Of a DNA stretch of 64,000 nucleotides, positions 1-64,000 are shown one piece after another. The stretch spans positions 386,557-450,556 of the forward strand of contig CATOSZ010000003.1 in assembly GCA_951812805.1 (NCBI GenBank), in the 5' to 3' direction. The first letter of the stretch is position 1, and the number at the start of each line of letters is the position of its first letter. This DNA comes from an uncultured Alphaproteobacteria bacterium. Lineage in GTDB: Bacteria > Pseudomonadota > Alphaproteobacteria > GCA-2731375. The notes under the pieces were generated by a model. That model was not told the DNA's origin. It saw nothing but the letters and a program-made list of their open reading frames with translations, and made no database searches. The position numbers were made by a program, and so were the translations under genes.

Positions 1-1240
1 CGCCGCCCTCAGGCATGGCGTCGCGGGCGTTGTTGGCGAGGTTGAGGATCGCCTGTTCCAGCTGCCCGGGATCGACGTGGCTGTGCCAGAGGTCCGGCGC
101 GCTGGTCACGTGCAGTTCGACGTCCTCGCCCAGGGTGCGGCGCAGCATGTCGATGAGGCCGGTCGCCAGCCGGCCGGCATGTACCGCCTCGCCCCGATAG
201 GGCCGGCGCCGCGCGAAGCCGAGCAGCCGTTCGGTGAGCGAGGCGCCGCGCCGGGCCGCCCTGAGCGTCGGCTGGGTGAAAGCGCGCAGATCGCTCTCCG
301 CCGCCAGGCTTTCGTCGAGCAGGGCGACATTGCCCTGGATCACCGCCAGCAGGTTGTTGAAGTCGTGCGCGATGCCGCCGGTCAGCTGGCCGATCGCCTC
401 CATCTTCTGGGCATGGCGCAGGCGGGTCTCGACCGCCTCGCGCTCGGCGACGTTGCGGGCGAGCGCCAGGATCACCTCGCGGCCCTCGATCTCCGTCAGC
501 GCGACGCGGACCTCGACGGGAAATGTCGTGCCGTCGCGGCGGCGGTGCGTGCCGGCGACGGTCGCCACCTCGTTCCGCGTCAGGCTTTTGACGTGGGCAT
601 CGAAGGCCTCGCGGGGAAAATCGACCTCGATCTCCGGCACGGTCATCGCCGTGAGCGTCTCGCGGTCGTGGTCGAGCGAGGCGCAAGCCTGCTGGTTGAC
701 GTCGAGGATGCGGTGCGTCGCGGGATCGATGATGAAGAGGGCGTCGCCGACATGTTCCAGGATATGGCGCAGCGTCGCCTCGGACTCGCGCCGTTCCCGC
801 GCCGCCAGCTCGCGTTCGGCGCGCTTCGCCTCGGTGACGTCGGCGCGGATGATGACGCGCCCGCCGGACGGCGTCGCCCGGGTCTGTACCCGTTCCCAGC
901 GCTCGCCCCTGTAATGGCGGAACTCGGCCGGGCCCGGCCGGCGAAAGCGCGCCAGGCGGGCCTGGATCCAGCTCTCGATCTCCGACGGGGCTACCCCCTC
1001 GATAACGCCGGAGCGCTGCGCCACGCTCGCCCTCAGGATCTCCTCGAAGGTCTTGCCGGCGACGAGGTGGGGCTCGAGATCGCCGCGCAGTTCGAGATAA
1101 CGCCGGTTGCAGGTGACGAAGCGCTCGTCGGCATCATAGAGGGCGATGCCCTCGGAAATGTTCTCGACGGCCTCCGCCATCAGCCGGACGGCGGCGTCCC
1201 CGAGACCGTCTTCGGCGTCGCTGCGAAATGTCTCGACCAT
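1..1240 (-). CDS. PAS-domain sensor histidine kinase (partial; C-terminal HATPase part lies beyond window start)
   Basis: Manual minus-strand translation from the ATG at 1238-1240 gives PAS-like segments followed by the HisKA H-box ETRLRHAQKMEAIGQLTGGIAHDFNNLL (around 330-420). This frame is absent from the ORF track because the stop lies outside the window. Confidence 0.75.
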   Translation of the reverse strand, partial: MVETFRSDAEDGLGDAAVRLMAEAVENISEGIALYDADERFVTCNRRYLELRGDLEPHLVAGKTFEEILRASVAQRSGVIEGVAPSEIESWIQARLARFRRPGPAEFRHYRGERWERVQTRATPSGGRVIIRADVTEAKRAERELAARERRESEATLRHILEHVGDALFIIDPATHRILDVNQQACASLDHDRETLTAMTVPEIEVDFPREAFDAHVKSLTRNEVATVAGTHRRRDGTTFPVEVRVALTEIEGREVILALARNVAEREAVETRLRHAQKMEAIGQLTGGIAHDFNNLLAVIQGNVALLDESLAAESDLRAFTQPTLRAARRGASLTERLLGFARRRPYRGEAVHAGRLATGLIDMLRRTLGEDVELHVTSAPDLWHSHVDPGQLEQAILNLANNARDAMPEGG

Positions 1241-1283
1241 GTCCTGTCCCACCGCCGGGCCGCCCGAAGCTTTGAAGTCTACA

Positions 1284-3699
1284 CTATCCCCGCATCCGCG
1301 CGCCCCTCGGATCGAACAGCGGTTCGGCGAGGATGGTCGCCGGCCGGCGCTCGCCCAGGATCTCGATGGTGAAGTTCTCCCCCGCCACCGCCAGCTCGCG
1401 CGGCACCAGGCCGAGGGCGACCGAGCGTTGGACATGGTGCGCATAACCGCCCGAGGTGACGAAGCCGACGACCTCGTCGCCCTTCCAGATCGGCTCGTCG
1501 GCCCACACGTCGCTGTCCGTCGCCTCGACCGTGAAGGCCACCAGCTTGCGGGCCGGCGGCGCGTCGCGTTCCGCGAGCGCCGCGTCACGCCCGATGAAGT
1601 CGTTCTTGGCGAAGGAAATGAAACGGTCGAGCCCGGTTTCCGCCGCCGTATAGTCGGGCCGGTACTCCCGCATCCAGGCACCGAAGGACTTCTCCAGGCG
1701 CAACGACATCATGGCCCGCATGCCGAAGGGCTTCAGGCCGAGGTCGGCACCGGCCGCCGCCAGGGCATGATAGAGCTGCACCTGGTGTTCGGGTGCGACA
1801 TAGATCTCGAAGCCGAGATCGCCGGTATAGGTCACGCGGGCGACGATCGCCGGCACCAGGCCGACTTCCATCTCCGCGACCGAGAGGAAGGGCAGCGCCG
1901 CTTTCGAAACGTCGGCGCGGGTCACCCGCTCCATCAGCCGCCTGGCATGGGGCCCGGCGATCTGGAAGCCGACCCTGGAATCGGAAACATTCTCCAGCAC
2001 GACGCCGCGGTCGGGCAGATGCGCCTCGAACCAGCGCATGTGATAGCCCTGCGCCGCATAGGAGGCGGTGAGCTGGAAACGTTCCTGGCCCAGCCGCGCG
2101 ACGGTGAAGTCGCCGATCAACCGGCCGCGCGGGTTCAGCATCGGCGTCAGCACCATGCGGCCTTGCGCCGGCATGCGGTTCGCCATGATGTGGGACAGCC
2201 AGACCTCGGCGTCCGGGCCGCGCACCTCGTATTTGCCGAAGTTGTGGATCTCGTTGATGCCGACGGCGGTGCGGACGGCCGCGCATTCCGCCGCCGTCGG
2301 GGCGAAGGCGTTCGAACGGCGGAAACTCGGCGTCTCCTCCGCCGGCTCGCCCACGGGCGCGAAATAGTTCACCGCTTCCATCCCGAAGGCATGGCCGAAG
2401 ACCGCTCGTTCGGCCGCCCAGACCCCGTAGGCGGGCGTCGTGCGGAACGGGCGGGCCGCGGGCAGCTCCTCGTTCGGATAGGCGACGGCGAAGCGGCGCT
2501 GGTAATTCTCCACCACCTTGATCCGCGCGTAGGCGGGCGTCGTGTAATGGGCGAAACGGGCGACGTCCATGGCGAAGACGTCGCGGCTGGGCGTGCCCTC
2601 GACCATCCATTCGGCGAGCGTCAGGCCGACACCGCCGCCCTGGCTGAAGCCCGCCATCACCGCGCAGGCCGCCCAGTAGTTCTTGACGCCCGGCACGGGG
2701 CCGACCAGCGGATTGCCGTCGGGGGCGAAGGTGAAAGGCCCGTTGATCACCCGCTTCAGCCCGGCGTTGGCGAGACAGGGATAGCGCCGCCCGGCCGCCG
2801 CCAGCGGCTCGGCGATACGATCGAGCTTGTCCGGCAGCAGCTCGTGCCCGAAATCCCAGCTGGTGCCGTCGAGGGCCCAGGGCTCGCAGGCCTGCTCGTA
2901 AATGCCGAGCACCAGGCCGCGCCCTTCCTGGCGCAGGTAGGTTTCGCCCGCCGGGTCCATGATGTGGACGAGTTCAGAATCCCGCTCATAGACCTCGGGC
3001 AGGTCGTCGGTCACCAGATACTGGTGCTCCATCGGGTGCAGCGGCAGGTAGACGCCGGCCATCGCCGCCACCTCGCGGGCCCAGAGGCCGGCCGCGTTGA
3101 CGACATACTCGGCCCGCACCGTGCCCTGCTCCGTCACCACGTCCCACGCGCCGTCCGGCTGCGGGCGCAATTCCAGAACCCGGTTGCGCAGCACGATCTC
3201 CGCCCCGCCCAGGCGTGCCGCCTTGGCATAGGCATGCGTGGTGCCGGAGGGATCGAGGTGGCCGTCGAGCGGGTCGTAGAGCGCGCCGAGCACGCCGCCC
3301 GTATCGACGATCGGGGCGATTTCGACGATCTCCTCCGGCCCGACGATGCGGGTGTCGAGGCCCATGTGACGGTGCTTGGCCCGTTCCGCCACCAGATGAT
3401 CCATGCGGTCGGCCGTGGTCGCCAGGGTCAGGCCACCGACATGGTGCAGGCCGCAGGACTGGCCGCTGATCTCCTCCAGTTCCTTATAAAGGCGGATGGT
3501 ATAGCCCTGCAGGGCCGCCATGTTGGTATCGGCGTTGAGGGTGTGAAAACCGCCCGCCGCATGCCAGGTCGAGCCGGAGGTGAGCTCCGAACGTTCGATC
3601 AGCATGACGTCGGTCCAGCCGAACTTTGTCAGGTGATAGAGCACGCTGCAGCCGACGACGCCGCCGCCGATCACCACCACCTTGGCACTCGTCTTCATC
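1284..3699 (-). CDS. dimethylglycine/sarcosine dehydrogenase family protein (FAD oxidoreductase fused to GcvT-like folate-binding domain)
   Basis: Start MKTSAKVVVIGGGVVGCSVLYHL carries a Rossmann FAD dinucleotide-binding motif; length is ~805 aa. The C-terminal half has aminomethyltransferase-like sequence. The 5' extension in the ORF track is an antisense artefact overlapping the + strand hydrolase. Confidence 0.8.
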
Positions 3700-3785
3700 A
3701 GGCCGCCCTCCCCGGGAGTTTCCGCCACCGACCTCGCACCATAAGATGAGCTCGAGCGACTCGGAACCGGAAAATCGGGCGGCAC

Positions 3786-4727
3786 ATGGCACGACGACAC
3801 CTCATTCTCGACTGCGATCCGGGTGTCGACGACGCGCTGGCGATCCTGCTGGCCCTGGCCTCGCCGGAGTTGGCGCTCGAAGCCGTCACCTGCGTCGCCG
3901 GCAACGTCGATCTGGACCGCACCTCGGCCAACGCGCGGCGCGTGCTGGACCTGGCGGGACGCGGCGACGTTCCGGTCCACGCCGGCTGCGCGCGGCCCTT
4001 GATGCGCCGTGTCGGCGTCGACGCCGCCTGGGTGCACGGCGACGACGGGCTCGGCGGCATCGCGCTGCCGCCGCCGGCCGGACCGCTCGCCGACGGCCAC
4101 GCCGTCGATATCATCATCGAGACCGCGCGCCGGCTGCCGGCGGGGACGCTGACCCTCTGCCCGATCGGTCCCCTCACCAACATCGCGCTGGCGATCGTCA
4201 AGGCGCCGGACATCGTCGAGCGGTTGGCCGGAATCGTCCTGATGGGCGGGGCCGCCTTCAATCCCGGCAATGTCACGCCCGCGGCCGAATTCAATATCTA
4301 CGTCGATCCCCACGCGGCGCATATCGTCTTCGAGGCCGGCGCGCCGTTGGTCATGCACGGCCTCGACGTCACCCACAAGGCACCGGCGACGGCGGCCCGC
4401 CGGCAGACGCTCGGCGCCCTGCCCGCGCCGATCGGCCCCGCGCTCATCCGGATGCTGGGGGGATACGGCACCGGGGATCCCTTCGTGCACGACGCCTGCG
4501 CCGTCGCCTGGCTGCTGGCACCGGAACTGTTCGAGACGGTCGAGGCGCGGGTCGAGGTCGAATGCGCCAGCCCGCTGAACCTCGGCCAGACCGTCGCCCG
4601 GGTGAAGCCGCGCCATCTGGACGGCGCGTCCGTGAACGCGAAAGTTGCGATCGGAATCGACGACGACGGCTTCTTCGCCCTGCTGACCGAGCGGCTGGCG
4701 CGCCTGGCGGCGGGGATCGCGTCGTGA
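3786..4727 (+). CDS. nucleoside hydrolase (IunH/RihA family)
   Basis: N-terminal LILDCDPGVDDALAI aspartate cluster signature; 313 aa. Confidence 0.85.
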   Translation: MARRHLILDCDPGVDDALAILLALASPELALEAVTCVAGNVDLDRTSANARRVLDLAGRGDVPVHAGCARPLMRRVGVDAAWVHGDDGLGGIALPPPAGPLADGHAVDIIIETARRLPAGTLTLCPIGPLTNIALAIVKAPDIVERLAGIVLMGGAAFNPGNVTPAAEFNIYVDPHAAHIVFEAGAPLVMHGLDVTHKAPATAARRQTLGALPAPIGPALIRMLGGYGTGDPFVHDACAVAWLLAPELFETVEARVEVECASPLNLGQTVARVKPRHLDGASVNAKVAIGIDDDGFFALLTERLARLAAGIAS

Positions 4728-5641
4728 TCCTGGTCTTCGGCTCGATCAACTTCGATATCGCCTTGCACACGGCGCGCTTGCCGGCGGCCGGCGAGACGGT
4801 GATCGGCGCCACGCCGTCCCTCTCCCCCGGCGGCAAGGGTGCCAACCAGGCCGCGGGCGCGGCGCGCGCCGGAGCCGAGGTCCGGCTCGTCGCTCGGGTC
4901 GGAAATGACGCGCTGGCCGACGCGGCACTCGCGGGTCCGCAGGCGGCCGGCGTCGACCTCTCGGGCGTCAAAGCGTCGCCGGCGGCGACGGGCTGCGCGA
5001 GCATATGGGTCGGCGCGGACGGCGAGAACCGGATCCTCGTCGCCTCCGGCGCCAACGCGGAGGCCCGCGCCGACGACGTGGCAGACGCGAATCTCGGCCC
5101 CGGCACCCTGGTGGTCTTGCAGATGGAGGTGCCGACGGCGGAGAACTGGCGCCTCGCCCGCCGCGCCAAGGCCGCCGGGGCGCGGGTCCTGCTCAACCTC
5201 GCGCCGGCGGCGGCGATCCCGCCCACCGCGCTCGACGATATCGACATTCTCGTCGTCAACGAGGGCGAGGGTGCAGTTCTGACGGGACACGCGGCGGGCG
5301 ATGGCGCGACGCGCGTCGCGGCGCTTCGTGTGCTGGCCGCCCGGCACGGCCTCGAGGTCGTATTGACGCTCGGCGCGGAGGGCGCGCGGCATATCGCGGC
5401 AGGCGGCGTAACGGCGGTGCCGGCGCTGCCCGTCTCGGTGCTCGACACCACGGCGGCGGGCGATACCTTCGTCGGTGTGCTGGCGGCCGGACTGGATGCG
5501 GGCCTGGAAATCGCGCCGGCGCTGCGCGGGGCCAGCGTCGCCGCCGCGCTCTGCTGCACCCGGGCCGGCGCGCAGACCTCACAGCCCGATGCGGGGGAGA
5601 TCGCGGCGCATCTCGACGCCCTCCCCGGAAGCGGTTATTGA
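4724..5641 (+). CDS. ribokinase / PfkB-family sugar kinase
   Basis: GTG start overlaps the hydrolase stop (translational coupling). Sequence contains GGKGANQA and the C-terminal DTTAAGDTF PfkB motifs. The long 5' extension in the track (from 3626) is an artefact. Confidence 0.75.
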   Translation: MILVFGSINFDIALHTARLPAAGETVIGATPSLSPGGKGANQAAGAARAGAEVRLVARVGNDALADAALAGPQAAGVDLSGVKASPAATGCASIWVGADGENRILVASGANAEARADDVADANLGPGTLVVLQMEVPTAENWRLARRAKAAGARVLLNLAPAAAIPPTALDDIDILVVNEGEGAVLTGHAAGDGATRVAALRVLAARHGLEVVLTLGAEGARHIAAGGVTAVPALPVSVLDTTAAGDTFVGVLAAGLDAGLEIAPALRGASVAAALCCTRAGAQTSQPDAGEIAAHLDALPGSGY

Positions 5642-5678
5642 AGAGCGCGCCGGGGGATTGGAAGAGGGAGTGCAGCAC

Positions 5679-6548
5679 ATGAAGTTTGGCCTCAGGTATT
5701 GCAACACGGGGCGTTACGTCGATCCGGTGAAGGCGCTGGAGTTGATCCAGGCCGGCGAGGAAGCCGGCTTCGAGAGTGCCTGGACCGTCGAACACACGGT
5801 CGTGCCTTCCGGTTACGAGAGTGCCTATCCCTATTCCACCGACGGCAAGATGGCCGGCGGCAAGGACGACATCCCGCTGCCCGATCCACTGATCTGGATG
5901 GCCTATGTCGCCTCCCATACGAGCCGCATCAAGCTCGGCACCGGGATCCTGATCCTGCCGCAGCACAATGTCGTGATCACCGCCAAGCAGGTCGCCACCC
6001 TCGACCACCTCTCGGGCGGGCGGGTGCTGCTCGGCATCGGCGTCGGCTGGCTGCGCGAGGAGTTCGAAGCGCTCGGCGTTCCCTTCGAGGACCGCGGCCG
6101 GCGCACGGACGAATACGTCGCCGCGATGCGCGAGCTCTGGGCCGGTGACCCGCCCAACTTCTCGGGCGAGTTCGTCTCGTTCAAGGATACGCACTGCCGG
6201 CCACGCCCGGTGAACGGCACGGTGCCGATCATCGTCGGCGGCCACTCCAAGGCGGCGGCCAGGCGGGCGGGCCGGCTGGGCGACGGCTTCTTCCCCGCGC
6301 GCGGGGCGCCGGCGGAACTGGTGGCGCTGGCCCGGTCCGAAGCCGAAGCGCACGGCCGCGACCCGGGCGCCCTGGAAGTCACCACCAGCCTGCCGGAGGA
6401 CCTTGCGGAGTTGAAAGGCATGGCCAATGTGGGAGTGGACCGGGTGCTGGTGCCGGTCACCAACATGGCCGGCCTGCCGACGGCGATTTCCGGGCCGGAG
6501 GAGGCGCTGACCTGGAAGGACCGTATCGCCGAGTACGCCGACCTCTAG
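5679..6548 (+). CDS. LLM-class (luciferase-like) flavin-dependent oxidoreductase
   Basis: Starts MKFGLRY with a GAGGGAG RBS upstream. TIM-barrel LLM family hallmarks are present (ILILPQHN, GGRVLLGIGVGW). Confidence 0.75.
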   Translation: MKFGLRYCNTGRYVDPVKALELIQAGEEAGFESAWTVEHTVVPSGYESAYPYSTDGKMAGGKDDIPLPDPLIWMAYVASHTSRIKLGTGILILPQHNVVITAKQVATLDHLSGGRVLLGIGVGWLREEFEALGVPFEDRGRRTDEYVAAMRELWAGDPPNFSGEFVSFKDTHCRPRPVNGTVPIIVGGHSKAAARRAGRLGDGFFPARGAPAELVALARSEAEAHGRDPGALEVTTSLPEDLAELKGMANVGVDRVLVPVTNMAGLPTAISGPEEALTWKDRIAEYADL

Positions 6549-6565
6549 AGACGGGACGGAACGAG

Positions 6566-7657
6566 ATGGACCGGGACGCCGCGGGCGCCATTCTGAGCGT
6601 CGACCTGGAGGCTTTCCAGGCGAACTACCGCACCCTCGACGCGGCCTCGGGCGGCGCGATTTGCGGCGCGGTGGTCAAGGCGAACGCCTATGGCCTCGGG
6701 CTCGGCCCCGCGGCGAAGGCCCTGCACGCGGCCGGCTGCCGGCATTTCTTCGTCGCCCACCTCGGCGAGGGCGAGGCGCTGCGTGCGATCCTCGACGATG
6801 TCGAGATCCAGGTCTTGCACGGCGCCAACCGAGGCACCGAGGATCGCTTCCGCACAGCGCGGCTGTTTCCGGTGCTGAATTCCCTCGACCATGTCGAGGC
6901 CTGGCGGGAGAGCGGCGGCGGGCCCGCCGGCCTGCATCTCGACAGCGGCCTCTCCCGCCTCGGCCTCTCCGATTGCGAGATCGAAACCCTGGCGCGGGAA
7001 CCGGAGCGTCTCGCCGGCATCGATATCCGCCTGATCTCCAGCCACCTCGCCTCCAGCGAGGACCGCGATGCCGCGTCCAACCCCGAACAGCGCGCCCGTT
7101 TCGAGGCGCGCAGGGCCCTGCTGCCGCCGGCGCCGGCCAGCCTCGCCGCTTCCTCCGGCGTCTTCCTCGGCCCCGAATACCACTATGACATGGTGCGTTG
7201 CGGGATCGCGCTCCACGGGGTCAATCCGACTCCGGATCGACCCAATCCGATGCGCCAAGTCGTTACGTTGACTGCGAAAATCCTGACGGTGCGGGAAATT
7301 GACCCCGGCGAGGGCGTCGGCTACGGTCTGACCTGGCGGGCGCCGGCACGGCGTCGTATCGCGACCGTATCGATGGGTTACGCCGATGGTTACATCCGCG
7401 CGCTCGGCAATGTGGCCGAGGCCGCGATTCAAGGCCGGAGGGTGCCGGTGGTCGGGCGGATTTCCATGGACCTGATCACCCTCGACGTCACCGAGGTGCC
7501 GAGTTGCGCGCTCGGCTTCGGCGCGCCGGTGGAGATGCTGGGTCCGACCATATCTCTCGACGAGCTGGCAACCGCGGGCGGAACCATCGCCTACGAGCTG
7601 CTGACGGGCCTCGGCGCGCGGCTGCACCGCGCCTATGTCGGCGAGGTCGACGCGTGA
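6566..7657 (+). CDS. alr: alanine racemase
   Basis: PLP-lysine motif AVVKANAYGLG; 363 aa. Confidence 0.9.
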   Translation: MDRDAAGAILSVDLEAFQANYRTLDAASGGAICGAVVKANAYGLGLGPAAKALHAAGCRHFFVAHLGEGEALRAILDDVEIQVLHGANRGTEDRFRTARLFPVLNSLDHVEAWRESGGGPAGLHLDSGLSRLGLSDCEIETLAREPERLAGIDIRLISSHLASSEDRDAASNPEQRARFEARRALLPPAPASLAASSGVFLGPEYHYDMVRCGIALHGVNPTPDRPNPMRQVVTLTAKILTVREIDPGEGVGYGLTWRAPARRRIATVSMGYADGYIRALGNVAEAAIQGRRVPVVGRISMDLITLDVTEVPSCALGFGAPVEMLGPTISLDELATAGGTIAYELLTGLGARLHRAYVGEVDA

Positions 7658-7697
7658 CGCCCGTAACCGGCGTGTCATCGCCCGAAGGGGTTCCGCG

Positions 7698-10187
7698 ATG
7701 ACACTTGCTGCCGTCCGGGCCTATGACACTTTGGTGCTCAACCATCCCAAGGCGGTCCTCGTCGCGCTGCTCGCCATTCTGGTTTTCTTCGGATATCACG
7801 CAAAGGACTTCAAACTAGACGCATCGGCCGACTCCCTGTTGTTGGAAGACGATGCGGACCTCAAGCTCTACCGCGCCATCAACGAGCGCTACCCGAGCGG
7901 CGATTTGCTGATCGTAACGTTTACGCCGGACGAAGACCTGTTTTTCGACCACGCGTTGAATTCACTGAAGCAGCTCCGCAAGGAGCTCGGAACCGTCGCC
8001 AGCGTCGACAGGATGCTGACGATATTGGACGCCCCGCTGTTGAAACTGTCGGGCAAACCATTGTCGGAAGTCGCCAATCATATTTCAAGCCTGGAGGAAC
8101 CCGGTATCGATCGGGACAAGGCCAGGGACGAACTGCTGGCGAGCCCAGTGTTCCAGGACCTCATCATAAGCAAAGATGGCAAAACCACCACGCTGCTTTT
8201 GAGTTTGACGGAGAATACGCGGTTCAACGAGCTGCTCCGAACCCGTAACAAGCTGCGTTCGAAAAGCCGAAGCGCCGGCCTTACGGCCGAAGAGGCGAAA
8301 CAACTGGCAAGTGTCACTGCCGAATACGATCAAGTCCAGGAAGAGATAAGCGCGGAGCGCCACCTCGACATTGCGAGGATCAGGTCCATCATCGAGCCCT
8401 ACCGCCAGCATGGCGTCCTGTATCTCGGCGGTGTGCCGATGATTACGGACGACATGGTGACGTTCGTGCGCAACGATCTGATCGTCTTCGGTAGCATTGT
8501 CCTGTTGTTCCTCATTGCCGTTCTCACGGCGATCTTTCGGGAACTGCGCTGGATCGTTCTTCCCCTGCTCAACTGCTTCTACGCTGGCGTGGTTATGGTC
8601 GGCGTTCTGGGATTGATCGGCTGGAAGGTCACCGTCATTTCATCGAACTTTCTCGCCCTCATGCTGATCATCACCATCTCGATGAGTATTCATCTGATCG
8701 TGCGTTATCGGCAGCTGAGCCGTGATTATCCCGATGACGATCAATTGGCGCTGGTGAGGGCCACCACGCACAAGATGGCGAAGCCATGTTTCTACACGGC
8801 ACTGACGACCATCATGGGCTTCAGCTCCCTCGTCGTCAGCGACATCAAACCGGTCATCGACTTCGGCTGGATGATGAGCGCCGGCTTGACGATAACGTTC
8901 GTTACCTCGTTCGTACTGTTTCCTGCCCTGCTGATCGCAATGGGGAAATCCGGATCCAGGCCTACGCTCGAAAGCGATCGGTTTCTGCCTCCCGAATACC
9001 TGGCCCGTCTCACGGGACAACATGGCAACAAGATCCTGGCATTGGCAATTATCCTGGCCATTGTCAGTGCGGTGGGAATTTCCCGGCTGCGCGTCGAGAA
9101 CAGTTTCATAAATTACTTCAGCAGCGACACGGAAATTTATCAGGGTCTCAAGCTCATCGACGAGAAACTCGGGGGCACCACACCGCTGGAGATCGTGATC
9201 AAATTCGAGGATCCCCTGGCCGCCGTGCTGAAACCCGAGGATCTGGAAGGGCTGAGCGAGGAAGAGAAGGAAATGGAGCGCGAGTATGCGGAGGCAATCG
9301 CGAACTCACCGGAATATTGGTTTACGGCGAGTAAGATCCAACGCATCAAGGACGTGCACGACTATCTCGATCGTCTTCCCGAAATCGGCAAGGTGCTTTC
9401 ATTCGCGTCACCTGTACGCATCGCCGAAGACCTGGCCGAGGGTGAATTGGATGGTATCGAATTGGCCGTCCTCTATACTAAAATCCCGCCCGAAGTCCGA
9501 AAACACCTGGTCGAGCCTTATGTGTCCATTGATCACAACGAGGCGCGGGTCGTCGTCCGCATCGTCGATTCGAGACCGGGTTTGCGCCGCAAGGCGTTGC
9601 TGGAAAGGATACGACACGATCTGGTCGGGAAACTCGGGTTCGAGGAGCCGGACGTAACCGTCAGTGGGCTTCTGGTCCTCTACAATAATATGCTGCAGAG
9701 CCTGTTCACGTCGCAGATCAAAACCCTGGGCGTGGTCATGCTGGGTATTGCCATCATGTTCCTGGTGCTGTTCCGCTCGATCAAATTGTCGGTTATCGGA
9801 ATTCTACCAAATCTGCTGGGAGCCGCGGTCGTTTTGGGCGTGATGGGATGGGCGAATATTCCCATGGACATGATGACCATAACGATCGCCGCCATTACCA
9901 TCGGCATCGCGGTCGATAATGGCATCCATTACATTTACCGCTTCCGGGAGGAATATGCGAATAACGGTGACTATCTCGAGACTTTGCATGTTTGCCACGC
10001 CAATATCGGCAAAGCGGTATTCTATACGACCATGACCATCATCTTCGGCTTCTCCATCCTGGTATTCTCCAACTTCATACCCACGATCTATTTCGGCGTT
10101 CTGATCGCGGCGGCAATGTTTATTGCCCTTCTGGCAGCCCTCACGGTGCTGCCAAAGCTGATCCTGCTGTGGAAACCATTCGGCTGA
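7698..10187 (+). CDS. MMPL/RND-superfamily exporter (COG1033, HpnN-like), 12-TM with two large periplasmic loops
   Basis: ~830 aa with duplicated 6-TM blocks separated by soluble loops. Its GC is visibly lower (~55%) than its neighbours. Confidence 0.8.
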   Translation: MTLAAVRAYDTLVLNHPKAVLVALLAILVFFGYHAKDFKLDASADSLLLEDDADLKLYRAINERYPSGDLLIVTFTPDEDLFFDHALNSLKQLRKELGTVASVDRMLTILDAPLLKLSGKPLSEVANHISSLEEPGIDRDKARDELLASPVFQDLIISKDGKTTTLLLSLTENTRFNELLRTRNKLRSKSRSAGLTAEEAKQLASVTAEYDQVQEEISAERHLDIARIRSIIEPYRQHGVLYLGGVPMITDDMVTFVRNDLIVFGSIVLLFLIAVLTAIFRELRWIVLPLLNCFYAGVVMVGVLGLIGWKVTVISSNFLALMLIITISMSIHLIVRYRQLSRDYPDDDQLALVRATTHKMAKPCFYTALTTIMGFSSLVVSDIKPVIDFGWMMSAGLTITFVTSFVLFPALLIAMGKSGSRPTLESDRFLPPEYLARLTGQHGNKILALAIILAIVSAVGISRLRVENSFINYFSSDTEIYQGLKLIDEKLGGTTPLEIVIKFEDPLAAVLKPEDLEGLSEEEKEMEREYAEAIANSPEYWFTASKIQRIKDVHDYLDRLPEIGKVLSFASPVRIAEDLAEGELDGIELAVLYTKIPPEVRKHLVEPYVSIDHNEARVVVRIVDSRPGLRRKALLERIRHDLVGKLGFEEPDVTVSGLLVLYNNMLQSLFTSQIKTLGVVMLGIAIMFLVLFRSIKLSVIGILPNLLGAAVVLGVMGWANIPMDMMTITIAAITIGIAVDNGIHYIYRFREEYANNGDYLETLHVCHANIGKAVFYTTMTIIFGFSILVFSNFIPTIYFGVLIAAAMFIALLAALTVLPKLILLWKPFG

Positions 10188-10272
10188 GCTCGGAAGACCG
10201 AGATTTGGGTCCGTTTCGTGTGCGTCGATCTCGTTCTGGAAACCGAGCCGCGCCGCTATCGAAAGCGGCGGG

Positions 10273-10920
10273 CTAGGCTTCCGTGTCTATGTTCTGGCCC
10301 GTATCAGCCGTCTTCGGCGCCTTGGCGACGGCGACCATGGCGGGGCGCAGCAGGCGGCCGTGAATGGTGTAGCCGGCCGCCATGACCTGGATGATGGTTC
10401 CAGGTTCCGCCTCGCCGTCCTCGATCTGCACCATCGCCTGATGCAGGTTGGGATCGAGCTTGAGGCCGAGGGCCTCGATCTCCTGGACCTCGTGCTTCTC
10501 CAGCATCTGCTCCAACTGGCGGAGCGTCAGCTCGACCCCCTCGATCACCGCGGTTGCATCCCCTTCGGCATTCGCCTTGGCGGTGTCGATCGCGCGTTGC
10601 AGGTTGTCGGCCACGGTGAGCACGTCGCGGGCGAAACCGGTCGCGGCGAAGCGGCGCGCGTCGGCCACATCGCGCTCGGCGCGGCGGCGCACGTTCTCCG
10701 TCTCAGCCAGCGAGCGCAGCAGCTGATCCTTCAGCTCGGCGATGATCTCGTCCGGGGTCGGCTCGGCCGGCGGCGCCTCGTCCGCGCCGTCCTCGGGTGC
10801 GTTGCCATCGTCCCGGATCGTTTCATCATCGTCGTTCGCCGCTTCCGGCGTTTCCATCTCGTCCTTCTCGTCGCTCATATCGTCTCGATCTTCCTTGTTT
10901 GTGACGGCTTGCACGCTCAC
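10273..10920 (-). CDS. grpE: nucleotide exchange factor GrpE
   Basis: Acidic N-terminus followed by a GrpE core (LLRSLAETENVRRRAERD). GTG start overlaps the hrcA stop. Confidence 0.9.
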   Translation of the reverse strand: MSVQAVTNKEDRDDMSDEKDEMETPEAANDDDETIRDDGNAPEDGADEAPPAEPTPDEIIAELKDQLLRSLAETENVRRRAERDVADARRFAATGFARDVLTVADNLQRAIDTAKANAEGDATAVIEGVELTLRQLEQMLEKHEVQEIEALGLKLDPNLHQAMVQIEDGEAEPGTIIQVMAAGYTIHGRLLRPAMVAVAKAPKTADTGQNIDTEA

Positions 10921-11978
10921 CCGATCAACCGGCCGATCACCTGGGCGGTATAGTCGACCATCGGAATGATCCGCGCATAGTTCAGATGGGTCGGGCCGAT
11001 GACGCCGATCGCCCCCACCACGCGCTGCTGGCCGTCCGTATAGGGGGCCACCACCAGGGAGGAGCCGGAGAGGCTGAACAACCGGTTTTCCGAGCCGATG
11101 AAAATTCGCACGCCGTCGGCATCGCGTGCCAGATCCAGCATGCGCTGGTATTCCCGCGCATTCTCCAGATCGGCGAACAGCTGGCGCACCCGCTCCAGGT
11201 CGTCGACGGCGCTGACGTCGTCCAGCAGCTTCGAATGACCGCGCACGATCAGGCTACCCTCGTTGTCCTCGCCGGCCCAGGTCGCGAGGCCGGCCTCGAC
11301 GATCTTCTGCGTCAGCGCGTCGAGTTCGCTGCGCCGCGCCTCGAGTTCGGCCTGGATCAGGCCGCGCGCCTCCTCGAAGGTGCGGCCCTGTAGGCGGTGG
11401 TTCAGATAATTCGCCGCCTCGATCATGGCCGAGGGCGGTACCCCGGGGCCGAGCTCGATCAGCCGGTTCTCCACCACACCGGTCTCGGTCACCAGGACGA
11501 CGATCGCCCGCCCGGCGCCGAGGTGCACGAACTCGATATGCTTTAACGGCGTCTCGAACTTCGGCACGGCGACGACGCCGGCGCATTGCGAGAGGCCGGA
11601 GAGGATATCCGTCGCGCGCTGCAGCATGTCCTGCATGCTGTGGCCGCCGTCGGCGCAGCGCCCTTCGATCGAGGCGCGCTCGTCCTCGGTCAGGTCACCG
11701 ATCTCCAGCAGGCCGTCGACGAACATGCGCAGACCCAGGTCCGTCGGCAGGCGGCCGGCCGAGGTATGCGGGGCGTACAGCAGACCCGCCGCTTCCAGGT
11801 CCGACATGACGTTGCGGATCGAGGCCGGCGACAGCGTCACGCCCGGCAGACGCGAGAGGGTGCGGGAGCCGACCGGGGCGCCGTTGACCATGTAGGATTC
11901 GACGACGCCGCGGAAAATCTCCCGGCTCCGCTCGTCCAAACTGGTAATTCCAGGTTCCGCGCTCGCCTTCTCGTCCAT
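10917..11978 (-). CDS. hrcA: heat-inducible transcription repressor HrcA
   Basis: Starts MDEKASAEPGITSLDERSREIF, matching a typical HrcA N-terminal wHTH; hrcA-grpE arrangement. The track ORF is extended 5' by 59 codons. Confidence 0.9.
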   Translation of the reverse strand: MDEKASAEPGITSLDERSREIFRGVVESYMVNGAPVGSRTLSRLPGVTLSPASIRNVMSDLEAAGLLYAPHTSAGRLPTDLGLRMFVDGLLEIGDLTEDERASIEGRCADGGHSMQDMLQRATDILSGLSQCAGVVAVPKFETPLKHIEFVHLGAGRAIVVLVTETGVVENRLIELGPGVPPSAMIEAANYLNHRLQGRTFEEARGLIQAELEARRSELDALTQKIVEAGLATWAGEDNEGSLIVRGHSKLLDDVSAVDDLERVRQLFADLENAREYQRMLDLARDADGVRIFIGSENRLFSLSGSSLVVAPYTDGQQRVVGAIGVIGPTHLNYARIIPMVDYTAQVIGRLIG

Positions 11979-12139
11979 CGTCCCGGACCCTCTGGGCCCT
12001 CTCCCTTTGCCTCGCGCCGGGAATGTAGTTACGGGCCCCGGAGGCGTCAACGCGCAGGGCGTCCGCCGGTGTGATTTTCCATCGTGGGCAAAATCGCTTA
12101 GAACCCGCCTCTGACGCCGAGCAGGGAAGGATCGAGACC

Positions 12140-12865
12140 ATGGCAGAACGACCATCGGGACGCGCAGCCGACGAGATGCGCAAGGTGAGCCTCGAGCCCG
12201 GCTTCGCCAAGCATGCGGAAGGCTCCTGCCTGGTCCGCTTCGGCGATACCCACGTGCTCTGCTGTGCCAGCCTGGACGAGCGAGTGCCGCCCTGGCTGCG
12301 CAACCAGGGCCGCGGCTGGGTGACGGCGGAATACGGCATGCTGCCGCGCTCGACCCACACCCGCACCGACCGGGAAGCCGCCCGCGGCCGGCAGAGCGGA
12401 CGCACCCAGGAAATCCAACGCCTGATCGGCCGCGCGCTGCGCGCGGTGACCCGCCTCGAGGATATGGGCGAGCGGCAGATCCGCCTCGACTGCGACGTCC
12501 TGCAGGCCGACGGCGGCACCCGCACCGCGGCGATCACCGGAGCCTGGGTCGCGCTGCACTACGCCTTTGCGCACATGCGGGCGAAGAAGCTGATCGAGAC
12601 GATGCCGCTGCACGACCACGTCGCCGCCATTTCCTGCGGCATCTACAAGGGTGCGGCGGTGCTGGACCTGGACTATGCCGAGGATTCGAACGCCGGCGCC
12701 GATGCGAACTTCGTGCTGACCGGGACGGGTGGCATCGTCGAAGTGCAGGTCACGGCCGAGGACGTGGCCTTCTCCCGCGCCGAACTCGACCGATTGCTCG
12801 ACCTCGCGACGGGGGCCGTCGGCGACCTCGTCGGCTTGCAGAAGCAGGCGATCGGGGAAGGGTGA
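12140..12865 (+). CDS. rph: ribonuclease PH
   Basis: Starts [41 protein letters not shown], a canonical Rph N-terminus; divergent from hrcA. Confidence 0.9.
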
Positions 12866-13488
12866 GTGCTACGATGGCGGCACGGATCTTCGATGGCGAT
12901 CGGCTGGTGGTGGCCAGCCACAACGCCGGCAAGGTCGTAGAAATCGAAGACCTGCTGGCACCGTTCGCCGTCACCTGCCTGTCCGCCGGCGCCCTGGGCC
13001 TGGCGGAGCCGGAGGAAACCGGCACCACCTTCGAGGCCAATGCCGAGCTGAAGGCCCACGCGGCAGCGATATCCGCGGACCTGCCGGCGCTCGCCGATGA
13101 TTCCGGCCTCGTCGTCGACGCCCTCGACGGCGCCCCGGGCATCTACTCGGCACGCTGGGGCGGACCGACGCGCGACTTCGACCACGCGATGGCCGAGGTC
13201 GAGCGCTGCCTGCGCGAGGCGGGCGCCTTGGCGATAGAACAACGGAGCGCTCATTTCATCAGCGCCCTGACCCTGGCCTGGCCCGATGGCCACGTCGAGA
13301 CGGTGACCGGGCGGGTCGACGGCCAGCTGGTCTGGCCGCCCCGGGGGGATCGCGGCTTCGGCTATGACCCGATGTTCCAGCCCGAAAATGCCGGCCTGAC
13401 CTTCGGCGAAATGGACCCGGCGGAAAAACACGCCATCAGCCACCGGGCCGACGCCTTCGCCAAGCTGATCGATGCCTGCTTCCGCTGA
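12862..13488 (+). CDS. rdgB: non-canonical purine NTP pyrophosphatase RdgB/HAM1
   Basis: Ham1 family motifs ([19 protein letters not shown]); immediately follows rph. Confidence 0.9.
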
Positions 13489-14644
13489 CCGCCCGGGCGC
13501 GCCGCTGGCAATCTATGTCCATTGGCCGTTCTGCCGGGTGAAATGCCCCTATTGCGACTTCAACAGTCATGTCCGCGACGGCGTCGACCAGGCCGACTGG
13601 CGCGCCGCCTACAGGGCGGAGATCGCCTGGTGGGCCGAACGCGTGGGCAACCGGCCCGCTGCCTCCATCTTCTTCGGTGGCGGTACGCCGTCGCTGATGG
13701 ACGAGGCGACCGTCGCCGCCGTGCTGGCGGCGATCGAGACCCACTTCGGCGTCACCGAAGACGTGGAGATTACCCTCGAGGCCAATCCCACGTCGGTGGA
13801 AGCGGCCCGCTTCGCCGGCTACCGGGCGGCCGGCGTCAACCGGGTTTCGATCGGGGTGCAGGCGCTGGAGGACGACGCGCTCGCCGCGCTCGGCCGCGAG
13901 CATTCGGCGGCCGAGGCCCGCGCGGCGGTCGAGCTCGCCGGGCGGATCTTTCCGCGCCATTCGCTGGATCTGATCTACGCCCGACCGGGACAAAGCGTCG
14001 CCGCCTGGCGGGCGGAGTTGGACCAGGCCCTGGCGCTCGCGGGCGAACACCTCTCGCTCTATCAGCTGACCATCGAGGCCGGCACGGCATTTCACACCGC
14101 GCACCGCCTAGGCCGGCTGCACCTGCCGGAGGAAGACGTGCAGGAAGCCCTGCTGGAGACGACCTGGCAGGTGACGGCCGAGGCGGGCCTGCCGGCCTAT
14201 GAGATTTCCAATCACGCCCGGCCGGGGGCGGAGAGCCGGCACAACCTCGCCTACTGGCGCGGCGGCGACTATGTCGGCATCGGGCCCGGCGCGCACGGCC
14301 GGCTGACGTTCGACGGCCGGCGACACGCGACCGTCGCCCACCGCCTGCCCGAACGCTGGCGCCAGGCGGTTCTCGACGCAGGGCATGGCCGGGAAAGCGA
14401 GGACGCGCTGGCGCCCCACATCGCGGCGGAAGAAGCCCTGATGATGGGGCTGCGCCTCGTCGAAGGCGTCGCGCGGGCCCGCTTCGACGGCACCGCCGTC
14501 GCCCGGCTGGAAGAGATGGTGAACAGCGACGCCCTCGACCGACTGGTCGAGGGCGGCTTCGTCGACGTGACGGCGGACCGCCTGCGCGCAACGCCCCAGG
14601 GGCGACGTGTCCTGAACGCGGTGCTGGCCGAACTGATCGCCTGA
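13472..14644 (+). CDS. hemW: radical SAM heme chaperone HemW (HemN-like)
   Basis: CxxxCxxC radical SAM motif ([13 protein letters not shown]); rph-rdgB-hemW synteny. Confidence 0.85.
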
Positions 14645-14648
14645 TGCC

Positions 14649-15614
14649 CTACAGCACCTCGGAGTTGATCACGTTCGCCGGGTCGAGCTTGCCGTCGAAA
14701 CAGTCGACGACGTTCTGCGCCGAATTGGCGCCCATGCGGAACATGCTTTCCACCGTGACGCCGGCGGAATGCGGGCTCACCAGGATGTTGTCGTGGCGGA
14801 AGAGCGGGTTCTCCGGCACCGCCGGCTCGACCACGAAGGGATCGATGCCGGCGCCGGCGATGAGGTGCCGCTCTAGCGCGTCGTCGAGCGCCGCTTCGTC
14901 GATGATGCCGCCGCGCGCCGTGTTGACCACGAAGGCCTCCTTGCCCATCGCCTCCAGCTCGGCCGTGGCGACCATGCCCGTCGTCTCCTCGTTCTTCGGA
15001 CAGTTGACCGAGAGGAAGTCGATCTCGCCGAGTTTCGCCCGCCAATCGTCGACCGGCGTCGCGCCCGCGGTGGCGATGGCGTCCTGGATCACATAGGGAT
15101 CGTGCACCAGCACCTCCATCTCCATGGCGACACAGCGCTTGACCAGGCGGCGGCCGATGCGCCCGAAGCCGAGGATCAGCACCGTGCGCCCGGCGAGGTC
15201 GAAGGCCGGCTGTTCGAACCGGATGTTCCAGTTGCCCGCGCGCGTCTCCCGGTCGTAGCGCACCGCCTGCTTGGCCAGCGCCATCATGAAGAAGAGGGAA
15301 TGTTCCGCCACGGTGACGGAGTTGGCCGTCCCGGCGACGGCGAGCGGCACGCCGTGATCGGTCAGCGCCGGCACGTCGACGGCGTCATAGCCGACCCCGT
15401 GGCGAGCGACGATCTTCAGCTTGTCCGCCTTCTCGATGATGCGCCGGGTGAAGGGCGCGATACCGAGGATGGCGGCATCGTAGTTGGCGATATGCTGGAG
15501 GATGTTCTCCTCCGATAACTCGGTAAAGCGGTCGTACTCGACATCGTCGCGGGCGTCGAACACGGACTTGATGCCATCGGTGATCGGCATCTGGATCATC
15601 ACACGGTAGGCCAT
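14649..15614 (-). CDS. D-isomer-specific 2-hydroxyacid dehydrogenase (PGDH/hydroxypyruvate reductase-like)
   Basis: Real start MAYRVMIQ. NAD-binding GFGRIGRR motif and catalytic domain sequence. The 5' extension in the track is an artefact. Confidence 0.8.
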   Translation of the reverse strand: MAYRVMIQMPITDGIKSVFDARDDVEYDRFTELSEENILQHIANYDAAILGIAPFTRRIIEKADKLKIVARHGVGYDAVDVPALTDHGVPLAVAGTANSVTVAEHSLFFMMALAKQAVRYDRETRAGNWNIRFEQPAFDLAGRTVLILGFGRIGRRLVKRCVAMEMEVLVHDPYVIQDAIATAGATPVDDWRAKLGEIDFLSVNCPKNEETTGMVATAELEAMGKEAFVVNTARGGIIDEAALDDALERHLIAGAGIDPFVVEPAVPENPLFRHDNILVSPHSAGVTVESMFRMGANSAQNVVDCFDGKLDPANVINSEVL

Positions 15615-15619
15615 GTCGC

Positions 15620-16441
15620 TCACTCCCCTGCGGCCGCGGCTTTGTCGAGGGCTTCCCAATCGAACATCGCCGGCTCCTTGTCGGCGAAGCGGCGGATCGC
15701 CTCGGTGTGATAGGGGCTGGTGCGGGCGACCGCCTGGCCGCTCGCTTCCAGCTCCAGCAAGGTGCGGTGGTCGAGATTGAAGGACTGGTTCAGCACGTTC
15801 TTGGCGACGCCGATCGCCGTGGTCGACGCGTGGCGGAACCGGCCGGCGAAGGCGCGGGCGGCGCCGAGCGCGTCCTCCTCCGGCACGATGTCGTAGATCA
15901 GGCCCATCTGCTTGGCTTCTTCCGCATAGACGCGGCGCGCGGTGAAGACCAGCTCCTTCGCTTTCTGCAGGCCGACCAGGCGGGGCAGGATGTAGAAGCC
16001 GCTCCAATCCGGTACCAGACCGATGCGGCCGAAGGCCTGCATGAAGAAGGAACGCGGCGTCGCCAGCACGAAGTCCGCAGCGAGCGCGATGTTGGCGCCG
16101 GCCCCGGCAGCGGGCCCGTTCACCAGGCTGACCACGGGCAATTCCAGATTAAGAATGTCGTACATCAGCTGATGGTCGCTGCGCAGCGCCTGGCGCGCGT
16201 CGAGCGGGCTGCCCAGCCGGTTGTTCATGGTCTTCACGTCGCCGCCGGCGGAAAACGCCCGCCCGGCGCCGGTCAGGATCACCACCTTGATCTCGTCGCC
16301 GGCCTTTTCCTTGATCGTCGTCACCGCCTCGCGCAGGCCGGCGCGAATTTCCGGGCTCAACGCGTTCAGCGCGTCCGGCCGGTTCATGGTGACCGTGGCG
16401 ATCTCGTCCTCGACCTCGAACAGAACCATTTCAGAACTCAT
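15620..16441 (-). CDS. enoyl-CoA hydratase/isomerase family protein
   Basis: Crotonase fold motifs (VILTGAGRAFSAGGD). Start is MSSEMVLF, with a GGAGGA RBS on the minus strand. Confidence 0.8.
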   Translation of the reverse strand: MSSEMVLFEVEDEIATVTMNRPDALNALSPEIRAGLREAVTTIKEKAGDEIKVVILTGAGRAFSAGGDVKTMNNRLGSPLDARQALRSDHQLMYDILNLELPVVSLVNGPAAGAGANIALAADFVLATPRSFFMQAFGRIGLVPDWSGFYILPRLVGLQKAKELVFTARRVYAEEAKQMGLIYDIVPEEDALGAARAFAGRFRHASTTAIGVAKNVLNQSFNLDHRTLLELEASGQAVARTSPYHTEAIRRFADKEPAMFDWEALDKAAAAGE

Positions 16442-16556
16442 AATCTTCCTCCTCCCCGGCGTTTCGGCCCTTGACCTAGCACGATCGGGTGGCGGGAGAA
16501 CAGGGCGCGACGGGTTTGCTAGGATCGCGCCGGTAAGAGACGAGGGAGGAACGACA

Positions 16557-17093
16557 ATGAGCGACGACATGGCCCGCGTGGCCGACCGGCTGGCCATCCA
16601 GGATCTGATGGCCACCTATGCACAGGGCGTCGACCGGCGCGATTGGGCGGCTGTGCGCAATACCTTCCATCCCGACGCCAGCGACGACCACGGCGACTAC
16701 AAGGGCGGCGTCGACGGCTTCATCGACTGGGTCAGCCAGCGCCACGCCGGCATCGAACAATCGATGCATTTCCTCGGCAATTGCCGCATCGAGTTCGCGA
16801 CCGAGACGCGCGCCGTGGTCGAGACCTATTACTTCGTGCGCCAACGCTCGCCCGGCGACGTGCTGCTCGGCGGCGACCGGGCGGCGGGCGAGGTCGATGT
16901 CGAGATTTTCGGCCGCTACATCGACATCGTCGAGAAGCGCGACGGCGCCTGGCGCACGGCCCGGCGCACCGTCGCCTTCGAAGGCATGCGCCACTGGCCG
17001 TGGCAAGGCACCCCGATTCCCGACGGCTGGGCCCGGGCCAGCCGCGACGGTGACGACCCGCTGCATGCCGTCCGGCGGGCAGCGGGGCTCTGA
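16557..17093 (+). CDS. NTF2-like / SnoaL-like family protein
   Basis: ~178 aa with a GAGGGAGGA RBS. Weak family resemblance only. Confidence 0.5.
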   Translation: MSDDMARVADRLAIQDLMATYAQGVDRRDWAAVRNTFHPDASDDHGDYKGGVDGFIDWVSQRHAGIEQSMHFLGNCRIEFATETRAVVETYYFVRQRSPGDVLLGGDRAAGEVDVEIFGRYIDIVEKRDGAWRTARRTVAFEGMRHWPWQGTPIPDGWARASRDGDDPLHAVRRAAGL

Positions 17094-17106
17094 AATCGGA
17101 TCGAGC

Positions 17107-17814
17107 CTATTCAGGCTCGAGGCGGCGGCCCAGGAAACCGTGACACAGGATGAGCCAGAGGATCTTGCAGCCCGCACCGATCGTGCCGCGCACCGTGCCG
17201 GAGATCTTCGAGCGCCCGATCCGCGCCCGGTAGCGGACCGGCACCTCACGGACCGTCATCCCTTTGCGCAGCGCCTTGATCTGCATCTCGACCGTCCAGC
17301 CATAGTCCCGGTCCCGCATGGCGAGGCGGCTGAGCGCCTCCACCCGTATGGCCCGGAACGGTCCGAGGTCCGAATAGGACGCCCGCCACAACACCCGCAT
17401 CAGCAGGCAGGCCAAGGCATTGCCGAAGCGCTGCTGCGGGGTCAGCGCGCGACGACCGCCCGCCGTCATCACGCGGGAGCCGATGACGAGGTCCGCCGAG
17501 CCGCTGAGCAGCGGCGCGACCAGACGCGCCATATCCTCCGGGTAATCGCTGAAGTCGGCATCCAGGAAGACGACGATATCGACCGGCGGCAGCGCGGCGA
17601 GGCCCGCGAGACAGGCCGCGCCGTAGCCGCGCCGCGGCTCGGCCACCACCGTCGCGCCCATCGCCCGGGCGATCGCGGCGGTGCGGTCGCGTGAGCCATT
17701 GTCGGCGACGACGGCCACATCGACCCAGGCGGGAAGCGCCGCCAGGACCTTGCCGATGGCGGCTTCCTCGTCCAGGGCGGGAATGACCGTCGCAATTCTC
17801 CGGCCGTCCTTCAT
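17107..17814 (-). CDS. GT2 polyprenyl-phosphate glycosyltransferase (DPM1/GtrB/ArnC-like)
   Basis: Starts MKDGRRIATVIPALDEEAAIGKV; contains the DADFSD DxD-type motif. GGAGGA RBS. Last gene of the three-gene operon. Confidence 0.8.
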   Translation of the reverse strand: MKDGRRIATVIPALDEEAAIGKVLAALPAWVDVAVVADNGSRDRTAAIARAMGATVVAEPRRGYGAACLAGLAALPPVDIVVFLDADFSDYPEDMARLVAPLLSGSADLVIGSRVMTAGGRRALTPQQRFGNALACLLMRVLWRASYSDLGPFRAIRVEALSRLAMRDRDYGWTVEMQIKALRKGMTVREVPVRYRARIGRSKISGTVRGTIGAGCKILWLILCHGFLGRRLEPE

Positions 17815-17837
17815 CCTCGTTCCTCCGATACCTGTGG

Positions 17838-19203
17838 TCATGGCCGAAACGCCATGCGTCCGCGCAGCGCCTGCCAGGCCAGCAGGGCCAGCACCGGCGC
17901 GAACTCGACGGCGACGACGACGGTTTCGAAGACCTCGCCCTGCCCGCGGGCTTCGAGGGGAAAGCGCAAGTAATAGAGCGGCAACATCACGGTGAGGGCC
18001 ATCAGCCCGGGGACCGGCAGAATAGCCAGCAGCGGCGCGAACCAGGTGAAGTACCAGGGATAGCCGGTCGGGCTCACCAGGAACAACGCGGCGGTGACGA
18101 ATAGGACGCGCCGCGCGAGGTCGATCGGATCCCGGGCTGGCCGGATGTTCAAGGCAAGGGCGAGCGCCAGCACAACCCCGACCGCGAGCAGACGCGCAAG
18201 CTGCCCGGCATCCAGGCGGGAAATCGCCAAGTAATCGGCGAGGCCATTCACCCCCTCCCACACCAGGGTGAAGAGCGCGGCGTTCCGCCGCCATTCCCGG
18301 CCGTAAGCGACGAAGCCGGAGCCGTCGTCGAGTGCGCCCAGTAGGACCGGCAGGAAGAGCACACCGCTCGCCGCCGCGAACAGCTGCCGGGGCCGCCCGA
18401 GCCAGGACCGCAGCAGGACCGGCAACAACAAGACGGGCCAAAGCTTCACCGCCGTCGCGAGGGCGAGCAGGCCGCTCGCCAGAACCGGACGGCGGCGGAT
18501 CGCCAGCAGCAGGGCGCCCAGGACGAAGGGCAGCAGAATGCCGTCCATGTGCGCCGAATTCACCAATTCCTTGGCGATCAGCGGGTTCCACCAATAGAGC
18601 GCGGCCCACAGCGGCGAACGTCCCGTCTCGCGCAGCAGCTGAAGCAACACGACCAGGCCCACCGCCTCCGCCGTCAGCAGCACGAGGCGCAGGGCATCCA
18701 GGCTCCACGGCTCCAACAGGTGCGCGAGGAGGAAGACGGCCTGGGCGAGGGCGGGATAGATGGTGCGGAGATCGGGGTAGGTGACCCGCTCGACCACGCC
18801 GCCCGAGGCCTCACCGAGCGCCAGCCACTCGGCCGGCGCCACCCCCGCGACGACGTCGGCGGGCGCGACGGCGAAGGGGTCGAGGCCGGCGGCCACGGCC
18901 GCCCCGTCCCAGAGATAGCGATAGAAGTCGTCCTCGAAGATCGGCGCCGATGCCAGATACACCAGCCGCAACGCCAGCCCGACCAGCAGCATGACGAGGA
19001 TGGCTTGCCGGTCCAACGGCACCCGCGGCAACACCGCGGGCAGGGTCATATAGGCGACCCCGCCGGCCATCATCAGACCCACCACCAGGAACGAGGCATC
19101 GAAGGGCAGGCCGAGGCCGGCCGGCGGCAGCCGCGAGGCCACCGCCAGGGCGACGGCCGACAGGATTATCGCGCCGGCGACGACCGCGGCGGAGCGTCCC
19201 ATC
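17838..19203 (-). CDS. polytopic membrane glycosyltransferase-like protein (GT-C-like, DUF2029/GT87-type)
   Basis: ~455 aa with many TM helices, typical of lipid-linked-sugar dependent GT-C enzymes. Ends 24 nt before the GT2 gene. Confidence 0.5.
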
Positions 19204-19224
19204 CCCGGCCGCCTCCCGCGCTGT

Positions 19225-20150
19225 CTAGCTGCCGCCGCTGTAGTAGGAATCCTCCGAGACGGTGTTGCGCCTGACACGGACCCGCCGGGGGCTCGCGTCG
19301 TTCAGCCGCCAATCGTAACTGTCGTCGGCGATGGTGGTGGACCGACGCAGCCGGTTCGCGAGATCCGGCCCGGCATATTTACGCAGGTGCGCGACGATCC
19401 CGCCATCCGCCGCGAAATCCGCCTCGAACCAGCGATAGAGGCTGGAGACGTAGAGCTGCCCGCCCCGAATCTGGGCGCCCCGGGCGTCGTTGACGTAGGC
19501 GCGGGCGCCCTCGTCCAGATAGGCCTCCGCGGTCGTGGCGGTGACCGCCCGGTCGGTCAGGTCCGGGCAGCCGATCGAGGCGCAGTTGACCGCATAGTGG
19601 ATCCGCGGGTCGCGCCAGATGGGGCGGAGAATGCGATGCTCGATATCGTCGAGAGAGACGGCTTGCCCCTCGATCGTCACCAGCTTCTTGCCCCACGGCC
19701 CGTCCGTGAACCAGCCGGGTGAGATGTCGATATCGCGAATGCCGGCGACCGGATAATGCTCGAGGATCACCCAGACCGTGATCGCATTATAGAGATTGAT
19801 CCAATAGGCCAGCTGCTCGGCGCGATTGTAGGTGCTTATCGGAAGCGCCGCCAAACCACCGAGATAGCGCCCGAGTTCCGCCTTGTCGCTCCGCGTGACC
19901 TTGCCGTAGGCTACGAGGTTGGCCCCGTCGGGCCGAACGCGGACAAAGCGTTTGAGGAAGGAGTCCCAGGCCCCGTGGTCGATGCGGGTCCGCGCGTCGG
20001 GGTCGTGTGCCGACCAGCGTTCCCAAAGCTCGGCACGGGGCGCGGCGGTACTCCAGGTGGACGTAGCGAACGTCAAGGCGACCGCAGCCAGCACGCCGAG
20101 CGCCGCCTGCGCTGCCATTCCCCAGGGTTTCGACGAGATTGCATCCATGG
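19225..20150 (-). CDS. DUF547-like domain protein (secreted/periplasmic)
   Basis: Starts MDAISSKPWGMAAQAALGVLAAVALTFA (signal peptide) with a GGGAGGA RBS. First gene of the operon. The DUF547 assignment is from memory, not verified. Confidence 0.5.
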
Positions 20151-20447
20151 CCCTATTCCTCCCGATTGTCGATGTCGATCGGCTCTCCTCATATCTGGGC
20201 AGCGGCTGCCGGGGATTGAATTCAAGGCACGTCACAAGCGCGTGTGGGACGAGAGCGCGGTTCGCCGTGTCGAAGGGCGGGGAGAACGGTGTGGGCGCGC
20301 CGTCCCGAGGAATTGGCCGTCACAGCTTTGCCTCGTTGGCAATGCTCCATGCGACAGCCCAATTGGGACACCTCTGGATGCGCGACGAATTACTAGAGTG
20401 CCCCCTCCTCCTAAGTTAAACTCGCGGCGGGGAAGGATCGAGATGGC

Positions 20448-22346
20448 ATGGCTGAAGGCGAAGTCACGCGCCGGCTGACGGCGATTGTCGCCGGAGATAT
20501 CGCCGGCTACTCCCGTCTCGTTTCCGAGGACGAGGAAGGTACCCTTGCCGCCCTGCGGGCACATCGGCGCGAGCTGATCGACCCCAAGGTCGCGGCGTAT
20601 CGAGGCCGCATCGCCAACACCGCCGGCGACAGCGTTCTGATCGAGTTCCCGAGCGTTGTCGAAGCCCTGCGCTGCATGATCGACATCCAGCAGGCCATGG
20701 GGGAACGCAACGCGGATGTGCCGGAAGAACGGCGTATCCGGTTCCGCGTCGGCGTCAACCTGGGCGACGTCATCGAGCAAGAGGACGGCGATCTTCTCGG
20801 TGACGGCGTCAACGTAGCGGCGCGCCTGGAGGGCCTCGCCGAACCAGGCGGCATTTGTCTCTCTCGCGCGGCCCGCGACCAGGTGCGCGATCGGATGGAT
20901 GTCTCGTTCGAAGACTTGGGCGAGGTCGAGGTCAAGAACATCGCCCGTCCCGTGCGGACATTCCGCGTCCTTCTCGATGGCGCAGGGCCGGCGCCCGCAT
21001 CCGGCCCGACACATCGCCGGCGCGGACGCCGTAACTTCCAGGTCGCCGCCGTCGCAGTTTCGCTGGCGATCATCGGTGCCGTGTTGATTTGGCAGGAACC
21101 CTGGCGGACCGAAGTCGAAGCGGCTTCCATCGAGCGCATGGCATTCCCGCTACCCGACAAGCCATCCATTGCCGTGCTGCCCTTCTCGAACCTGTCGGAT
21201 GACGCCTCCCAGGATTTCTTCGCGGATGGCATGACCGACGACATCATCACGGACATTTCCAAGGTCTCGGGCATATTCGTCATCGCTCCGCACTCCACGC
21301 GCGGCTACAAAGACAAGGATATTCTGGATCGATCGGTCGCCGAGGAATTGGGGGTACGCTATGTACTTCGGGGCAGCGTGCGGCGCGCGGGCGGCCAGCT
21401 CCGCCTCACCGCGCGGTTGATCGACGCCATCAAAGGGGTCCACCTTTGGGCCGATCGATACGACCGCAGCGTCGAGGACGTGTTCCAGGTTCAATCCGAA
21501 TTGACGGAACAGGTCGTGAAGGCGATGGCGGTGACCCTCAAGGCCCGGGAGCAGGATCGTATCCTGCAAAAGCACGTCACGGACATCGAAGCCTACGATG
21601 CCTTCGTGCAGGCGCGGAGGATTGTCGAGGTACCCACGCCGAGCAATATCCAGAAAGGCGAGCGGCTTTTCAAGAAGACCATCGAGCTCGACCCCGAGTT
21701 CGCGGGCGGCATCGCCGGACTGTCGTTCAACCACTCGGTCAAGGCGCGGTTTGGCTACGGCCCATCGCCGCAAGAAGACGTTTCGCGGGCACTGGCCCTG
21801 GCAAGACAGGCGATCAAGGCGGATCCCGAGTTCGCCTGGTCACATATAGCGCTCGCCGGCGCGCATCTGGCGAACGGCGAACAGGACGCGGCCGTCGATG
21901 CGATGCGGCAGGCCCTCGCTATTCAGCCGGGGGGTTACGAGACCAATCTGTTCATGTCGTTCTATTTGTTCTTCGCAGGCAAGTCGGCGCTTTCCGTCGA
22001 ATATGCGGAGATCGCCGACGACTTGAGCCGCGCGCCAACCTACCGTGGCCTCTTTTTCCTGGGCATGGCCTATTTCCAGGATCGCCAGTACGCCAAGAGT
22101 GAAGCGACCTGGGACAGAATCATCCAGTCCGTCGGCATCGTAAAGCATCCGGCTTTCTATCTTTTCCAGGCGGCCTCGCAGGCTGCTCAGGACAAGATGG
22201 AAGCCGCCGGTGAGACCGTCGCGCGCTTGGAACGGATCAATCCGGAATTCCGAGTGTCGAATTTCGGCAACCTCAAGTACAACAAATCCGGGGAATTTCG
22301 TGACCGGTTGATTCGAATGGCCATCAAGGCCGGTATTCCAGAGTAG
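20448..22346 (+). CDS. class III adenylate/guanylate cyclase with C-terminal TPR-like domain
   Basis: N-terminal CHD domain (LTAIVAGDIAGYSRL ... GDGVNVAARLEGLAEPGGICLS), then a TM segment and a TPR-like C-terminus. GC is lower than the flanks. Confidence 0.85.
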   Translation: MAEGEVTRRLTAIVAGDIAGYSRLVSEDEEGTLAALRAHRRELIDPKVAAYRGRIANTAGDSVLIEFPSVVEALRCMIDIQQAMGERNADVPEERRIRFRVGVNLGDVIEQEDGDLLGDGVNVAARLEGLAEPGGICLSRAARDQVRDRMDVSFEDLGEVEVKNIARPVRTFRVLLDGAGPAPASGPTHRRRGRRNFQVAAVAVSLAIIGAVLIWQEPWRTEVEAASIERMAFPLPDKPSIAVLPFSNLSDDASQDFFADGMTDDIITDISKVSGIFVIAPHSTRGYKDKDILDRSVAEELGVRYVLRGSVRRAGGQLRLTARLIDAIKGVHLWADRYDRSVEDVFQVQSELTEQVVKAMAVTLKAREQDRILQKHVTDIEAYDAFVQARRIVEVPTPSNIQKGERLFKKTIELDPEFAGGIAGLSFNHSVKARFGYGPSPQEDVSRALALARQAIKADPEFAWSHIALAGAHLANGEQDAAVDAMRQALAIQPGGYETNLFMSFYLFFAGKSALSVEYAEIADDLSRAPTYRGLFFLGMAYFQDRQYAKSEATWDRIIQSVGIVKHPAFYLFQAASQAAQDKMEAAGETVARLERINPEFRVSNFGNLKYNKSGEFRDRLIRMAIKAGIPE

Positions 22347-22477
22347 ATTCCGAAGAACGGACCGATGGCGTTTTATTCCCGCGAAGACCGCCACGGAAGA
22401 AGGCATCGCGATTTCTGATTATGGCGTACTCCGGGGGAATGGTCCCGCCGGCATCCGCCTTGCGTCCGACGCCGCAC

Positions 22478-22535
22478 CTCAGGCTTTGGGCACGTCGTAA
22501 CGGTTCAGGAGATCGTCGACGATGCCGTCGAGTTC
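22478..22535. repeat. direct repeat copy 1 (~57 bp; core 48 bp with 1 mismatch) = 3' tail plus stop of HpaB-like gene
   Basis: Core gggcacgtcgtaacggttcaggag[a/g]tcgtcgacgatgccgtcgagttc is shared with 25047-25094. Flanks differ on both sides. Confidence 0.7.
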
Positions 22536-22667
22536 GCCCCACAGCTCGGCCCGGTGCGCCTTCATGCGGGCGAGCGTGCCGGCTTCGTCCGCCTGCATCA
22601 GGCGCGAGTAACCGACGACGTCGGCGGCGAGCACGGCCGCGAGCCCGCGTTCAATGGCCTCGGACAT
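22479..22667 (-). pseudogene. chimeric remnant: first ~45 codons of a second class III adenylate cyclase fused to the 3' tail of an HpaB-like gene
   Basis: The N-terminus LAAVLAADVVGYSRLMQADEAGTLARMKAHRAELW parallels the N-terminus of the 20448 cyclase. The C-terminus ELDGIVDDLLNRYDVPKA* is the same tail as the 25038-25481 fragment, and is part of the direct repeat. Confidence 0.5.
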
Positions 22668-23692
22668 GTTCTCAGTCTAGCGGAACGGCTGGGGAACAGG
22701 AACGGCCCGTCGAGAAGTTCAACGGCCGAAACATTCGGCTTTCCGGCCGGGGAGGAGCCGGCGCTCTTGGGGTGCAACGCCGTCGTCAACGCTCGACGTC
22801 GAACCACGGGCGAATACAATTCACTGGTCGCCGCGGGCGTCGCTCCCGTCATCGAGGGGCCTCGCCAAGTATCCATCCGTCACGGGTGCCTGAGCTCAGT
22901 ATCCATCGCAGGGATATCAACGTCCTCGTACCAGGTCGGCGCTGGCTTCAGCGACGCGACGCGCGAGCCGCAGTAATCGCACCGCCAATGCCCACCGCGC
23001 CGATGTCCTCCACTTGCAAAAGATCGAAATGCCGTCTGAATACACAAAATATTCATGGCATTACTTTAAGTATTTCGCCCTGGCCTTCAAATGTCATGAA
23101 AATACCGCCCTAATATTGTTGCGGCAGATGAAAAATAAATCTGAATAACATGCGCGTTTTTCATTGTAATCGTATCGTGGAGACGCCACGTATACTTGGC
23201 CGACAAATGGCTGTCGCGCCTAGATCGAGGCAAATCTCCAGATGTCCTTTAAGGAATTCTCATCCGCCCACAACGCCGCCGACACCATAAAGAAAACCGA
23301 CAAGCCCGCAGACACGGCGAGCGCCGAGCAGAAGCCGTCCAAGACCGAGGATATACCCGCGACAGAGGCGCCCGAGTCGACGTCATAGATCTCCACCGGG
23401 CCGCCCGCCGATGACATGGTGAACCGGGCATCCGGTGCGCACCTGCGACGTTGCACGCGGCGGGCAGGCGCATCGCTACGCCGTCACCACCCAGTGGCGT
23501 CAACGGCGATCGGCACCGCTGGGAATTTCGATGGCATCTGCGGGTGGGGCCGATACGCCGCCAGCCGACGTGCCGGTCATCGATACCCCGTCGGAAACTA
23601 GAGCGTAGCGCCTGCGAGTGACGAAGGAACGCGCCGAGTACGGTGGTTCTAGCGAATATCAGATTGAACGAGGACCGCAACGATGACTTGGA

Positions 23693-23806
23693 ATCAGCCG
23701 GGCGGCAGCGGTGGGGGCCCACAGCCTTCCAAGCTCGAGGAACTGCTGCGCGAGGGCCAGGACAACCTCAGGGGCGGGTTTCCCGGTGGCCGTTGATATC
23801 TTCCTG
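23693..23806 (+). pseudogene. hflK-like 5' remnant (36 codons then stop)
   Basis: MTWNQPGGSGGGPQPSKLEELLREGQDNLRGGFPGG resembles the Gly-rich N-terminus of HflK/SPFH modulators (MAWNQPG...). It is terminated by TGA and no SPFH domain follows. Confidence 0.35.
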
Positions 23807-23835
23807 GCGATCGTGCTGTTCGCAAGCACCTATCT

Positions 23836-25059
23836 GTGCTTCGTGCGTCTGCTGCGTTATCCGCGCAACTGGCTCCCCCCGCGTGGACGGAAACACTGGT
23901 CACCACGGCACTCGCGGTGGGCACGGTCGTCCATGTCGGACTGTCGTCGGACGGCATCGACGCCGCCGCCGCCACTCTCGTGGCAATTTTCATCATCGGG
24001 CTCTTCTATGTCGTCGCCGCGCCGGCGATTGCCTTCCGGCCGACGTCGCGATCAATGGAATTTCTGGCCCGCCACGCCGACCACGCCGGGCTTTGGATGT
24101 CGCTTCCGGCCCTCGTCGCTTGTGGGCTGGTTTGGAACCCGAAGATGCTGGCCGTCCTGCTCACGGCCATGGCGATCGAATTGGCCTGGTACGTCAGGCG
24201 ACGTCGGGCTGGCGGTCGACGGTCGCTCTATCGCCTCGACGATCACGATCTCGCCGTCCTGAAGCGGCAGGCGGGAGGTAATCTCGCCGTATTCGGAAAG
24301 CGTCACGGCATCCGCGAGCTGGAGATAAATGCAAACGCCGACGCCTGGCGCGGATGCACCAAGGAATCCGCACCGTGTCCCTTCAATCTCTACGTCAACC
24401 GTCTCGGTCTCAATACCGCGCCCTGTTGCCGCGAACACCTGGCGGAACTTTGTCGTTACGTCGCGTCCCAGCTCTCGGAATTGAACTTCGTATACTGGCT
24501 GGACGGGGGAACCTTGCTGGGGGCGGTCCGGGAGGACGGATCGCTTTTGAAATGGGAGGACGACGTCGATCTTTCCGTCCTGCTGCAAGACGATGCGTCC
24601 TGGGATCGGCTGGTCGCCGAACTGGGCGCCTGCTGTCAGCGGGACGGCTTTTCCTGCGACGTCTTTGCCAAAGAAGGTTACCTCACGATCTCCTACGACC
24701 CGCCGCAAGCATGGCCGCTGCTCTACGAGCGCTACAGGATGAGGGGCGAGATCCGCCTCGATCTCTTCGTCTATCGGGAGGCGGACAGCCGCGGCTCGGC
24801 GGTGGTCGAGCGGCGGCACTACAAGGCGTCGATGCCCGAGACCGAAAGTGGTGGCTATGGCGTGGCGCGCGACATCGTGCTGCCGACCTCGACGATCACT
24901 TTCCTCGGCGAAGAGTACTCCTGTCCCGGTCGACCGGTTGCCTATCTCGAACAGCTCTACGGTGACTTTCGGAAGGTGGAGTATTCCTATGTCGACGACT
25001 CGGCCGCCCAAACCCGCCGATCCTTGGATGTCGAAGATCAGGCCTCGGGCACGTCGTAA
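23836..25059 (+). CDS. LicD-family (phosphocholine/phospho-sugar transferase, fukutin-like) protein with N-terminal membrane region; probably frameshifted near its 5' end
   Basis: LicD signature YWLDGGTLLGAVREDGSLLKWEDDVDLSV. The upstream frame (from ~23711) encodes a TM segment and joins this frame at a C6 homopolymer tract (~23866-23872). Low-GC islet. Confidence 0.6.
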   Translation: MLRASAALSAQLAPPAWTETLVTTALAVGTVVHVGLSSDGIDAAAATLVAIFIIGLFYVVAAPAIAFRPTSRSMEFLARHADHAGLWMSLPALVACGLVWNPKMLAVLLTAMAIELAWYVRRRRAGGRRSLYRLDDHDLAVLKRQAGGNLAVFGKRHGIRELEINANADAWRGCTKESAPCPFNLYVNRLGLNTAPCCREHLAELCRYVASQLSELNFVYWLDGGTLLGAVREDGSLLKWEDDVDLSVLLQDDASWDRLVAELGACCQRDGFSCDVFAKEGYLTISYDPPQAWPLLYERYRMRGEIRLDLFVYREADSRGSAVVERRHYKASMPETESGGYGVARDIVLPTSTITFLGEEYSCPGRPVAYLEQLYGDFRKVEYSYVDDSAAQTRRSLDVEDQASGTS

Positions 25060-25094
25060 CGGTTCAGGAGGTCGTCGACGATGCCGTCGAGTTC
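25038..25094. repeat. direct repeat copy 2 (native 3' end of HpaB-like fragment)
   Basis: See copy 1. Confidence 0.7.
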
Positions 25095-25481
25095 ATCCCA
25101 CGGCGCCTCGCGGAAGCTGTGGCCGCGCACGATGAAGGGGGCGCCCGCATAGAATTTCTCATAGCTCTGATGGCGGCCGGCGAATTCGGAGCCGAAGAGA
25201 TCCCAGGCCAGGCGGAGCAGTTTCATGCGGGAGACGGCATCCATCTGCGGGGTTTGCCAGTAGGTCTCGAAGCGCTCGCGCAACGCCGGTTCCTGCAGAA
25301 CACTGACGTCCGCCGGCATCTGGAAGACGCCGCCACCGCAGAGCTCGCGCAGGATGTCGATGATGCCCGCGTGGTTCTCGGTACACCAATTGAGCGCCGC
25401 ATACATCATGCGCCGATTGAACGTGAGGTGGCCTTCGGGCCAGCTCTCCGCGGTGTGAATCGGCATGCAAAACTGACCCAC
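25038..25481 (-). pseudogene. C-terminal ~147 aa fragment of an HpaB-like (4-hydroxyphenylacetate 3-monooxygenase oxygenase component family) gene, 5'-truncated by an IS21-family insertion
   Basis: Only the C-terminal portion is present. The frame opens immediately inside the left end of the IS21 element. Confidence 0.5.
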
Positions 25482-25629
25482 TTTGGTGGGTTATGAGCGG
25501 TAAGAATTGACCCACCTGGAACGCTGCGGATTTCGGTAGTTCCGGACGGCGGTTTCAGTAAGTCCTGGCCACCGATTTCATAAAGTCCCGGCCGGTTCCG
25601 GGAGTTTGGCTTCGGGTGCCTTGTTGCCG

Positions 25630-26406
25630 TCAGTCGGGATTGTTTTCCGTTGTGGTTGGCTGGGTCAAGTCGGTCGTCGATTTCTTCTTTCGCATGCTGT
25701 CGCCTTTCAAGCCGATGCGGTGGGCGTTGTGGATGACGCGGTCGAGGATGGCGTCGGCGATGGTGGCCTCGCCGATCAGGTCGTGCCAGGCGGTCACGGG
25801 GATCTGCGCGGTGATGAGGGTTGAGCGTCGGTGGTATCGTTCCTCGCAGATTTCCAGGAGATCGAGGCGCTGGCGGTCGGTCAGGCCATGGGTTCCCCAG
25901 TCGTCGAGGACGAGCAGCTGGACCCGGGCGAGGCGGTCGATCAGGCGGGGCAGCCGGCCGTCGAGGCGGGCCATGGCGAGGTCCTCGAAGAGCCTGGGCA
26001 TGCGGACGTAGAGGACGGAATGATCGAGCCTGGCGGCCTGATGGGCGATGGCACAGGCGAGCCATGTCTTGCCGGTTCCGGTCTGGCCGGTGACGATGAG
26101 GTTCTCGTGTGCCTTGAGCCAGACGCCCTGGGCGAGAGAGAGGACGGCGCGGCGGTCGAGGCCTCGTTCGGCGGCGAAGTCGATGTCCTCGATGCAGGCC
26201 TCGGGGAAGCGTAGCCTGGCCTGTCTGAGGCGGTTGGCGAGGCGCTTGTCGGCGCGGGTGGCGGCCTCGCGGTCGAGCATGAGGGCGAGCCAGTCCTCGC
26301 GGTTCAATTCCGATGATTGGCCTCGCTCGGCCATGTCGCGGTAAGCCTCTGCCATGCCCTTGAAGCCGAGGGCCTGCATCTGGTCGAGGGTCGGGTGTGT
26401 CAGCAT
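25630..26406 (-). CDS. istB: IS21-family helper ATPase IstB
   Basis: Walker [14 protein letters not shown], IstB family. Real start [14 protein letters not shown]; the track ORF is 5'-extended. Confidence 0.85.
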
Positions 26407-26423
26407 GAGGTGTCTTCTCCTGG

Positions 26424-27977
26424 TTATCGGTAGTAGCCGGGGCCGCGGATGTTGGTGTGTGGCGGCAGCGGCAGAAGCGGTTCGCGCTCGGGGCGTGTGC
26501 GATCGAGGCCGGACTTGAGGATGGCGGCGAGCGATGAGTAGCTGGTCGTGTTGATGGTGAGCGCGCGTGCGCAGGCGGCCTCGACGCGTTCCGGTTCGTA
26601 TCGGCGGGCGAGCGACAAGACGCCCATGGCGCTGCGATAGCCTTGCTCGGGATGGGGCCGATCGCGGATCATCCGCTCGACCAGGAGGGCGGCGTTGGGG
26701 CCGATGCGGCTGGCCTGGTCGATCAGGCTTTGTGGCGTTCGCTCGGCATAGCGCTGGTGCGCCTTGGGCATGTGGGCCGGGATCGTGGCATGGCCGCCAT
26801 GCGGTGAGCGGCGGAGATGGCTGGCGACGCGCTTGTGGTTGTGGAAGATCTCGACCGTGCGGTGAGTGAGCCGGACTTGGACCTTGCGGCCGATCAGGCC
26901 GTGCGGCACGGAGTAGAAGCTGCGCTCGACGTCGACGTGATAGTCGGAATGGACCTTGGCGGTCTTCCATTCGGCATATTCGAAGGGCGTCGTCGGCAGG
27001 GGTGCCAGGGCCTCGCGCTCGATGGCCTCGAACATCTGGCGCCGGCTCTTTCCAAGGTTGCGCATGGGCCGCTCGTTGAGCTCCTCGAGGAGGTCGCGGA
27101 TCGCCCGGTTGAGCTGGTCGAGGGAGAAGAAGCGCGTATTGCGCAGTCTTGCCAGGATCCAGCGCTCGACGACCTGGACGGCGACTTCGACCTTGGCCTT
27201 GTCGCGCGGCTTGCGGACCCGGGTCGGCAGGACGGTGGTGTCGTAGTGCTCGGCGAGCGCGGCGAAGGTCGGGTTGAGGGTCGGCTCGAACCAGAGCGGC
27301 TTGGCGACGCCGGCCTTGAGGTTATCGCAGACGATGCTCTTGGGCACGCCGCCGAAGTAGGCGAGCGCCCGGCATTGTCCGGCGACCCAGTCGGGCAGGC
27401 GCTGGGTCAGGCTGGCGGTGGCGAAGGTGAGCGAGGAAGCGCCCAGCACGGCGACGAAGATCTGCGCGTCGTGCACCTCGCCGGTCTCGGGGTCGACGAT
27501 GTCCACCGTCTGGCCGGCATAATCGGTCTGCATGACCGCACCGGCCTCGTGGCGGTTGCGCCAGGTGGCGCCGGTGCGCCGCTTGAACGCCGTGAAGGCT
27601 TCGCAGAACCAGGTGTAGCCGTAGCCATCGGGATGTGAGGCGCGGTATTCCTGCCAGAGCAGGGTCAGCGTCACCCCCTTGCGCTTCAGCTCGGCCGCGA
27701 CCGTCGGCCAGTGCGGCTCGCACCTGTCGCGCGGGGGCCGGCCCATGCGGCGGAACAGCGTCTCTTGCAGGACCGCGTCGTCCTCGTATTCCGCCGGCAG
27801 CGGCCAGGCGGTAAGGCCGACCTCGCGGGCCCGCAGCAAATAGGTCGACACTGTCGTCTTGGAGACCTTCAGCCGTTCCGCCACCTCTCGCGCCGAGAGG
27901 CCTTGGTCATGCGTCAGCCGCAGGATCGTTCGTGCATCTCTCACCGTCGTTCGTCTCGTCTGCTTCCGTCTGGGCAT
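26424..27977 (-). CDS. istA: IS21-family transposase IstA
   Basis: N-terminal HTH ([21 protein letters not shown]) plus DDE integrase core; ~517 aa. Confidence 0.85.
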
Positions 27978-28200
27978 GTCCCCTCCCGGCAAAAGCCAAG
28001 AGGTAGACGCCGAGACGGCGCACCCGAAAGCTGAACTCAGATCGCCCCGTGATGCTGTCCGGGACTTTCCGGAATCACTGGCCGCGACTTACTGAAATCT
28101 CTGGCCAGGACTTTCCGTAATCGGTGTCCGGGACTTTCCGAAACGCGCAGAACGCTAGCATCCGCACGGAACAGTGCGGAGGAAAGAGCAGGTGGTATTG

Positions 28201-29700
28201 ATGGAAAGCGTATTGAAGATCCGACGTTGGATATTACGGGAGGGTCGGAGTATCCGATCTGTATCTCGTCAGACTGGTTTGTCGCGGAACACGATTAAGA
28301 AGTATCTGAAGGACGGCGATCCACCGAGCTATCAGCGGCGCGTTTCACCCGTCCGGCGTAAGCTTAGCGATGGCTTCGCCAGCCGGCTTCGGGCGCTCTT
28401 TGAGCAGGACCTGGGGCGCCCGCGCCGTGAGCGCCGGACGGCCAAGAAGCTTTATGAGCAGCTTGTGTCGGAAGGCTATAGCGGATCCTACTCGACGGTT
28501 CAGAGGTTTGTCCGCGACCTGAAGCGTTCTGGCGCCGGATCGGGGGATGCGTTCATTCCGTTGCACTTTACGGCAGGTGACGCGCTCCAGTTTGACTGGA
28601 GCACGGAATACGCTGTCCTGGGCGGTGTCGAGCAGAAGGTAAAGGTTGCCCACTTCCGCCTATGTCATAGCCGCAAGCCCTTTGTTGTTGCCTATCCCAG
28701 CGAATCTCAGGAGATGGTGCTGGACGCCTTTGCACGGGCGATGTCTTTCTATGGCGGCGTACCGCGCCGGGTGATCATCGACAACCCCAAGACGATGGTA
28801 ACCTATGTTTCGCGCTCTAAGGACCGTGTGTTCCATCCGCGCTTTCTGGCGTTGATGAACCACTATGTGATGGAACCGGTTGCTTGCACACCCGCGGCGG
28901 GGTGGGAGAAGGGTCAGATTGAGAACCAGGTTGGGTTCCTGCGGGGACAGCTGTTTGCGCCCAAGCCCGCCTTTGACGATCTGGATGCGCTGAACGGCTG
29001 GTTGCGTCTGCGCTGCGAGGAATTGGCGAATCGCGCCCACCCCGAACAATCGGATCGCAAGATCTCGGACGTGTTCGCAGACGAGTGCGCCGAACTGCGT
29101 CCCCTGGGCCGGGCTTTTGACGGCTATGTTGAGAAGGCCGCTCGTGTCCGCTCTACCTGTCTGGTCCAATATGCCACCAATCGCTATAGCGTCCCCTCCC
29201 GGTTCGCCGGGGAGCTTGTCTCTCTGCGCGCCTATGCGGACCGGATCGTGGTTGTGTCAGGGCAGAATGTGATTGCCGAGCACAAGCGCCGCTTTACCCG
29301 CAACGCCAGCTATTTCGAGCCCTGGCATTACCTGCCCCTACTCGACCGCAAGCCCGGCGCGCTGAGAGATGGCGCGCCCTTTGTGGGTTGGCAATTGCCT
29401 GAGGCGATGCACCGGGTCAGGGCGCATTACATGGCCGGCAAAGGCGGGGACCGGGAGTTTGTCGATCTGCTCCTGCTGGCCCAGGATCACGGGATCGAGG
29501 TGGTCGAGATAGCCTGTGAACTGGCCGTGGAGCAGAACACGCTGCGCCTTCCGGCCATCATCAATCTGATCAACCAACTGGTGGAGCCGGTCATCGCGCC
29601 ATGGGGCGAGAGCCACGCCTATCCGCAACTGACCTTGCGGCCCGAAGCGGACTGCAAGCGCTATGAGACGCTGTGCGTTGCCGGGGAGGCCGTCGCATGA
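28201..29700 (+). CDS. istA: IS21-family transposase IstA (copy 2)
   Basis: Starts MESVLKIRRWILREGRSIRSVSRQTGLSRNTIKKYL (HTH) followed by a DDE core. Confidence 0.85.
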   Translation: MESVLKIRRWILREGRSIRSVSRQTGLSRNTIKKYLKDGDPPSYQRRVSPVRRKLSDGFASRLRALFEQDLGRPRRERRTAKKLYEQLVSEGYSGSYSTVQRFVRDLKRSGAGSGDAFIPLHFTAGDALQFDWSTEYAVLGGVEQKVKVAHFRLCHSRKPFVVAYPSESQEMVLDAFARAMSFYGGVPRRVIIDNPKTMVTYVSRSKDRVFHPRFLALMNHYVMEPVACTPAAGWEKGQIENQVGFLRGQLFAPKPAFDDLDALNGWLRLRCEELANRAHPEQSDRKISDVFADECAELRPLGRAFDGYVEKAARVRSTCLVQYATNRYSVPSRFAGELVSLRAYADRIVVVSGQNVIAEHKRRFTRNASYFEPWHYLPLLDRKPGALRDGAPFVGWQLPEAMHRVRAHYMAGKGGDREFVDLLLLAQDHGIEVVEIACELAVEQNTLRLPAIINLINQLVEPVIAPWGESHAYPQLTLRPEADCKRYETLCVAGEAVA

Positions 29701-29916
29701 AAGCTTTGATAGACCAACTGATCGCCCTGAGGCTGTATGGAATGGCGGCTTGCGCCGAAGCTTTGCTGGCCGCGCGCAAGCCGCCAAGTCTGACCACTGC
29801 GATAAAGCAACTGATCGACGCCGAGACTGTAGAGCGCCGGGTGCGCTCTATCCAGCACCAAATGCGGGCCTCGAAGTTCCCCCACCATAAGGACTTCGCC
29901 ACTTTCGATTACGGCC
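29697..29916 (+). pseudogene. istB: istB (copy 2) N-terminal fragment, interrupted by IS1182 insertion
   Basis: MKALIDQLIALRLYGMAA...DFATFDYGLAA. The reading frame resumes at 31467 after the 1.55-kb insertion. Confidence 0.7.
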
Positions 29917-31466
29917 TAGCAGCCTGTCGGACTCGGGCATGCAAGGATTGGTAAGATTGGCTTGGCGGGCGTCGATGTCATGGATTTACCCCCATGAAGT
30001 TGCGAACGCGGGTTGGCCCGCCCGTTCAGGCGTGGCTGAGGACGAACATCCGCTTGATGTTCCAGGAGAGCGTGGCCAAGGTCCATTCCCCCTTCGCCTT
30101 GTCGAGGCCGCGCAGGCTGAACTGACGCAAGCCCATCACCGATTTGATGATGCCGAACACCGGCTCCGGCGTCTGCTTGCGAAGCGCGTAGAGCGCCCGG
30201 CCCTCGGGTGTGGCCAGGCGATGGCACATCGCCTCGAGCGGCGTCGGATCCTCGGGCGCTGGCGGCGCCTCGGCGAAGCGGTCCCGCCAGGAAAGATGGT
30301 GGTGCTCCCGGCCGAGCGCGATCAGCGGCGCGATCTCCGCTTCCCCGCAGGCCTCGACGTTGGCCTGGCTGAAGTAGCCGCTGTCCGCCAACAGGGTCTC
30401 GACCTCGCCAAGCCCGTCCGGCAGGCCGGCGAGTGCTTCGAGCGTCGGTTCGATCTGCTGCTTGTCGTTCGCCGCCTGCACCACGTCGGCGCTGACCACC
30501 AGCAGGCTGCCGGCGGCCACCGCAGCCTGGGCGTTGTAGCACTGCTCGAAGCCGCCGCCGGCCACCGGCATGATGCGCGAGTCCGGGTCCGTCAGGTTGA
30601 CCTGGTCCTTCGCCCGTGGCCCCGGCTCCGGCGGCTTCGGTGGCCGCCCGCCCGGCTTGCGGCCGGTCCGCGTTTCCTTCGCCTCGCGGGCTGCCAGCTT
30701 CTCTTCGTACTCCGCCTGCTCCCGCGCATGACGCTCGGCCGCCCGCGCCTCGATCTCCGCCTTCGCCGCGGCGATCGCCGCCAGCCGGTCCTCGCGCCGT
30801 GCCAGCTCCTCCGGCACGCTCATGCCGTCGGGAACCTCGGACCGGTCCGCCGCTTCCGCCAACGCCATCAACTCCGCCACCTCGGCCCGCAGCCGGGCTT
30901 CGATCTCGCCCGCACGCTGCCACGACAGGGCGCTGTGCCGGCTCGCGTCGGCATGGATCTTCGTCCCGTCCAGCGCCACCGTGCCCAGTTGCAGCATGCC
31001 GGCCTGCCGCGCCAGCAGCAGAACCTGCACGAACAGCCCCTCGATCAGCGGCAGGAAGCGACGGCGGAACGTGGCGATCGTGTCGTGGTCGGGGTGGTCG
31101 TTTGCCGCGATGAAGCGGAAGGCCACCGAATCATAGCTCGCCCGCTCCAGCTTCCGGCTGGAATGCACCCCCGTCGCGTAGCCGTAGATCAGCAGGCCCA
31201 GCAGGACGCTCGGGTGATGCGCCGCCGAGCCCGAACCACGATAGGCCTTCACGAACGCAGAGAGATCCAGCTGCTCCAGCACATCGACCACGAAGCGCGC
31301 CAGATGACGATCAGGCAGCCATTCGTCCACCGAAGGCGGCAGAAGATAGCTGGTCTCCCGGTCAACCTGTCGAAAGTTGCTCATCACAAAATCACCGCGC
31401 AGGAGAGAATCAGACCGTGACAGTGAATCTCATCTCGAAACTCGGCTCAAGTCCGACAGGCTGCTA
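29917..31466. mobile_element. IS1182-family (IS5 superfamily) insertion sequence, copy A, ~1.55 kb, flanked by TAG (CTAG) target duplication
   Basis: Sequence-identical to 36155-37705. Terminal inverted repeats cagcctgtcggact...agtccgacaggctg. Inserted at a ctag inside istB. Confidence 0.8.
30026..31387 (-). CDS. IS1182-family transposase (453 aa)
   Basis: InsH-like N-terminal domain, central coiled-coil/charged linker, DDE_Tnp_1-type C-terminus. Confidence 0.85.
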
Positions 31467-31976
31467 GCCGCCGTCACCCAAGCGCAAATCGACCCCTTCT
31501 GCTCAGGGCAGTTCACCCAGGAGGCCCACAACCTCATTCTGGTGGGCGGAACCGGTACGGGCAAAACCCACATCGCCATTGCTCTGGGGACGCTGTTGAT
31601 CAATCAGGGAAAGAAGGTCCGTTTCTTCAACGCCGTCGATCTGATCAATGCGCTGATCAAGGAACAGGCCGAAGGCAACGCCGGCAAGATCATCCGGCAA
31701 CTGACGGCCATGGATTGCGTCATCATCGACGAACTGGGCTATATCCCATTCCCCAAATCCGGCGGTGCGCTCTTGTTCCACCTGATCAGCAAACTCTATG
31801 AGAAGACCAGCGTCATCATCACCACCAATCTGGAGTTCGGGGAATGGGTCTCCGTCTTCGGAGATGCAAAAATGACAACCGCGTTGCTGGATCGTGTAAC
31901 GCATCACTGCGCAATCATCGAAACAGGCAACATGTCTTACCGCTTCGCACAAAGCAAACAGCGACGACAAAAGTAG
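31467..31976 (+). pseudogene. istB: istB (copy 2) C-terminal fragment
   Basis: Walker [14 protein letters not shown]; continues the 29697 frame across the IS1182 insertion. Confidence 0.7.
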
Positions 31977-31988
31977 CCGCCCTGTAAG

Positions 31989-32039
31989 CAAAGCCCCAGG
32001 CTGATCCGCTATATGGAGCCAATCAGCCTGGGGGCTTTC
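31989..32039. terminator. stem-loop (16-bp stem) downstream of istB
   Basis: aaagccccaggctgat ... atcagcctgggggcttt followed by a short T tract. Confidence 0.4.
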
Positions 32040-32391
32040 ATCGCAAAGGCGGGCAAATCAAAACGGGTCCTGTACAGATTGTTCTGCAAAAGGGGTTTCG
32101 TAGCTGGGGCACAAGTCCGGGCCGATGGGGTGGATGAGCTGCCTCCGGCTGGTCCGGGCTCTCGCGATCGAAATCCATGAGGACTGGCTGGATGCCAACC
32201 GCTAGCTCAACATGATCCATCTCAAGGAGAGCAAAAGCGAACGCATCCAGAAAGCCGCCTGACGGCGGCTCGGCATGCCTGGCGCTCCGAGCAATCGAAA
32301 TCTCCGCGCCAGGCATGCCGGTGGCCCTCATCGGCAGCCATGACAAACTTGCAGAACAGTCTGGACACTACTTCAAAAGCTCATTGCCACT

Positions 32392-34248
32392 TCAAGAACC
32401 CCACCTGATCCCCACGTTCCGCCGCCGGCCCGGTTGTCCCGGTGGGCCCACAGGCCCCTCCCACGCGGCTTCGCTCCGCGTAACGCAAAGCGCTACACGA
32501 AGCCGCGCGGGGCCCTCCCGTGGACTACCGGGACAACCTCCGTCGAAGCAAGGGGGGGGGTCAATTTTGCACGCCGATAGGGGGTCAGAATTAAATGCTG
32601 ATTGACACCCGGGCCGGTCGCTGGCCAGGATGTCGTCGTCCGCCGGCAGCACGCTGCGCATCCAGGCGAGGCCGGCGGCATACCAGGTCGGCGAGACCAC
32701 CGCATCGGCCCAGGATTTGCGCCGATGGAGAACGTCCTCCGGCAGCACCCCCTTCATCGATTCCCGCAGCAGCAACTTGCCTGGGCGCAGCCGGCCCGCC
32801 CGGCTCCAGGGGTTGGGGCGCGGCCGGATCGGCAGGTAGGAGGGCGGCAGGGCTTCGGCGAAATGGGCGGGCGAGACGCGCTCGACGCCGATCTCGCGCA
32901 GGACCTTCTCCCAACGGGTCACGTCGATGCAGGAGACCAGGCGGGCGAAGCTCTGATGGCGAAGGTGCGCCGCCAGCTCCATCCGGGCGAAGCCCGACGG
33001 CGCTTCGGCAATGTGCCCGCCCTCGCCCAACAGCGGCGCCATGTCGGCCGGGAAGTGGGTCCGCAAATCCGCGATGGCGCCGCGCTCGCGCAGGACCGAC
33101 AGGACCAGCAGCAGCAAACGAGGATAGAGCGGCTCCAGGCTCGGGTGCACCCGGCGCAGCCGGTGCAGATGGCGCCCGCGTCGGGTGCGCGCCCGCCAGG
33201 CGAGCGCGGTGACCAGCGCCACGCCGCCCGGCCGGGCCAGCAGGCGGGCCAGGTCCTCGAGATGGGCCATGTGACTGCCGATGCCGAAGCCGGAGAGATA
33301 ACGGGTGAAGCCATGCCGCAGGATCCGCCGGCTCGCCGGCAGCATGAAGGCCTTCGGCCAATGGGTCGGGCTTTCGGCCCGCCATACCGTTTCCGGCAGC
33401 GCCTGCAGATAGTCCTCGAAGGAGATCTTGAAGACGTGGTGGCGGATACCGAGACGCCGGGCGACCGCGACGGCGAACGGCGTCTCGCAGGGGTGGCTCG
33501 GGTCGTCGAACTCGTAGGTGAAGGCCTCGACGTTGGCGGCGCCGACGCAATCGACCGCATGGGCGGCGATGGCGGAGGAATCGATGCCGCCCGACAGGGT
33601 GACGGCGACCGGGCGCGCCGGCCCGATTGCCCGTTCCACCGCGTGGCCGAGGCGATGGCGATAGTCCCGCGCCAGCGTGGCGAGATCGCCCGCCGGCGGC
33701 TCCAGCAGGCCAGGCCAGTGCCAGCGGGGCGCTTCGACCTCGCGTCCAAGCGTCAGGGTATGGCCGGGCGGCACCTCCTCGATACCCTCAATCAACGTGC
33801 CGGTGCCGGCCATGGTGAGGCCGGCGACGACGGTCTCGTCGACGGCGCTTCGACGCAACCGGCTGTCGAGGTCGGGATGCGCCAGCAGCGGGCGGAGGGA
33901 GGCGGCGAACAGCACCAGCCCCGGCAGCCGCGCGAAGTACAACCGTTCCCCCCCGGAAAGGCCGCGCAGCAGGCGCAGGCGCCGCGCCGCGAGATCGGCC
34001 CGCGCGAGCACGAAATGCCCCTCGGGCGGAGACTCGCCGACGAGCAGGCCCTCGTGCGCCTGGACGCCGGCCGGACCGCGCGACAGCTTGCCCCGACGGG
34101 CCACGAGCCAGAGCGGGCCCTCGGAGATCTCGGCGAGGCCTTCGGGATGGCCCGGCAGGCGGGCCAGCATGCGGGCCTCGGCCAGGGTCGAGATCCGCCG
34201 TCGCGCCGGCACGTCGTCGAGCGACCATGCCCCCAGCAGATCCGACAT
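32392..34248 (-). CDS. asparagine synthase (AsnB)-like protein lacking the N-terminal catalytic Cys; 3' end runs into an IS-terminus-like sequence
   Basis: PP-loop SGGIDSS motif and Asn-synthase C-terminal domain. Starts MSDLL, with no Cys2. The last ~60 codons cross a low-GC TGTCA-ended segment at ~32574-32600. Confidence 0.7.
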   Translation of the reverse strand: MSDLLGAWSLDDVPARRRISTLAEARMLARLPGHPEGLAEISEGPLWLVARRGKLSRGPAGVQAHEGLLVGESPPEGHFVLARADLAARRLRLLRGLSGGERLYFARLPGLVLFAASLRPLLAHPDLDSRLRRSAVDETVVAGLTMAGTGTLIEGIEEVPPGHTLTLGREVEAPRWHWPGLLEPPAGDLATLARDYRHRLGHAVERAIGPARPVAVTLSGGIDSSAIAAHAVDCVGAANVEAFTYEFDDPSHPCETPFAVAVARRLGIRHHVFKISFEDYLQALPETVWRAESPTHWPKAFMLPASRRILRHGFTRYLSGFGIGSHMAHLEDLARLLARPGGVALVTALAWRARTRRGRHLHRLRRVHPSLEPLYPRLLLLVLSVLRERGAIADLRTHFPADMAPLLGEGGHIAEAPSGFARMELAAHLRHQSFARLVSCIDVTRWEKVLREIGVERVSPAHFAEALPPSYLPIRPRPNPWSRAGRLRPGKLLLRESMKGVLPEDVLHRRKSWADAVVSPTWYAAGLAWMRSVLPADDDILASDRPGCQSAFNSDPLSACKIDPPPCFDGGCPGSPREGPARLRVALCVTRSEAAWEGPVGPPGQPGRRRNVGIRWGS

Positions 34249-34321
34249 GATCCGGGTCCCCCAGCGCGTTCTTCCGTGCCATCATAGCAGCCGCGCCCGA
34301 AGTGACGGGAAGTGGGGGGAC

Positions 34322-35317
34322 ATGCGCTGCGTCGCTTGCGAGAAGGACACCAAGCCGGCCGGCAAGGGGCGGCCGGCGTCCAAGTGCGGCCATTGCGGGC
34401 ACCTCTTCGCCCTCAACCCCAAGGTCGACGGCATCGCCGACATGGTGGTCAAGAAACTCATCGACGGCGTCACCGCCAAGGGTGAACATCGCTACCTGCA
34501 AGCCCAGCTGGAGCATGAACTCGAAGGCCGGTTGACCAAGCGCTCCAAGGGCTTCTTCATCTTTCTGCTGGTCGCGGTGGCGGTCGCGGCCGGGGCGGCG
34601 TTCTTTCTGTTGCACGCCGTCGTCGGGCTGCTCGTCGGCGCGGCGGGCTATTTCGCGGCGTCACGCTGGCATCGCAAGCCCCGGGCGCAGAGCACGGCGA
34701 AACGGGACGAGGCGGTGCGCCTGCTGCAGCGCTACGACCAGCTGAACCCGCCGAACCAGCGGGTCGACACGGCAGCCGCCGTGCCCGCCCTCGGCCCCGA
34801 CGATGTCGTGCACGACCGGGTTCTGGTCTGCCAGCGCCCGGATCACGCCGCCTTCTACCGGGAAAACGGCTTCGCGCTGACCGCCGCCTGCCATGTCGCC
34901 TGTCCGGCCGATCCCGCCGCGTCACGCGAGGCGCTGGTCGCCGCCGTCCGGACCCGCACGGCACCGGGCGTCTTCCTGGTGCACGATCTGACGCCGGCCG
35001 GCCTGGCCTTCGCCGAGGCCCTGACCGCCGACCCCGAATGGTTCGCCGACCACCCGGGCGCCCGCCGTGTCGACCTCGGCCTCACGACGGCTCATGGCGA
35101 AGCGTTGAGTGACCTCGCCCGTCCGCTTGCCAGCGACGAGGGCACCGGCGCAATCGCCGGCCTGCCGGAGGGTACGGGCCTGCGGTTGACGCTGTTTCGC
35201 CCGAAGGTCCTGCTGGAATTGACACGCAAGGCCATGGAGGACGAGGCCGCCTTCGTGCTGCCGAGCAAACGGGACGGCGCCGGTGCCGCCTTGGCGATGA
35301 CGGGCGATGCGGAATGA
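34322..35317 (+). CDS. hypothetical membrane protein with N-terminal CxxC...CxxC zinc-ribbon
   Basis: MRCVACEKD...CGHCGH then two TM helices and a ~200-aa C-terminal domain. GGAAGTGGGGGGA RBS. Divergent from the asnB-like gene with only 73 bp between them. Confidence 0.5.
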   Translation: MRCVACEKDTKPAGKGRPASKCGHCGHLFALNPKVDGIADMVVKKLIDGVTAKGEHRYLQAQLEHELEGRLTKRSKGFFIFLLVAVAVAAGAAFFLLHAVVGLLVGAAGYFAASRWHRKPRAQSTAKRDEAVRLLQRYDQLNPPNQRVDTAAAVPALGPDDVVHDRVLVCQRPDHAAFYRENGFALTAACHVACPADPAASREALVAAVRTRTAPGVFLVHDLTPAGLAFAEALTADPEWFADHPGARRVDLGLTTAHGEALSDLARPLASDEGTGAIAGLPEGTGLRLTLFRPKVLLELTRKAMEDEAAFVLPSKRDGAGAALAMTGDAE

Positions 35318-35324
35318 GGTGCGG

Positions 35325-35753
35325 CTATCCCGCCCGGCGCTGACCGGCAAACCAGGAAACGACGCCCCCACGCTTGCCGGCGGTGCGCAAATCGCGCAGC
35401 GAAACGATACCGACGGCGCGCCCCTCCACCGCCACCGGCAGATGGCGGTAGCGGCGGACCTGCATGAGGCGCAATGCGCGTTCCGGCGTCTCGTCCGGCG
35501 CGATGCATTCGGGCGAGGCGGTCATGACCTCCTCGAGCCGCGTCGCCGCGCCGTCCAGGCCGGCGGCGACGACCCGGCGGGCCAGGTCACGCTCGGTGAC
35601 GATACCGATCAACCGGCCCGCCGCATCGTTGATCAGTACCGCGGAGATATCGTTCGCGACCATCGCCTGCGCCGCCTCGCGCGCGCTGGCATCCGGGGCC
35701 AACGCCTGGATCGTCTGTCCGTCGACGACATCGGGAATAATTCGCCGGCTCAT
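35325..35753 (-). CDS. CBS domain-containing protein
   Basis: Tandem CBS motifs (ISAVLINDAAGRLIGIVTERDL; HLPVAVEGRAVGIVSLRDL); GGGAGGA RBS. Confidence 0.75.
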   Translation of the reverse strand: MSRRIIPDVVDGQTIQALAPDASAREAAQAMVANDISAVLINDAAGRLIGIVTERDLARRVVAAGLDGAATRLEEVMTASPECIAPDETPERALRLMQVRRYRHLPVAVEGRAVGIVSLRDLRTAGKRGGVVSWFAGQRRAG

Positions 35754-35863
35754 CGCATCCTCCCGTAACCGGTTCACAATAGGCGGGCGCTCCGCCGATG
35801 GCCAGTTCCCGCCCACTTCCTGTATAAGCGCCAAATGCAGCAGGGCATGGGAGGGACGACGAG

Positions 35864-36157
35864 ATGCGAATGATGCTGAGGTGGAGCGTACCGGTGGAGC
35901 GCGGCAACGAGGCGATCGCCGACGGCACGATGGGCCGGGTGATCGGCGAGCTGATGGAGAAGCTGAAGCCGGAGGCCGCCTACTTCTGGCCGGAGCAGGG
36001 CGAGCGGGCCGGCATGATGGTTTTCGACATGGCGGGCTCCGTCGACATCCCCGCCGTCGCCGAGCCGCTGTTCGTGAATCTCGACGCCGATGTCGAGTTC
36101 AATCCCGTGATGAATGCCGAAGATCTGCAGAAGGCGCTCGCCAACCTTCCCGACTAG
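35864..36157 (+). CDS. hypothetical small protein (97 aa)
   Basis: GGGAGGGA RBS and good GC3 bias. Its TAG stop coincides with the IS1182 copy-B insertion site. Confidence 0.45.
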   Translation: MRMMLRWSVPVERGNEAIADGTMGRVIGELMEKLKPEAAYFWPEQGERAGMMVFDMAGSVDIPAVAEPLFVNLDADVEFNPVMNAEDLQKALANLPD

Positions 36158-37705
36158 CAGCCTGTCGGACTCGGGCATGCAAGGATTGGTAAGATTGGCT
36201 TGGCGGGCGTCGATGTCATGGATTTACCCCCATGAAGTTGCGAACGCGGGTTGGCCCGCCCGTTCAGGCGTGGCTGAGGACGAACATCCGCTTGATGTTC
36301 CAGGAGAGCGTGGCCAAGGTCCATTCCCCCTTCGCCTTGTCGAGGCCGCGCAGGCTGAACTGACGCAAGCCCATCACCGATTTGATGATGCCGAACACCG
36401 GCTCCGGCGTCTGCTTGCGAAGCGCGTAGAGCGCCCGGCCCTCGGGTGTGGCCAGGCGATGGCACATCGCCTCGAGCGGCGTCGGATCCTCGGGCGCTGG
36501 CGGCGCCTCGGCGAAGCGGTCCCGCCAGGAAAGATGGTGGTGCTCCCGGCCGAGCGCGATCAGCGGCGCGATCTCCGCTTCCCCGCAGGCCTCGACGTTG
36601 GCCTGGCTGAAGTAGCCGCTGTCCGCCAACAGGGTCTCGACCTCGCCAAGCCCGTCCGGCAGGCCGGCGAGTGCTTCGAGCGTCGGTTCGATCTGCTGCT
36701 TGTCGTTCGCCGCCTGCACCACGTCGGCGCTGACCACCAGCAGGCTGCCGGCGGCCACCGCAGCCTGGGCGTTGTAGCACTGCTCGAAGCCGCCGCCGGC
36801 CACCGGCATGATGCGCGAGTCCGGGTCCGTCAGGTTGACCTGGTCCTTCGCCCGTGGCCCCGGCTCCGGCGGCTTCGGTGGCCGCCCGCCCGGCTTGCGG
36901 CCGGTCCGCGTTTCCTTCGCCTCGCGGGCTGCCAGCTTCTCTTCGTACTCCGCCTGCTCCCGCGCATGACGCTCGGCCGCCCGCGCCTCGATCTCCGCCT
37001 TCGCCGCGGCGATCGCCGCCAGCCGGTCCTCGCGCCGTGCCAGCTCCTCCGGCACGCTCATGCCGTCGGGAACCTCGGACCGGTCCGCCGCTTCCGCCAA
37101 CGCCATCAACTCCGCCACCTCGGCCCGCAGCCGGGCTTCGATCTCGCCCGCACGCTGCCACGACAGGGCGCTGTGCCGGCTCGCGTCGGCATGGATCTTC
37201 GTCCCGTCCAGCGCCACCGTGCCCAGTTGCAGCATGCCGGCCTGCCGCGCCAGCAGCAGAACCTGCACGAACAGCCCCTCGATCAGCGGCAGGAAGCGAC
37301 GGCGGAACGTGGCGATCGTGTCGTGGTCGGGGTGGTCGTTTGCCGCGATGAAGCGGAAGGCCACCGAATCATAGCTCGCCCGCTCCAGCTTCCGGCTGGA
37401 ATGCACCCCCGTCGCGTAGCCGTAGATCAGCAGGCCCAGCAGGACGCTCGGGTGATGCGCCGCCGAGCCCGAACCACGATAGGCCTTCACGAACGCAGAG
37501 AGATCCAGCTGCTCCAGCACATCGACCACGAAGCGCGCCAGATGACGATCAGGCAGCCATTCGTCCACCGAAGGCGGCAGAAGATAGCTGGTCTCCCGGT
37601 CAACCTGTCGAAAGTTGCTCATCACAAAATCACCGCGCAGGAGAGAATCAGACCGTGACAGTGAATCTCATCTCGAAACTCGGCTCAAGTCCGACAGGCT
37701 GCTAG
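36155..37705. mobile_element. IS1182-family insertion sequence, copy B (identical to copy A, same orientation)
   Basis: Flanked by TAG on both sides; the identity of the ORFs and nucleotide lines is visible directly. Confidence 0.8.
36264..37625 (-). CDS. IS1182-family transposase (copy B)
   Basis: Identical 453-aa protein. Confidence 0.85.
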   Translation of the reverse strand: MMSNFRQVDRETSYLLPPSVDEWLPDRHLARFVVDVLEQLDLSAFVKAYRGSGSAAHHPSVLLGLLIYGYATGVHSSRKLERASYDSVAFRFIAANDHPDHDTIATFRRRFLPLIEGLFVQVLLLARQAGMLQLGTVALDGTKIHADASRHSALSWQRAGEIEARLRAEVAELMALAEAADRSEVPDGMSVPEELARREDRLAAIAAAKAEIEARAAERHAREQAEYEEKLAAREAKETRTGRKPGGRPPKPPEPGPRAKDQVNLTDPDSRIMPVAGGGFEQCYNAQAAVAAGSLLVVSADVVQAANDKQQIEPTLEALAGLPDGLGEVETLLADSGYFSQANVEACGEAEIAPLIALGREHHHLSWRDRFAEAPPAPEDPTPLEAMCHRLATPEGRALYALRKQTPEPVFGIIKSVMGLRQFSLRGLDKAKGEWTLATLSWNIKRMFVLSHA

Positions 37706-37970
37706 TCCGCATTTCTCACACTATCCACGGCCTCAGCGGCGCTGTGGGCCCGACAGGGAAGGAGCGCTGCGCCGTTCGATGTGGTTCATCGTACAAGCAG
37801 TGCGACGCACCCTGTCGGGCCCACAGCGCCGCCCGAAGGGTCTATCTGGGCCGGCCGCTCGGCGAGATGCGGTCCCTCGACGTAGCCCCGCTACGCTTTT
37901 GGGCCCGCACCTCGCCGAATCGACTCGGCCCAGATAGACTGAGGCCATGGATAGTGTGAGAAATGCGGAC
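37706..37970. mobile_element. MITE-like 265-bp element with 31-bp terminal inverted repeats and nested internal palindromes, flanked by TAG
   Basis: The TIR tccgcatttctcacactatccacggcctcag pairs with ctgaggccatggatagtgtgagaaatgcgga (30/31). Internal perfect 23-bp IR gcggcgctgtgggcccgacaggg / ccctgtcgggcccacagcgccgc, and a further IR gtctatctgggccg / cggcccagatagac. Confidence 0.55.
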
Positions 37971-38123
37971 TAGGCGCGACCGACCGCGGCAAAAACACAG
38001 CCCCGTGACTTGACGGCGTGGGGCGGGGAGGCCAACAAGGGCGTCCCGCCCCGGGCGCCGTGGTCACCTGCGCCCACCCGACCCGGCGCTTACCGCCACC
38101 GCCCCGCAACCGGAGCCGTCCCC

Positions 38124-39449
38124 ATGGGTCTCGACGTCGCGATCTGGATGTTTCCGGCCCTGCTGGTGATGATCTTCCTCGGCTTTCCCGTCGCCTTCTG
38201 CCTGATCGGGACCGCCTTCCTGTTCGGCCTGCTGCGCTGGCCGCCGGAATCCCTGGCCTTCATCCTGGTCACCAAGGTGCACGACGTTTCCGGCGCGCAT
38301 GTGCTGGCGGCGATCCCGCTGTTCGTCTTCATGGGCGCGATGCTGGAACGCTCGGGCATCGCGGCGAAGCTGTTCGACGCCATTCACCTGTGGACCCGGC
38401 GGCTGCCCGGCGGCCTCGCCGTCGGCACCATCCTGATGTGCGTGGTCTTCGCCGCGGCGAGCGGCGTGCTCGGCGCGACCGAGTCCGTGGTCGGTATCCT
38501 GGCGATCCCGCCGATGCTGAAATACGCCTACGACAAGGGATTGATCAGCGGCACGATCTGCGCCGGCGGCTCGCTCGGCACGATCATCCCGCCGTCCATC
38601 CTGGTCGTCCTGCTGGGCCCCGTCGCCAGCGTCTCGATCGGCGATTTGTTCATCGGCATGATGATCCCGGGCCTGATGATCGCCGGCCTCTACATCCTCT
38701 ATATCCTGGTGCTTTGCTCGATCCGGCCGCGGCTCGGCCCGCGCCTGCCGCGCAGCGTCGAGGAGCCCCCGTTCTGGCGCAAGATCGTGATCTCGCTGAC
38801 CGCCCTGGTCCCGCCCGTGCTGCTGGTGGTGACGGTGCTGGGTTCGATCATGATCGGGGCGGCGACGCCGACGGAGGCGGCGGCGATGGGGGCGGCGGGA
38901 ACCATCGTGCTCACGCTCGCCTACGGCAACTTCAGCTTTCGGGCGATGTGGCAGGCCCTGGTCCGCACGCTGCTGGTCTCCTCGATGATCATGATGATCT
39001 ACATGGGCGGATTGATGTTCTCCGGCATCTTCATCGCCGCGGGCGGCATGAACCTGATCACGGACATGATGAACGCGACCGGCCTCACCGCCTGGTCGAC
39101 GCTCTTCGTCATCCTGATCCTGGCCTTCGTCGCCGGCTTCGTGCTCGACATGATCTCGATCATCCTGATCTTCGTGCCGATCTCCATCTCGCTGATGCAC
39201 AAGTTCGGCTTCGATCCGGTCTGGTTCTCGATCCTTTTCCTGATCGTCATCCAGACCAGCTACCTGACGCCGCCGATGGCGCCGGCGATTTTCTACCTGC
39301 GCGGCATCAGCCCGCCCGAGATCACCCTGCGCGACATGTACCGCGGCGTGATCCCCTTCATCGGCCTGGAGATCGTCGCGATCGGCCTGGTCATGGCCTT
39401 CCCGGGCCTGGCGCTGTGGCTGCCCTCGAAGGTTCTCGGCTTCAACTAG
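38124..39449 (+). CDS. dctM: TRAP transporter large permease DctM (orphan; no dctP/dctQ upstream)
   Basis: 441 aa with the typical DctM 12-TM layout. Upstream 150 bp abuts the MITE/IS. Confidence 0.8.
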   Translation: MGLDVAIWMFPALLVMIFLGFPVAFCLIGTAFLFGLLRWPPESLAFILVTKVHDVSGAHVLAAIPLFVFMGAMLERSGIAAKLFDAIHLWTRRLPGGLAVGTILMCVVFAAASGVLGATESVVGILAIPPMLKYAYDKGLISGTICAGGSLGTIIPPSILVVLLGPVASVSIGDLFIGMMIPGLMIAGLYILYILVLCSIRPRLGPRLPRSVEEPPFWRKIVISLTALVPPVLLVVTVLGSIMIGAATPTEAAAMGAAGTIVLTLAYGNFSFRAMWQALVRTLLVSSMIMMIYMGGLMFSGIFIAAGGMNLITDMMNATGLTAWSTLFVILILAFVAGFVLDMISIILIFVPISISLMHKFGFDPVWFSILFLIVIQTSYLTPPMAPAIFYLRGISPPEITLRDMYRGVIPFIGLEIVAIGLVMAFPGLALWLPSKVLGFN

Positions 39450-39538
39450 CCCCGCGTCGACAGTTCCCGGTGGACGTCCGGGCCGCCCGGCTTACATATG
39501 GGGGCGTGGCCGCTTCGCCGACGGGAGGATGTAACCCA

Positions 39539-40921
39539 ATGCTGTTTCGTTGCTTGATCGCCCTGGCCATCGCCCTGGGGCTGTCCCTCTCCGCCCGGGC
39601 CGGCGGCAAGCCCGAGGGCGATATCGTGGTCGAGGCCGCCTGGGCCCGCGCCTCCATCGGCGCCGCCAAGGCCGGCGCCGCCTACCTCACGATCACCAAC
39701 ATCGGCGACCGCGCGGACCGCCTGCTCGCCGTCGCCACCCCCGCCGCGGCGCGGGCCGAGCTGCACACCCACGAGATCGAGAACGACATCGCCCGGATGC
39801 GGGCCATCGACGCGATCGACCTGCCGGCCGGTGGAACGACGGAGATGGCACCGGGCGGCCTGCACATCATGCTGTTCGGCCTGAAGGCGCCGTTGCAGAA
39901 GGGCGACGATTTTCCCCTGACCCTGACCCTGGCGAACGGCGGCGAGGTCGAGATCCGGGTCAGCGTCGTCGCCGCCGCCGCACGCGCGCCGGCAACCGAC
40001 GACGGCGCCGGGATCCACGTCACCGAGGCCTGGGCCTATCCGACGGGCGCGCGGGCCGGCCGCATGACCCGAGCCTTCGTGACAATTCACAATCGGGGGA
40101 CGAGCGACGACCGCTTGCTCGCGGTCGCCACCCCGGTGGCCACGCGGGCGGCGCTGCACAGCTTCCGGGTCAAGTGCGGCGACATGATCGTCACGGACAC
40201 GGACACGCCCGTGTCGCTGCCCGCCGGCAAGACCCATCGCATGGGGCAGGCGACCTCGCTCGTCATGCTCTCCGGGATGAGCGAGCCGTTGCGAGAAGGC
40301 GGGCGCTTTACCATGACCCTCACCTTCGAGGTCGCCGGCGAACAAAACATTGAAGTCACCGTCGGCCGGCCGGAGCATGCCCCGAAAGCCCGCGAGCAGG
40401 GCGACGAAGTCGGCGGGCACAGCCATGCCAAGCACGATCACGGCAAGCATGGCCACGCGGACGACGATTCCGCCGCCAAGGAAACGCCGACGCAAGCGCA
40501 TGACGCCGGCCACAAGAGCCACGGCGACCACGGTCATGCGAAGCCCGAAGCGGGGCACGCCAAGGCGCATGCCCATGACGAGGCCATCGATATCGCACCG
40601 GGGCCGCACGCGCCGACCCTGGCGCTCGAGGTGATGCCGGCGGGGTCGGGGCGCGGCGGCGGCTGGGTGGTGCGGGTGAAGACGACCAACTTCGCCTTCG
40701 CCCGCGACAAGGTCGACCAGCCCCATGTCGCAGGCGAGGGTCATGCGCATATCTATGTCAACGGCAAGAAGATCGGCCGGGTCTACACCGCACACCACCA
40801 TCTGGCGGAACTGCCGAGCGGCGAGACGAAGGTAACGATCACCCTGAACGCCAACAGCCACCAGCCGCTTTCGGTCGGGGGCGAGGCGCTGACGCGCACG
40901 GTGACGGTGCAGGTGCCGTGA
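39539..40921 (+). CDS. periplasmic protein with two tandem PCu(A)C (DUF461) copper-chaperone domains, a His-rich linker and an extra C-terminal HxH/HHH domain
   Basis: Signal peptide MLFRCLIALAIALGLSLSARA. Two repeats of AAYLTITN...H.H..M...HIMLFGL and AFVTIHN...HSF...M..LVMLSGM. Linker HSHAKHDHGKHGHADDD...HKSHGDHGHAKPEAGHAKAHAHDE. C-terminus GEGHAHIYVNGKKIGRVYTAHHH. GGGAGGA RBS. Confidence 0.65.
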   Translation: MLFRCLIALAIALGLSLSARAGGKPEGDIVVEAAWARASIGAAKAGAAYLTITNIGDRADRLLAVATPAAARAELHTHEIENDIARMRAIDAIDLPAGGTTEMAPGGLHIMLFGLKAPLQKGDDFPLTLTLANGGEVEIRVSVVAAAARAPATDDGAGIHVTEAWAYPTGARAGRMTRAFVTIHNRGTSDDRLLAVATPVATRAALHSFRVKCGDMIVTDTDTPVSLPAGKTHRMGQATSLVMLSGMSEPLREGGRFTMTLTFEVAGEQNIEVTVGRPEHAPKAREQGDEVGGHSHAKHDHGKHGHADDDSAAKETPTQAHDAGHKSHGDHGHAKPEAGHAKAHAHDEAIDIAPGPHAPTLALEVMPAGSGRGGGWVVRVKTTNFAFARDKVDQPHVAGEGHAHIYVNGKKIGRVYTAHHHLAELPSGETKVTITLNANSHQPLSVGGEALTRTVTVQVP

Positions 40922-42558
40922 GCCGGGAGATCGAGGTCCCGGTCCTCGTCGTCGGCGGCGGGCCGGTCGGCCTCACGCTGGCCATCGATCTCGCGCGGCG
41001 CGGGATCGAAGTCCTGGTGGTCGAACGCCGTCCGCGGGGCGCCCCGCCGCCGCCCAAGTGCAACCATGTCGCCGCCCGCTCGATGGAGATCTTCCGCCGT
41101 TTGGGCGTCGCCGGGGCGCTGCGCGAGGCGGGCCTGCCGGCTGACTATCCGAACGACGTCTCCTACCGCACCCGCTTCACCGGGCCGGAGCTGACGCGCA
41201 TCCCGATCCCCTGCCGGCGCGACCGCTTCACCGCCACGGGCGGTCCCGACACGGACTGGCCGACGCCGGAGCCGCCCCACCGCATCAACCAGATCTTCCT
41301 GGAGCCGATCCTGTTCGCCCATGCCGAAGCGCAGGGCGGGCTCCGCATCCTCTGCGACAGCGAGGTGACCGGCTTCGAACAGGACGACGACGAGGTCCGC
41401 GCCGTCGCCCGCCACCTCGCCGACGGTACCGAGACGGCGATCCGCTGCCGGTATCTCGTCGGCTGCGACGGCGGCCGTTCGGCGATTCGCCGGGCCATGG
41501 GCGCAACGCTGGAAGGCGACGCGGTCATCCAGCGGGTGCAGTCGAGCTATATCCGCGCGCCCGCACTTCTGGACCTGCAACGCGAGGCGCCGGCCTGGGC
41601 GACCTTCTCCCTGAACCCGGAACGCGCCGGCAACGTCTATGCGATCGACGGGCGGGAGCGTTGGGTGGTGCACAACTACCTCCGCCCCGAGGAGGCCGGG
41701 CCGGAGGCGGTGGACCGCGACGCGGCGCTGCGTGCCATCCTCGGCGTCGGGCCGGACTTCGCGTATGAGCTGATCGCGCCGATGGACTGGGTCGGTCGCC
41801 GCCTCGTCGCCGACCGGATCCGCGAACGCCGGGTCTTCATTGCCGGCGACGCCGCGCATATCTGGGTGCCTTACGCGGGCTACGGCATGAACGCGGGCAT
41901 CGCCGACGCCGCCAACCTCGCCTGGCTGCTCGCCGCCCACCTCGCCGGCTGGGCCGAGGCCGGCATCCTCGCCGCGCACGAGGCGGAACGCGGGCCGATC
42001 ACCCGCCAGGTTTCCCACTTCGTCATGGACCATGCCCACGCCATGGCCGGCCAACGCGGCGGCGTGCCGGCCGAGATCGAAGCCGACAGCGCCCAGGGTG
42101 CCGCGGCCCGCCGGGCGCTCGGCGACAAGGCCTATGCCCTGAACGTGCAGCAATACTGCTGCGCCGGCCTGAACTTCGGCTGCTTCTACGAGGCTTCCCC
42201 CATCATCGCCCACGACGGCGAGGCCGCGCCCGGCTACTCCATGGCCGAGTTCACCCCCTCGACGGTCCCCGGCTGCCGCCTGCCCCATCTGGTTCTGCAA
42301 GACGGCGCCAGCCTCTACGACCGTCTGGGCGACGGCTACACCCTGCTCCGCTTCGATGCCACCCTCGACGCCGCCCCCCTCCGCGCCGCCGCCGCGGCCC
42401 GCGGGGTGCCCCTCGCCCTCCTCGACCTGGCCCCCACACCCCCCTACGACCGCCCCCTCGTCCTCGCCCGCCCCGACCAGCACATCGCCTGGCGCGGCGA
42501 CGCGATACCGGCGGACCCGACGGCGCTGATCGAACGAATCCGCGGCGCGGCGGCCTGA
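40918..42558 (+). CDS. FAD-dependent aromatic-ring monooxygenase (PheA/TfdB-like)
   Basis: GTG start overlaps the upstream stop (gtgagc). Contains VLVVGGGPVGLTLAIDLARRGIEVLVVER, the DG motif LVGCDGGRSAIR and the GD motif FIAGDAAH. Confidence 0.8.
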   Translation: MSREIEVPVLVVGGGPVGLTLAIDLARRGIEVLVVERRPRGAPPPPKCNHVAARSMEIFRRLGVAGALREAGLPADYPNDVSYRTRFTGPELTRIPIPCRRDRFTATGGPDTDWPTPEPPHRINQIFLEPILFAHAEAQGGLRILCDSEVTGFEQDDDEVRAVARHLADGTETAIRCRYLVGCDGGRSAIRRAMGATLEGDAVIQRVQSSYIRAPALLDLQREAPAWATFSLNPERAGNVYAIDGRERWVVHNYLRPEEAGPEAVDRDAALRAILGVGPDFAYELIAPMDWVGRRLVADRIRERRVFIAGDAAHIWVPYAGYGMNAGIADAANLAWLLAAHLAGWAEAGILAAHEAERGPITRQVSHFVMDHAHAMAGQRGGVPAEIEADSAQGAAARRALGDKAYALNVQQYCCAGLNFGCFYEASPIIAHDGEAAPGYSMAEFTPSTVPGCRLPHLVLQDGASLYDRLGDGYTLLRFDATLDAAPLRAAAAARGVPLALLDLAPTPPYDRPLVLARPDQHIAWRGDAIPADPTALIERIRGAAA

Positions 42559-42622
42559 CCCGGCATTGCGCCGCCGCTCGGAATGTCCCATGTCTGCGGC
42601 ACCGCTTTCGAAAGGCCATGCC

Positions 42623-43312
42623 ATGACCCGCCTTCTCTCCCTCTTCACCCTGCTGGTCGTGCTCGCCAGCCCCGCCCGCGCCGATTTCGATGCGGGTGTC
42701 GACGCCCTGCAGGCCGGCGATTTCGCGACGGCGCGGGGCGCGTTTCTCGCTGCCGCCGAGGCCGGGCATGCCGATGCCGAATACAATCTCGGGCTGATGG
42801 CGGTGCAGGGACAAGGGGTCGCGCAAAGCGATGCGGAGGCCATCGCATGGTGGCGCCGGGCGGCGGAGCGGGGGCATGCGGCGGCGCAGAGCAATCTCGG
42901 CACCATGTATCTTCTGGGCCAGGGGGTCGCGCGGGACGACGGGGCCGCGGCGCGGCTGTATCTCGCCGCGGCGCTCGCCGGGCATGGCGACGCGCAGTTC
43001 AACCTGGCGACGCTCTATGATCGCGGGCGGGCCATGCCGCCGGATCCCGTCGCCGCCGTCGCCTGGTATCACCGGGCCGCGGGCGCGGGCATCGTCAAGG
43101 CGCGGCACAATTTGGCGCGGGCCTATGAACGCGGGCGCGGCGTCGCGCGGGATCCGATCAAGGCCTATTTCTGGTACGCGCTCGCCACCGAGGCGGGGGA
43201 CGGCAAGGCGGCGGAAGGCCGCGCGCGCGTCGCCGCCACCCTCGACGAAGCCGCGCGTGCCGAGGCGGACCGGCGGGTGGCGATCTGGCGCAAGCGGTTC
43301 CCGGCGCTCTGA
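42623..43312 (+). CDS. Sel1-repeat (TPR-like) secreted protein
   Basis: Signal peptide MTRLLSLFTLLVVLASPARA plus repeated A.YNLG.MY..G.GV..D...A..WY..AA motifs. Confidence 0.7.
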   Translation: MTRLLSLFTLLVVLASPARADFDAGVDALQAGDFATARGAFLAAAEAGHADAEYNLGLMAVQGQGVAQSDAEAIAWWRRAAERGHAAAQSNLGTMYLLGQGVARDDGAAARLYLAAALAGHGDAQFNLATLYDRGRAMPPDPVAAVAWYHRAAGAGIVKARHNLARAYERGRGVARDPIKAYFWYALATEAGDGKAAEGRARVAATLDEAARAEADRRVAIWRKRFPAL

Positions 43313-43357
43313 ACTCCGCCATTGTCTCGCCCCGCCCCGGCCCTATATACGGGGCCC

Positions 43358-44500
43358 ATGACCTCCACCCCGGATATTCCCGTTCCCGAGCACGTCCGCC
43401 AGGCGCTGGCCGACGTCCGGCCCGGCGCGCGGATCGTCGTCGCCATGTCGGGCGGCGTCGACAGCTCGCTCACCGCGGCGCTCTGTCGGCAGCTCGGCTT
43501 CGACGTGGTGGGTGTCACCTTGCAGCTCTACGACCACGGCGAGGCCGTCGCCAAGCCGGGCGCCTGCTGCGCCGGGGCCGATATTCGCGATGCCCGCACC
43601 GTCGCCGGCCGGCTCGCCATCCCGCACTATGTGCTGGACTACGAATCCCGCTTCGGCCAGGCGGTGATCGACGATTTCGTCGATTCCTACCTCGCCGGGG
43701 AGACCCCGATCCCCTGCGTGCGCTGCAACCAGACAGTGAAGTTCCGCGACCTGTTGGCGACGGCCCGCGAGCTCGGCGCCGAGGCGATGGTGACCGGCCA
43801 CTATGTCCGCCGCATGGCGGGCCCCGCGGGGCCGGAGCTCTGGCGGGCCGTCGACCCGGCGCGCGACCAGAGCTACTTCCTCTTCGCCACGACGGCGGCG
43901 GAACTGGAGTTCCTACGCTTTCCGCTCGGCGGCTTCGCCGGCAAGGCGGAGGTGCGGGCCCTCGCCGGCGCCTTCGGCCTCGCGGTGGCGGAAAAGCCGG
44001 ACAGCCAGGACATCTGCTTCGTGCCCGAGGGGCGCTATTGGGAGACCGTGGCCCGCCACCGCCCGGGCGCCGACGGACCCGGGCCGATCGTCGACCAGGC
44101 GGGCACGGTGCTGGGCCTGCACCAGGGGATTACCCGCTTCACCGTCGGCCAGCGCCGCGGCCTCGGCCTCTCGGGGCCGGAACCGCTCTATGTGTTGCGC
44201 ATCGAGCCGGAGGGCCGCTGCGTCGTCGTCGGCCCCAAGGCGGCGCTCGACCGCACCCGGCTGGCCTTGCGCGAGATGAACTGGCTGGCGCCGCCGCCCG
44301 AGGCGGACGGCCTGGCGGCGGAAATCAAGATCCGCTCGACCCGGGCGCCGGTCCCGGCCCGGGTCCACGCCGCCGGCACGGACGGCGCCAGGATCGAACT
44401 GGCGGTGCCGGAGGCGGGCGTCGCGCCGGGCCAGGCCGGTGTGCTCTACGCCGGGAATCGCGTCCTTGGCGGCGGCTGGATCACCCGCGAGGCCGTTTGA
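43358..44500 (+). CDS. mnmA: tRNA 2-thiouridine(34) synthase MnmA
   Basis: PP-loop [11 protein letters not shown] plus the catalytic Cys region. Confidence 0.9.
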
Positions 44501-44577
44501 TTCCCATCAATGCCCGCCGTCCGGCCCTGGCGTAATCTGTCCTCGAAACCCCACATCGGCGGAGGAGGATCGGAACC

Positions 44578-45027
44578 ATGTTCGCCAACCCGTCTCTGAT
44601 GACCCGTATCGCCATCGGCAAGGGGGTCGGCTTGCTCGTTGGCCTCGCCGGATTGCTGTTGCTGCCGCTGTTCTCGGCCGAGGCCGACTGGTGGCTTCGG
44701 CTCGGCATCCTGTTCTGGTATCCGACCCTGGGCGCCGTCGTCGGCGTGTTCGGGGTCTATACCCGCCATCCCGTCCTGCGCTTTCCGATGCCCTGGTGGA
44801 TGCGCGCGCCGATCGTCGGTGCCTGGATGAACTTCGTGCTGGTGTTCTTCGCGCACGACATCTTGGGCCGGATGCTGGCCGGGAGGTTCGGTGCCGAGAG
44901 CGTGCTGGCCTCGCCCTTCTGGTTCGTCGTCGAGGGGGCCGTGGTCGGCCTGGTGATCGGCGCGCTCGCCACCCGCTTCGGCGGCGAAGGCATGGCGGCG
45001 CTGGCGGCGGACGAGGAGCGGGCGTAA
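44578..45027 (+). CDS. hypothetical 4-TM membrane protein
   Basis: GGAGGAGGA RBS; hydrophobic segments. Confidence 0.45.
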   Translation: MFANPSLMTRIAIGKGVGLLVGLAGLLLLPLFSAEADWWLRLGILFWYPTLGAVVGVFGVYTRHPVLRFPMPWWMRAPIVGAWMNFVLVFFAHDILGRMLAGRFGAESVLASPFWFVVEGAVVGLVIGALATRFGGEGMAALAADEERA

Positions 45028-45058
45028 AACAAGATCGCCCGCGTTCAGCACGCCCCGT

Positions 45059-45364
45059 TCAGCGATTCTTGCGCAGTGAATGGGCGAGGGCCCGGGCGGC
45101 GCTCTGCAGGGGTTGGCGGTGCGCCTCGTCCAGGGGTTCGTTCGCCTCCAGCCCCGCCGCCAGTTCCTCGACGATGCCGGCCAGGAGATAATAGTGAAGA
45201 TGCACCGCCGCCTCGCGCCAGTCCTCGCCCTCACGGCGCAGCCGAAGGACGGCTTCGTCCGGCTCGACCCGGACCTCGTAGCCGGCCTGCCGGCCGAAGG
45301 TCCCGAGATAGACCTTGTCGGGAAAATCGACGCTGACCTCGGCGCCGTCGATAACCGCTTTCAT
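45059..45364 (-). CDS. hypothetical small protein (101 aa)
   Basis: GGGAGG RBS before MKAVIDGAEV. The ORF track's longer form has a non-coding 5' extension. Confidence 0.35.
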   Translation of the reverse strand: MKAVIDGAEVSVDFPDKVYLGTFGRQAGYEVRVEPDEAVLRLRREGEDWREAAVHLHYYLLAGIVEELAAGLEANEPLDEAHRQPLQSAARALAHSLRKNR

Positions 45365-45397
45365 TTCGCTGCCTCCCTGTTGTGCTCCGCAGTTCTG

Positions 45398-45691
45398 ATG
45401 TTCGCCCTGCTCGCGCCGCCGGCCCGCGCCAACGGGCCCGATGTCGCGGCGGGTCGCGCCTTCGCCGCGGCGAAGTGCGCCGAATGCCACGCGGTCGCGG
45501 CGACGGGGGACAGCCCGAAGGCCGAGGCCCCGCCGTTTCGCCGGCTCGACGAGCGCTTTCCCGTCGCCGCCCTCGCCGAGGCCCTGGCCGAAGGGATCGC
45601 CACCGGGCACCCGGCGATGCCGGAATTCACCTTGACGCCCGGCGAGATCGACGACTTCATCGCCTTTCTCGAAAGCCTGACGGCGGAGTGA
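45398..45691 (+). CDS. class I c-type cytochrome (periplasmic)
   Basis: CAECH haem-binding motif and a distal Met. Start uncertain: ATG at 45398 or TTG 45384. Confidence 0.6.
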   Translation: MFALLAPPARANGPDVAAGRAFAAAKCAECHAVAATGDSPKAEAPPFRRLDERFPVAALAEALAEGIATGHPAMPEFTLTPGEIDDFIAFLESLTAE

Positions 45692-45715
45692 TGGACACGC
45701 GTCGTCACGGCGCGC

Positions 45716-46249
45716 CTACTTAACGGTGACGCAGGTCGCCTCGCTCTGCGCCGCGACCTTGTGGCTGACGGAGCCGAGGAAGAGACCCTTCAGGTCACCG
45801 AGGCCGCGGCTGCCGAGCACGATCATGTCCGCCTTCTCGGTCTTCGCTGCATCCAGGATGGCATCGGCCGGATCGCCGCCGGCAACCCGCGTGTCGATGC
45901 GCGCGACGCCGGCCTTGGCCGCCTGGGCCTCGGCCCGCTCGAGGACGACCTTGGCGACCCCCTCCAGCACCTCGCGCGGCGCCGGGATCGGCACGAAGCC
46001 CGCCGCCGCGTCGGCCCCGGCCATCGCCTCGTAGATCTCACTCTCGTAGCTGTTCAAGCGGTCCCACAGACGCTTTCCCAGCGCCCGCTGGCTCGCCAGC
46101 TTGGTCAAGGTGGCCGAGGAGGCATGGTTCATCAGGACATGGACGAGAACCAGCCGCGCCTCGTATTTGGCGCAAAGATCGCTCGCCAGGCGTACGGCCT
46201 TGCGGGCGTGGTCGGAGCCGTCGGTGGCAACCAGGATGGTCTGTAGCAT
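45716..46249 (-). CDS. universal stress protein (tandem-type UspA domain)
   Basis: ILVATDGSDHARKAV ... MIVLGSRGLGDLKGLFLGSVSHKV. Confidence 0.85.
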   Translation of the reverse strand: MLQTILVATDGSDHARKAVRLASDLCAKYEARLVLVHVLMNHASSATLTKLASQRALGKRLWDRLNSYESEIYEAMAGADAAAGFVPIPAPREVLEGVAKVVLERAEAQAAKAGVARIDTRVAGGDPADAILDAAKTEKADMIVLGSRGLGDLKGLFLGSVSHKVAAQSEATCVTVK

Positions 46250-46367
46250 CGCTTCGATCCTCCCCTAACGTGTCGTTCAAGCTTGAGAAATCATCGCCGG
46301 ATGGGCCGAGGGCGGCATTGATTCTGGTCAACGAGACACCACCGACGGCGCCGGCTAGACTTGCAGC

Positions 46368-46997
46368 ATGACGACGATACTCTTCGACCTCGACGGCACC
46401 TTGACCGATCCCGTCGTCGGGATAGCGGCATCGCTCCGCCATGCCCTTGTCGCGCTGGGACGCCCGGCGCCGGACGACCTCACCTGGTGCATCGGCCCGC
46501 CGCTACAGGAAAGCCTGCGTGCCCTGCTCGGCGACGAGGGCCCGGTCGACGAGGCGGTCACGTTGTACCGGGAGCGCTACGGCGAGATCGGGCTGTTCGA
46601 GAATGCCGTCTATCCGGGGATCGAGGAGGTTCTGCGGGGGTTACGCGGCGAGGGCCGGCGCCTGTTCGTCGCCACCAGCAAGCTTGCGATCTATGCCCGA
46701 CGCATCCTCGCGCACTTTGCGCTCGATGGCTATTTCGAGACGATTTACGGTGCCGAGCTGGACGGGACGCGCAGCGACAAGAGCGCGCTCATCGCCTGGA
46801 TCCTCGAACGCGAAGGGCTGGCGGCCGCGTCCGTGGTGATGGTCGGCGATCGAAGCCACGACATGGTCGGCGCGCGCAACAACCGCGTCGCCACGGTAGG
46901 CGTGCTCTTTGGCTACGGCACGCGGGCGGAGCTGGAGGCGGCCGGGGCGGACGCCCTCGCCGAGCGGCCCGGGGACCTGCCGGCGCTGCTGGCGTAA
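46368..46997 (+). CDS. HAD-superfamily hydrolase (phosphoglycolate phosphatase-like)
   Basis: Motif I ILFDLDGTL and motif IV VMVGDRSHD. Confidence 0.8.
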   Translation: MTTILFDLDGTLTDPVVGIAASLRHALVALGRPAPDDLTWCIGPPLQESLRALLGDEGPVDEAVTLYRERYGEIGLFENAVYPGIEEVLRGLRGEGRRLFVATSKLAIYARRILAHFALDGYFETIYGAELDGTRSDKSALIAWILEREGLAAASVVMVGDRSHDMVGARNNRVATVGVLFGYGTRAELEAAGADALAERPGDLPALLA

Positions 46998-47000
46998 CGT

Positions 47001-48098
47001 CTATTCGACCAGGTGGCGGGCGACCGCGTCCTCGTCCCACGCGAGGCCGAGGCCGGGCGCGTCGGGCACGATGATGTCGCCGTCGCGAAGCTCGTAGGGC
47101 CGAACCAGGATCTCGTCGGCCCAGTCCTGCCATTCGAGCCAGTGGGCGGTTTCGCTCGCCCGCATGACATGGGCGCCGACCTCGGGATAGAGGTGGGTCG
47201 AGATCGGCACGTTGGCCGCCGTCGCCAGGCCGGCGGATTGGATCCAACCGGTAACCCCGCCGATGCGCATGAAGTCCGGCATCACCAGGTCGCAGGCATT
47301 CGCCGTCAGCGCCTTCCACATGTCGCGGGGGCCGTAGAAGTTCTCGCCGATCTGCAAGGGCGTCTTCAGCTCCGCCGCCAGCTTGGCGTAACCGGAAAAA
47401 TCGTCGTAGAGCACCGGCTCCTCGATCCATTCGAAGCCGAGACCGTCGATCGCATGACAGCGCCGCAGCGCCTCGCCGAGATCGAGGGCCTGGTTGAAAT
47501 CGACCATCAACGCCCGCTCCGGGCCGATCGCCTGGCGGATCGCGTCGTGCGCGGCGATATCCTCGGCGATGGTCGCCCGACCCATGCGCATCTTCACGCC
47601 GGAGAAGCCGCCTTCGGCCAGCAGTTCCTCGGCCTCCGCCCCGACCTCGTCCGCCGGTTTCAGCCACAGGCCATTGGAATTATAGGCGCGGACCGGTCCC
47701 GGCGTGCCGCCGAGCAGGGTGCAAAGCGGCAGGTCGGCCGCGCGCGCCAGCGTATCCCAGGCGGCCATGTCCAGGCCCGAGGCGGCGATCATCGCCAGCC
47801 CCTCGTAGCCGACGAAATGCAGCGACTTGCGCGCGGCCTGATAGAACTCGAGCGGGGCGATGGGCCGGCCCCGCAACATCTCACCCATGTCCTCCAGCGC
47901 CGGCACCAGATAGCGCATCGACTTCGCCACATAGGGCTCGAGATAGGCGAGGCCGGTCACGCCCTCCTCCGTCTCCATGTCGATCAGGATCAGCGGCCAG
48001 TCGGTCATGGTGGCGATACGGGCGACGACCGGGCGGTTCAGCGGCACCAGTACGGGTCGCACCCGCAGGGCGCGAAGTGTCGGGATCGGCGTGGTCAT
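47001..48098 (-). CDS. mandelate racemase/muconate lactonizing enzyme family (enolase superfamily)
   Basis: 365 aa with MR/MLE capping and barrel domains. Confidence 0.8.
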   Translation of the reverse strand: MTTPIPTLRALRVRPVLVPLNRPVVARIATMTDWPLILIDMETEEGVTGLAYLEPYVAKSMRYLVPALEDMGEMLRGRPIAPLEFYQAARKSLHFVGYEGLAMIAASGLDMAAWDTLARAADLPLCTLLGGTPGPVRAYNSNGLWLKPADEVGAEAEELLAEGGFSGVKMRMGRATIAEDIAAHDAIRQAIGPERALMVDFNQALDLGEALRRCHAIDGLGFEWIEEPVLYDDFSGYAKLAAELKTPLQIGENFYGPRDMWKALTANACDLVMPDFMRIGGVTGWIQSAGLATAANVPISTHLYPEVGAHVMRASETAHWLEWQDWADEILVRPYELRDGDIIVPDAPGLGLAWDEDAVARHLVE

Positions 48099-48120
48099 GG
48101 GCGTCCTCGTCGGCGTCTCG

Positions 48121-49398
48121 TCAGTTGGCGGTGAGCGCGGCTTCCATCCATTGGCCGACGCGCAGCAAATGATCGTCCCGGCCGGGCCCGGCGACCGCCT
48201 GCACGCCGATCGGCATGCCGTTCGGGCCGCGCGCGACGGGCAAGGTCAGGCAGGCGGCATGCAGGAAGGTCCAGCCCCGGTTGAACACGGGATCGCCGGT
48301 CGCCTCGCCCACCGGTGCTTCACCGGGGGCGCTGGCCGTCAGCAGGCAATCGTGGCTCTCCAACAGGCCGGCCATCAGCCTCCCGCACTCGTGCGCCAGC
48401 GCCCAGGCCGCGGTGTAATCGGCGTGCGGAATTGCGAGGCCGCGTTCGATCTCGCTCCGCATGCCCTCGCTCACCAAGGCGGGTGCGCGTTCGTATTCCG
48501 AGGCGTAGGAGCGTGCGCCCTCGTAGGCCAGGACCAGCATCTGCGCCTCGACCAGGTCGCGGAAGGCATCGGGCGGTACCACCTCGACGACCTCGGCGCC
48601 CGCTTCGGCCATGAGCCGGGCCGCACCCTCCACCGCGTCGTGGCAGGCGGCTTCGGCCCGGTCCCACTCGTGCGTGCGGAAAAGGGCGACGCGCGGCGGC
48701 CGGGGCAGCGCTTCCGGCACCGCCGGCGCCCCGGTCAGGGCCGCGCGGACGAGGGCCGTATCGCCGACCTGGCGGGCGAAGATGCCGAGCGTATCGAGCA
48801 GGGGCCCGTACGGCTTGATGCCCGCCATCGGCAGCGCGCCAAACGATCCCTTGTAGGCGACCACACCGCAGAACGAGGCCGGGCGGATCACCGAGCCCGC
48901 GGTCTGCGTGCCGTAGGCGAGCGGCACCATGCAATCGGCCACCGCCGCGGCGGAGCCGGAGGAGGAGCCGCCGGGCGTACGAGCGGGATCGTGCGGATTG
49001 CGCGTCTCGCGCGGGGTCAAAGAGGCGAACTCCGTCGTCACCGTCTTGCCGAGAACGACCGCACCCGCCCGGCGGATCATCGCGACGCAGGCGGCATCAC
49101 ACGTCGGCCGGTTCTCGGCATAGATGGGGGAGCCATGGCGCGTCGGCAGGTCGGCGGTGTCGATAATGTCCTTGATGCCGACGGGCAAGCCGTGGATCGG
49201 GCCGGCGCTCGGCGCGGCATCGGCGGCGCGCGCTTGCGCGATCGCCGCGTCGGGGTCGAGGGCGACCCAGGCATGCACGCTCGCCTCGCGTTCTTCGATC
49301 CGCTCCAGGCAGGCGCGGACCAGCGCCTCGCTGGTCAGCCGTCCCTCGCGGATGGCGGCGGCGGCTTCGGCGGCGCCCAGTTGATTGGCGGCGGTCAT
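48121..49398 (-). CDS. amidase (amidase-signature family)
   Basis: AS signature GGSSSGSAAAVA with a Ser-cisSer-Lys context. Start MTAANQLG; GGGAGGAG RBS. Confidence 0.85.
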   Translation of the reverse strand: MTAANQLGAAEAAAAIREGRLTSEALVRACLERIEEREASVHAWVALDPDAAIAQARAADAAPSAGPIHGLPVGIKDIIDTADLPTRHGSPIYAENRPTCDAACVAMIRRAGAVVLGKTVTTEFASLTPRETRNPHDPARTPGGSSSGSAAAVADCMVPLAYGTQTAGSVIRPASFCGVVAYKGSFGALPMAGIKPYGPLLDTLGIFARQVGDTALVRAALTGAPAVPEALPRPPRVALFRTHEWDRAEAACHDAVEGAARLMAEAGAEVVEVVPPDAFRDLVEAQMLVLAYEGARSYASEYERAPALVSEGMRSEIERGLAIPHADYTAAWALAHECGRLMAGLLESHDCLLTASAPGEAPVGEATGDPVFNRGWTFLHAACLTLPVARGPNGMPIGVQAVAGPGRDDHLLRVGQWMEAALTAN

Positions 49399-49465
49399 CT
49401 CGCGGTTCTCCTCCCGGTCCCCCATGTCGGGCCTTGTTAGCACATCCCCCGAAAATTGGCCTCCG

Positions 49466-50341
49466 TCAGCCGTCCCGTTCGGCCCGGGCGAGCTGGGCGC
49501 GGAGGAAATCGCCGACGTCGGTCGGCTGGATCCGCGCGGCGCGGATCAGGTCGTCGAAGTGGCGGGTGAGGACGCGGATATGCTCGGTCGTGGTGAAGAC
49601 GAAGTACATCTGGCCGACGTAGACCGCGGCGCGGTGCGGGCCGAACACGGTAAGCGGCACGCTGTAGCGCTGCTGGCCGTCATAGAGGAACCAGCGGAAC
49701 GTCGGATACAGCTCGTCAACCAGATGGATCATGCGGCGCAGCTGCTCCCGCCGGTCTTCCAGCGCCAGCCCGGCCCACAGGCCCTGGCCGAGCGCGAACC
49801 CCTCTACCGCCTGCACCGTGTTGCAGACCTCGATATCGGTTTCCGGGCGACGGCTGTAGGCCAGATGATCCGCCGTGCGGGCCAGCGCCACGGCGGGTTC
49901 GGCGACGGCGAAGGGGGTATATTCATACTCGTTCACCCGTTCGCTCTTCAGGATGTCGGGGATGGAAGAGGGCACATAGCGGATCTTGTAGCCGGCCGCC
50001 TCGTCGTGCCAGGCGGCGAGCCGCGCCTCCGCCGTTTCCCGGTCGCCGCCGGCGACCACGACCGATTGAGCCAGAATATCCGCGCTGACCCGCGCATCCT
50101 GCCGCAGGCCGAGCAGCCAATCCACGCTCACCTGCAAGGTGACGGCGATCGAGGCCACGGTATCCGCCCGGGGCAGGCGATCGTTGTCGACGGACAGCAG
50201 CTGCGAGAGGGTCGACCGGTCGACGCCGATACGACGCGCCAGGCCGGACTGGGTGAGGCTGTGCGCCTCCATCGCTTCGCGCAGCCGGTCGCGGAAGCTC
50301 TGGATGGTCAGGCGGCGGTCCAAAATCGGAACATCTGACAT
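49466..50341 (-). CDS. XRE-family HTH transcriptional regulator with C-terminal domain
   Basis: HTH LTQSGLARRIGVDRSTLSQLL; divergent from the desaturase gene. Confidence 0.7.
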   Translation of the reverse strand: MSDVPILDRRLTIQSFRDRLREAMEAHSLTQSGLARRIGVDRSTLSQLLSVDNDRLPRADTVASIAVTLQVSVDWLLGLRQDARVSADILAQSVVVAGGDRETAEARLAAWHDEAAGYKIRYVPSSIPDILKSERVNEYEYTPFAVAEPAVALARTADHLAYSRRPETDIEVCNTVQAVEGFALGQGLWAGLALEDRREQLRRMIHLVDELYPTFRWFLYDGQQRYSVPLTVFGPHRAAVYVGQMYFVFTTTEHIRVLTRHFDDLIRAARIQPTDVGDFLRAQLARAERDG

Positions 50342-50391
50342 GATGGGGCATTTTCACACAGTTTGTTGATTTTTCCCACCAATGTTTATTG

Positions 50392-50406
50392 TTGTTCTGG
50401 GAACAA
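50392..50406. promoter_or_regulatory. inverted repeat TTGTTC-N3-GAACAA in AT-rich divergent intergenic region (candidate operator)
   Basis: Lies in the only AT-rich stretch between the XRE regulator and the desaturase. Confidence 0.3.
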
Positions 50407-50445
50407 TCGTCGACTCAACACCTGCTGGCCCCTCAGGCTCGGGGC

Positions 50446-51312
50446 ATGGGAGACGAGAGGAGAGAGCTGGAGCTGCCGACCTGGGGCCTCGCCGTCGCGA
50501 TCCATGGCGGTATCCTGGCGATTACACTCGCCTATTCGCAGCTTCCCGCCCCCCTCGCCCTCGCCGCACTGGCCTGGCTGGTCGCCTGGCACGGCTCGCT
50601 CCGCCACGAAGTCGTGCATGGCCATCCGAGCCGGCGGCCCTGGCTCAACGCCCTGGTGGCCGGGCCGCCCTGGGATCTGTGGCTGCCGCTGGCGCGCTAT
50701 GCGACGTGGCATCGCGCTCATCACGCGTCGGCCCGGCTCGCCGACCCCCGGGACGATCCCGAGTCCTTCTATCTCACCGCCGCCGACTGGAATCGCCTGT
50801 CGCGCCCCGCCCAAGTCCTGCTCCGCGCCCGGCAATGCCTGGCCGGCCGTCTGCTGCTCGGGCCGATCCATGTGGTGGCGACATTCTGGTGGCGCGAGGT
50901 TCGTGCGATCTCGGCCGGCGATCGTGGATTGCGCGCGATCTGGGCGCGGCACCTATTTCTGGTCGCCGGCGTGATCTGCTGGCTCGAGCTGGTCGCCGGC
51001 CTGCCACTCTGGCTCTATGCGCTGGCGGTGCTTTGGCCGGCGAACGCGTTGCAGCTGCTGCGTTCCTTCGACGAACACCGGCCGGGCCATCGCTCGGTCA
51101 TGTGCCGGGCGGAGGCGCCGTTTGCCCTGCTGTTCCTCAACAACAACCTGCATGCGCTGCACCATGCCCACCCCGATGTCGCCTGGTACCGGCTGCCGGC
51201 GCTGGCCCGCGAGGATGGCGGGTGGCCGGGCGGCTATGCGACGGCGGGCTACCTTCGGCTCGCCGCTTGGCTGTGGCGGGCGAAAGACTCCCCCGTCCAC
51301 CCGGACGGGTAG
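50446..51312 (+). CDS. fatty-acid desaturase family membrane protein (CrtW/desaturase-like His-box enzyme)
   Basis: Three His boxes: HEVVHGH, HRAHH, HALHHAH. Confidence 0.7.
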   Translation: MGDERRELELPTWGLAVAIHGGILAITLAYSQLPAPLALAALAWLVAWHGSLRHEVVHGHPSRRPWLNALVAGPPWDLWLPLARYATWHRAHHASARLADPRDDPESFYLTAADWNRLSRPAQVLLRARQCLAGRLLLGPIHVVATFWWREVRAISAGDRGLRAIWARHLFLVAGVICWLELVAGLPLWLYALAVLWPANALQLLRSFDEHRPGHRSVMCRAEAPFALLFLNNNLHALHHAHPDVAWYRLPALAREDGGWPGGYATAGYLRLAAWLWRAKDSPVHPDG

Positions 51313-51315
51313 ATC

Positions 51316-52173
51316 TCAGCTCCGCATCCAGGCGCCGCCCCACATGTTCAGCGTGAATTCCTCGTGCGCCCAGGTGCGGAATTCCATGTCCCGCGGCATG
51401 TGCTCGATCTCGGCCGAAAGCTCGATGCGGTTGCCGTCGGGATCGCGCACCATGGCGAACAGGTTGTTGCCGGGCCCGTGCCGGCCGGGGCCCCACCAGA
51501 TCGGCACCCGCATGGTGGCGAAATGGTCGGCCCAATCGCGGATGTCGTTCCAGCAGTCGGTCTCCAGCGCGTGGTGGTCGTAGCGCGCCGCGTCCGCGCG
51601 GAACACGGCGTAGGAGTGATGCTCCTCGTCCGAACGCAGGAAGCAGGCGCCGAGCTGGCCGTCGTCGGTGCGGACCTCGTCGGAGACGACGAAACCGAGC
51701 GTGTCGCGATAGAATGCGGCCACCGTCTCCGGCTGGGCCGAGGCGAAAACCAGGTGCTGGATGCGGCCGGGCAAGGCGTCGTCGGTGCCCGCCGCCGCCG
51801 CCCCGGCCTCGGGCCCGGGCACGCCGAAGACGAGGATCTGCCCGTCGGGATCGGCGATGGCGAAAGCGGCGTTGCCGAACAGCGGGCTGGGGTTCGCCAG
51901 GATCTCGACCCCGCGCGCCTCCAGCCAGCGTTGCAACGCCTCCAGGCGGGCGACCTCGGGGATGGCGAAAGCGCCGTAGGCGACGCTCTCGTTGTCGCCG
52001 CGCCCGACCAGCAGGCGTCGCGCCGGCCCGTCGAGGCGCCAGAGATCCTCGCCCAGTTGCTTCGCCGCCATGCCCAGGCCCGCGCCATAGAAGTCGAGCA
52101 GCGCCGCGGGATCTTCGCTGTCGAGGCGGAAGTGATGCAGCGTGGCGGGCCAAAGCGGCGAAACGTCGGACAT
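51316..52173 (-). CDS. VOC-family two-domain extradiol-dioxygenase-like protein
   Basis: Duplicated glyoxalase/dioxygenase modules; 285 aa. Confidence 0.7.
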   Translation of the reverse strand: MSDVSPLWPATLHHFRLDSEDPAALLDFYGAGLGMAAKQLGEDLWRLDGPARRLLVGRGDNESVAYGAFAIPEVARLEALQRWLEARGVEILANPSPLFGNAAFAIADPDGQILVFGVPGPEAGAAAAGTDDALPGRIQHLVFASAQPETVAAFYRDTLGFVVSDEVRTDDGQLGACFLRSDEEHHSYAVFRADAARYDHHALETDCWNDIRDWADHFATMRVPIWWGPGRHGPGNNLFAMVRDPDGNRIELSAEIEHMPRDMEFRTWAHEEFTLNMWGGAWMRS

Positions 52174-52217
52174 CGATGGCGATCCTCTCGTTCAAAAGGC
52201 GAGCATGAACGAGATTA

Positions 52218-52889
52218 TCACGGCCGGCGCAGGCGCGACATCACCGCCTCGGCCCGGATCATGTCGCCCTCATCCCCGGCCAGCAGGCCCGCCGCCGTCA
52301 GACCGCGCGCCGTCCAGCTGTTGCAGGTATTGAAGAGGTGAAATTTCCCGGTGCCGTCATAGAACAGGCTGTTGGCGTAAAGGCCCGGACCGACCGCCGT
52401 CGCACGGCGCCCGGCCGGACGGTCGAAGGCGGCGCGCAGATGCGCCAGCAGCGCCGCCTCGCCGGCCTCGTCCACCTGCAGGTCGATCACCTCCGCCGAG
52501 GGAAAGGCCAGGGCTGGATGGCGGCGCAGGCCGACCAGGTGCACGACGGCCGGCGTCGGCGCCATCGCCGCACCGAGGGTGGCGAGCAGGCCCGGATCCG
52601 GCGCCCGGTAGAACTCGGCGTCCCCCCAGCCGAAACTGAAAAAGAGCGCTTGGGGAAAATCCGCGACTTCCGGCGCGGCGCGAGCGAGCGCGGCGCTGCG
52701 CGGCAGCACCAGGTCGGTATGCCAGCCGTTGCTCATCACCGAGATCCGGGAGAGCGGCGCCCCGGTAGCGGGCGTCGTCGTGGTGGGAGCCGCGAGGGGC
52801 GTCGCCGGCGGAGGAGACTGGCAGGCCGCGCTCGACAGGAGCAGGCCCAAGGCGAGCAGGTTCAAATAAACCGCCAGTCGTTTCCGCAT
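52218..52889 (-). CDS. DUF2459/TIGR02117-like lipoprotein
   Basis: Signal plus lipobox LSSAAC. Real start MRKRLAVYLNLL. Confidence 0.45.
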   Translation of the reverse strand: MRKRLAVYLNLLALGLLLSSAACQSPPPATPLAAPTTTTPATGAPLSRISVMSNGWHTDLVLPRSAALARAAPEVADFPQALFFSFGWGDAEFYRAPDPGLLATLGAAMAPTPAVVHLVGLRRHPALAFPSAEVIDLQVDEAGEAALLAHLRAAFDRPAGRRATAVGPGLYANSLFYDGTGKFHLFNTCNSWTARGLTAAGLLAGDEGDMIRAEAVMSRLRRP

Positions 52890-52967
52890 CGACGCCCCTC
52901 GCGACGCACCCGGGCGGGAGGGGTTGGCCCGGGTGTCTGAAGCGGGACACGTCACCGCGTCCCAGAA

Positions 52968-53231
52968 TTAGTCGTTTCGGGCCAGCCAACAGCGCATGGC
53001 GTCACGGGCGTGACCGTCATGCAGAAACATCAAGCCGATCGAACCATCGGTCATCACCACGACCTCGGCCGGGATCCGACCGTAGCCGGGAATCTCCAGC
53101 ACCACTTCGGTGCCGTCGAGATCCTGGGCATTGCCCTCCGTGCGCACGCAGGCGGCGGCGGGCGAGAGTTCCTCGACCCGGCAGGGCTTGCGGTCGTGCC
53201 GGAGCGCGAGGACGGCTTCGGGGTAGTGCAT
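52968..53231 (-). CDS. PilZ domain protein
   Basis: RxxxR-like segment and a D/TDGSIG motif; 87 aa. Confidence 0.5.
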   Translation of the reverse strand: MHYPEAVLALRHDRKPCRVEELSPAAACVRTEGNAQDLDGTEVVLEIPGYGRIPAEVVVMTDGSIGLMFLHDGHARDAMRCWLARND

Positions 53232-53464
53232 CAGCTACGACCTCCACGTCCGCCCGAAGGCGGGGTTTGCGTCAAGTCGTGAGCTTTCCCTTGTTGTTGT
53301 TGCCTTGAACATAGGCGAGGTGCGGCCCGGCGGCATCACCCAAATGGGTGAAACCTGCTCCCGGATCGATACATCATTCACCCGCACGGGGTAGCGGGAC
53401 GACGCCCCGTCGCTACACTGGGCCGACAAACCTGTGGACGGATCGAGAGTAAGGAGTATCGGCG

Positions 53465-54235
53465 ATGGCAGGGCTCGAGGGACGAGTGGCATTCGTGAGC
53501 GGCGGCGGCCGCGGGATCGGGCGGGCGATCTGCCTGCGGTTGGCCCATGACGGCGCCGATATCGCGATCAACTACGCCCGCGACGTCGATGCCGCGAACG
53601 AGGTCCGCAGCGCCGTCCAGGCGCTCGGACGACGGGCCGAGATCTACCAGGCGGACGTCGCCGACGAGGCGGCCGTCGATGCCATGTGCGCCCGGGCGAT
53701 CGCCGATTTCGGGCAGATCGACATCCTGGTCAACAACGCGGGGATCGGCTCCAGCTACGTCGACCGTCCGAGCGTAACCGGCGCGACCCGCGCGCAGTGG
53801 GAGTTGCTGCTCGGCGCCAACCTGTGGGGACCGATCCACATGTGCCGGGCCCTGGTCCCGCACATGCGGGCCGCCGCGCGGAGCGACATCGTCATGATCT
53901 CATCGACGACGACCCTGAACCTGAGCGCGAACATGGGCCTCTATTCCGTCGGCAAGGCCGGCGCGGAAGCCCTCGCCCATACGCTCGCCAAGGAGGAACG
54001 CCAGCACGGCATGCGTGTCAACATCGTCGCCCCGGGCCTGGTCGACACCGACATGGGCCGCAAGCTCATCACCCTGCTGCCCGGACCCGACGACATGCGC
54101 GAGCGCGATGCCACGGCGCCCTTCGGCTTCGTCTGCGCGCCGAGCGACATCGCCGCCGAGGTCGCGCACCTGGTGAGCGAGGACGGCCGCTACATCACCA
54201 ACCAGCGGATCTACATCAACGGCGGCGGGTTCTAG
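53465..54235 (+). CDS. SDR-family oxidoreductase
   Basis: TGGGRGIG Rossmann motif, NNAG, and a YxxxK-type catalytic region. Confidence 0.85.
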   Translation: MAGLEGRVAFVSGGGRGIGRAICLRLAHDGADIAINYARDVDAANEVRSAVQALGRRAEIYQADVADEAAVDAMCARAIADFGQIDILVNNAGIGSSYVDRPSVTGATRAQWELLLGANLWGPIHMCRALVPHMRAAARSDIVMISSTTTLNLSANMGLYSVGKAGAEALAHTLAKEERQHGMRVNIVAPGLVDTDMGRKLITLLPGPDDMRERDATAPFGFVCAPSDIAAEVAHLVSEDGRYITNQRIYINGGGF

Positions 54236-54260
54236 CCGCGCTCTCTCGTCCGATGAACGG

Positions 54261-55163
54261 CTACGGCGAGAAATAGCGTCGGCGCTCGCGCTCGAACAAA
54301 TCGACGATGTAGTCGACGGCGGCGCGAACCTTGCGCGTGCGCCCGATGTCCTTGTCCGTCATCAGCCAGAGTTCGAGCGGCGGCCCGACATCGAGGGGGA
54401 TTTCCTCCAATTCCGGCAGAAGCTCGATGGTATAGCGCGGCAGCAGGCCGATGCCGAAGCCGGCCTCGGTGGCGATGGCGACGCCATGTCCGGTATTGGC
54501 GCGAAACGCGATTCCCGCACCGCTCTCCCGCAGCCGGCTCCAGTTGTCCCACAACGGGCCGGCAAGCGGCAGGGCATAGCTGATGAAATGATGGTGGCGA
54601 AGCTCCTCGAGGCTGCCCGGACGGCCATGCGCATCGAGATAGCTCCGCGCGGCGAACAGCCGGAAGGGCACGTCGGCGACGCGCCGCGCCCGCACCCGGG
54701 GATCGGTCGGGCGGCCGTAGCGGATCGCGATGTCCGCCTCGCGCCGTGAGAGGTCGCGCTGGGCGTCCCCGACATCGATTTCGATTTCCAGGTTCGGGTG
54801 CCGCCGGCGCAGCCCCAGCAGTCGCGGCCCCAGCCAATAGATGCCGATGCCTTCCGTCGTGGTAATGCGCAGCGGGCCGGCGATCGCCTCGTCGATTCCC
54901 GCGATATCGCCTTCGATGCCCGTGGTGGCGGTTTCCATCTCTTCGCCCCTGGCGACGACGATGCGGCCGGCAGGCGTCGTCCGCGCACCCCGGGCATTGC
55001 GATCGAACAGCCGGGCGCCCAACCGGCGCTCCATCCGTCCGACCCGCCGGCTGACCGTCGCGGGATCGACGCCCATCGCCCCCGCCGCCCGGTGAAAACT
55101 GCCGGTGCGGTGCACCGCGAGCACCAGGCGGATATCGTCCCAATCTTCGAGCCAGTGTTGCAT
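54261..55163 (-). CDS. LysR-family transcriptional regulator
   Basis: N-terminal HTH (RLVLAVHRTGSFHRAAGAMGVDPATVSRRV) plus LysR substrate-binding domain. Confidence 0.85.
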   Translation of the reverse strand: MQHWLEDWDDIRLVLAVHRTGSFHRAAGAMGVDPATVSRRVGRMERRLGARLFDRNARGARTTPAGRIVVARGEEMETATTGIEGDIAGIDEAIAGPLRITTTEGIGIYWLGPRLLGLRRRHPNLEIEIDVGDAQRDLSRREADIAIRYGRPTDPRVRARRVADVPFRLFAARSYLDAHGRPGSLEELRHHHFISYALPLAGPLWDNWSRLRESGAGIAFRANTGHGVAIATEAGFGIGLLPRYTIELLPELEEIPLDVGPPLELWLMTDKDIGRTRKVRAAVDYIVDLFERERRRYFSP

Positions 55164-55166
55164 CTA

Positions 55167-55188
55167 TGCATTAAAGCCGTGCATGCAT
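55167..55188. promoter_or_regulatory. ATGCAT...ATGCAT dyad in AT-rich divergent region (candidate LysR box)
   Basis: atgcattaaagccgtgcatgcat lies immediately upstream of the LysR start. Confidence 0.3.
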
Positions 55189-55228
55189 TCATATTCAATA
55201 GCCGGACTCCGCAAGGCATGTTTAGGAC

Positions 55229-55504
55229 ATGATGGCGAAAAACGGCACAGTTTCCCTGATTTTACCTCAGGCGCGGGGCACACGTACGGTGTCTCTCCCG
55301 GCGGATGTCATGCGCAGCCTGCGAATGATCGCGCGCGTCGAGCGGCGAAGTGTCGTCGCATTTTGCATAGATGCATTGTCCAAGGCCGAAGGATCGGCCG
55401 AGGCGCTGAGCGATGCGGCCCATATTCGGGCCGCGGTGTTGCGCCATCTGGCCTTCGGCGGACGGGCGGCAAATCGCCAGCTCGGTGAACCGTTCCACCT
55501 GTAA
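55229..55504 (+). CDS. hypothetical small protein (91 aa), divergent from LysR
   Basis: Weaker GC3 bias than neighbours; speculative. Confidence 0.3.
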   Translation: MMAKNGTVSLILPQARGTRTVSLPADVMRSLRMIARVERRSVVAFCIDALSKAEGSAEALSDAAHIRAAVLRHLAFGGRAANRQLGEPFHL

Positions 55505-55519
55505 TCCACACGCCGCCGC

Positions 55520-55969
55520 TCAGAACGGGCGGACGACGACCATGGTGACGATGATCAGGACAAGCACCGTCGGCACTTCGTTGGCGATGCGATAGAAGCG
55601 GGCGGGTCGCTGGTTACGATCGGCCTCAAAGTCCTTGCGCCAGCGCGCGTAGGCGCCGTGCAGGGCGCTCATCGCGACGACCGAGACCAGCTTCACCCAG
55701 ACCCAGCCATCACTCCAGTCGATGAGGCCGGGCGTCGCCAGCATTAGGCCGCCGAGGATCCAGGCCAGCATCATCGCCGGATTGATGATGGCGCGCAGCA
55801 GGCGACGCTCCATGATCTTCAAGGTTTCCGACAGCTCCGATCCGACCGCCGCATCCGCGTGATAGACGTAGAGCCGGGGCAGGTAGAACATTCCGGCCAT
55901 CCAGGCGATGACGGCGATGATGTGCAGCGCCTTGATCCAGAGATGGAAGTCGCTCAGCAGATCCAGCAC
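55520..55969 (-). CDS. hemJ: protoporphyrinogen IX oxidase HemJ
   Basis: ~149 aa CopD-like 4-TM protein with KALHIIAVIAWMAGMFYLPRLYVYHA, typical of the HemJ family. Directly follows hemH. Confidence 0.7.
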   Translation of the reverse strand: MLDLLSDFHLWIKALHIIAVIAWMAGMFYLPRLYVYHADAAVGSELSETLKIMERRLLRAIINPAMMLAWILGGLMLATPGLIDWSDGWVWVKLVSVVAMSALHGAYARWRKDFEADRNQRPARFYRIANEVPTVLVLIIVTMVVVRPF

Positions 55970-55972
55970 CGC

Positions 55973-57007
55973 TCAGCCCCCCGGCGTCATCGGACAGCCG
56001 GAAAAGCCGGCGGGGCACAACCTGACGTCGTCGGCACTGGCGACACGTCCTTCGGCCCGGGCCAACGCGGCGCGCGTCAGCGCCGCCAGGGCCTCGATGA
56101 ACAGCGGCTGGGTCCCGAGTGCCGGCACCCGCCGATAGGCCGGCACGCCGGCCTCGCGCGCCAGCTCGGCATACTCGATATCCAGCTCGACCAGGGTTTC
56201 CGAGTGTTCGGAGACGAAGGCGATGGGCACGACGACCAGGCGCACGCCGTCTGCGCCGGCACGCTGGATCTCGTCCTCCGTCGCCGGGCCAATCCACTCC
56301 AGCGGGCCGACCCGGCTCTGATAACAGACCCGCCAATCGATCTCGCCGAGCTGGGCGGCGACCGCTTCCGCCGTCCGCTCCACCTGCCACTGATAGGGAT
56401 CGCCCGCCGCCACGATCTTCTTCGGCAGGCCGTGCGCGGACAACAGCACGCGGGTCGGGCCTTCGGCCTGGCTGGCCTCCAGCATCGGGCGGATCAGCGC
56501 CGCCTGCGCCGCGACCAGGCCGGAGGCGCCGGGATAGCAGCACACCGTGTGCAGCGGCGCCTCGAGCCCCCGCGCCGCCGCCGCCCGCCGCCAGGCGAGC
56601 AGGGAAGAGGCCGTCGTCGTCGTGGAAAACTGTGGATAGAGCGGCAGGGCGACGATCCGGTCCGGTGCCCAGGCCGCCAGGCTTTCGGCCGCGGCGTCGG
56701 CGAAGGGATGCCAGTAACGCATCGCCGGCTCGACGCGCACCTCGCCCAGGTCGGCGAGCGCGTCGGCCAGCGCATCGGCTTGCGCGCGGGTCTCCGCCAG
56801 CAGGGGGGAGGCGCCACCGATCTGATCGTAGATCGCCCGCGCGGTCGGTGCCCGCCGGGTCGAGATCAGCCAGGCGAGGAACCAGCGCAGCGGCCCCGGC
56901 ACGCGCAGGATCGCCGGATCCGAAAACAGGTTGCGCAGGAACGGCCGGACCGCCGCCGGGCTATCCGGGCCGCCTAGATTGAACAGAACCACCGCCGTGC
57001 GCGCCAT
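55973..57007 (-). CDS. hemH: ferrochelatase
   Basis: Starts MARTAVVLFNLGGPD; HemH motifs; GGAGGA RBS. The track ORF is 5'-extended. Confidence 0.9.
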   Translation of the reverse strand: MARTAVVLFNLGGPDSPAAVRPFLRNLFSDPAILRVPGPLRWFLAWLISTRRAPTARAIYDQIGGASPLLAETRAQADALADALADLGEVRVEPAMRYWHPFADAAAESLAAWAPDRIVALPLYPQFSTTTTASSLLAWRRAAAARGLEAPLHTVCCYPGASGLVAAQAALIRPMLEASQAEGPTRVLLSAHGLPKKIVAAGDPYQWQVERTAEAVAAQLGEIDWRVCYQSRVGPLEWIGPATEDEIQRAGADGVRLVVVPIAFVSEHSETLVELDIEYAELAREAGVPAYRRVPALGTQPLFIEALAALTRAALARAEGRVASADDVRLCPAGFSGCPMTPGG

Positions 57008-57128
57008 CGCTCGATCCTCCGCAAGCGGCGCCGAACCTAGCCCGTGCCGGCCGGATTGCCCAGCCTTCTTCCCGCACGGTTCCGGACCTGCGATTATGGC
57101 CCCCGCAGAACGAATGGGAGCACGACAC

Positions 57129-57659
57129 ATGAACGACGCCACCGCCCTGGACTTCGAAATGAAGCCGCCCTCGATCACCGCGAAGGACATCTTCGAGGAT
57201 CAGATCCGGGCGACGGAAACCGGCAAGCCTGTGGCCTTCACCCTGAAAGCCCAGATGCTGGCCCAGGGCCGCACCGATACGGTCCTGGCAGCGACCGAGG
57301 ATTTGTCGGTCCGCCTCAAGGTCTATGCCTCGGGCGGCGAGAACGAGTTGCATGCCCATCCCGACGAGGACCACGTCTTCATCATCCTGCAAGGCAGCGC
57401 CCGCTTCTACGGCCCGGACGACGAGACCCAGGACATCCGCGCCAACCAGGGCTTCATGATGCCGAAGGGCATGCTCTATCGCTTCCACGCCACCAGCACG
57501 GACGAATGCCTGGTGATGCTGCGCATCGGCACGCCCAACTTCCAGAAGCAGTCGAAGGACGACCGCCTGGGCGCCGACGGCAAGCCGCTGGTCGGCGATT
57601 CCAAGGAGAACCGCACCGTTCCCGTGGTCTTTCGGGAGGACGTTTTCTTCGGCGGCTAA
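57129..57659 (+). CDS. cupin domain protein
   Basis: Cupin His cluster HAHPDEDHVFIILQG; 176 aa. Confidence 0.65.
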   Translation: MNDATALDFEMKPPSITAKDIFEDQIRATETGKPVAFTLKAQMLAQGRTDTVLAATEDLSVRLKVYASGGENELHAHPDEDHVFIILQGSARFYGPDDETQDIRANQGFMMPKGMLYRFHATSTDECLVMLRIGTPNFQKQSKDDRLGADGKPLVGDSKENRTVPVVFREDVFFGG

Positions 57660-58699
57660 TCGCCCCGCAGCAACGCCGAGAGCGCCGCCACATGCTCCGG
57701 CGGCGTCTCGGGCACGATGCCGTGGCCGAGGTTGAACACGCAGGGCCCGGTGTTCAACGTCTCGCGGATGGCGCGGGCGCGATCCAGCATCGCATCGCCG
57801 CCGACGACGAGGAGTTGGGGATCGAGGTTGCCTTGCAGGCAGGTGGCGTCGCCGAGCTTCTCGCGCGCCGCGGTCGTCGGCACGGCGAAGTCGAGGCCGA
57901 GGGCGTCGACACCGGTGCCGTCGCGGTATTCGGCGAGGCGTAGGCCGGCGCCGCGCGGGAAACCGATGAGCGGGACGTCGATGCCGCGGGCGCGCAAGCC
58001 GGCGACGATGGCCCGGGTCGGCGCCGTAACCCAGCGGTCGAATTCCGGCGCGGCGAGAGAGCCCGCCCAGGTATCGAACAGTTGCAGGGCTTCGGCCCCG
58101 GCGGCGACCTGGGCCGCCAGGTAGTCGACGGTCGCATCGACGACCACCTCGATCAACCGGGTGAAGCCGTCCGGATCCCCGTAGGCCCAGCGCTTGGTGT
58201 TCCGGTGATCGGGGCTGCCGCCGCCCTCCACCATATAGGTGGCGACGGTCCAGGGTGCGCCCGCGAAACCGATCAGGGCGGTTTCGTCCGGCAGGGCCGC
58301 GGCGACGCGGGCCACCGTCTCCATCACCGGTGCCAGGCCGCTCGACGCGGCCGATGCATCGAGCCGGGAGAGGCCGGCGGCATCGCGGATCGGCTCCAGC
58401 ACCGGGCCCTCGCCCTCGCGGTAGTCGAGCGGCTGGCCCAGGGCGTGGGGAATCAGCAGGATGTCGGCGAACAGGATCGCCGCGTCCATGCCATAGCGGC
58501 GGATCGGCTGCAGCGTCACTTCCGCCGCCTTTTCCGGGTTCATGCAGAGGTCGAGGAAACCGCCGGCGTCGGCCCGCACCGCGCGGTATTCGGGCAGGTA
58601 GCGGCCCGCCTGGCGCATGAACCAGAAAGGCGGTCGGTCGAGCCGTTCACCGCGTAGCGCCCGGATCAGCGGCTTTTCGGGCTTGGCCCGGCCGCTCAT
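57656..58699 (-). CDS. hemE: uroporphyrinogen decarboxylase
   Basis: N-terminal PPFWFMRQAGRYLPEY signature. Confidence 0.9.
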   Translation of the reverse strand: MSGRAKPEKPLIRALRGERLDRPPFWFMRQAGRYLPEYRAVRADAGGFLDLCMNPEKAAEVTLQPIRRYGMDAAILFADILLIPHALGQPLDYREGEGPVLEPIRDAAGLSRLDASAASSGLAPVMETVARVAAALPDETALIGFAGAPWTVATYMVEGGGSPDHRNTKRWAYGDPDGFTRLIEVVVDATVDYLAAQVAAGAEALQLFDTWAGSLAAPEFDRWVTAPTRAIVAGLRARGIDVPLIGFPRGAGLRLAEYRDGTGVDALGLDFAVPTTAAREKLGDATCLQGNLDPQLLVVGGDAMLDRARAIRETLNTGPCVFNLGHGIVPETPPEHVAALSALLRGD

Positions 58700-59595
58700 G
58701 GAATGGCCTTGATTTCGACGCCGGCCCAGCCTTCGATCAGCTTGGCGATCTCGGTGATGTCGCGGTCCCGCCAGCCCTGGTGCTCGACCAGCTTGAAGAC
58801 CTGGCGGACCTGCTGGCAGACCAGCTGGCTGATGCCGAGCGCCTCGCCCTCGGCGAGCGCCAGGTCGATATCCTTGATCAGGATATGCATCGGCGCCCCA
58901 TAGGCGAAGCTGCGCGGCGTGACGTCGCGCGGGATCTTGTCCATTGTCGCGCTGTTGCGCCCGGACCCGGCATTGATCGCCTCCAGCATCACCGCCGGAT
59001 CCAGCCCGGCTTTGACCCCCATCGCCAAGGCCTCGCAGCTCGCGACGAGGGCGGTCGCCGAAAGGATGTTGTTGGCGAGCTTCAGGACCTGGGCATGACC
59101 CGGCCTATCGCCGCAATAGACCACCGTGCTGCCGAGCGTCTCCAGTAGTGACCTCGCCTCCTCGAAAGCCGCCTCGGGCCCCGAGACCATGATCGAGAGG
59201 CTGCCGGCCCGCGCGCCCGGCGGCCCACCCGAGATCGGCGCATCGATCGTGGTGATCCCCTTCGCCGCCAGCGCCGCCGCCGTCGCCTCGGCGAAGGGCG
59301 AGCCCGTGGTGCAGGTCGAGATATAGAGACGGGCCTTGGCACCGTTCACGATGCCGTCCGCGCCCAGCACGATCTCCTCGATCGCCTTGTTGTTCGGCAG
59401 GGAGACGAAGACCAGTTCGCAGGCATCCGCCACGTCCCGCGCCGAGCCGGCACGGCGCGCCTGGCGTTCCAACAGCGGCGCCATGGCCTCTTCGGAAATG
59501 TCGTACACGACCAGTCGATGCCCGGCCTCCGCCAGGTTGAGGGCCATCGGCTGGCCCATGTTGCCAACCCCGATGAAGCCGATTTCGTCCGCCAT
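58696..59595 (-). CDS. NAD(P)-dependent 3-hydroxyisobutyrate dehydrogenase family oxidoreductase
   Basis: IGFIGVGNMG Rossmann motif plus HIBADH family body. Confidence 0.8.
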   Translation of the reverse strand: MADEIGFIGVGNMGQPMALNLAEAGHRLVVYDISEEAMAPLLERQARRAGSARDVADACELVFVSLPNNKAIEEIVLGADGIVNGAKARLYISTCTTGSPFAEATAAALAAKGITTIDAPISGGPPGARAGSLSIMVSGPEAAFEEARSLLETLGSTVVYCGDRPGHAQVLKLANNILSATALVASCEALAMGVKAGLDPAVMLEAINAGSGRNSATMDKIPRDVTPRSFAYGAPMHILIKDIDLALAEGEALGISQLVCQQVRQVFKLVEHQGWRDRDITEIAKLIEGWAGVEIKAIP

Positions 59596-59744
59596 GAGTT
59601 CCCTCCTCCGTTCGCGCGCACTCTATCCCACTTCAGATGCCGAGGGCACCGCCTCTCGACCCTGTGCCGTGACGGCATGGCGCCGGGTATGGCACACTCC
59701 GGCGCCGGTCGCGGGTCGCGCGCCGAGGTAGCGGGAGGGACATC

Positions 59745-61376
59745 ATGAAAGTCGTCGAGGCGATCGCCGAAATCCTCAAGCGGGAAGGGGTGGAGATGCT
59801 CTGCGCCTATCCGGTCAACCACATCATCGAATATGCAGCGCGGGCCGATATCCGCACCATCATCTGCCGCCAGGAGCGGATCGGCCTGCATATGGCCGAC
59901 GCCATCGCGCGGATGACCAGCGGCGAGAAGATCGGCATCTTCGCCATGCAGCACGGCCCCGGCGCCGAAAACGCCTTCGGCGGCGTCGCCCAGGCCTACG
60001 GCGAAAGCGTGCCGATCCTGGTCCTGCCGATGGGCTATGCGACCGAGATCGCCCATGTCCAGCCCAATTTCAACTCGACCCTGAATTTCAAGCACGTCAC
60101 CAAATCGACGGAGCCGGTGGTAAGCCCGAACCAGGTCGTCGACGTGATGCGTCGCGCCTTCGCCCAGGTGCGCAACGGCCGCCCGGGCCCGGTCCTGGTC
60201 GAGGTGCCGGGCAACCTGATGATGGCCGAGGTCGACGGCGAGATCGACTACACCCCGCAGGTCCATCTGCGAAGCGCGCCGGAACCCGCCGGCGTCGAGG
60301 CGATGGCCGATGCGCTCGCCGCCGCCGAGCGTCCGGTGATCTATGCCGGCCAGGGCGTGCACTACGCCAAAGCCTGGACGGAACTCGCCGAGCTTTCCAA
60401 ACTGCTGGCCGCCCCGGTCACCACCAGCCTGCAGGGCAAGAGCGCCTTCGACGAAACCCATCCGATGAGCCTCGGCTCCTGCGGGCGGGCGATCCCGAAG
60501 ACGGTGCACGAGTATTTGAACAGGGCGGACGTCATTTTCGGCATCGGCTGCAGCTTCACGACGACGGGCTTCGGCACGGCGATGCCCAAGGGCAAGACGA
60601 TCCTGCACGCGACGCTCGACCCGCTCGACATCAACAAGAACCAGGTGTCGGACCAGGCGATCATCGGCGACGCCCAGCTGACGCTGCAGGCCCTGAACGC
60701 GGCGCTCCAAAGCCGGCTCGGCGGCGCGGTCAGGGATTCGAGCGCCACGGAAGCGGATATCGCCCGCATCCGGGCCGAATGGCTCGAGGACTGGATGCCC
60801 AAGCTCACCTCGGACGAGGCGCCGCTCTCGCCTTACCGGGTGCTGTGGGACCTGCATGCCACGGTCGACCGCGACAACACGGTCATCACCCACGACGCCG
60901 GCAGTCCGCGCGACCAGATCTCACCCTTCTGGCAGGCGACCCGGCCGCTCTCCTACATCGGCTGGGGCAAGACGACGCAGCTCGGCTACGGCCTCGGTCT
61001 CGCCATGGGCGCAAAGCTCGCCTGCCCTGACAAGCTCTGCATCAACGTCTGGGGTGATGCGGCGATCGGCTTCCCCGGCATGGACTTCGAGACGGCGGTG
61101 CGTGAGCGCATTCCGATCCTCTCGATCCTGCTGAACAACTTCTCGATGGCGATCGAGCTGCCGATCATGGAGGTCTCGACCGAGAAGTTCCGCTCCACCG
61201 ACATCTCGGGCGACTACGCCGCCATGGCCCGCGCCTTCGGCGGCTATGGCGAACGGGTGACCGACCCGGCCGAGATCATCCCGGCGATCAAACGCGGCAT
61301 CGAGCAGACCGAAGCCGGCGTTCCCGCCCTGCTGGAGTTCATCACGTCGAAGGAGATTTCGATCTCGAAATTCTAG
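59745..61376 (+). CDS. thiamine-pyrophosphate-dependent enzyme (acetolactate synthase large subunit-like family)
   Basis: Three-domain TPP layout; TPP-binding GDAAIGF...NN motif near the C-terminus. Confidence 0.75.
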   Translation: MKVVEAIAEILKREGVEMLCAYPVNHIIEYAARADIRTIICRQERIGLHMADAIARMTSGEKIGIFAMQHGPGAENAFGGVAQAYGESVPILVLPMGYATEIAHVQPNFNSTLNFKHVTKSTEPVVSPNQVVDVMRRAFAQVRNGRPGPVLVEVPGNLMMAEVDGEIDYTPQVHLRSAPEPAGVEAMADALAAAERPVIYAGQGVHYAKAWTELAELSKLLAAPVTTSLQGKSAFDETHPMSLGSCGRAIPKTVHEYLNRADVIFGIGCSFTTTGFGTAMPKGKTILHATLDPLDINKNQVSDQAIIGDAQLTLQALNAALQSRLGGAVRDSSATEADIARIRAEWLEDWMPKLTSDEAPLSPYRVLWDLHATVDRDNTVITHDAGSPRDQISPFWQATRPLSYIGWGKTTQLGYGLGLAMGAKLACPDKLCINVWGDAAIGFPGMDFETAVRERIPILSILLNNFSMAIELPIMEVSTEKFRSTDISGDYAAMARAFGGYGERVTDPAEIIPAIKRGIEQTEAGVPALLEFITSKEISISKF

Positions 61377-61383
61377 ACGAGGT

Positions 61384-61788
61384 CTACCGGGGCGGTCCGA
61401 GCGCCAGCCGCTGGGTGCCGGCGGCGGCCGGCGGCAGCAGGTCGATGACGAAGCGACGGCCGGTGCGATAGTGACGCAGGCGTACCGACGGCGAGAGTTT
61501 CAGGATCAAGCGGTTGTCCGCGACACGGAGGTGGCGAAGCCAGGTCGTTCCCTTTGGCCCCGACTCCTCGGCCGTGAGCGGGAGGGCGGTGTCGAAGGTG
61601 ACTTCGACGTCTTCGCCACGTCGCCTGACGTCGTAGTCGACGGCCTGGCGCCAATCGATCGAGATGCGGTCATAGCCGGCGATATGCTCCGCCGCGAGCG
61701 TACCGCCGCGCGGCTCCGCTCCCGCAGGCGCGGTGAGCAGGACGCCTGAGAGGGCGAGAACGAAACCGAACGCCCGTAATCCCGACAT
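61384..61788 (-). CDS. hypothetical secreted protein
   Basis: Signal peptide MSGLRAFGFVLALSGVLLTAPAGA. Confidence 0.4.
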   Translation of the reverse strand: MSGLRAFGFVLALSGVLLTAPAGAEPRGGTLAAEHIAGYDRISIDWRQAVDYDVRRRGEDVEVTFDTALPLTAEESGPKGTTWLRHLRVADNRLILKLSPSVRLRHYRTGRRFVIDLLPPAAAGTQRLALGPPR

Positions 61789-61904
61789 GAACGACCTCCC
61801 CGATATGCGACGCCAAGGCATCGCCCTTCGGGGTCATATCGGGGGGAACGGCCCCGCAGCCAGTGACGGGCGTCACGAAACCGCGGGACCGTTCGAAATC
61901 GAAT

Positions 61905-63932
61905 TCAGGCCGCCTTCTCGTCTTCCCGCGCCGTGATCACCTGGTCGGCGAGCCTTCCGGTCAGCTCCTGCAGCCGCTCGAAATGCGCCTGGTAGGAGGC
62001 GACACCCTGGGTGAGGGAGCGGAGCTCGACGATGATGTCGTGCATTTCCGACTCGGGGATCGTGCCGCTGACGATGTCCCAGCCGGGCCAGCCCGGGCGG
62101 GTATCGAAGCCGAGCACCTGGCCACGCCGTCCACTCAACACCTGGTTGATGCGCGGCGTGAACTCCGACGGCACCATCACGTCGATGTGCATGATCGGCT
62201 CCAGCAGCACCGGATCGCATTTCGGCATGCCCTCGCTCATGGCGATGCGGGCCGCCGTCTTGAAGGCGATTTCCGAGCTGTCGACGGCGTGGAACTGGCC
62301 GTCGTAGAGCTCGACCTGCACGTCGACCACCGGGAAGCCGAGCGGGCCACGGTCGAGGAAGTCCTTCACCCCGCTTTCCACTGCCGGGATGTACTGCCTC
62401 GGCACCACGCCGCCGACGATCGAGTCCTTGAACTCGAACCCGCCGCCGCGCGTCATCGGCTTGATCGTCAGGTGGACGTCGCCGAACTGGCCGTGGCCGC
62501 CCGACTGCTTCTTGTGCCGGCCGTGCTGCTGCACGGTCTTGCGGATCGCCTCCTTGTAGGGCACACGCGGGCGCCGGCTGGACACCGCCAGACCATATTT
62601 GTGCCGCAACCGATCTGTCGCGACGCGCAGGTGAATATCGCCCTGGCCGCGCAGCACCAGCTCGTGCGTCGCGTCCATATGCTCGTAGATCAGTGCCGGA
62701 TCCTCGTCCGACAATCGGCTGAGCGCGCCCGACAGCTTGACCTCGTCGTCCCGCTTCTCCGCCGCGATCGCCAGCGAGAACACCGGCGACAGCCGCGGCG
62801 CGGTGGCCAGTTCCGGCGCCTCCTTGGCATCGGTCAGGACCTGGCCGGTCCGGGCGGACTCGAGGCGGGAGAAGCCGACGACCTCGCCGGGTCCGGCCTC
62901 CGAGATCTTCTCGGTGCCGTGGCCCATCATGCGAAAGAGGCCGGCGACCCGATCGCCGTTCAAGGTCGTGCCGTCCTTCACCGTGCCGCTCCACACCCGC
63001 GAGATCGAGAGCTTGCCGGCATGCTGCGTGTGGTAGGTCTTCAGCACCTGCGCGACGATACCCTCGCCCATCTCGCCGGCGCGCCCGGCCGCGACGTCCG
63101 CCGCCGGCACTTCATGGCGCAGGAACTTCAGCAGGCGGCGCACGCCGTTGTCCTGTTCGGCCGAGCCGAGCATGACCGGCACGATCTGCCCCTCGCCGAA
63201 AGCCTGGGTCAGGTTGGCGTAGATCTCCGCATCCTCGGGCGTGACGTCTTCCAGGACCTTTTCCATCAGCTCGTCCGAGAAATCGGACAGCTTCTCCAGC
63301 ATCTCATAGCGCGCCATCTCGAAATCATCACCCGCCTCGGAGGGCATCTCGACCAGCTCGGAGGCCGCGTTCGCCTGGTAGGTGAAGACCCGACGGCTCG
63401 GCAGGTCGATATAGCCGCCGACCGCCTCGCCCTCCGGCAAGGGCATCTGGCGCAGGATCAACGGCGCGTCCGACATCGCGCCCAGCGCGTCCAGCAGACC
63501 GGCGATATCGCTGTTCTCCCGGTCGACCTTGTTGACGAACAGCAGGCGCGGGATGCCGAGGTCGCCCAGCATCTTCAACAGCGGCACGGCGGTGAGCGCC
63601 TTGTCCGCCTCCGCCTCGGTGACGACGATGGCCGCGTCGACGCCGAGGATGGCGTTGTGGCTCTCCTGCAGCAGCTCGATCGAGCCGGGACAGTCGAGGA
63701 AGGTGAGGCTGTCGCCAAGATAGGTCGTCGTGGCGACGTTCAGTTCCGTGCCCATGCCGCGCTCGCGCGCTTCCGGCGCGCTGTCGCCGACGGTGTTGCC
63801 GGCGTTCTGCGTGCCCTTGCGGCCGACCGCCCCGGTCGCGAACAGGATGCTTTCGAGGAGCGTCGTCTTACCGCTGAGATAGGGGCCCAGGATCGCGACG
63901 CTCCTGGGTCCAGTAGGCTTTGATGTGCTCAT
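61905..63932 (-). CDS. elongation factor G-like translational GTPase (EF-G paralog, deviant P-loop)
   Basis: 675 aa. The G1 motif is GPYLSGKTT instead of AHIDAGKTT. The EF-G domain II-V order is recognisable. Confidence 0.8.
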   Translation of the reverse strand: MSTSKPTGPRSVAILGPYLSGKTTLLESILFATGAVGRKGTQNAGNTVGDSAPEARERGMGTELNVATTTYLGDSLTFLDCPGSIELLQESHNAILGVDAAIVVTEAEADKALTAVPLLKMLGDLGIPRLLFVNKVDRENSDIAGLLDALGAMSDAPLILRQMPLPEGEAVGGYIDLPSRRVFTYQANAASELVEMPSEAGDDFEMARYEMLEKLSDFSDELMEKVLEDVTPEDAEIYANLTQAFGEGQIVPVMLGSAEQDNGVRRLLKFLRHEVPAADVAAGRAGEMGEGIVAQVLKTYHTQHAGKLSISRVWSGTVKDGTTLNGDRVAGLFRMMGHGTEKISEAGPGEVVGFSRLESARTGQVLTDAKEAPELATAPRLSPVFSLAIAAEKRDDEVKLSGALSRLSDEDPALIYEHMDATHELVLRGQGDIHLRVATDRLRHKYGLAVSSRRPRVPYKEAIRKTVQQHGRHKKQSGGHGQFGDVHLTIKPMTRGGGFEFKDSIVGGVVPRQYIPAVESGVKDFLDRGPLGFPVVDVQVELYDGQFHAVDSSEIAFKTAARIAMSEGMPKCDPVLLEPIMHIDVMVPSEFTPRINQVLSGRRGQVLGFDTRPGWPGWDIVSGTIPESEMHDIIVELRSLTQGVASYQAHFERLQELTGRLADQVITAREDEKAA

Positions 63933-64000
63933 GGCTTTTGGCCTTTCCTCGGATTTTCGTCTCCAATCCGCCCCTCCCGGACGGTTCCCGGCGGACCTGG

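Follow-up and report, generated by a model that had tools for sequence, protein, structure and literature searches.

A three-gene operon joining GT87-like and Dpm1/AglJ-like glycosyltransferases to a DUF547 protein: a probable two-step periplasmic glycosylation module

The window, that is, the whole 64-kb stretch of DNA that was analysed, carries on its minus strand a three-gene operon in which a DUF547 gene is followed by a gene for a GT87-like GT-C enzyme and then by one for a Dpm1/AglJ-like family-2 glycosyltransferase (GT2). The genes and their ribosome-binding sites (RBS), the latter read from the sequence, are as follows.

20157..20163, minus strand: RBS of the DUF547 gene, GGGAGGA, 8 nt 5' of the ATG
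19225..20148, minus strand: DUF547 gene, first of the operon; ATG at 20148, stop 19225-19227, 307 aa
19212..19217, minus strand: RBS of the GT87-like gene, GGGAGG, 9 nt 5' of the ATG
17838..19202, minus strand: gene for the GT87-like GT-C polytopic membrane glycosyltransferase, in the middle; ATG at 19202, stop 17838-17840, 454 aa
17821..17826, minus strand: RBS of the GT2 gene, GGAGGA, 6 nt 5' of the ATG
17107..17814, minus strand: gene for the Dpm1/AglJ-like GT2, last of the operon; ATG at 17814, stop 17107-17109, 235 aa

The intergenic gaps measure 22 bp between the DUF547 and GT87-like genes (19203-19224) and 23 bp between the GT87-like and GT2 genes (17815-17837). An earlier, sequence-only reading of this DNA had given 22 and 24 bp, of which the first value stands and the second does not, and had set the end of the operon at 20150, two bases beyond the DUF547 start codon. 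It had also credited each gene with a strong RBS, and a GGAGG-type motif is indeed present 5' of all three starts. The three proteins are found as called, with identical starts, in a public protein collection, and GC3 amounts to 0.81-0.87 in the two larger ORFs of the operon. A sequence scan revealed no consensus sigma-70 promoter in or beside the operon; the only match of the promoter scan of the operon, a weak promoter-like one, lies inside the DUF547 coding region. Searches of the operon and its flanks for intrinsic terminators and Rfam elements were negative.

A pattern scan for GT87-like loci returned at least 600 stretches, and at least 587, counted among the matches listed, encode a GT87-like relative. 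This number, together with the many phyla involved, argues for a large, unstudied envelope-modification system rather than for a lineage oddity. The comparison set consists of 80 loci kept from 80 species-level genomes, covering Alpha- and Gammaproteobacteria, Thermodesulfobacteriota, Acidobacteriota, Planctomycetota, Nitrospirota, Bacteroidota and candidate phyla; 72 of these loci were testable for GT2 adjacency. An orthologue of the GT2, with 52-67% identity to that of the window, lies directly downstream of the GT87-like gene and on the same strand in 57 of the 72. The pair was seen in Alpha- and Gammaproteobacteria, Acidobacteriota, Planctomycetota, Hydrogenedentota and Poribacteria, among others. 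The GT2 is missing from 15 of the 72 loci, and at the locus L168 DUF547 and the GT87-like gene are kept without it; hence, the donor synthase may be encoded elsewhere or may differ. An identical gene order, with DUF547, the GT87-like gene and the GT2, is found in a 90%-identical relative (L166), in distant genomes (L001, L172) and at twelve more loci. Cultivable bacteria are among the carriers, for instance Pelagibius sp. Alg239-R121 (L042), and Denitrobaculum tricleocarpae encodes a DUF547 homologue (P0186). Because it recurs in near and distant genomes, the arrangement is not a chance one, and the claim of a real three-gene operon is upheld. At 23 of 56 loci (about 40%), a DUF547 gene is situated no more than 6 kb from the GT87-like gene, in three arrangements (co-directional, with a C-terminal tail; divergent; and ArsS-type, with a VTT protein) that each form a separate clade of the GT87-like tree. 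A GT87-like neighbour was found at only 2 of 80 DUF547 genes elsewhere. Thus, the co-occurrence on which the sequence-only reading had staked itself holds for the GT87-like/GT2 pair, while DUF547 is a facultative partner, frequent but optional.

The GT2 matches Pfam PF00535 (Glycos_transf_2; 62.6 bits for a cut-off of 23.3, E 5.9e-17) and has no transmembrane (TM) domain. Its DXD motif was read from the translation:

17554..17562, minus strand: D85-A-D87 (DXD) motif of the GT2

The context of this motif, FLDADFSDYP, resembles what we take to be the DAD...P signature of Dpm1-type synthases. The GT2 stays under the cut-off of every NCBIfam equivalog. Nevertheless, the models that score best, with full-length coverage, are AglJ (TIGR04182; 115.7 bits for a cut-off of 325, residues 8-203), the Dol-P-hexose transferase (77.8 for 375) and PpgS (51.9 for 370); ArnC gives 18.6 for 529. 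In the PDB, the dolichyl-phosphate-mannose-type synthase DPMS of P. furiosus (5mlz) aligns with residues 7-207. From these similarities, the GT2 is most likely a polyprenyl-phosphate hexose synthase.

The middle protein passes the cut-off of the GT87 family (Pfam PF09594, DUF2029) with 39.2 bits for 25 (E 8.4e-10), over positions 2-237 of the 237 of the profile, and shows a weak Pfam match to PIG-U. Its homologues carry both PF09594 and PF26314 (MptA_B_family). By its NCBIfam scores, 27 bits for 439.4 (TIGR03459) and 24.7 for 40 (NF038066), it is not a member of the MptA or MptB equivalogs. A search of PDB sequences with the GT87-like profile gave no match, and solved relatives were reached by the fold search alone. 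The AF2 model is all-helical (pLDDT 91.4, pTM 0.91). Foldseek against the PDB placed PimE first (9dm5; E 8.5e-4, 22% identity) and also returned the mannosyltransferase GPI-MT-I (9wno), PIG-U (7wld_U) and ArnT (5f15), with a probability of 1.00 and TM-scores of 0.44-0.63. Thus, both glycosyltransferase assignments of the sequence-only reading have stood up, the GT-C similarity of the middle gene in Pfam and in the model, and the GT2 family membership as a Dpm1/AglJ-like match over the full length. A candidate active-site motif can be located in the GT87-like protein:

18915..18935, minus strand: E90-D91-D92-F-Y-R-Y96 motif, with the putative catalytic acid, at the predicted start of the first long periplasmic loop

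The positive-inside rule, applied to the AF2 helices, would place this motif in the periplasm. E90, D92, R95 and Y96 are invariant in an alignment of 30 GT87-like homologues. In PimE, the catalytic residue D58 belongs to the first periplasmic loop, where it occupies the tip of the first juxtamembrane helix and is H-bonded to Y62 (PMC12041525). The D92-x-x-x-Y96 motif follows a TM helix and has the same spacing as D58...Y62. It can therefore be proposed that D92 and Y96 are the counterparts of PimE D58 and Y62.

The first protein of the operon matches DUF547 (Pfam PF04784) with 85.6 bits for a cut-off of 27, and the core H-Y-A-V-N-C-A-x-x-G-C-P is invariant among 32 homologues. Its N-terminus shows a hydrophobic stretch and then a family-wide A-x-A/A-P just N-terminal to the conserved AELWERW, from which an export signal can be predicted:

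20044..20148, minus strand: predicted signal peptide of DUF547, residues 1-35, with a motif-based cleavage after S-T-A, before A36-P37

All DUF547 variants inspected have a signal or an anchor at the N-terminus, and VTT-DUF547 fusions place an extra TM helix ahead of the DUF547 domain. DUF547 would therefore share a compartment with the GT-C active site. No solved structural relative of DUF547 was found, and the sole functional hint that we found comes from plants, whose class IV glutaredoxins unite GRX, DEP and DUF547 in one fusion protein.

In several phyla, orthologues of the GT2 (61-67% identity) are fused to TIGR04282 and TIGR04283, as at two loci of the set (L024, L032) and at about ten further loci of the same type. 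These loci adjoin ArsS (TIGR04167), a DedA/VTT protein, a MerA-like flavoprotein and DUF547. About 34 of 84 DUF547 loci have TIGR04283, TIGR04282, VTT, an FAD oxidoreductase or ArsS close by, and this neighbourhood is the main context of DUF547 in general. NCBIfam names it 'arsenosugar biosynthesis', a label of TIGR04282 and TIGR04283 that we take to be based on context only. The operon is linked to it by the fused orthologues of its GT2 and by the presence of DUF547 beside these genes. It differs in that no ArsS, TIGR04282/TIGR04283, VTT, MerA-like or rhodanese gene was found within the 64-kb window, and in that the window GT2 reaches only 39.2 bits for 182 on TIGR04283 and gives no match to TIGR04282. 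Compared with its counterparts in other phyla, where the module is physically attached to TIGR04282 and TIGR04283 from the ArsS neighbourhood, the operon resembles a reduced, self-contained form of a more extensive envelope pathway. Neither this link nor the DUF547 tail described below appears in the earlier reading.

Taken together, these data make it probable, in our estimation, that the operon encodes a two-step periplasmic glycosylation module of the Ppm1/PimE type, in which DUF547 is a periplasmic partner. The biochemical roles are those suggested by homology and gene order. At the cytoplasmic face, the GT2 would load polyprenyl phosphate with a hexose taken from a nucleotide sugar. The lipid-linked sugar would then be flipped across the membrane; no flippase gene was found in the operon, and related loci have DedA/VTT or LPG_synthase_TM proteins. 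At the periplasmic face, the GT87-like enzyme would pass the sugar to an acceptor by means of D92/Y96 in the first periplasmic loop. DUF547 would be exported to the same compartment; the presence of many invariant polar residues and of a C-x-x-x-x-C motif suggests that it acts there as an enzyme on the same substrate or product. As the nearest solved relatives, PimE and GPI-MT-I, act on lipid-anchored acceptors, a membrane-anchored glycolipid or lipid-linked glycan is favoured as the acceptor, the DUF547 tail or LPS being possible ones.

The case for DUF547 itself as the acceptor comes from its C-terminus:

19228..19305, minus strand: disordered basic C-terminal tail of DUF547, residues 282-307 (...PRRVRVRRNTVSEDSYYSGGS), with a conserved Gly-Ser end; pLDDT < 50

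A [basic]-x-G-S tail, rich in Ser/Thr and Lys/Arg and often having Gly-Ser as its very last residues, is present in 12 of 12 co-directional operon copies from genomes, in two metagenome copies and in L172. Tail-less copies are never in the co-directional operon position. The Gly codon varies (GGC/GGA/GGT/GGG), whereas Ser is encoded by AGY in 15 of 15 copies; Gly-Ser is thus conserved at the protein level. For the same reason, and because 20-150 nt or more separate Gly-Ser from the start codon that follows, we discarded the idea that the tail arises as a side effect of the RBS of the downstream gene. The matches to PIG-U and GPI-MT-I had also brought to mind a C-terminal anchor signal of the GPI type, which was rejected as well: no hydrophobic segment comes after Gly-Ser, no transamidase-like gene is present in the neighbourhood, and the likeness to PIG-U is generic to the GT-C fold.

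These features raise the possibility that the GT87-like enzyme O-glycosylates the Ser of the tail, or a nearby Ser/Thr, with the polyprenyl-phosphate sugar made by the GT2, in what would be a dedicated O-glycosylation system for one protein. All 15 co-directional operon copies have the tail, and in L168, a locus devoid of the GT2, the tailed DUF547 gene extends over the start codon of the GT87-like gene. It should, however, be noted that the tail and the adjacency belong to a single GT87-like clade, so that the 15 cases are not independent. Moreover, the tail is absent from divergent or unlinked DUF547 copies and from those in divergent or ArsS-type linkage with the GT87-like gene. Of three tail-bearing DUF547 genes unseen before a prediction test, one (P0171) has a GT87-like neighbour and two (P0144, P0150) do not, and several metagenome copies ending in GS likewise stand without such a neighbour. 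The idea that the tail always signals an adjacent GT87-like gene was therefore rejected; only the converse holds, operon copies being all tailed. The DUF547 core is very highly conserved, as suits an enzyme and not a mere carrier, and the nearest solved relatives of the GT87-like protein work on glycolipids. We consequently regard DUF547 as an unlikely acceptor. An extended form of the proposal would make the GT87-like protein a new bacterial protein O-glycosyltransferase with the Gly-Ser of the DUF547 tail as its dedicated substrate, and DUF547, which has no solved fold relative, a core periplasmic part of the ArsS/TIGR04282/TIGR04283/DedA pathway, itself widespread and uncharacterised; this we hold to be improbable. 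In the two-step module with a glycolipid acceptor, the basic Gly-Ser tail probably tethers DUF547 to the membrane or to the GT-C enzyme.

Alternatively, the pair could modify LPS (lipid A, core or O-antigen) or another surface polysaccharide, in the manner of ArnC/ArnT or GtrB/GtrV, DUF547 being unrelated or loosely coupled. Consistent with this idea, a Polysacc_synt_2 (CapD/PglF-like) dehydratase and a GT4 glycosyltransferase precede the pair in 7-8 Hyphomicrobiaceae-type loci, ArnT is among the structural matches of the GT87-like model, and all loci, judged by their record titles, come from Gram-negative-type phyla. However, the flanks of the operon, in the 64-kb window and in the close relative L166, are free of LPS and polysaccharide genes, ArnT ranks below PimE and GPI-MT-I in the fold search with 15% identity, and the linkage of DUF547 in three independent arrangements argues against a chance neighbour. 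An LPS-type target therefore seems rather doubtful to us. Finally, a soluble GpgS-like or small-molecule GT2, with the GT87-like protein drawing on a housekeeping pool of polyprenyl-phosphate sugar, would fit the best PDB sequence matches of the GT2 (glucosyl-3-phosphoglycerate synthases, E about 1e-10), its lack of a TM segment and, in other phyla, its fusion to the CofC-like TIGR04282 and MftF-like TIGR04283, whose named relatives presumably act on small molecules, but it is very improbable, as GpgS covers residues 2-111 only where AglJ, the Dol-P-hexose transferase and the P. furiosus DPMS cover about 200, as the tight, conserved pairing with a GT-C gene is the classic signature of a donor synthase, and as TM-less Dpm1/Ppm1 catalytic domains are known.

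In the literature on DUF547, on GT87/DUF2029, on ArsS with glycosyltransferases and on the TIGR families, we found nothing on the three-gene cassette. DUF547 is a very abundant family, distributed from bacteria to plants, for which we know of no function or structure. The operon offers a handle on this family by setting one of its members in the periplasm beside a lipid-linked-sugar transferase, and the gene fusions connect DUF547 to the ArsS/TIGR04282/TIGR04283/DedA neighbourhood. The identity of the acceptor would define a new envelope glycoconjugate, and could clarify the products of 'arsenosugar'-labelled genes in organisms where arsenosugars are not known.

Among known systems, mycobacterial Ppm1/PimE, which acts through polyprenyl-phosphomannose in the synthesis of phosphatidylinositol mannosides (PIMs), also combines a GT2-type synthase with a GT87 GT-C enzyme whose active site is periplasmic. 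PimE is the best structural match of the GT87-like protein, and both have a D-x-x-x-Y motif. In contrast, their identity is only 22%, the GT87-like protein has two extra N-terminal helices, and the genes of the operon are neighbours and are accompanied by DUF547, to which nothing in the PIM pathway corresponds; to our knowledge, Gram-negative-type bacteria, the hosts of the operon, do not make PIMs. In ArnC/ArnT, as in RgtE/RgtA-D, a GT2 loads the polyprenyl-phosphate carrier and a GT-C enzyme transfers the sugar at the periplasmic face. ArnT is among the fold matches, and a DedA-type protein, a requirement for Ara4N modification, is encoded in loci related to the operon. However, ArnT is a GT83 enzyme with a large periplasmic domain that the GT87-like protein lacks, the GT2 reaches only 18.6 bits on the ArnC model, and no lipid A genes were found in the neighbourhood of the operon in the window. 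In pilin glycosylation by TfpO/PilO and TfpW of Pseudomonas aeruginosa, the sugar is attached to a C-terminal Ser, and the gene of the transferase comes after that of its substrate. By analogy with these systems and with actinobacterial Pmt/Ppm1 O-mannosylation, a polytopic transferase is encoded right after a protein whose tail may be compared to their C-terminal or disordered Ser/Thr sites. Unlike in those cases, modification of the DUF547 tail is hypothetical, and the tail also occurs without an adjacent transferase. The type of system, a lipid-linked donor and a GT-C enzyme, is thus familiar, and the cassette is an uncharacterised variant of it.

The three genes follow one another in the same direction on the minus strand of the window (G+C about 68%), in open reading frames spanning 17107-20148.

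Operon genes, in transcription order
ATG 20148, stop 19225, minus strand: DUF547 protein, 307 aa
ATG 19202, stop 17838, minus strand: GT87-like protein, 454 aa
ATG 17814, stop 17107, minus strand: GT2 protein, 235 aa

Gaps of 22 and 23 bp separate the genes, a GGAGG-type Shine-Dalgarno sequence stands 6-9 nt 5' of all three start codons, and public data already hold called proteins with identical starts for all three genes. Thus, the coordinates and the description given by the sequence-only reading (tight spacing, strong ribosome binding sites) were right overall, apart from discrepancies of 1-2 bases and an unnamed strand. Searches of the operon for an Rfam element, an intrinsic terminator and an upstream consensus sigma-70 promoter detected none.

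Gene order, families and fold, the conserved GT87-like/GT2 pairing, the gene fusions and the DUF547 tail are shown directly; the scheme that follows is a proposal, which we consider, taken as a whole, rather probable. The GT2 would make a polyprenyl-phosphate hexose, the GT87-like enzyme would transfer this lipid-linked hexose in the periplasm through D92, and the DUF547 protein, tethered by a basic C-terminal tail, would act on the same substrate or product. In Pfam, the GT87-like protein matches GT87 over the entire profile (39.2 bits, cut-off 25) and PIG-U weakly; its NCBIfam matches to MptA and MptB are weak. An AlphaFold model built from 30 homologues (pLDDT 91.4, pTM 0.91) predicts a GT-C fold, the best matches in the PDB being PimE (22% identity), GPI mannosyltransferase I, PIG-U and ArnT. 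The Pfam score and these fold matches bear out the GT-C similarity proposed earlier for the middle gene. Residues E90, D92, R95 and Y96, invariant across the GT87-like family, lie directly behind a membrane helix, where a long loop begins; arginine counts between the AF2 helices, read with the positive-inside rule, suggest that this loop is periplasmic. In PimE, the catalytic D58 is partnered by Y62, with the same D-x-x-x-Y spacing as D92 and Y96 (PMC12041525). Since PimE and GPI mannosyltransferase I glycosylate lipid-anchored acceptors, a glycolipid or a lipid-linked glycan is, by analogy, the favoured acceptor.

The first protein matches Pfam DUF547 (85.6 bits, cut-off 27), and every DUF547 variant begins with a signal peptide or an anchor, in line with the signal-peptide DUF547-like protein described before. 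VTT-DUF547 fusions carry an extra membrane helix between both domains. From these features, DUF547 is predicted to sit outside the cytoplasm. Some members of the alignment run beyond the conserved Y-D-W-x-L-N end into a Lys/Arg- and Ser/Thr-rich extension with Gly-Ser, often as the final two residues (...PRRVRVRRNTVSEDSYYSGGS in the window protein), which AlphaFold predicts to be disordered. This tail was present in 12 of 12 co-directional operon copies from genomes, in both metagenomic co-directional cases and in the homologous locus L172; it was absent from divergent, rhodanese-linked, ArsS-type and unlinked copies. These tail-plus-operon cases are not independent, since they form a single clade in a neighbour-joining tree of GT87-like proteins, and only one of three unseen tail-bearing DUF547 proteins had the cassette adjoining. 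Across loci, the glycine codon of Gly-Ser varies and the serine codon is always AGY, a pattern consistent with protein-level selection rather than with an RNA or ribosome binding signal. That this tail is itself O-glycosylated appears unlikely.

Loci L170 and L168 also have a tail-bearing DUF547 gene. In L170 (5001-6990; protein ending ...APRKGS), the gene directly after it encodes an enoyl-CoA hydratase, as though the window's GT87-like, GT2 and SnoaL genes were absent; L170 and the window may carry variants of one locus that differ by a deletion or an insertion. In L168 (7097-11274), it overlaps the GT87-like start codon by 14 nt and no GT2 follows; genes for an LPG_synthase_TM (MprF-flippase-like) protein and a DAGK_cat lipid kinase are convergent to this pair, a lipid-flavoured context.

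Co-occurrence was scanned from the GT-C side in 80 loci out of at least 587 matches, with one genome per species, and these loci come from many phyla of Gram-negative-type bacteria. In 57 of the 72 loci with enough flank, the next gene downstream, on the same strand, is a GT2 orthologue (52-67% identity); the loci without it are mostly from Thermodesulfobacteriota. DUF547 is upstream co-directionally in 14 and divergently in 5 of 73 loci, and anywhere within 6 kb in 23/56. By a reasoned estimate, not a computed control, chance presence of an approximately one-copy-per-genome family in a 12-kb window would be expected well under 1% of the time. DUF547 homologues (about 60% identity) far outnumber the GT87-like protein. 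Of the three-gene association expected from the sequence-only reading, the GT87-like/GT2 pair stands, and DUF547 is a facultative partner, since a GT87-like gene was downstream in only 2 of 80 metagenomic DUF547 loci and neighboured DUF547 in none of the three long genomic contexts checked.

Loci of Acidobacteriota, Abyssobacteria, Hydrogenedentota, Planctomycetota and Poribacteria encode an approximately 700-aa protein that begins with the orthologous GT2 domain and continues with two domains scoring above the NCBIfam cut-offs for TIGR04282 (DUF2064) and TIGR04283. This 'Rosetta-stone' fusion gene directly follows the GT87-like gene, in loci that also carry ArsS (TIGR04167, 424 bits), a MerA-like FAD oxidoreductase (NF004991), a tail-less DUF547 and a VTT/DedA protein that in some cases is fused to DUF547. 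The VTT/DedA-DUF547 fusions listed here adjoin ArsS and the FAD oxidoreductase. A secreted rhodanese-domain protein, closest to NCBIfam NF045521 'rhoda_near_glyco' with a score under cut-off, is convergent to GT2 in 11 Hyphomicrobiales loci.

Fusions and rhodanese genes in homologous loci from other genomes
L024, 7295-9388: triple-domain fusion (Dpm1/AglJ-like GT2 + TIGR04282 + TIGR04283)
L032, 7217-9391: triple-domain fusion
L055, 2318-3988: VTT/DedA-DUF547 fusion (556-567 aa in the three loci)
L060, 2234-3928: VTT/DedA-DUF547 fusion
L066, 9383-11086: VTT/DedA-DUF547 fusion
L008, 6419-7923: rhodanese and tail-less DUF547, overlapping, same strand
L023, 7751-9267: rhodanese and tail-less DUF547, overlapping, same strand

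The triple-domain fusion also occurs in L045, L049, L060, L062, L066, L077 and L079, and the rhodanese in L014, L015, L017, L019, L043, L050, L056, L065 and L070. Starting from DUF547, at least one of TIGR04283, TIGR04282, VTT, the flavoprotein and ArsS lies no more than 4.5 kb away in about 34 of 84 loci. The 64-kb window holds none of the ArsS, TIGR04282/TIGR04283, VTT, MerA-like flavoprotein or rhodanese genes. In 7-8 Hyphomicrobiaceae loci, a CapD/PglF-like dehydratase and a GT4 are upstream of the GT87-like/GT2 pair instead. In the window none of the operon-flanking genes points to a glycosylation target. Modification of LPS or of a surface polysaccharide by the pair seems quite improbable.

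Downstream of the operon are genes for a SnoaL-like protein and an enoyl-CoA hydratase, then hemW and rph; on the upstream side, a gene for an adenylate-cyclase/TPR protein is followed by a stretch of lower G+C with many insertion sequences. The operon and its downstream flank recur in the 90%-identical relative L166, which has transposases upstream; L166 has a 2-hydroxyacid dehydrogenase gene between the hydratase gene and hemW and a Ham1p-like gene between hemW and rph. Two plus-strand ORFs (150 and 138 aa) at 14644-15518, between hemW and the hydratase gene, had no Pfam match. G+C is 0.60-0.64 at 20001-30000, just upstream of the operon, 0.55 at 8001-10000 and 0.68-0.72 elsewhere. The 20-30 kb stretch, with the adenylate-cyclase/TPR gene and a LicD-like gene, probably represents acquired or variable DNA. 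Two identical copies, each with a minus-strand ORF for a 467-aa DDE transposase (DUF772 / DDE_Tnp_1 / DDE_Tnp_1_6), flank about 4.7 kb including an asparagine-synthase-like gene (32392-34281), in what looks like a composite-transposon arrangement.

Features upstream of the operon in the window
25038-25490: truncated HpaB C-terminal fragment
26424-28088: ORF with Mu-transposase C-terminal domain
29916-31467: 1,552-bp copy
36154-37705: 1,552-bp copy

The third protein matches Glycos_transf_2 (62.6 bits), has a DAD motif (FLDADFSDYP) and is without a transmembrane segment. Its closest NCBIfam models, over about 200 residues, are AglJ, the haloarchaeal dolichyl-phosphate hexose transferase and PpgS, and it scores under every equivalog cut-off. 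Among solved structures, Pyrococcus furiosus dolichol-phosphate mannose synthase aligns with the entire protein, which together with these closest models supports the earlier DPM1-like assignment; glucosyl-3-phosphoglycerate synthases align with the N-terminal half only, and action of the GT2 on a small molecule is highly improbable.

We found no publication that treats the cassette, DUF547 in bacteria or the ArsS-type fusion loci. Though two of its proteins are GT87 and GT2 members by Pfam, the operon belongs to none of the characterised NCBIfam equivalog families. On these grounds, we rate the operon, a variant of a familiar system, as a standard donor-synthase/GT-C pair with a periplasmic DUF547 protein whose fold has no solved relative, linked to an uncharacterised pathway. 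It is widespread and experimentally tractable, and its proposed mechanism is the expected one: the operon would work like Ppm1/PimE, ArnC/ArnT and GtrB/GtrV.

Follow-up and report, generated by a model that had tools for sequence, protein, structure and literature searches.

Two short direct repeats, T1 and T2, lie 2,559 bp apart in the 64-kb window, which is the whole stretch of DNA that was analysed (Table 1). Each consists of the last 19-20 codons and the stop codon of an HpaB-family gene, in frame on the minus strand. To judge from their sequences, they are the tails of one recent hpaB gene lineage, which encodes the oxygenase component of an HpaB-family flavin-dependent monooxygenase. The locus is most likely an ordinary genome-rearrangement scar and not a mobile cassette. 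The general reading, a passive scar built from hpaB tails, is given a probability of roughly 85%, and the scar is without a function of its own.

Table 1. Features of the repeat pair, the bracketed DNA and its surroundings (window positions)
Feature	Position	Strand	Content and evidence
Cyclase-TPR gene	20448-22346	+	convergent
D, spacer	22347-22478		132 nt, cyclase-TPR stop to T1 stop; presumed native hpaB downstream region
T1, orphan hpaB 3' tail	22479-22541	-	W(G)ELDGIVDDLLNRYDVPKA + stop; tblastn, self-BLAST with T2
Chimeric ORF, 62 aa	22479-22667	-	cyclase residues 1-43/44 in frame with hpaB tail residues 44/45-62
Core copy 1	22488-22535		holds 12-nt palindrome ATCGTCGACGAT encoding I-V-D-D; 47/48 with copy 2
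J1, cyclase stub/hpaB tail junction	22536-22541	-	inside TGG GGC
Upstream region of cyclase stub	22668-22999		no recognisable coding remnant
AT-rich block	23000-23250		non-coding; 43% GC vs 67% in window
Overlapping small ORFs	23220-23456	-/+	minus: 65-78 aa, membrane-like; plus: 47 aa, 23243-23386, A-rich
hflK 5' stub	23683-23797	+	37 codons; PF12221 HflK_N, 31.1 bits (cut-off 22), E 2.3e-7
LicD-family gene	23786-25059	+	GTG start 23786; multi-pass membrane N-terminus; PF04991
J3	25037/25038		LicD homology ends, hpaB homology (stop codon) begins
T2, hpaB 3' tail	25038-25100	-	WDELDGIVDDLLNRYDVPEA + stop; continuous with hpaB remnant
hpaB' remnant	25038-25460	-	C-terminal ~141 codons of HpaB-family oxygenase; PF03241, TIGR02309/02310 partial, tblastn
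Core copy 2	25047-25094		47/48 with copy 1
IS21-family element #2	25459-32578		truncates hpaB; end motifs, inverted repeats, IstA/IstB/DDE domains, ORFs
IS21 #1	~25524-28150		nested in IS21 #2
IS1182-like element	29916-31471		nested in IS21 #2

The identity of the repeats as HpaB 3' tails, put forward in the original prediction, is borne out for copy 2 by the Pfam profile of the reading frame to which it belongs (PF03241, E 1.6e-31, profile positions 71-201 of 202). For T1, tblastn with five full-length HpaB orthologues gave a match at 22482-22583, in which only the last ~20 residues match; the portion certainly derived from hpaB is 22479-22535. The two 48-nt cores were found where they had been predicted, and with the single a/g difference (A at 22512, G at 25071). 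When the window is compared with itself by BLAST, the pair extends without gaps to 67 nt (22479-22545 versus 25038-25104), of which 61 are identical (91%, E 1e-19); the only stronger pair in the window is a 1557-nt IS pair. The match begins exactly at TCA, the minus-strand stop codon. A third copy of the core is absent from both strands of the window even when up to 8 mismatches are allowed. T1 and T2 differ at 3 positions in 57 nt, or 5 in 63 nt, and are thus not a fresh duplication.

The original prediction was to be abandoned if the repeat proved to be a widespread motif of a conserved protein family. The HpaB family does have a C-terminal signature at the protein level, W-x-x-[FL]-x-x-[IV]-V-D-x-L-[LM]-x-x-Y-D-[VI]-P, but the DNA identity of the two copies is far above such conservation. 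The best of 79 orthologues matches the 48-nt core at 39 positions and the median is 30. Codons that are identical at the amino acid level are also identical at the nucleotide level in 54% of cases for the orthologues, versus 15/16 between T1 and T2. Both tails also contain a lineage-specific, derived "NR"; the string NRYDVP occurs at 0/79 genome loci, in 0/33 of the nearest proteins and in none of the JGI metagenome contigs. The common "NR" and the identical codons indicate that T1 and T2 are recently related. Independent convergence, through conservation of the family-wide C-terminal motif and codon bias alone, is hardly credible given these numbers, and T1 has no hpaB body attached to it. 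The residue after the tryptophan differs between the copies: T1 reads WG, the state of the nearest orthologues, and T2 reads WD.

Beyond the repeats the flanks, originally described as completely different, do essentially differ, but their likeness is slightly above chance. On the left, where the last 34 nt of spacer D face the LicD 3' end, 19/34 positions are identical (empirical p about 0.0003-0.003) and on the right 21/50, both against an expectation of about 28%; the values are modest and the tested length was picked after the fact.

T2 is the end of a larger hpaB fragment, which is cut at ~25460 by the end of an IS21-family element. Orthologues are 76-82% identical to it at the amino acid level (tblastn, from 25460 downward). 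It scores 47-59 bits against the NCBIfam models, whose cut-offs are 480-885, and it falls short of a full-length HpaB of ~480-520 aa with N-terminal and middle domains. Neither the N-terminal ~350 codons nor any other piece of hpaB was found by tblastn elsewhere in the window. The remnant is a dead gene, the first ~350 codons of which were lost to an IS21-associated rearrangement. The right end of the IS21 element is flanked by another broken gene. The surroundings are dense in IS elements, copies of which are 99.9% identical.

T1 is joined to a different partner. It forms the end of a small chimeric ORF, the rest of which comes from the start of a class III adenylate-cyclase-like gene (its first 43-44 codons). 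Over residues 5-42 the ORF shares 55% identity with the N-terminus of the adjacent cyclase-TPR protein. Most of its 64 database homologues (the ORF itself not counted) match the N-terminal part only, and among their source-given names the only function described is adenylate cyclase. The match in the plasmid database (blastn, rhizobial replicons) is limited to the cyclase stub, 22541-22656. An HpaB-like origin of the whole ORF, considered on account of a tblastn match reaching 22661 with 40% identity, was rejected, as residues 1-43 match cyclase N-termini (55-84%). Near J1 the cyclase relatives read ...GAA CTT TGG GGG CCG or ...CTC TGG GAA CCG (AHRAELWGP/AELWEP), which places the junction in a TGGG that hpaB (...CCG TGG GAT GAA CTC) has in common with them; 11/16 nt just upstream are also shared.

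The DNA between the repeats was predicted to be a mosaic with an hflK stub and a frameshifted LicD-family gene, and this description holds. The 5' remnant of hflK was confirmed by its HflK_N domain, and its TGA stop overlaps the start codon region of LicD. The AT-rich block at the predicted place is real; the notion of a low-GC islet stands only for these 250 bp, the islet as a whole having 62% GC versus 67.3% in the window, a mild drop. Six-frame ORFs of 22668-22999 have no Pfam match, and the region has no plasmid match; the small ORFs at 23220-23456 match neither Pfam nor NCBIfam.

The LicD-family gene is collinear over its whole length with orthologues of ~420 aa (P0068 and P0069; 81% amino acid identity). 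Its frameshift, which agrees with the prediction, is a 1-nt deletion in the T+C6 run at 23874-23880, after ~29 codons, and is visible in the alignment with relatives as GGC-TCC versus GGCTTCC; it may be a true pseudogene mutation or a sequencing error. At the DNA level, the closest LicD relatives, L081 and L085, are 84% identical to it over 23787-25038/25045, and they have in common with the window only the LicD coding sequence and an IS. Homology to the closest relatives is bounded by the gene's own start codon and the hpaB stop codon: the relatives have a conserved upstream region in the place of which the hflK stub stands here, and at the other end the orthologues terminate 2 codons past J3. 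The LicD stop codon TAA (25057-25059) sits within repeat copy 2. In the relatives, LicD is found in variable, IS-flanked contexts. The junctions of the patchwork lie exactly at a start codon and at a stop codon, and one is in frame, which is somewhat unexpected for random breakage and speaks against a scar.

Illegitimate junctions in the patchwork number at least three: one joins the cyclase stub to the hpaB tail, one the hflK stub to the LicD start, and one the LicD end to the hpaB stop codon. The structure is best read as a passive scar of microhomology-guided illegitimate rearrangement, formed where the genome is decaying and rich in IS elements. Bacterial regions of this type are known to hold gene remnants and chimeric ORFs that arose by microhomology-mediated illegitimate recombination, and the locus resembles these in its stubs (here cyclase', hflK' and hpaB'), in its in-frame chimeric ORF, in junctions that show patchy homeology and 4-6 nt of microhomology, and in adjoining nested IS elements without target-site duplications. 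Unlike them, the locus has a stub of 57-63 nt twice, in direct orientation and 2.56 kb apart, which a single simple deletion does not yield.

In the preferred sub-mechanism, the duplication of the tail would be accounted for by the following sequence of events. The starting point would have been a single hpaB gene and, convergent to it, the cyclase-TPR gene. Two template switches, both at patches that match imperfectly, would then have copied or inserted a fragment of 2.5 kb, from the cyclase stub to LicD, into the hpaB 3' end. Because the second of them would have landed ~57-63 nt upstream of the first departure point, the tail would have been duplicated; insertion of the IS21 element and three substitutions would have followed. 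The in-register similarity of the flanks on both sides is expected for junctions at homeologous patches and lends support to this sub-mechanism. The scar taken whole, with this sub-mechanism included, is judged to have somewhat better than an even chance. Template switching of the FoSTeS/MMBIR type is documented mostly from eukaryotes and, among bacteria, from tandem duplications. Templated insertions of this type resemble the locus in the ectopic insert, the short flanking target duplication and the microhomology at both junctions, but differ in that no donor copy is demonstrable here. A replicative insertion predicts a LicD donor; the LicD protein, like all proteins of the window, is a singleton in its own 90% cluster, so that one would have to assume a conservative event, or a donor that was foreign or has been lost.

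A different origin of the two tails is from two hpaB paralogues in the same orientation, recently duplicated or gene-converted. A deletion at the TGGGGC microhomology between an upstream cyclase gene and one paralogue would have left the 19-20 codons of T1, and the other paralogue would have been truncated separately by IS21. One microhomology deletion is the commonest type of spontaneous rearrangement, and the end of homology exactly at the stop codon would be natural. The WG of T1, shared with the nearest orthologues, and the confinement of the 5 differences to 3 codons (p about 0.02, a combinatorial estimate) fit as well, although the G may equally be derived from the cyclase. This origin requires, however, a dispersed recent duplication of hpaB around unrelated genes and then the independent loss of both copies, and it leaves the above-chance likeness of D to the LicD 3' end unexplained. 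The second hpaB body has left no trace in the window. A protein search with the hpaB fragment gave short proteins only (<=246 aa), none of them from a long contig of either a LicD relative or the source genome, so that a full-length paralogue would have escaped it, and a scan of GTDB genomes with it yielded orthologues that are all at <=83% identity and have no common synteny. Two paralogues are considered a possible but rather unlikely source. The single-gene scar would need fewer independent events than the destruction of two nearby recent paralogues. Recombination between paralogous gene tails, as originally suggested, has left no sign: each tail is joined illegitimately to unrelated DNA.

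The arrangement also resembles that of icd and icdC around prophage e14 (PMC13626634). In E. coli K-12, the icd 3' end and a near-identical orphan fragment, icdC, form direct repeats around the foreign DNA of e14 (and phage 21), and recombination between icd and icdC would delete the insert, leaving a hybrid tail (PMC13626634). As there, the repeats of the present locus are the 3' end of a gene and, in direct orientation, a nearly identical orphan copy of its C-terminal part. However, e14 is 15 kb long, has its own integrase and excisionase and is excised site-specifically, while here the bracket is 2.5 kb and devoid of a recombinase. Moreover, the target gene itself is destroyed here, and at the far junction a cyclase stub is fused in frame. 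A looser parallel is offered by cis-mobilizable elements (CIMEs) and Campbell-type single-crossover integration, in which short homologous direct repeats (att) flank inserted DNA without mobility genes. The likeness would be limited to direct repeats that bracket DNA without mobility genes; no integrase-linked att core was identified at the locus, and no recurrence or mobility is seen.

The locus might accordingly be viewed as a decayed integrative element, either of the e14/icd type or a non-autonomous, CIME-like island, which targeted the hpaB 3' end. T2 would be the replacement tail carried by the element, integration would have moved the native T1 to the opposite end, and the integrase and most of the element would have been lost later. 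The element-side copy stops precisely at the stop codon, the bracket is a mosaic of slightly lower GC with an AT-rich block, and the LicD genes of the relatives have variable, IS-flanked surroundings. Set against this, the only Pfam matches among the ORFs of 22421-25059 are LicD and HflK_N, with no recombinase, transposase or mobile-element family; no integrase domain is present in the ORFs scanned between 14.6 and 41 kb of the window. A second tail within +/-10 kb was found at 0/80 hpaB orthologue loci, and JGI metagenome contigs contain no match to an exact 27-mer or to the fully codon-degenerate DGIVDDLLNRYDVP pattern. Of the marks of an integrative element, gene-tail direct repeats are present at both ends; an internal integrase and recurrent occupation of the site were not found in these scans. 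A bracket of only 2.5 kb and an in-frame cyclase stub, atypical for an attP arm, also speak against a decayed element, which is improbable. Quite improbable, too, is the related proposal that T1 and T2 are attL and attR of a degraded non-autonomous islet that targets the hpaB 3' end with a replacement tail, in the manner of e14 and phage 21 at icd, and that an integrase from another locus might still mobilise in trans. It would account for one copy ending exactly at the stop codon and, if true, would supply a further case of integration at the 3' end of a protein gene with a replacement tail, the principle of which is known.

Neither terminal inverted repeats at the ends of the bracket nor att/attC-like structures were found, and the window has no tRNA genes; together with the missing recombinase and mobile-element ORFs and the lack of second tails at 80 orthologue loci, this leaves the earlier idea of a cassette exchange unsupported. 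A tRNA-linked island was rejected on the absence of tRNA genes. An integron gene cassette was rejected likewise, there being no attC-like structure, Rfam match or integrase domain in the ORFs from 14.6 to 41 kb. The repeat was correctly said not to be a target-site duplication: it is imperfect and 48-67 nt long versus the 2-14 bp of such duplications, and a transposable element was dismissed for want of end inverted repeats and an internal transposase. An RNA or regulatory role of the repeat was also discarded, all signals being at the level of noise: the folding z-scores (-1.0 to +1.3) are within shuffled controls, Rfam has no match in 21500-26000 except one sub-threshold snoRNA noise hit, and promoter and terminator counts equal the shuffled expectation.

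An artefact of long-read metagenome assembly, either a chimeric join or a collapsed repeat, is very unlikely. The source appears to be a 2.4-Mb metagenomic contig, and long reads typically err at sites such as the T+C6 run that holds the LicD frameshift. A repeat of 48-67 nt is, however, far too short to fool a long-read assembler, and misassembly does not give rise to three independent junctions marked by microhomology and an in-frame geometry; the frameshift alone is plausibly an error.

The significance of the scar goes little beyond annotation. The label "HpaB C-terminal domain protein" (142 aa) belongs to a remnant truncated by an IS, and the label "hypothetical protein" (62 aa) to a chimeric cyclase::hpaB pseudogene. 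LicD may be driven from a captured hflK promoter. A rare RecA-type crossover between the 47/48-nt repeats could still remove the islet, and the repeats predict a low-frequency deletion polymorphism. The locus offers a natural case of genes being broken up and rejoined through microhomology junctions and IS activity in an IS-rich alphaproteobacterial genome.

The repeat consists of a 48-nt core present at 22488-22535 and 25047-25094 with a single mismatch (22512 A versus 25071 G). Self-BLAST of the window returns the two copies as an ungapped pair, 22479-22545 and 25038-25104, in which 61 of 67 positions are identical (E 1e-19); the pair ranks second among the repeats of the 64 kb, the first being a pair of IS copies. 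A third copy of the core was not found on either strand of the window with 8 mismatches allowed. A chance origin of the repeat is excluded, and the near-identical repeats of the original prediction are borne out.

Both copies, T1 and T2, are 3' tails of hpaB, the gene of an HpaB-family monooxygenase oxygenase component. Nearly all members of this family end in W-x-x-[FL]-x-x-[IV]-V-D-x-L-[LM]-x-x-Y-D-[VI]-P. The possibility that the repeat is merely a widespread motif of a conserved family therefore holds for the protein, but is ruled out for the DNA: the best match to the 48-mer among 79 orthologous hpaB loci is 39/48 (median 30), and codons for identical amino acids are identical in nucleotide sequence in 54% of cases across these loci, whereas T1 and T2 share 15 of 16. 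Both tails also carry 'NR' before YDVP, a variant found in none of the 79 loci, in none of the 33 nearest proteins and, by a codon-degenerate scan, in no JGI metagenome contig. The shared codons and the variant specific to the two tails indicate that both stem from a recent common ancestor within their own lineage.

The ORF ending in T2 has a Pfam match to PF03241, the C-terminal domain of HpaB, with E 1.6e-31 over profile positions 71-201/202. Between 25460 and its stop codon it shares 76-82% identity with full-length orthologues of the HpaB family. Upstream of ~25460, hpaB gives way to an IS21-family terminal repeat, TGCAAAACTGACCCAC. Since this IS end is accompanied by the absence of N-terminal hpaB sequence anywhere in the window, the hpaB copy bearing T2 is a dead remnant.

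T1 is the end of a 62-residue ORF (22479-22667, minus strand), which reads as a chimera of a cyclase N-terminal part and an hpaB tail. Over residues 5-42 it shares 55% identity with the N-terminus of the adjacent cyclase-TPR protein. Matches of its 64 database homologues (the ORF itself not counted) are mostly confined to the N-terminal part, and every function-describing source-given name among them is adenylate cyclase. In blastn against rhizobial replicons only 22541-22656 is covered. These matches, together with the two nearest cyclase fragments, in which ...AHRAELWGP and ...AHRAELWEP are read, place the cyclase/hpaB junction, J1, within TGG GGC at 22536-22541. TGGG is common to both parents, and directly upstream 11 of 16 nt are also alike. 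The fusion is in frame, its stop codon being supplied by hpaB.

Features of the repeat region and the adjoining IS nest
Feature	Position	Remarks
T1	22479-22541 (-)	C-terminus and stop, W-G-ELDGIVDDLLNRYDVP-K-A-stop
Region upstream of cyclase stub	22668-22999	without coding signal
AT-rich block	23000-23250	43% GC
Overlapping small ORFs	23220-23456	no family match
hflK 5' stub	23683-23797	37 codons; PF12221, 31.1 bits (cut-off 22)
LicD-family gene	23786-25059	
T2	25038-25100 (-)	C-terminus and stop, W-D-ELDGIVDDLLNRYDVP-E-A-stop
IS21-family element truncating hpaB	25459-32578	istA 28174-29700; istB split, 29673-29909 and 31473-31976
Second IS21, nested	~25524-28150	
IS1182-like element, nested	29916-31471	

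The DNA between the tails is a patchwork and no single unit. The predicted contents (HpaB tails, hflK stub, frameshifted LicD) were largely right, and the small membrane ORF corresponds to a membrane-like minus-strand ORF. The description as a low-GC islet holds for the AT-rich block but is overstated for the whole, which has 62% GC versus 67.3% in the window. An A-rich 47-residue ORF on the plus strand (23243-23386), beginning MSFKEFSSAHNAAD, overlaps the membrane-like ORF; neither has a Pfam or NCBIfam match, and either one, or neither, may be a gene.

The nearest LicD genes, on contigs L081 and L085, are 84% identical in nucleotides and 81% in amino acids, the alignment running from 23787 to 25038/25045. 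Upstream, these contigs have one conserved segment in common; the hflK stub stands there in the window. The TGA stop of the stub overlaps the LicD GTG start region (GTGGCCGTTGA), and this overlap, with the LicD upstream region lost, resembles promoter capture with translational coupling. LicD is 1 nt short at T+C6 (23874-23880), where its relatives have TT+C6 or TTCCTCCC, and the frame is shifted after about 29 codons. Because the site is a homopolymer run, this could be a long-read error and not a true pseudogene mutation. LicD homology stops at 25037/25038, two codons before the end of the orthologues; this junction, J3, coincides exactly with the hpaB stop codon and the start of T1/T2 homology. 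Past it, the LicD frame continues 22 nt into T2 antisense to a TAA stop inside the repeat. The LicD neighbourhood differs from genome to genome. In L081 and L085, the closest genomes by LicD, it is also IS-rich (L081 18264-21263; L085 7136-9909 and 13190-14244), with transposases of several families and, in L081, a ParB/methylase and serine-recombinase cluster.

The proposed cassette exchange is unsupported: domains of recombinases, transposases or phage proteins are absent from the bracketed ORFs, the repeat region shows neither RNA nor attC-like structure (z-scores for folding, -1.0 to +1.3), and there is no tRNA. Rfam gave no significant match, terminal inverted repeats are absent from the bracket, and in 80 hpaB loci of other genomes no further copy of the tail lies close by. 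Prophage e14 is flanked by icd and icdC, a gene and its orphan C-terminal fragment (PMC13626634). Here too a gene end and an orphan C-terminal fragment enclose DNA, but the integrase that defines e14, and any recurrence, are absent; a degraded integrative islet of this type would be very improbable.

The terminal repeat of the outer IS21 element at ~25460 pairs with an end at 32556-32571. Its flanks are two different broken genes, hpaB and an Asn_synthase-like ORF (32392-34248, minus strand, PF00733), and no target-site duplication surrounds it. The IS21 terminal repeat supplies the last ~60 codons of the Asn_synthase-like ORF, a gene cut at its 3' end by the element. The 1.56-kb IS1182-like element (DUF772 and DDE_Tnp_1 transposase) has a second copy at 36154-37710; their 99.94% identity implies recent activity. 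L081 carries a member of the same family near LicD (12610-14061, 84% identity). Directly after the second copy lies a 35-nt inverted repeat (37702-37736 and 37939-37973, 97% complementary, 202 nt apart), which could represent a hairpin or the remains of a MITE-like element. A 967-residue ORF (38018-40921, plus strand) with two PCuAC (PF04314) copper-chaperone stretches is of unusual size for its family and may be an over-long call or a fusion.

Two models may explain how the tail came to occur twice. In the preferred one, a single ancestral hpaB and the cyclase-TPR gene would have lain in convergent orientation. The 3' end of this hpaB would have received a 2.5-kb fragment, by copying or insertion, through a pair of switches at homeologous patches, and the tail would have been duplicated when the return switch fell 57-63 nt upstream. 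Remnants of two paralogues, with one microhomology deletion joining a cyclase gene to a second hpaB, are nearly as good an explanation; they would account naturally for why the homology goes no further than the stop codon and why T1 retains the orthologue-like 'WG'. However, two nearby recent paralogues must then both be destroyed. The single-hpaB model is preferred because it needs fewer events and because the in-register similarity of both flanks exceeds chance (left 19/34, empirical p 0.0003-0.003; right 21/50; expected 28%), although this statistic was picked post hoc, which counts against the model, as do the differences between T1 and T2 (3/57 positions, or 5/63) and the absence of a LicD donor copy from the 90% cluster. 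Three illegitimate junctions (one of which has microhomology), the truncation of hpaB by an IS and the recent relatedness of the two tails are established. What the repeats mark is an ordinary scar of rearrangement, composed of pseudogene fragments and adjoining an IS nest.

Follow-up and report, generated by a model that had tools for sequence, protein, structure and literature searches.

The 64,000-nucleotide stretch of alphaproteobacterial DNA analysed here (the window) contains a 3'-truncated copy of a gene from an uncharacterised subfamily of the AsnB superfamily. Together with a divergently oriented partner gene and, usually, a CBS gene, it forms a conserved module, and in the window an IS21-family element has taken the place of ~50 conserved codons at its 3' end and of the genes downstream of them. 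An earlier note on this DNA had considered the gene orphaned and read it as a lasso or macrolactam cyclase; it is neither an orphan nor a lasso cyclase, because its family adjoins a membrane protein with an acidic tail. We consider it fairly probable that the picture holds as a whole, i.e. that a Cys-less AsnB-type family member from a partner-linked module, present here as an IS21-truncated copy, belongs to a group of putative ligases directed at the partner's tail. The features on which the argument draws are collected in Table 1.

Table 1. Features of the window discussed in the text, in order of position.
Feature	Position	Strand	Basis or remark
IS21-family istA, 499 aa	28201..29700	+	Pfam rve and Mu-transpos_C_2; 43% identity to Azospirillum IS21 IstA
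IS21-family istB, split by IS1182-like copy 1	29699..31976	+	Pfam IstB_IS21, 2.8e-58
IS1182/IS5-like copy 1 (transposase 30026-31387), CTAG flanks	29916..31471	-	DDE_Tnp_1_6, DUF772, DDE_Tnp_1
IS21-family right-end segment, ending ...GCTGATTGACA at 32607	32391..32607	+	blastn; three-way alignment
Read-through tail, codons 548-618, and TGA stop (32392-32394)	32392..32607	-	IS DNA; not homologous to the family
AsnB-like ORF, 618 aa, ATG start	32392..34248	-	Asn_synthase
Native part of the AsnB-like gene, residues 1-547	32608..34248	-	homology to ~100 family clusters stops at residue 547
Motif GFGIGSH, residues 320-326	33271..33291	-	occupies the place of AsnB GEG(S/A)DE; hmmsearch alignments to 1ct9 and 1jgt
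PP-loop SGGIDSS, residues 219-225	33574..33594	-	ATP pyrophosphatase signature; read from the sequence; invariant in alignment A1
Divergent intergenic region between AsnB-like gene and partner, 73 bp	34249..34321		ORF coordinates
Partner gene, 331 aa, tail ...TGDAE	34322..35317	+	alignments; divergent neighbour of the AsnB-like gene
CBS-pair protein, 169 aa	35325..35834	-	Pfam CBS, 4.7e-25; adjoins the partner in 8 loci
DUF3303-like gene, 97 aa	35864..36157	+	syntenic in L001 and L002
IS1182/IS5-like copy 2 (transposase 36264-37625), CTAG flanks	36154..37710	-	between the DUF3303 gene and dctM
TRAP transporter DctM subunit	38010..39449	+	Pfam DctM, 4e-67; synteny with L001/L002 extends to here

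Codon-position GC across the AsnB-like ORF (0.75/0.55/0.85) is typical of a genuine gene in a window of 68% GC. Its native residues form two domains, a degenerate N-domain of the Ntn type and a synthetase domain with the PP-loop; Pfam Asn_synthase (PF00733) matches residues 196-529 (E=2.7e-27; 96.8 bits, cut-off 21). The earlier note had observed that the PP-loop is kept while the glutaminase Cys2 is absent, and this stands: SGGIDSS is intact and the protein begins MSDLLGAW, with Ser at position 2. A Cys-containing start further upstream was sought, and none exists in the 11 in-frame codons by which the frame extends (stop-to-stop ORF 32395-34281), which hold no start codon of any kind. The AF2 model (pLDDT 82, pTM 0.87) has the two-domain AsnB fold, and its full-length Foldseek matches are TsnB9, BLS, AsnB, ASNS and CarA.

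The protein belongs to a family of ~100 clusters at 40-76% identity. Across 104 members, the PP-loop SGG[IVL]DS occurs in 99, GFG[IV]GSH in 96, SC[IV]DVTR in 81 and RPGK in 95, and the N-termini share the M[S/T]xLLGAW start with the window protein, which itself carries all four family motifs (M[S/T]xhhGxW, GFG[IV]GSH, SC[IV]DVTR and RPGK). The glutaminase nucleophile is missing, since position 2 is Ser or Thr and never Cys (0 of the 104). The Phe of GFGIGSH aligns with AsnB Glu348 (G-E348-G) and with BLS Tyr348 (G-Y348-G) in the hmmsearch alignments; the Lys of RPGK aligns with AsnB Lys449, and an Asp and an Arg matching AsnB D384 and R387, which we take to bind the amino-acid substrate, are retained.

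Might the family simply consist of ordinary, ammonia-dependent asparagine synthetases or some other housekeeping amidotransferase? The Pfam domain is present, and the top NCBIfam match by E-value is asn_synth_AEB. Nonetheless, we regard this as very improbable: the glutamine-hydrolysing asparagine synthetase model TIGR01536 reaches 108.9 bits against a cut-off of 267.1, PRK09431 reaches 40.6 against 499, Cys2 is lacking, the Glu348 position is Phe, GEG[AS]DE is found in 0/104 members, and matches to true AsnB proteins are confined to E~1e-20 and to 33-40% of the length. We therefore found none of the clustering with bona fide AsnB that would have spoken for a conventional synthetase, and the comparison that the earlier note had proposed, with models for AsnB, lasso cyclase, macrolactam cyclase and XrtA amidotransferase, left the protein far below every cut-off (for the XrtA/PEP-CTERM amidotransferase TIGR03108, 70.9 bits versus 816.9; for the NAGGN amidotransferase TIGR03104, 68.5 versus 570.1). 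What the conserved residues suggest is a protein that adenylates a carboxylate but is not an asparagine synthetase.

The same models bear on the lasso reading. An isopeptide-forming cyclase, for a lasso peptide or another macrolactam, whose cluster has been lost would resemble the lasso C proteins in lacking the Cys of AsnB while keeping the PP-loop, and weak partial matches to the lasso peptide cyclase model NF033535 and to the albusnodin/ikarugamycin macrolactam cyclase model NF033561 are indeed obtained. At 43.1 bits versus a cut-off of 525 and 59.5 versus 300, respectively, these scores effectively refute the idea. Moreover, no transglutaminase-like B protein, PqqD-like RRE, precursor or ABC exporter was found among the scanned genes within ~20 kb or in ~19 homologous loci. 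There is no room for a precursor ORF in the conserved core, where the gaps measure 73 bp and 7 bp; outside the core, the systematic screen covered ORFs of ~70 aa and longer. Finally, the native neighbourhood is intact on one side and holds other conserved partners, leaving a lasso or macrolactam cyclase barely credible.

On the other side the neighbourhood has been replaced. The proposal that the native 3' end had been exchanged for the terminus of a mobile element proved correct, and the element can be named. Family homology ends after ...SDRPG (codon 32608-32610), and with the codon that follows, TGT (32605-32607), the terminal TGTCAATCAGC begins. In blastn, the adjoining segment matches DNA directly downstream of annotated istB genes; it can be aligned to the non-coding DNA at the right ends of IS21-like elements annotated in Azospirillum and Sphingobium, and all three right ends finish ...GATTGACA at the same nucleotide before diverging. 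The 25-mer at this terminus occurs once in the window. The read-through into foreign DNA had been put at ~60 codons of low GC: its origin in an IS is as supposed, while its length is 71 codons and GC is low only over the first ~62 nt (0.52, versus 0.71 for the rest). Within the tail, AF2 pLDDT is below 50 for residues 555-576 and 597-618.

What the copy has lost is about 50 native C-terminal codons, which in the family encode a conserved stretch of ~50 residues (W-E-P-x-S-P-Q ... F-W-x-R ... P-P-x-W). A tblastn search of the whole window with the C-termini of six homologues returned no match, and the genes that lie downstream in the synteny of L001 and L002 are likewise absent from the window. 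Quite probably, then, the window copy is a non-functional or crippled remnant, held open by chance read-through. As a counterpoint, the truncated protein might retain activity, because E. coli AsnB is disordered over its C-terminal ~40 residues. The chimeric 618-aa ORF has been deposited in public collections as an ordinary protein.

The assignment of the element to the IS21 family is based on its istA-istB pair in the usual order and on a right end reading ...TTGACA at 32607 (a CA-3' terminus); istB is 82-85% identical at the nucleotide level to istB of Ruegeria and Phaeobacter, and its 3' part (31472-31976) corresponds to positions 75-237 of the IstB_IS21 profile. Untypically for the family, an unusually long stretch of ~630 bp separates the istB stop (31976) from the end of the element (32607), and a search of the right end for the left-end repeat TGTCCGGGACTTTCCG in inverted orientation found none. 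Given these two anomalies, two IS21 fragments may have been fused in the right arm. The two IS1182/IS5-like copies form a 1557-bp repeat with 99.9% identity, and the synteny of L001 and L002 lacks copy 2. We considered whether the pair might constitute a composite transposon carrying the module, and rejected this in favour of independent insertions, which are simpler given that CTAG flanks each copy separately and that copy 1 lies within istB. Rfam and tRNA scans of the window were empty.

Far from being orphaned, the gene sits beside a conserved divergent partner. Besides the window, this partner adjoins family members in nine non-redundant loci (L001-L005, L092, L094, L096 and L097), and when contexts were chosen by the partner alone, an AsnB-family gene was adjacent in 6/6 (L101, L102, L103, L104, L107 and L108, of which L103 is a Gloeothece plasmid), often with an AsnB-family gene on both sides and a PLP decarboxylase. 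Note that this sample is small, 15 loci of which six were selected without bias. A contig scan with the full-length alignment was swamped by generic PP-loop matches, so that only L011-L013 proved to be family members and the other loci came to serve as a control set: among 77 generic AsnB loci, a partner homologue occurs only in L089, where it lies just upstream of the AsnB gene. The module of L001 and L002 lies within ordinary chromosomal synteny, DctM being 83-90% identical in amino-acid sequence to the orthologues there and the window partner 49-51% identical to the partners there.

At its N-terminus the partner carries a Zn ribbon of the form CxxC...CxxC, followed by a hairpin of two TM helices, a Toprim-like domain of the Top6A/Spo11 type and an acidic/Gly linker. 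Its TM helices were placed at 77-97 and 99-116 by a low-confidence AF2 model (from a 5-sequence alignment; pLDDT 41, unusable as a structure), and both soluble ends should lie on the cytoplasmic side. No family in Pfam or NCBIfam covers it, and its profile retrieves only noise at the level of the Zn ribbon from the PDB. Word-indexed searches with the partner gave only three to six proteins, whereas an exhaustive profile search gave 717 representatives. The most conserved short feature in this large family is its last four residues, which stand behind a low-complexity linker: tails read ...DSFG (79% Gly) or ...D[S/A]E, and among 153 representatives 121 end in Gly and 22 in Glu, with Phe at position -2 in 101 and Asp at position -4 in 96. 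Tails ending in E accompany the window protein's family; FG-tails accompany the A1/A2 paralogues.

The Toprim-like domain, together with the IS-rich surroundings of the locus and the location of the Gloeothece copy on a plasmid near a protelomerase, might indicate a conflict or defence module in which the membrane partner is a nuclease effector and the AsnB-like protein makes or senses a nucleotide-derived signal. We think this improbable. The Toprim assignment is weak, its top score of 24.1 bits being equal to the cut-off (PF21180 is found on the partner relatives P0173, 4e-5, and P0164, 3e-4), and the acidic catalytic residues are not conserved in the window partner's clade: the window partner has CQ versus CE/CD elsewhere on the Glu-bearing strand, and HD for DxD. 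PADLOC returned no match beyond a generic QueC/PP-loop hit, and the ordinary chromosomal synteny of L001 and L002 also speaks against defence.

Why should the extreme C-terminus of a membrane protein be conserved next to a predicted carboxylate-adenylating enzyme? One answer, suggested by gene context and motif conservation, is that the tail is the substrate. The AsnB-like enzyme would bind the end of the partner (...D[S/A]E in the window clade, ...DSFG in most relatives), adenylate its terminal carboxylate and hand it to an amine. The partner would then be a membrane-anchored carrier or substrate, since it is its tail carboxylate that would be adenylated and transferred, in analogy to LysW/LysX but with an AsnB-type ligase. 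We advance this sequence of steps tentatively, as a possibility that we would not call likely; put more broadly, the enzyme may be a carboxylate-adenylating ligase that acts on or with the partner tail, following a carrier logic like that of LysW. Extending the idea to the entire 717-cluster family, as membrane-anchored carriers or substrates whose C-terminal carboxylate would be amide-linked to an amine by dedicated Cys-less AsnB-type ligases, is more doubtful still; many operons contain two such putative ligases and a PLP decarboxylase. It is equally conceivable that the partner acts as a scaffold or regulator at the membrane and that its tail just docks on the enzyme.

A second answer, which we likewise hold possible rather than likely, is that the enzyme is a small-molecule amide synthetase: it would adenylate a free carboxylate metabolite, possibly imported by neighbouring TRAP/ABC systems, for amidation with ammonia or another amine, while the Zn-ribbon/TM partner would be only an anchor or regulator and its tail a docking or pseudo-substrate element. 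The solved relatives AsnB, BLS, CarA and TsnB9 all use small molecules, the counterparts of AsnB D384 and R387 are kept, dctM lies within the syntenic block, and operons of the FG clade contain a PLP decarboxylase of the Orn/DAP/Arg type and an MFS gene. Type-B relatives of the enzyme are informative in this regard. DctP-like and NMT1 ABC solute-binding genes consistently accompany their loci (a DctP-like gene in seven, NMT1-type ABC permease/ATPase genes in most), a linkage that fits a small-molecule substrate and argues against the tail model. In these loci the partner is replaced by another membrane protein, X, which is not homologous to it, given an hhalign probability of 1%. The tail of protein X ends in GGG or AL[A/S]E, and a small-molecule enzyme explains neither this similar-tailed substitute nor the fact that the partner's most conserved short motif is its extreme C-terminus. 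The dctM linkage, moreover, is limited to three closely related genomes. A further type-B protein, Y, has no match in Pfam or NCBIfam, and its N-terminal matches to aminoglycoside adenylyltransferases are non-significant (E about 1).

Taken alone, the window copy is a casualty of insertion-sequence activity and of limited interest. It points, however, to a widespread two-gene module of which literature searches directed at it yielded no description: an AsnB fold minus the glutaminase nucleophile and the catalytic Glu, paired in the contexts examined with a membrane protein conserved in its tail. If that tail is the substrate, hundreds of genes annotated as 'asparagine synthase-related' or 'hypothetical' would acquire a role, in a previously undescribed modification of protein C-termini or in the building of a metabolite on a C-terminus.

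How does the module compare with characterised AsnB-type systems? With AsnB of E. coli and human ASNS the protein has in common the two-domain fold (Foldseek E about 1e-15, TM 0.5-0.66) and, with AsnB, the SGGxDSS PP-loop and the counterparts of Lys449, D384 and R387; it differs from AsnB in lacking the N-terminal Cys, in having GFGIGSH for GEG(S/A)DE and in an identity of only ~15%. The beta-lactam synthetase BLS (1jgt) and the carbapenam synthetase CarA (1q15) also combine a Cys-less AsnB fold with a dead Ntn domain; they activate a carboxylate by adenylation and trap it with an amine that is not ammonia released from glutamine (profile E=7.5e-11, Foldseek E about 1e-16, ~17% identity). Here, though, the catalytic Tyr348 of BLS (GYG) is replaced by Phe, and neither a clavam nor a carbapenem cluster surrounds the gene. 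The top match in both sequence and structure among solved proteins is the trichostatin hydroxyamidotransferase TsnB9 (7ylz; profile E=1.3e-17, Foldseek E=7e-20, 16-17% identity), with the reservation that the match is limited to the second half of the N-domain and the PP-loop region. TsnB9 retains a working glutaminase domain. Lasso cyclases, again Cys-less AsnB homologues, adenylate a peptide carboxylate; they differ in that B protein, RRE and precursor are missing near our gene and that the place of a leader-bearing precursor would be taken by a candidate substrate at the C-terminus of a 330-aa membrane protein.

For carriers loaded at their tails, the precedents are LysW/LysX (PMC12998189) and the pearlins/AmCP (PMC9303977). 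LysX loads the substrate onto the C-terminal Glu of LysW in an ATP-dependent step (PMC12998189), and both parts of the carrier serve recognition (PMC9303977). As a working analogy, limited to architecture, LysW joins a Zn-ribbon globular part to an acidic, flexible C-terminal extension, and the window partner starts with a CxxC...CxxC ribbon and ends in ...GDAE behind an acidic/Gly linker. In contrast to LysW, the putative carrier here resides in the membrane, is ~330 aa long and includes a Toprim-like domain, and most of its relatives end in Gly (DSFG) instead of Glu. The ligase, too, is of another kind, AsnB-type and expected to proceed through an acyl-adenylate, not ATP-grasp as in LysX or LanB-like as in the PEARLs. 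Were the tail-loading model true, the mechanism would thus parallel that of the LysW/LysX and pearlin carriers but with acyl-adenylate chemistry, and the PP-loop/AsnB-type enzymes would constitute a third class of ligase for protein C-termini, besides ATP-grasp LysX/RimK and the LanB-like PEARLs.

The AsnB-like reading frame has a third-position GC of 0.85, like that of neighbouring genes, and its Pfam match to Asn_synthase (E=2.7e-27, residues 196-529) is stronger than those to the PP-loop relatives NAD_synthase and QueC. No curated NCBIfam model reached its cut-off: asn_synth_AEB scored 108.9 bits (cut-off 267), the XrtA amidotransferase 70.9 (817), the NAGGN amidotransferase 68.5 (570), the macrolactam cyclase 59.5 (300) and the lasso cyclase 43.1 (525). 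The lasso-cyclase reading offered by the earlier note is thereby effectively excluded, and the scores also speak against a macrolactam cyclase or an exosortase-associated (XrtA) amidotransferase. A plain AsnB is effectively excluded as well, with both the Cys and Glu348 lost. Database searches instead recover a family of about 100 clusters (~600 aa, 40-76% identity, 86-91% query cover, E 1e-270 to 1e-48), beyond which scores fall to E~1e-20, the level of ordinary AsnB proteins. The separation is sharp, and the protein does not cluster with bona fide AsnB.

Absence of the glutaminase Cys2, noted earlier from the start of this one protein, extends to the entire family: position 2, usually Ser or Thr, is Cys in 0 of 104 members, the following hhGxW is nearly invariant, and MPD and MA starts also occur. 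There is no hidden Met-Cys start, because the frame stays open for only 11 codons upstream of the ATG, none of them a start codon, and the N-terminus is identical in type across all homologues (alignment and family motif count). Public collections contain a 618-aa protein identical to this ORF, predicted from a 2.4-Mb contig. We infer that the N-domain is unable to hydrolyse glutamine; the Ser/Thr that most members have at the site of AsnB's nucleophilic Cys might conceivably act as an N-terminal nucleophile, but the MPD and MA starts do not fit this. The PP-loop, rightly reported as kept, appears in the family as SGG[IVL]DS (99/104), along with GFG[IV]GSH (96/104), RPGK (95/104) and SC[IV]DVTR (81/104), and GEG[AS]DE is found in none of the 104. 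Profile alignment to a solved structure places the family's G-F-G on G-E348-G of AsnB, and further profile alignments place it on G-Y348-G of beta-lactam synthetase (BLS) and RPGK on the Lys449 region of AsnB; the active site would be unlike both. An AF2 model, confident over residues 1-550 (pLDDT 82, pTM 0.87) and poor over the IS-encoded tail, gives full-length Foldseek alignments to TsnB9, BLS, AsnB, human ASNS and CarA. The protein is probably an AsnB-fold enzyme that uses ATP to adenylate a carboxylate.

The native 3' end had been suspected of being swapped for a mobile-element terminus, and this is borne out. Homology to 13 aligned family members ends at ...ILASDRPG, residue 547; relatives run ~50 residues further, with conserved W-E-P-x-S-P-Q, F-W-x-R and P-P-x-W, and the ORF reads 71 unrelated codons, so that the unrelated tail is real but longer than the ~60 codons first estimated, and its low GC holds for the first ~62 nt next to the junction (0.52) but not for the rest (0.71). 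The first unrelated codon, TGT, begins TGTCAATCAGCATTTAATTCTGACC, which occurs once in the window. Two annotated IS21-like elements, from Azospirillum sp. TSA2s and Sphingobium sp. TKS, carry non-coding DNA homologous to the replacement directly behind istB; aligned with one another, the three right ends finish ...G(A/G)TTGACA and diverge beyond. Simple IS21 insertion is rejected as the cause: the missing codons were not found elsewhere in the window, and the gene order shared with the loci of the two closest relatives (dctM, DUF3303, CBS, partner, AsnB-like) breaks at the junction. We conclude that an IS21-associated rearrangement removed the native 3' end together with the genes downstream.

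Features in and around the AsnB-like locus (window coordinates)
Feature	Position	Strand	Basis or remark
AsnB-like ORF, 618 aa, start MSDLLGAW	32392-34248	-	ORF call
PP-loop SGGIDSS, residues 219-225	33574-33594	-	sequence reading
Partner gene, 331 aa	34322-35317	+	divergent from AsnB-like gene
First unrelated codon, TGT	32605-32607		
IS21 right-end homology	32391-32607	+	
Synteny break	32593-32620		
IS21 istA	28201-29700	+	43% identity to Azospirillum IstA
istB, split by IS1182/IS5-like element	29699-31976	+	interruption 29916-31471, 1557 bp
Second IS21-type istA, 522 aa	26424-27992	-	directly left of first IS21
Direct copies (three)	28056-28140		between the two istA genes
IS1182/IS5-like copies 1 and 2	29916-31471; 36154-37710		direct orientation
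Inverted repeats	37702-37973		just right of IS copy 2
HpaB_C ORF, 147 aa	25038-25481	-	
64-bp repeat	22479-22542; 25038-25101		2.5 kb apart, 92% identity
GC dip	8001-10000		0.54-0.56 vs ~0.68 elsewhere in window

Several further rearrangement features lie nearby. A second istA lies beside the first on the opposite strand, and the repeats between them read TG(T/G)CC(G/A)GGACTTTCCG; as no inverted copy exists near the IS21 right end, the ends of the element are left unpaired. The two 1557-bp IS1182/IS5-like copies (99.9% identical; inverted CAGCCTGTCGGACT ends, CTAG flanks), copy 1 inside istB and copy 2 separating dctM from the DUF3303 gene, enclose the AsnB-like gene, its partner and the CBS gene. 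The repeats beside copy 2 include a 35-bp arm pair, 97% identical, and a self-complementary stretch of ~100 bp. The 147-aa ORF, which has its first 64 bp duplicated, resembles 4-hydroxyphenylacetate 3-hydroxylase over the C-terminal part alone (HpaB_C 71-201) and seems to be one more gene fragment marking a site of rearrangement. Scans of the whole window found no tRNA or Rfam family.

What state does this leave the locus in? The ~50 lost residues are conserved in both branches of the family (of the 84 members that reach 580 aa, 65 have P[PS]xW within their final 45 residues), the IS-encoded replacement is predicted by AF2 to be disordered, and the AsnB-like gene has probably been inactivated. 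The partner and CBS genes are intact, which, together with the second, near-identical IS1182-like copy, suggests recent IS activity. The partner of a close relative (P0126, 86% identical) was called on a 2.26-Mb contig as a 134-aa fragment limited to the central part of the protein, and the module may be damaged in that related genome too.

The gene had been described as orphaned, a view that comparison across loci overturns. Partner homologues adjoin family members divergently in loci L001, L002 and L003 and co-directionally in L004/5, L092, L094 and L096/97, with a CBS-pair gene adjacent in 8 loci. Approached from the partner alone, every context reached contains an adjacent AsnB-family gene. 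In the annotated isolate genome of Gloeothece verrucosa PCC 7822 (plasmid Cy782202, NC_014534.1, 319329-325359), a convenient experimental entry point to the module, the order is a Cys-less AsnB-like gene ('asparagine synthetase B family protein'), a PLP Orn/DAP/Arg-type decarboxylase ('decarboxylase'), the hypothetical partner, with tail ...VQSFG, and a second, convergent AsnB gene ('asparagine synthase-related protein'). In metagenomic loci L104-106, L107 and L108/109 the order is AsnB-like A1, partner, AsnB-like A2, each stop overlapping the next start, and in L104 the PLP decarboxylase is present too; on the short contigs L101 and L102 the flanking ORF fragments are AsnB C-termini. A1 and A2 form two orthologous groups, and the window's family a third, more divergent one. 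Among 77 loci fetched via generic AsnB genes, the single partner homologue, in L089 (Candidatus Competibacter), lies directly upstream of the AsnB gene.

The partner itself has no Pfam or NCBIfam match; PF21180 (Top6A/Spo11 Toprim) recurs weakly at one place in its relatives (P0173, 4e-5; P0164, 3e-4; P0215, 0.014). It comprises an N-terminal CxxC...CxxC zinc ribbon, a hydrophobic hairpin of two helices, a ~200-aa domain with ...LVC(E/Q)R..., ...NAC.V... and VF(V/L)VHDLTPxG, and an acidic/Gly-rich tail ending TGDAE. Across its family (717 representative clusters; exhaustive profile search, E<=1e-3) a low-complexity linker leads into a very C-terminus of striking conservation: of 153 representatives, 121 finish in Gly and 22 in Glu, with Phe at -2 in 101, Ser at -3 in 77 and Asp at -4 in 96, giving a consensus of GGDSFG-COOH, and D[S/A]E-COOH in the window's clade. 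Given the Zn ribbon and a TM-helix count that is even in a low-confidence AF2 model, both soluble parts and the tail probably face the cytoplasm, where the tail would be accessible to the soluble enzyme.

The family to which the window's protein belongs has a sister branch that lacks the partner. Its sources point to Planctomycetota, Myxococcota, 'Deltaproteobacteria' and an uncultured Enterobacterales MAG. Seven loci (L006, L008, L011, L012, L091, L093, L095) carry a DctP-like gene and, on the opposite strand, a small NTase-like protein Y (~230 aa; N-terminal YxFGS...G...LLVLVD), and five of them encode a membrane protein X, non-homologous to the partner. All five X proteins have a cytosolic domain, three have a lipoprotein-like N-terminal domain, and their tails finish in GGG or AL[A/S]E. 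Neither X nor Y has a Pfam or NCBIfam match; most of these loci also have NMT1-type ABC permease and ATPase genes nearby. Unlike both contexts, an Elusimicrobia-type MAG (L009, GCA_016194745.1, 3427-13227) has three AsnB-like paralogues with a HemN-like radical SAM protein, a PALP enzyme and an ABC exporter, and looks like a biosynthetic cluster.

How might enzyme and partner work together? The main rival to a role for the tail, itself doubtful, sees the enzyme as an amide synthetase for small molecules that the partner anchors or regulates; in its favour, every solved relative acts on small substrates, and solute-binding and transporter genes lie nearby. We tentatively propose, as an idea that may well prove wrong, that the enzyme would adenylate the terminal carboxylate of the partner's tail and then hand it to an amine. 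The evidence on function is contextual, and four points argue for tail adenylation: tails of this kind are suited to entering an active site, the neighbouring enzyme activates carboxylates and is unable to generate ammonia itself, the type of tail changes with the clade of the ligase, and in the sister branch an unrelated, similar-tailed protein takes the partner's place.

LysW combines a Zn-ribbon domain with a tail that reads EDWGE. Tail-loaded carriers have precedent in LysW/LysX, where the substrate is carried on the carrier's C-terminal Glu (PMC12998189), and in the pearlin carrier peptides (PMC9303977). We found no description of an AsnB-like enzyme paired with a tail-bearing membrane protein in Pfam/NCBIfam, PADLOC or the literature searched, and to that extent the pairing appears new; the enzyme itself is a new, divergent variant inside a well-known superfamily.

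Follow-up and report, generated by a model that had tools for sequence, protein, structure and literature searches.

In a 64-kb stretch of DNA from an uncultured alphaproteobacterium, referred to here as the window, a small palindromic sequence lies wedged between an insertion sequence (IS) of the IS1182 family and the gene dctM. Its position raises the question of what kind of element this is, and of whether the neighbouring IS, with which it shares a target, also supplies the transposase that would move it. A preliminary description, made from the sequence alone, had favoured a MITE served by an IS5/IS1182-type transposase, with a structured RNA as the alternative. The analysis reported here retains the MITE and changes the partner: the element is likely an IS1380-type MITE that is moved in trans and targets CTAG, and that adjoins the IS1182 copy without any functional tie to it.

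The element and its insertion site

The element is a non-coding sequence of 264 bp, which corrects the initial size of 265 bp by placing the right end at 37969, the left end at 37706 being retained (Table 1). A repeat finder recovers terminal inverted repeats of 31 nt (37706-37736 and 37939-37969) that are complementary at 30 of 31 positions; with the CTAG on each side included, the arms reach 35 nt (37702-37736 and 37939-37973; 34/35), and the sequence from 37702 to 37973 reads CTAG-TCCGCATTTCTCACACTATCCACGGCCTCAG ... CTGAGGCCATGGATAGTGTGAGAAATGCGGA-CTAG. Further inside lie a perfect 23-nt inverted pair (37736-37758 and 37810-37832) and a perfect 14-nt pair (37840-37853 and 37926-37939), both as originally described along with the outer repeats, as well as an 18-nt pair with 89% agreement (37859-37876 and 37901-37918). 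The terminal 21-mer occurs at two sites in the window, which are the two ends of the element, where none would be expected by chance, and a search of the 64 kb for a second copy of the element found none, giving a copy count of 1. The absence of coding capacity is likewise upheld, in that a search of 5.8 billion protein clusters returned no homologue of the longest internal ORF (71 aa), nor does any other ORF of the element have homologues.

Table 1. Features of the element and of its surroundings in the window
Feature	Position	Strand	Basis or remark
DUF3303-like ORF	35864-36157		TAG stop codon lies within a CTAG
IS1182-family IS copy B, outside the element	36158-37701	-	ends CAGCCTGTCGGACT; own CTAG at 36154-36157
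Transposase of IS copy B	36264-37622	-	IS1182 family, NF033551 (356 bits); Pfam DDE_Tnp_1_6 and DUF772
Target duplication CTAG, left copy	37702-37705	.	doubles as right-hand CTAG of IS1182 copy B
Whole element (MITE)	37706-37969	+	+ strand is the orientation of the family alignment; family HMM match
Left terminal inverted repeat core TCCGCATTTCTCACAC	37706-37721	+	14/15 identity with IS1380-family CCCGCATTTCTCACA
Variable extension of the outer stem	37722-37736	+	partner 37939-37953; one C/A mismatch at 37728
Arm 1: perfect 23-bp stem, structured tip	37736-37832	+	repeats, fold, family alignment
Junction mini-hairpin CC-GAA-GG between the arms	37833-37839	+	CC/GG pairs in 20/21 representatives; loop variable
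Arm 2: perfect 14-bp stem, 18-bp stem, tip GTAGC-CCC-GCTAC	37840-37939	+	repeats, fold, self-match 37840-37939
Right terminal inverted repeat core GTGTGAGAAATGCGGA	37954-37969	-	repeat finder and family alignment
Target duplication CTAG, right copy	37970-37973	.	direct reading and family flanks
dctM	38124-39449		PF06808

Folding of the element yields energies far beyond chance on both strands: as RNA, -213.5 kcal/mol for the + strand (z = -21 against dinucleotide shuffles) and -223.8 kcal/mol for the - strand (z = -20 against the same kind of shuffles), and as DNA, -124 kcal/mol (z = -17.8). The shape had been anticipated as one long interrupted hairpin; the conserved fold is instead a branched Y, in which an outer stem carries two long arms and, where these meet, a very small CC-NNN-GG hairpin. 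Arm 1 holds a core that is conserved throughout the family described below (37751-37817) and that comprises, in this order, CGACAGGG, a CGATG-loop-CATCG hairpin, CAAGC, GACGCA, and CCCTGTCG.

The location between IS1182 copy B and dctM is borne out by the profile matches to NF033551 and PF06808, and the order at the locus is DUF3303-like ORF, IS copy B, CTAG, element, CTAG, 150 nt, and dctM. The letters at the site, cccgaCTAG-(IS)-CTAG-(element)-CTAGgcgcg, thus comprise three CTAGs for two insertions, as is expected from successive insertions into a single CTAG, each of which duplicates it. The repeat that flanks the element on both sides had been recognised as the same one that flanks the IS1182 copies, and this holds, but the repeat is the 4-mer CTAG and not TAG.

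Eleven related contigs (L004-L014) show the DUF3303-like ORF followed by dctM at a distance of ~150-160 nt, with neither the IS nor the element in between. Two of them, L004 and L005, encode a DctM that is 99% identical to that of the window, the closest in the protein collection, and display ~91.5% nucleotide identity on both sides of the window site; the nine others (L006-L014) carry a DctM that is 90% identical. When the IS and the element, each with one CTAG, are subtracted from the window, the remainder is colinear with L004 and L005, where the orthologous site reads GTGA and not CTAG, the pre-insertion sequence being one that we infer. The element is an insertion, and its presence or absence is polymorphic at the orthologous site. 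For annotation, this means that dctM and the conserved partner gene upstream of it have been pushed apart at this locus, by 268 bp owing to the element and chiefly by the 1.5-kb IS.

A family of elements with IS1380-type ends

By sequence, the ends of the element match those of IS1380-family ISs, and not those of the neighbouring IS1182. Its terminal 15 nt, TCCGCATTTCTCACA, agree with the IS1380-family terminal repeats, CCCGCATTTCTCACA, at 14 of 15 positions, the sole difference being T for C at the first base, and the consensus end of its family, most copies of which start with CCC, agrees with CCCGCATTTCTCACA at 15/15. The link was found by a permissive blastn search of the element terminus against plasmids, which returned a weak match (E=8) that coincides with the very end of an IS; a Sinorhizobium match to the terminus was dismissed as chance. 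On plasmid p1 of Bradyrhizobium sp. 62B, a 1657-bp IS reads ggCTAG-CCCGCATTTCTCACAG ... GTGTGAGAAATGCGGG-CTAGtc, with its repeats arranged as ggCTAG-CCCGCATTTCTCACA...TGTGAGAAATGCGGG-CTAG, and its frameshifted ORF corresponds to an IS1380-family transposase (NF033539, 350 bits; PF13701, 440 bits). The 15-nt ends of an IS on a Stutzerimonas zhaodongensis megaplasmid are identical to these, and elements of Rhizobium leguminosarum and Sinorhizobium fredii NGR234 have diverged ends (CCCGAATCTCTCAAA and CCTGAATATCTCAAA, respectively); all four sampled IS1380-related ISs are bordered by CTAG on both sides. The likeness to the sampled ISs ceases beyond 15-17 nt, other matches being short and attributable to chance, and derivation of the element by simple internal deletion from any of these ISs was rejected, since only the ends are common. 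An IS1380-family transposase was absent from the 64-kb window, from ~150 kb of the contigs L004-L014, and from ~480 kb around metagenomic copies of the element.

Those copies were obtained with a two-ended scan pattern, CCGCATTTCTCACA-N(220-250)-TGTGAGAAATGCGG, which fixes 14 nt per end and which yielded one element on a viral contig (L022) and 83 metagenome stretches, for a total of 86 elements including that of the window, or 85 further ones. In 68 of the 86 (61 unique), the repeat cores are 260-264 nt apart and the interiors are homologous, as indicated by alignment to the window element, with scores of ~187-307 in one orientation versus 140-194 in the other; this preference for one orientation is clear except in a few copies, such as L059 and L061. 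Profiles built with the window sequence excluded recover it nonetheless: an HMM of the whole element matches 37707-37968 (+; E=1.2e-39), and one of the interior only matches 37728-37932 (+; E=7.4e-26). In every family member that was aligned, the inverted repeats are terminal, and in the family of at least 68 copies they are mostly flanked by CTAG. The MITE reading thereby withstands the refuting conditions initially set for it, namely a single copy that is absent from related genomes at TAG sites and repeats that turn out not to be terminal. Positions 2-15 of the terminus are invariant in 21 of 21 family representatives, which is partly so by construction, the scan pattern having fixed them; support for the ends that is independent of the pattern comes from their identity to IS1380 ends and from the CTAG flanks.

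Clustering at 92% identity separates the family into 21 clusters, the largest of which has 28 members, while the window copy forms a cluster of its own, with identities of 53-68% to the rest. Closest to it are L025 and a cluster of three near-identical copies, all on contigs of a single assembly (CAJHYG01), that also start with T; among the 62 scorable copies of the main family, the first base is T and not C in four (the window copy, L029, L037, and L088), and the same is true of L090. Two copies are located on a single contig in L044, and several other contigs hold extra ends. Regarding the 18 elements outside the 68, L064 and L090 are main-family variants with indels, and the other 16 have only the ends in common with it, their interiors being unrelated, which means that this IS1380 clade gave rise to several MITE families. 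The loci in metagenomes have a median G+C of 65%, and this widespread family, found mainly on high-GC metagenome contigs, is linked to prokaryotic relatives of piggyBac.

Searches outside this set returned little. The terminal 21-mer of the window copy had no match in the metagenomes, which indicates that its subfamily is rare. An 18-mer of the terminus gave three single matches in 185,579 species-representative genomes, where ~17 would be expected by our own estimate; all were read as chance, two lying inside ORFs (Lachnospiraceae and Bacteroidota) and the third in Aliifodinibius, between genes in AT-rich sequence, where an inverted partner (15/16) lies ~120 bp away. Searches of plasmids and phages by blastn with the whole element, the commonest family member, and L022 found no match, and as a protein query the open frame of the commonest subfamily had 19 matches, where the ORF of the window copy had none. 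The sequence is absent from Rfam, PLSDB, and a phage collection, and IS1380-derived MITEs are undescribed there and in the searchable literature, ISfinder not being covered; the element is thus apparently a MITE of an IS1380-associated family that is undescribed in the databases and literature searched.

The existence of this family also bears on a more trivial explanation, namely that the sequence is a chance or local palindrome, left by replication or repair at the end of the IS1182 copy and immobile. Its single copy in the window and its position abutting an IS are what such an artefact would look like, but at least 67 homologous copies exist at unrelated loci in many metagenomes, with CTAG duplications of their own, and related genomes show the empty site, so that this explanation can practically be dismissed.

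When the flanks of the main family are scored, which is possible for 62 copies, CTAG borders both ends in 29 and TTAA in one, and the pairs CTAA/CTAA and TTAG/TTAG are found among other elements with the same ends. Identical 4-mer pairs of the types TTAA, CTAA, and TTAG imply that the duplication is of 4 bp, and not of TA. Most of the remaining main-family copies are one position off CTAG on one side. Some contigs join the left flank of one locus to the right flank of another, a sign of chimeric assembly or of recombination between copies. A preference for insertion into stop codons, as seen in the window and in L022, finds no support: on 32 of 116 sides, the frame that ends in the flanking TAG stays open over 80 codons or more, versus 30 and 23 for the control frames.

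The proposal that the element is mobilised by the neighbouring IS1182, or by an IS5-type transposase, derives from the common TAG/CTAG target. Both IS1182 copies in the window (copy A, at 29920-31467, is 99.9% identical to copy B) have CTAG on each side, and one of them adjoins the element; MITEs derived from IS5 and IS1182 elements exist, as exemplified by MITEPsy1, with its CTAG/YTAA duplication (PMC3189936), and MITEPye1 (PMC11578231). In addition, a conserved internal box, CACCCTGTCGG, agrees with the IS1182 end, CAGCCTGTCGGACT, at 11 of 14 positions, a post hoc comparison for which the chance probability is estimated at p ~0.02-0.05. DDE transposases, however, recognise terminal repeats, and comparison with the IS1182 copies of the window shows that their ends (CAGCCTGTCGGACTC) are unrelated to those of the element (TCCGCATTTCTCACAC), which match those of the IS1380 family; furthermore, no IS1182 end was noticed beside metagenomic copies in an unsystematic look. 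The adjacency itself can be accounted for by the target. CTAG occurs 26 times in the 64-kb window, compared to 193 expected from base composition, a depletion of about 7-fold, and five of these 26 sites border the element or one of the two IS1182 copies. A scarce target that is common to two unrelated transposases, and to which every insertion adds a fresh CTAG, explains both the proximity of the MITE to the IS and, more generally, the local accumulation of mobile elements; the CTAG-IS-CTAG-MITE-CTAG layout follows from two CTAG insertions, with no need for a functional link. The IS5/IS1182-type partner is therefore abandoned as highly improbable, and its replacement by an IS1380-type partner illustrates that a common target and adjacency are no evidence that an IS mobilises the element next to it.

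These features suggest a scheme in which the element would be a gene-free, non-autonomous cut-and-paste DNA transposon whose 15-16-bp termini serve as recognition sites for an IS1380-family DDE transposase. Judging from the shared ends, mobilisation would occur in trans, the transposase being provided by a full-length IS bearing CCCGCATTTCTCACA ends, and integration would take place into the rare palindrome CTAG, or more loosely YTAR, which would be duplicated in the process. In the window, the element probably entered the CTAG in which the DUF3303-like ORF upstream of dctM has its stop codon, and the IS1182 copy, which also uses CTAG, would have entered the same site to the left of the element, either before or after it.

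Conservation of the branched fold

The palindrome has been retained through compensatory change in at least 21 diverged lineages, with identities down to 53-68%. Alignment of the 21 cluster representatives leads to an RNAalifold consensus of 91 pairs that includes the outer stem (15-16 conserved pairs at the terminus and a further ~14 that vary), arm 1, the CC-NNN-GG mini-hairpin, and arm 2, and the L022 copy alone gives the same fold with different stem sequences. Across the 21 representatives, 64 of the 91 consensus pairs display changes on both sides; in helix 1 such changes affect 15 of 29 pairs, in the variable part of the outer stem. Standard pairs occupy 93.5% of 1905 cells, compared to 74% in column shuffles and 33-42% with slid partners. 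The covariation score is 0.50, whereas shuffles give 0.15 and slid partners no more than 0.09, with 0 of 500 shuffles reaching the observed values, a very large margin that is to be read with a shuffle control that ignores phylogeny and with a structure derived from those same sequences.

Extreme fold stability on both strands and strong covariation are also what would be expected if the element were, or carried, a structured non-coding RNA whose fold is under selection and which, for example, stabilises mRNA, serves as a target of RNase III, or terminates transcription, as has been proposed for ERIC and Correia elements. Conserved non-palindromic blocks at the arm tips and internal loops could be viewed in the same light, as could the orientation relative to flanking genes, which is co-directional in 15 cases and anti-directional in seven (four further loci are convergent and three divergent). 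The details of the pairing argue otherwise. The 175 non-Watson-Crick cells comprise 51 G-U, 36 A-C, and 88 transversion mismatches, the last as frequent as the other two classes together; G-U represents 2.7% of cells and is not preferred, with no clear excess over A-C. In per-sequence MFE folds, the counts lean to the opposite strand (66 versus 99), and hence no strand is consistently indicated. Conservation is no higher in unpaired than in paired columns (0.725 versus 0.722), and the family is found in both orientations relative to neighbouring genes, with no strong bias. Neither the window copy nor any of 10 diverse member loci has a match in Rfam at the gathering score, the only matches below threshold being to generic hairpins (miRNA precursors), and a scan for promoter-like or terminator-like sites found none. 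Terminal repeats and a target duplication, moreover, are features of transposons, and not of RNA genes. The alternative of a structured RNA, first raised in the preliminary description, is thus considered unlikely.

The lack of both a G-U preference and a strand bias points to maintenance of the palindrome at the level of DNA, and the evidence favours this interpretation over a strand-specific RNA function. One caveat is that selection acting on transcripts from both insertion orientations would likewise yield stems with Watson-Crick pairs only. As for the reason why a DNA-level palindrome should be kept, two options can be put forward on the basis of the fold and its covariation: folding of a single strand, or extrusion of a cruciform, may join the two ends and aid transposition, or the arms may be mutually corrected through hairpin-templated repair.

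A bolder version of the first option, which is speculative and much more likely to be wrong than right, would make the branched palindrome a working part of transposition. IS1380-type transposases could favour a folded strand or cruciform as substrate, and the arm-1 core, CGACAGGG...CGATG-loop-CATCG...CCCTGTCG, could provide a second binding site. If true, this would amount to structure-dependent mobilisation of a MITE, which is undescribed for the IS1380/piggyBac transposase superfamily. In a weaker form, the fold may be retained because insertions, whichever way they face, would then do no harm or be of use as RNA.

Comparison with known systems

By ordinary standards the element is a MITE, and it shows all the defining traits that were tested: it is small (below the usual limit of ~500 bp) and gene-free, its ends are inverted repeats, its 4-bp target CTAG is duplicated, 11 related contigs hold an empty site, and its family numbers at least 68 copies, all of which bears out its initial classification as non-autonomous. 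The IS1380-family ISs with CCCGCATTTCTCACA ends are the closest known counterparts, having the same terminal 15 nt (14/15 for the window copy, 15/15 for the consensus) and the same CTAG flanks. They differ in their length of 1629-1657 bp and in their DDE transposase (NF033539, PF13701), the element being only 264 bp long and having no gene, and they contain nothing that resembles its Y-shaped interior.

Other bacterial MITEs offer partial parallels. ISPsy2 is an IS of the IS5 family. MITEPsy1 of Pseudomonas syringae pv. phaseolicola, which derives from ISPsy2, is 100 nt in length, has 18-nt repeats (GGAAGGTCTGAAAAAGCC), duplicates a 4-nt target (CTAG or YTAA), and is of experimentally proven mobility (PMC3189936). 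Like the element, it is a MITE of bacteria whose terminal repeats are short and whose target is duplicated over 4 nt, but it has no sequence relation to the element and lacks a branched palindromic interior. MITEPye1 of Paracoccus yeei is derived from IS1182, intergenic, and predicted to form a long stem-loop (PMC11578231). As an alphaproteobacterial MITE, it represents the kind of element initially envisaged for the window, yet its ends resemble those of the IS1182 family, which the ends of the window element do not.

ERIC (enterobacterial repetitive intergenic consensus) sequences and the Correia elements of Neisseria are small, intergenic imperfect palindromes or MITEs whose stems are evolutionarily kept and which can work at the RNA level if co-transcribed. 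ERIC measures ~127 bp and Correia elements 100-160 bp; both are single, unbranched hairpins, Correia elements duplicate TA, and both differ from the element in sequence, hosts, and size. Neither is known to have IS1380-type ends. The piggyBac transposon, which is eukaryotic, is strict in its choice of the 4-bp palindrome TTAA, which it duplicates, and has 13-bp terminal and 19-bp internal repeats. IS1380 transposases are distant prokaryotic relatives of piggyBac (PMC10140906). The likeness to the family described here lies in the 4-bp palindromic target, including one family copy with TTAA on both sides; piggyBac has no sequence relation to the element. In comparison with all of these systems, the conserved, covarying branched palindrome is the sole feature that could go beyond an ordinary MITE, and with 21 lineages, 64 covarying pairs, and compensation by Watson-Crick pairs only, the family provides a clean data set on why bacterial MITEs retain stable folds.

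Insertion sequences between 25 and 38 kb and the dctM neighbourhood

The stretch of the window from 25 to 38 kb appears as a nest of insertion sequences, since IS1182 copy A apparently lies within a second IS21. The latter seems to have been the host of the insertion, as suggested by the IstA frame found upstream of copy A and by the DNA past it, which resembles the IstB Walker-A region. The IS21 element is adjoined by a direct repeat whose arms, about 64-110 nt long and 77-92% identical, lie 2.56 kb apart.

Coordinates of the features discussed
Feature	Sequence	Position	Strand	Remark
Direct repeat	window	22445-22554 / 25004-25113		
First IS21-family element	window	25538-28135		59-nt imperfect terminal repeats
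IstB of first IS21	window	within 25630-26970	(-)	
IstA of first IS21	window	26424-27992	(-)	
Second IS21 region	window	28174 to about 31900		putative host of copy A
IstA of second IS21	window	28174-29700	(+)	followed by copy A
IS1182 copy A	window	29920-31467		
dctM neighbourhood	window	35864-39449		
Internal box of the MITE	window	37805-37819		columns 104-118 of alignment A3 (21 cluster representatives)
18-mer match and surroundings	L003, Aliifodinibius sp.	744-880		
IS1380-family copy	L015, Bradyrhizobium sp. 62B plasmid p1	3099-4494		
Transposase frames	L015	3099-3365, 3295-4494		overlapping
MITE-family member	L022, IMGVR_UViG_3300021327_000052	2071-2334		same locus as L041
ORF with Peptidase_S74	L022	2913-4409		

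Base composition predicts about 193 CTAG sites in the 64 kb, but only 26 are present, and 5 of these 26 are the flanks of the MITE and of both IS1182 copies; over the whole window TTAA has 9 occurrences, and CTAA and TTAG have 6 apiece.

A small DUF3303-like ORF always lies upstream of dctM, both in the window, where the IS and the MITE keep the two apart, and in the related contigs L004-L014, and in none of these loci is dctQ or dctP adjacent to dctM. Downstream of dctM, a PCuAC/LpqE-like ORF is present only in the window, L004 and L005, its place being taken in L006-L014 by an ORF with a metallo-beta-lactamase fold (PF00753 weak / PF19583).

The internal box and a short match in Aliifodinibius

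The best-conserved internal box of the MITE family is CACCCTGTCGG(C), with its partner CGACAGGG. It is alike at 11 of 14 positions to the IS1182 end CAGCCTGTCGGACT, a likeness spotted post hoc whose chance p is estimated at roughly 0.02-0.05, and its orientation is inside-out relative to an IS end. This likeness may be a coincidence, or the box may represent a second protein-binding site.

The 18-mer match TCCGCATTTCTCACACTA in the Aliifodinibius locus lies in an AT-rich intergenic stretch, with an inverted partner, GTGAGAAAAGCGGA (15/16), about 120 bp off. It is taken as a chance match, but may instead represent a small and very remote relative.

Family members, their flanks and their ends

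The terminal-repeat match was exposed by the Bradyrhizobium IS1380-family copy, which carries no annotation in its record; its transposase is broken into two frames, and the copy is probably frameshifted and inactive.

The family member on the viral contig L022 lies in a prophage-like region, between a 652-aa ORF and a GNAT-like ORF and close to the Peptidase_S74 (tail-fibre chaperone) domain. Its flanks, TTAA and TCAA, match imperfectly, the left one containing the TAA stop of the 652-aa ORF. Such a setting may offer a route for horizontal spread.

On some metagenome contigs the element has the left flank of one insertion locus but the right flank of a different one (L036 with L028; L075 with L052 and L023), which points to contigs assembled as chimeras or to copies that have recombined, and accounts for many of the non-identical flanking 4-mers.

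Sixteen elements (L026, L027, L032, L035, L040, L046, L051, L063, L079, L084, L092, L094, L098, L100, L102 and L105) share the same 14-nt IS1380-type ends around unrelated interiors, with 248-278 nt between repeat cores, and in several of them the interior bears its own long palindromes. Within L035 lies an additional right end, followed by CTAG, and in L084 the right-hand CTAG is directly followed by another left end. The IS1380 clade with these ends seems to be the source of many MITE families.
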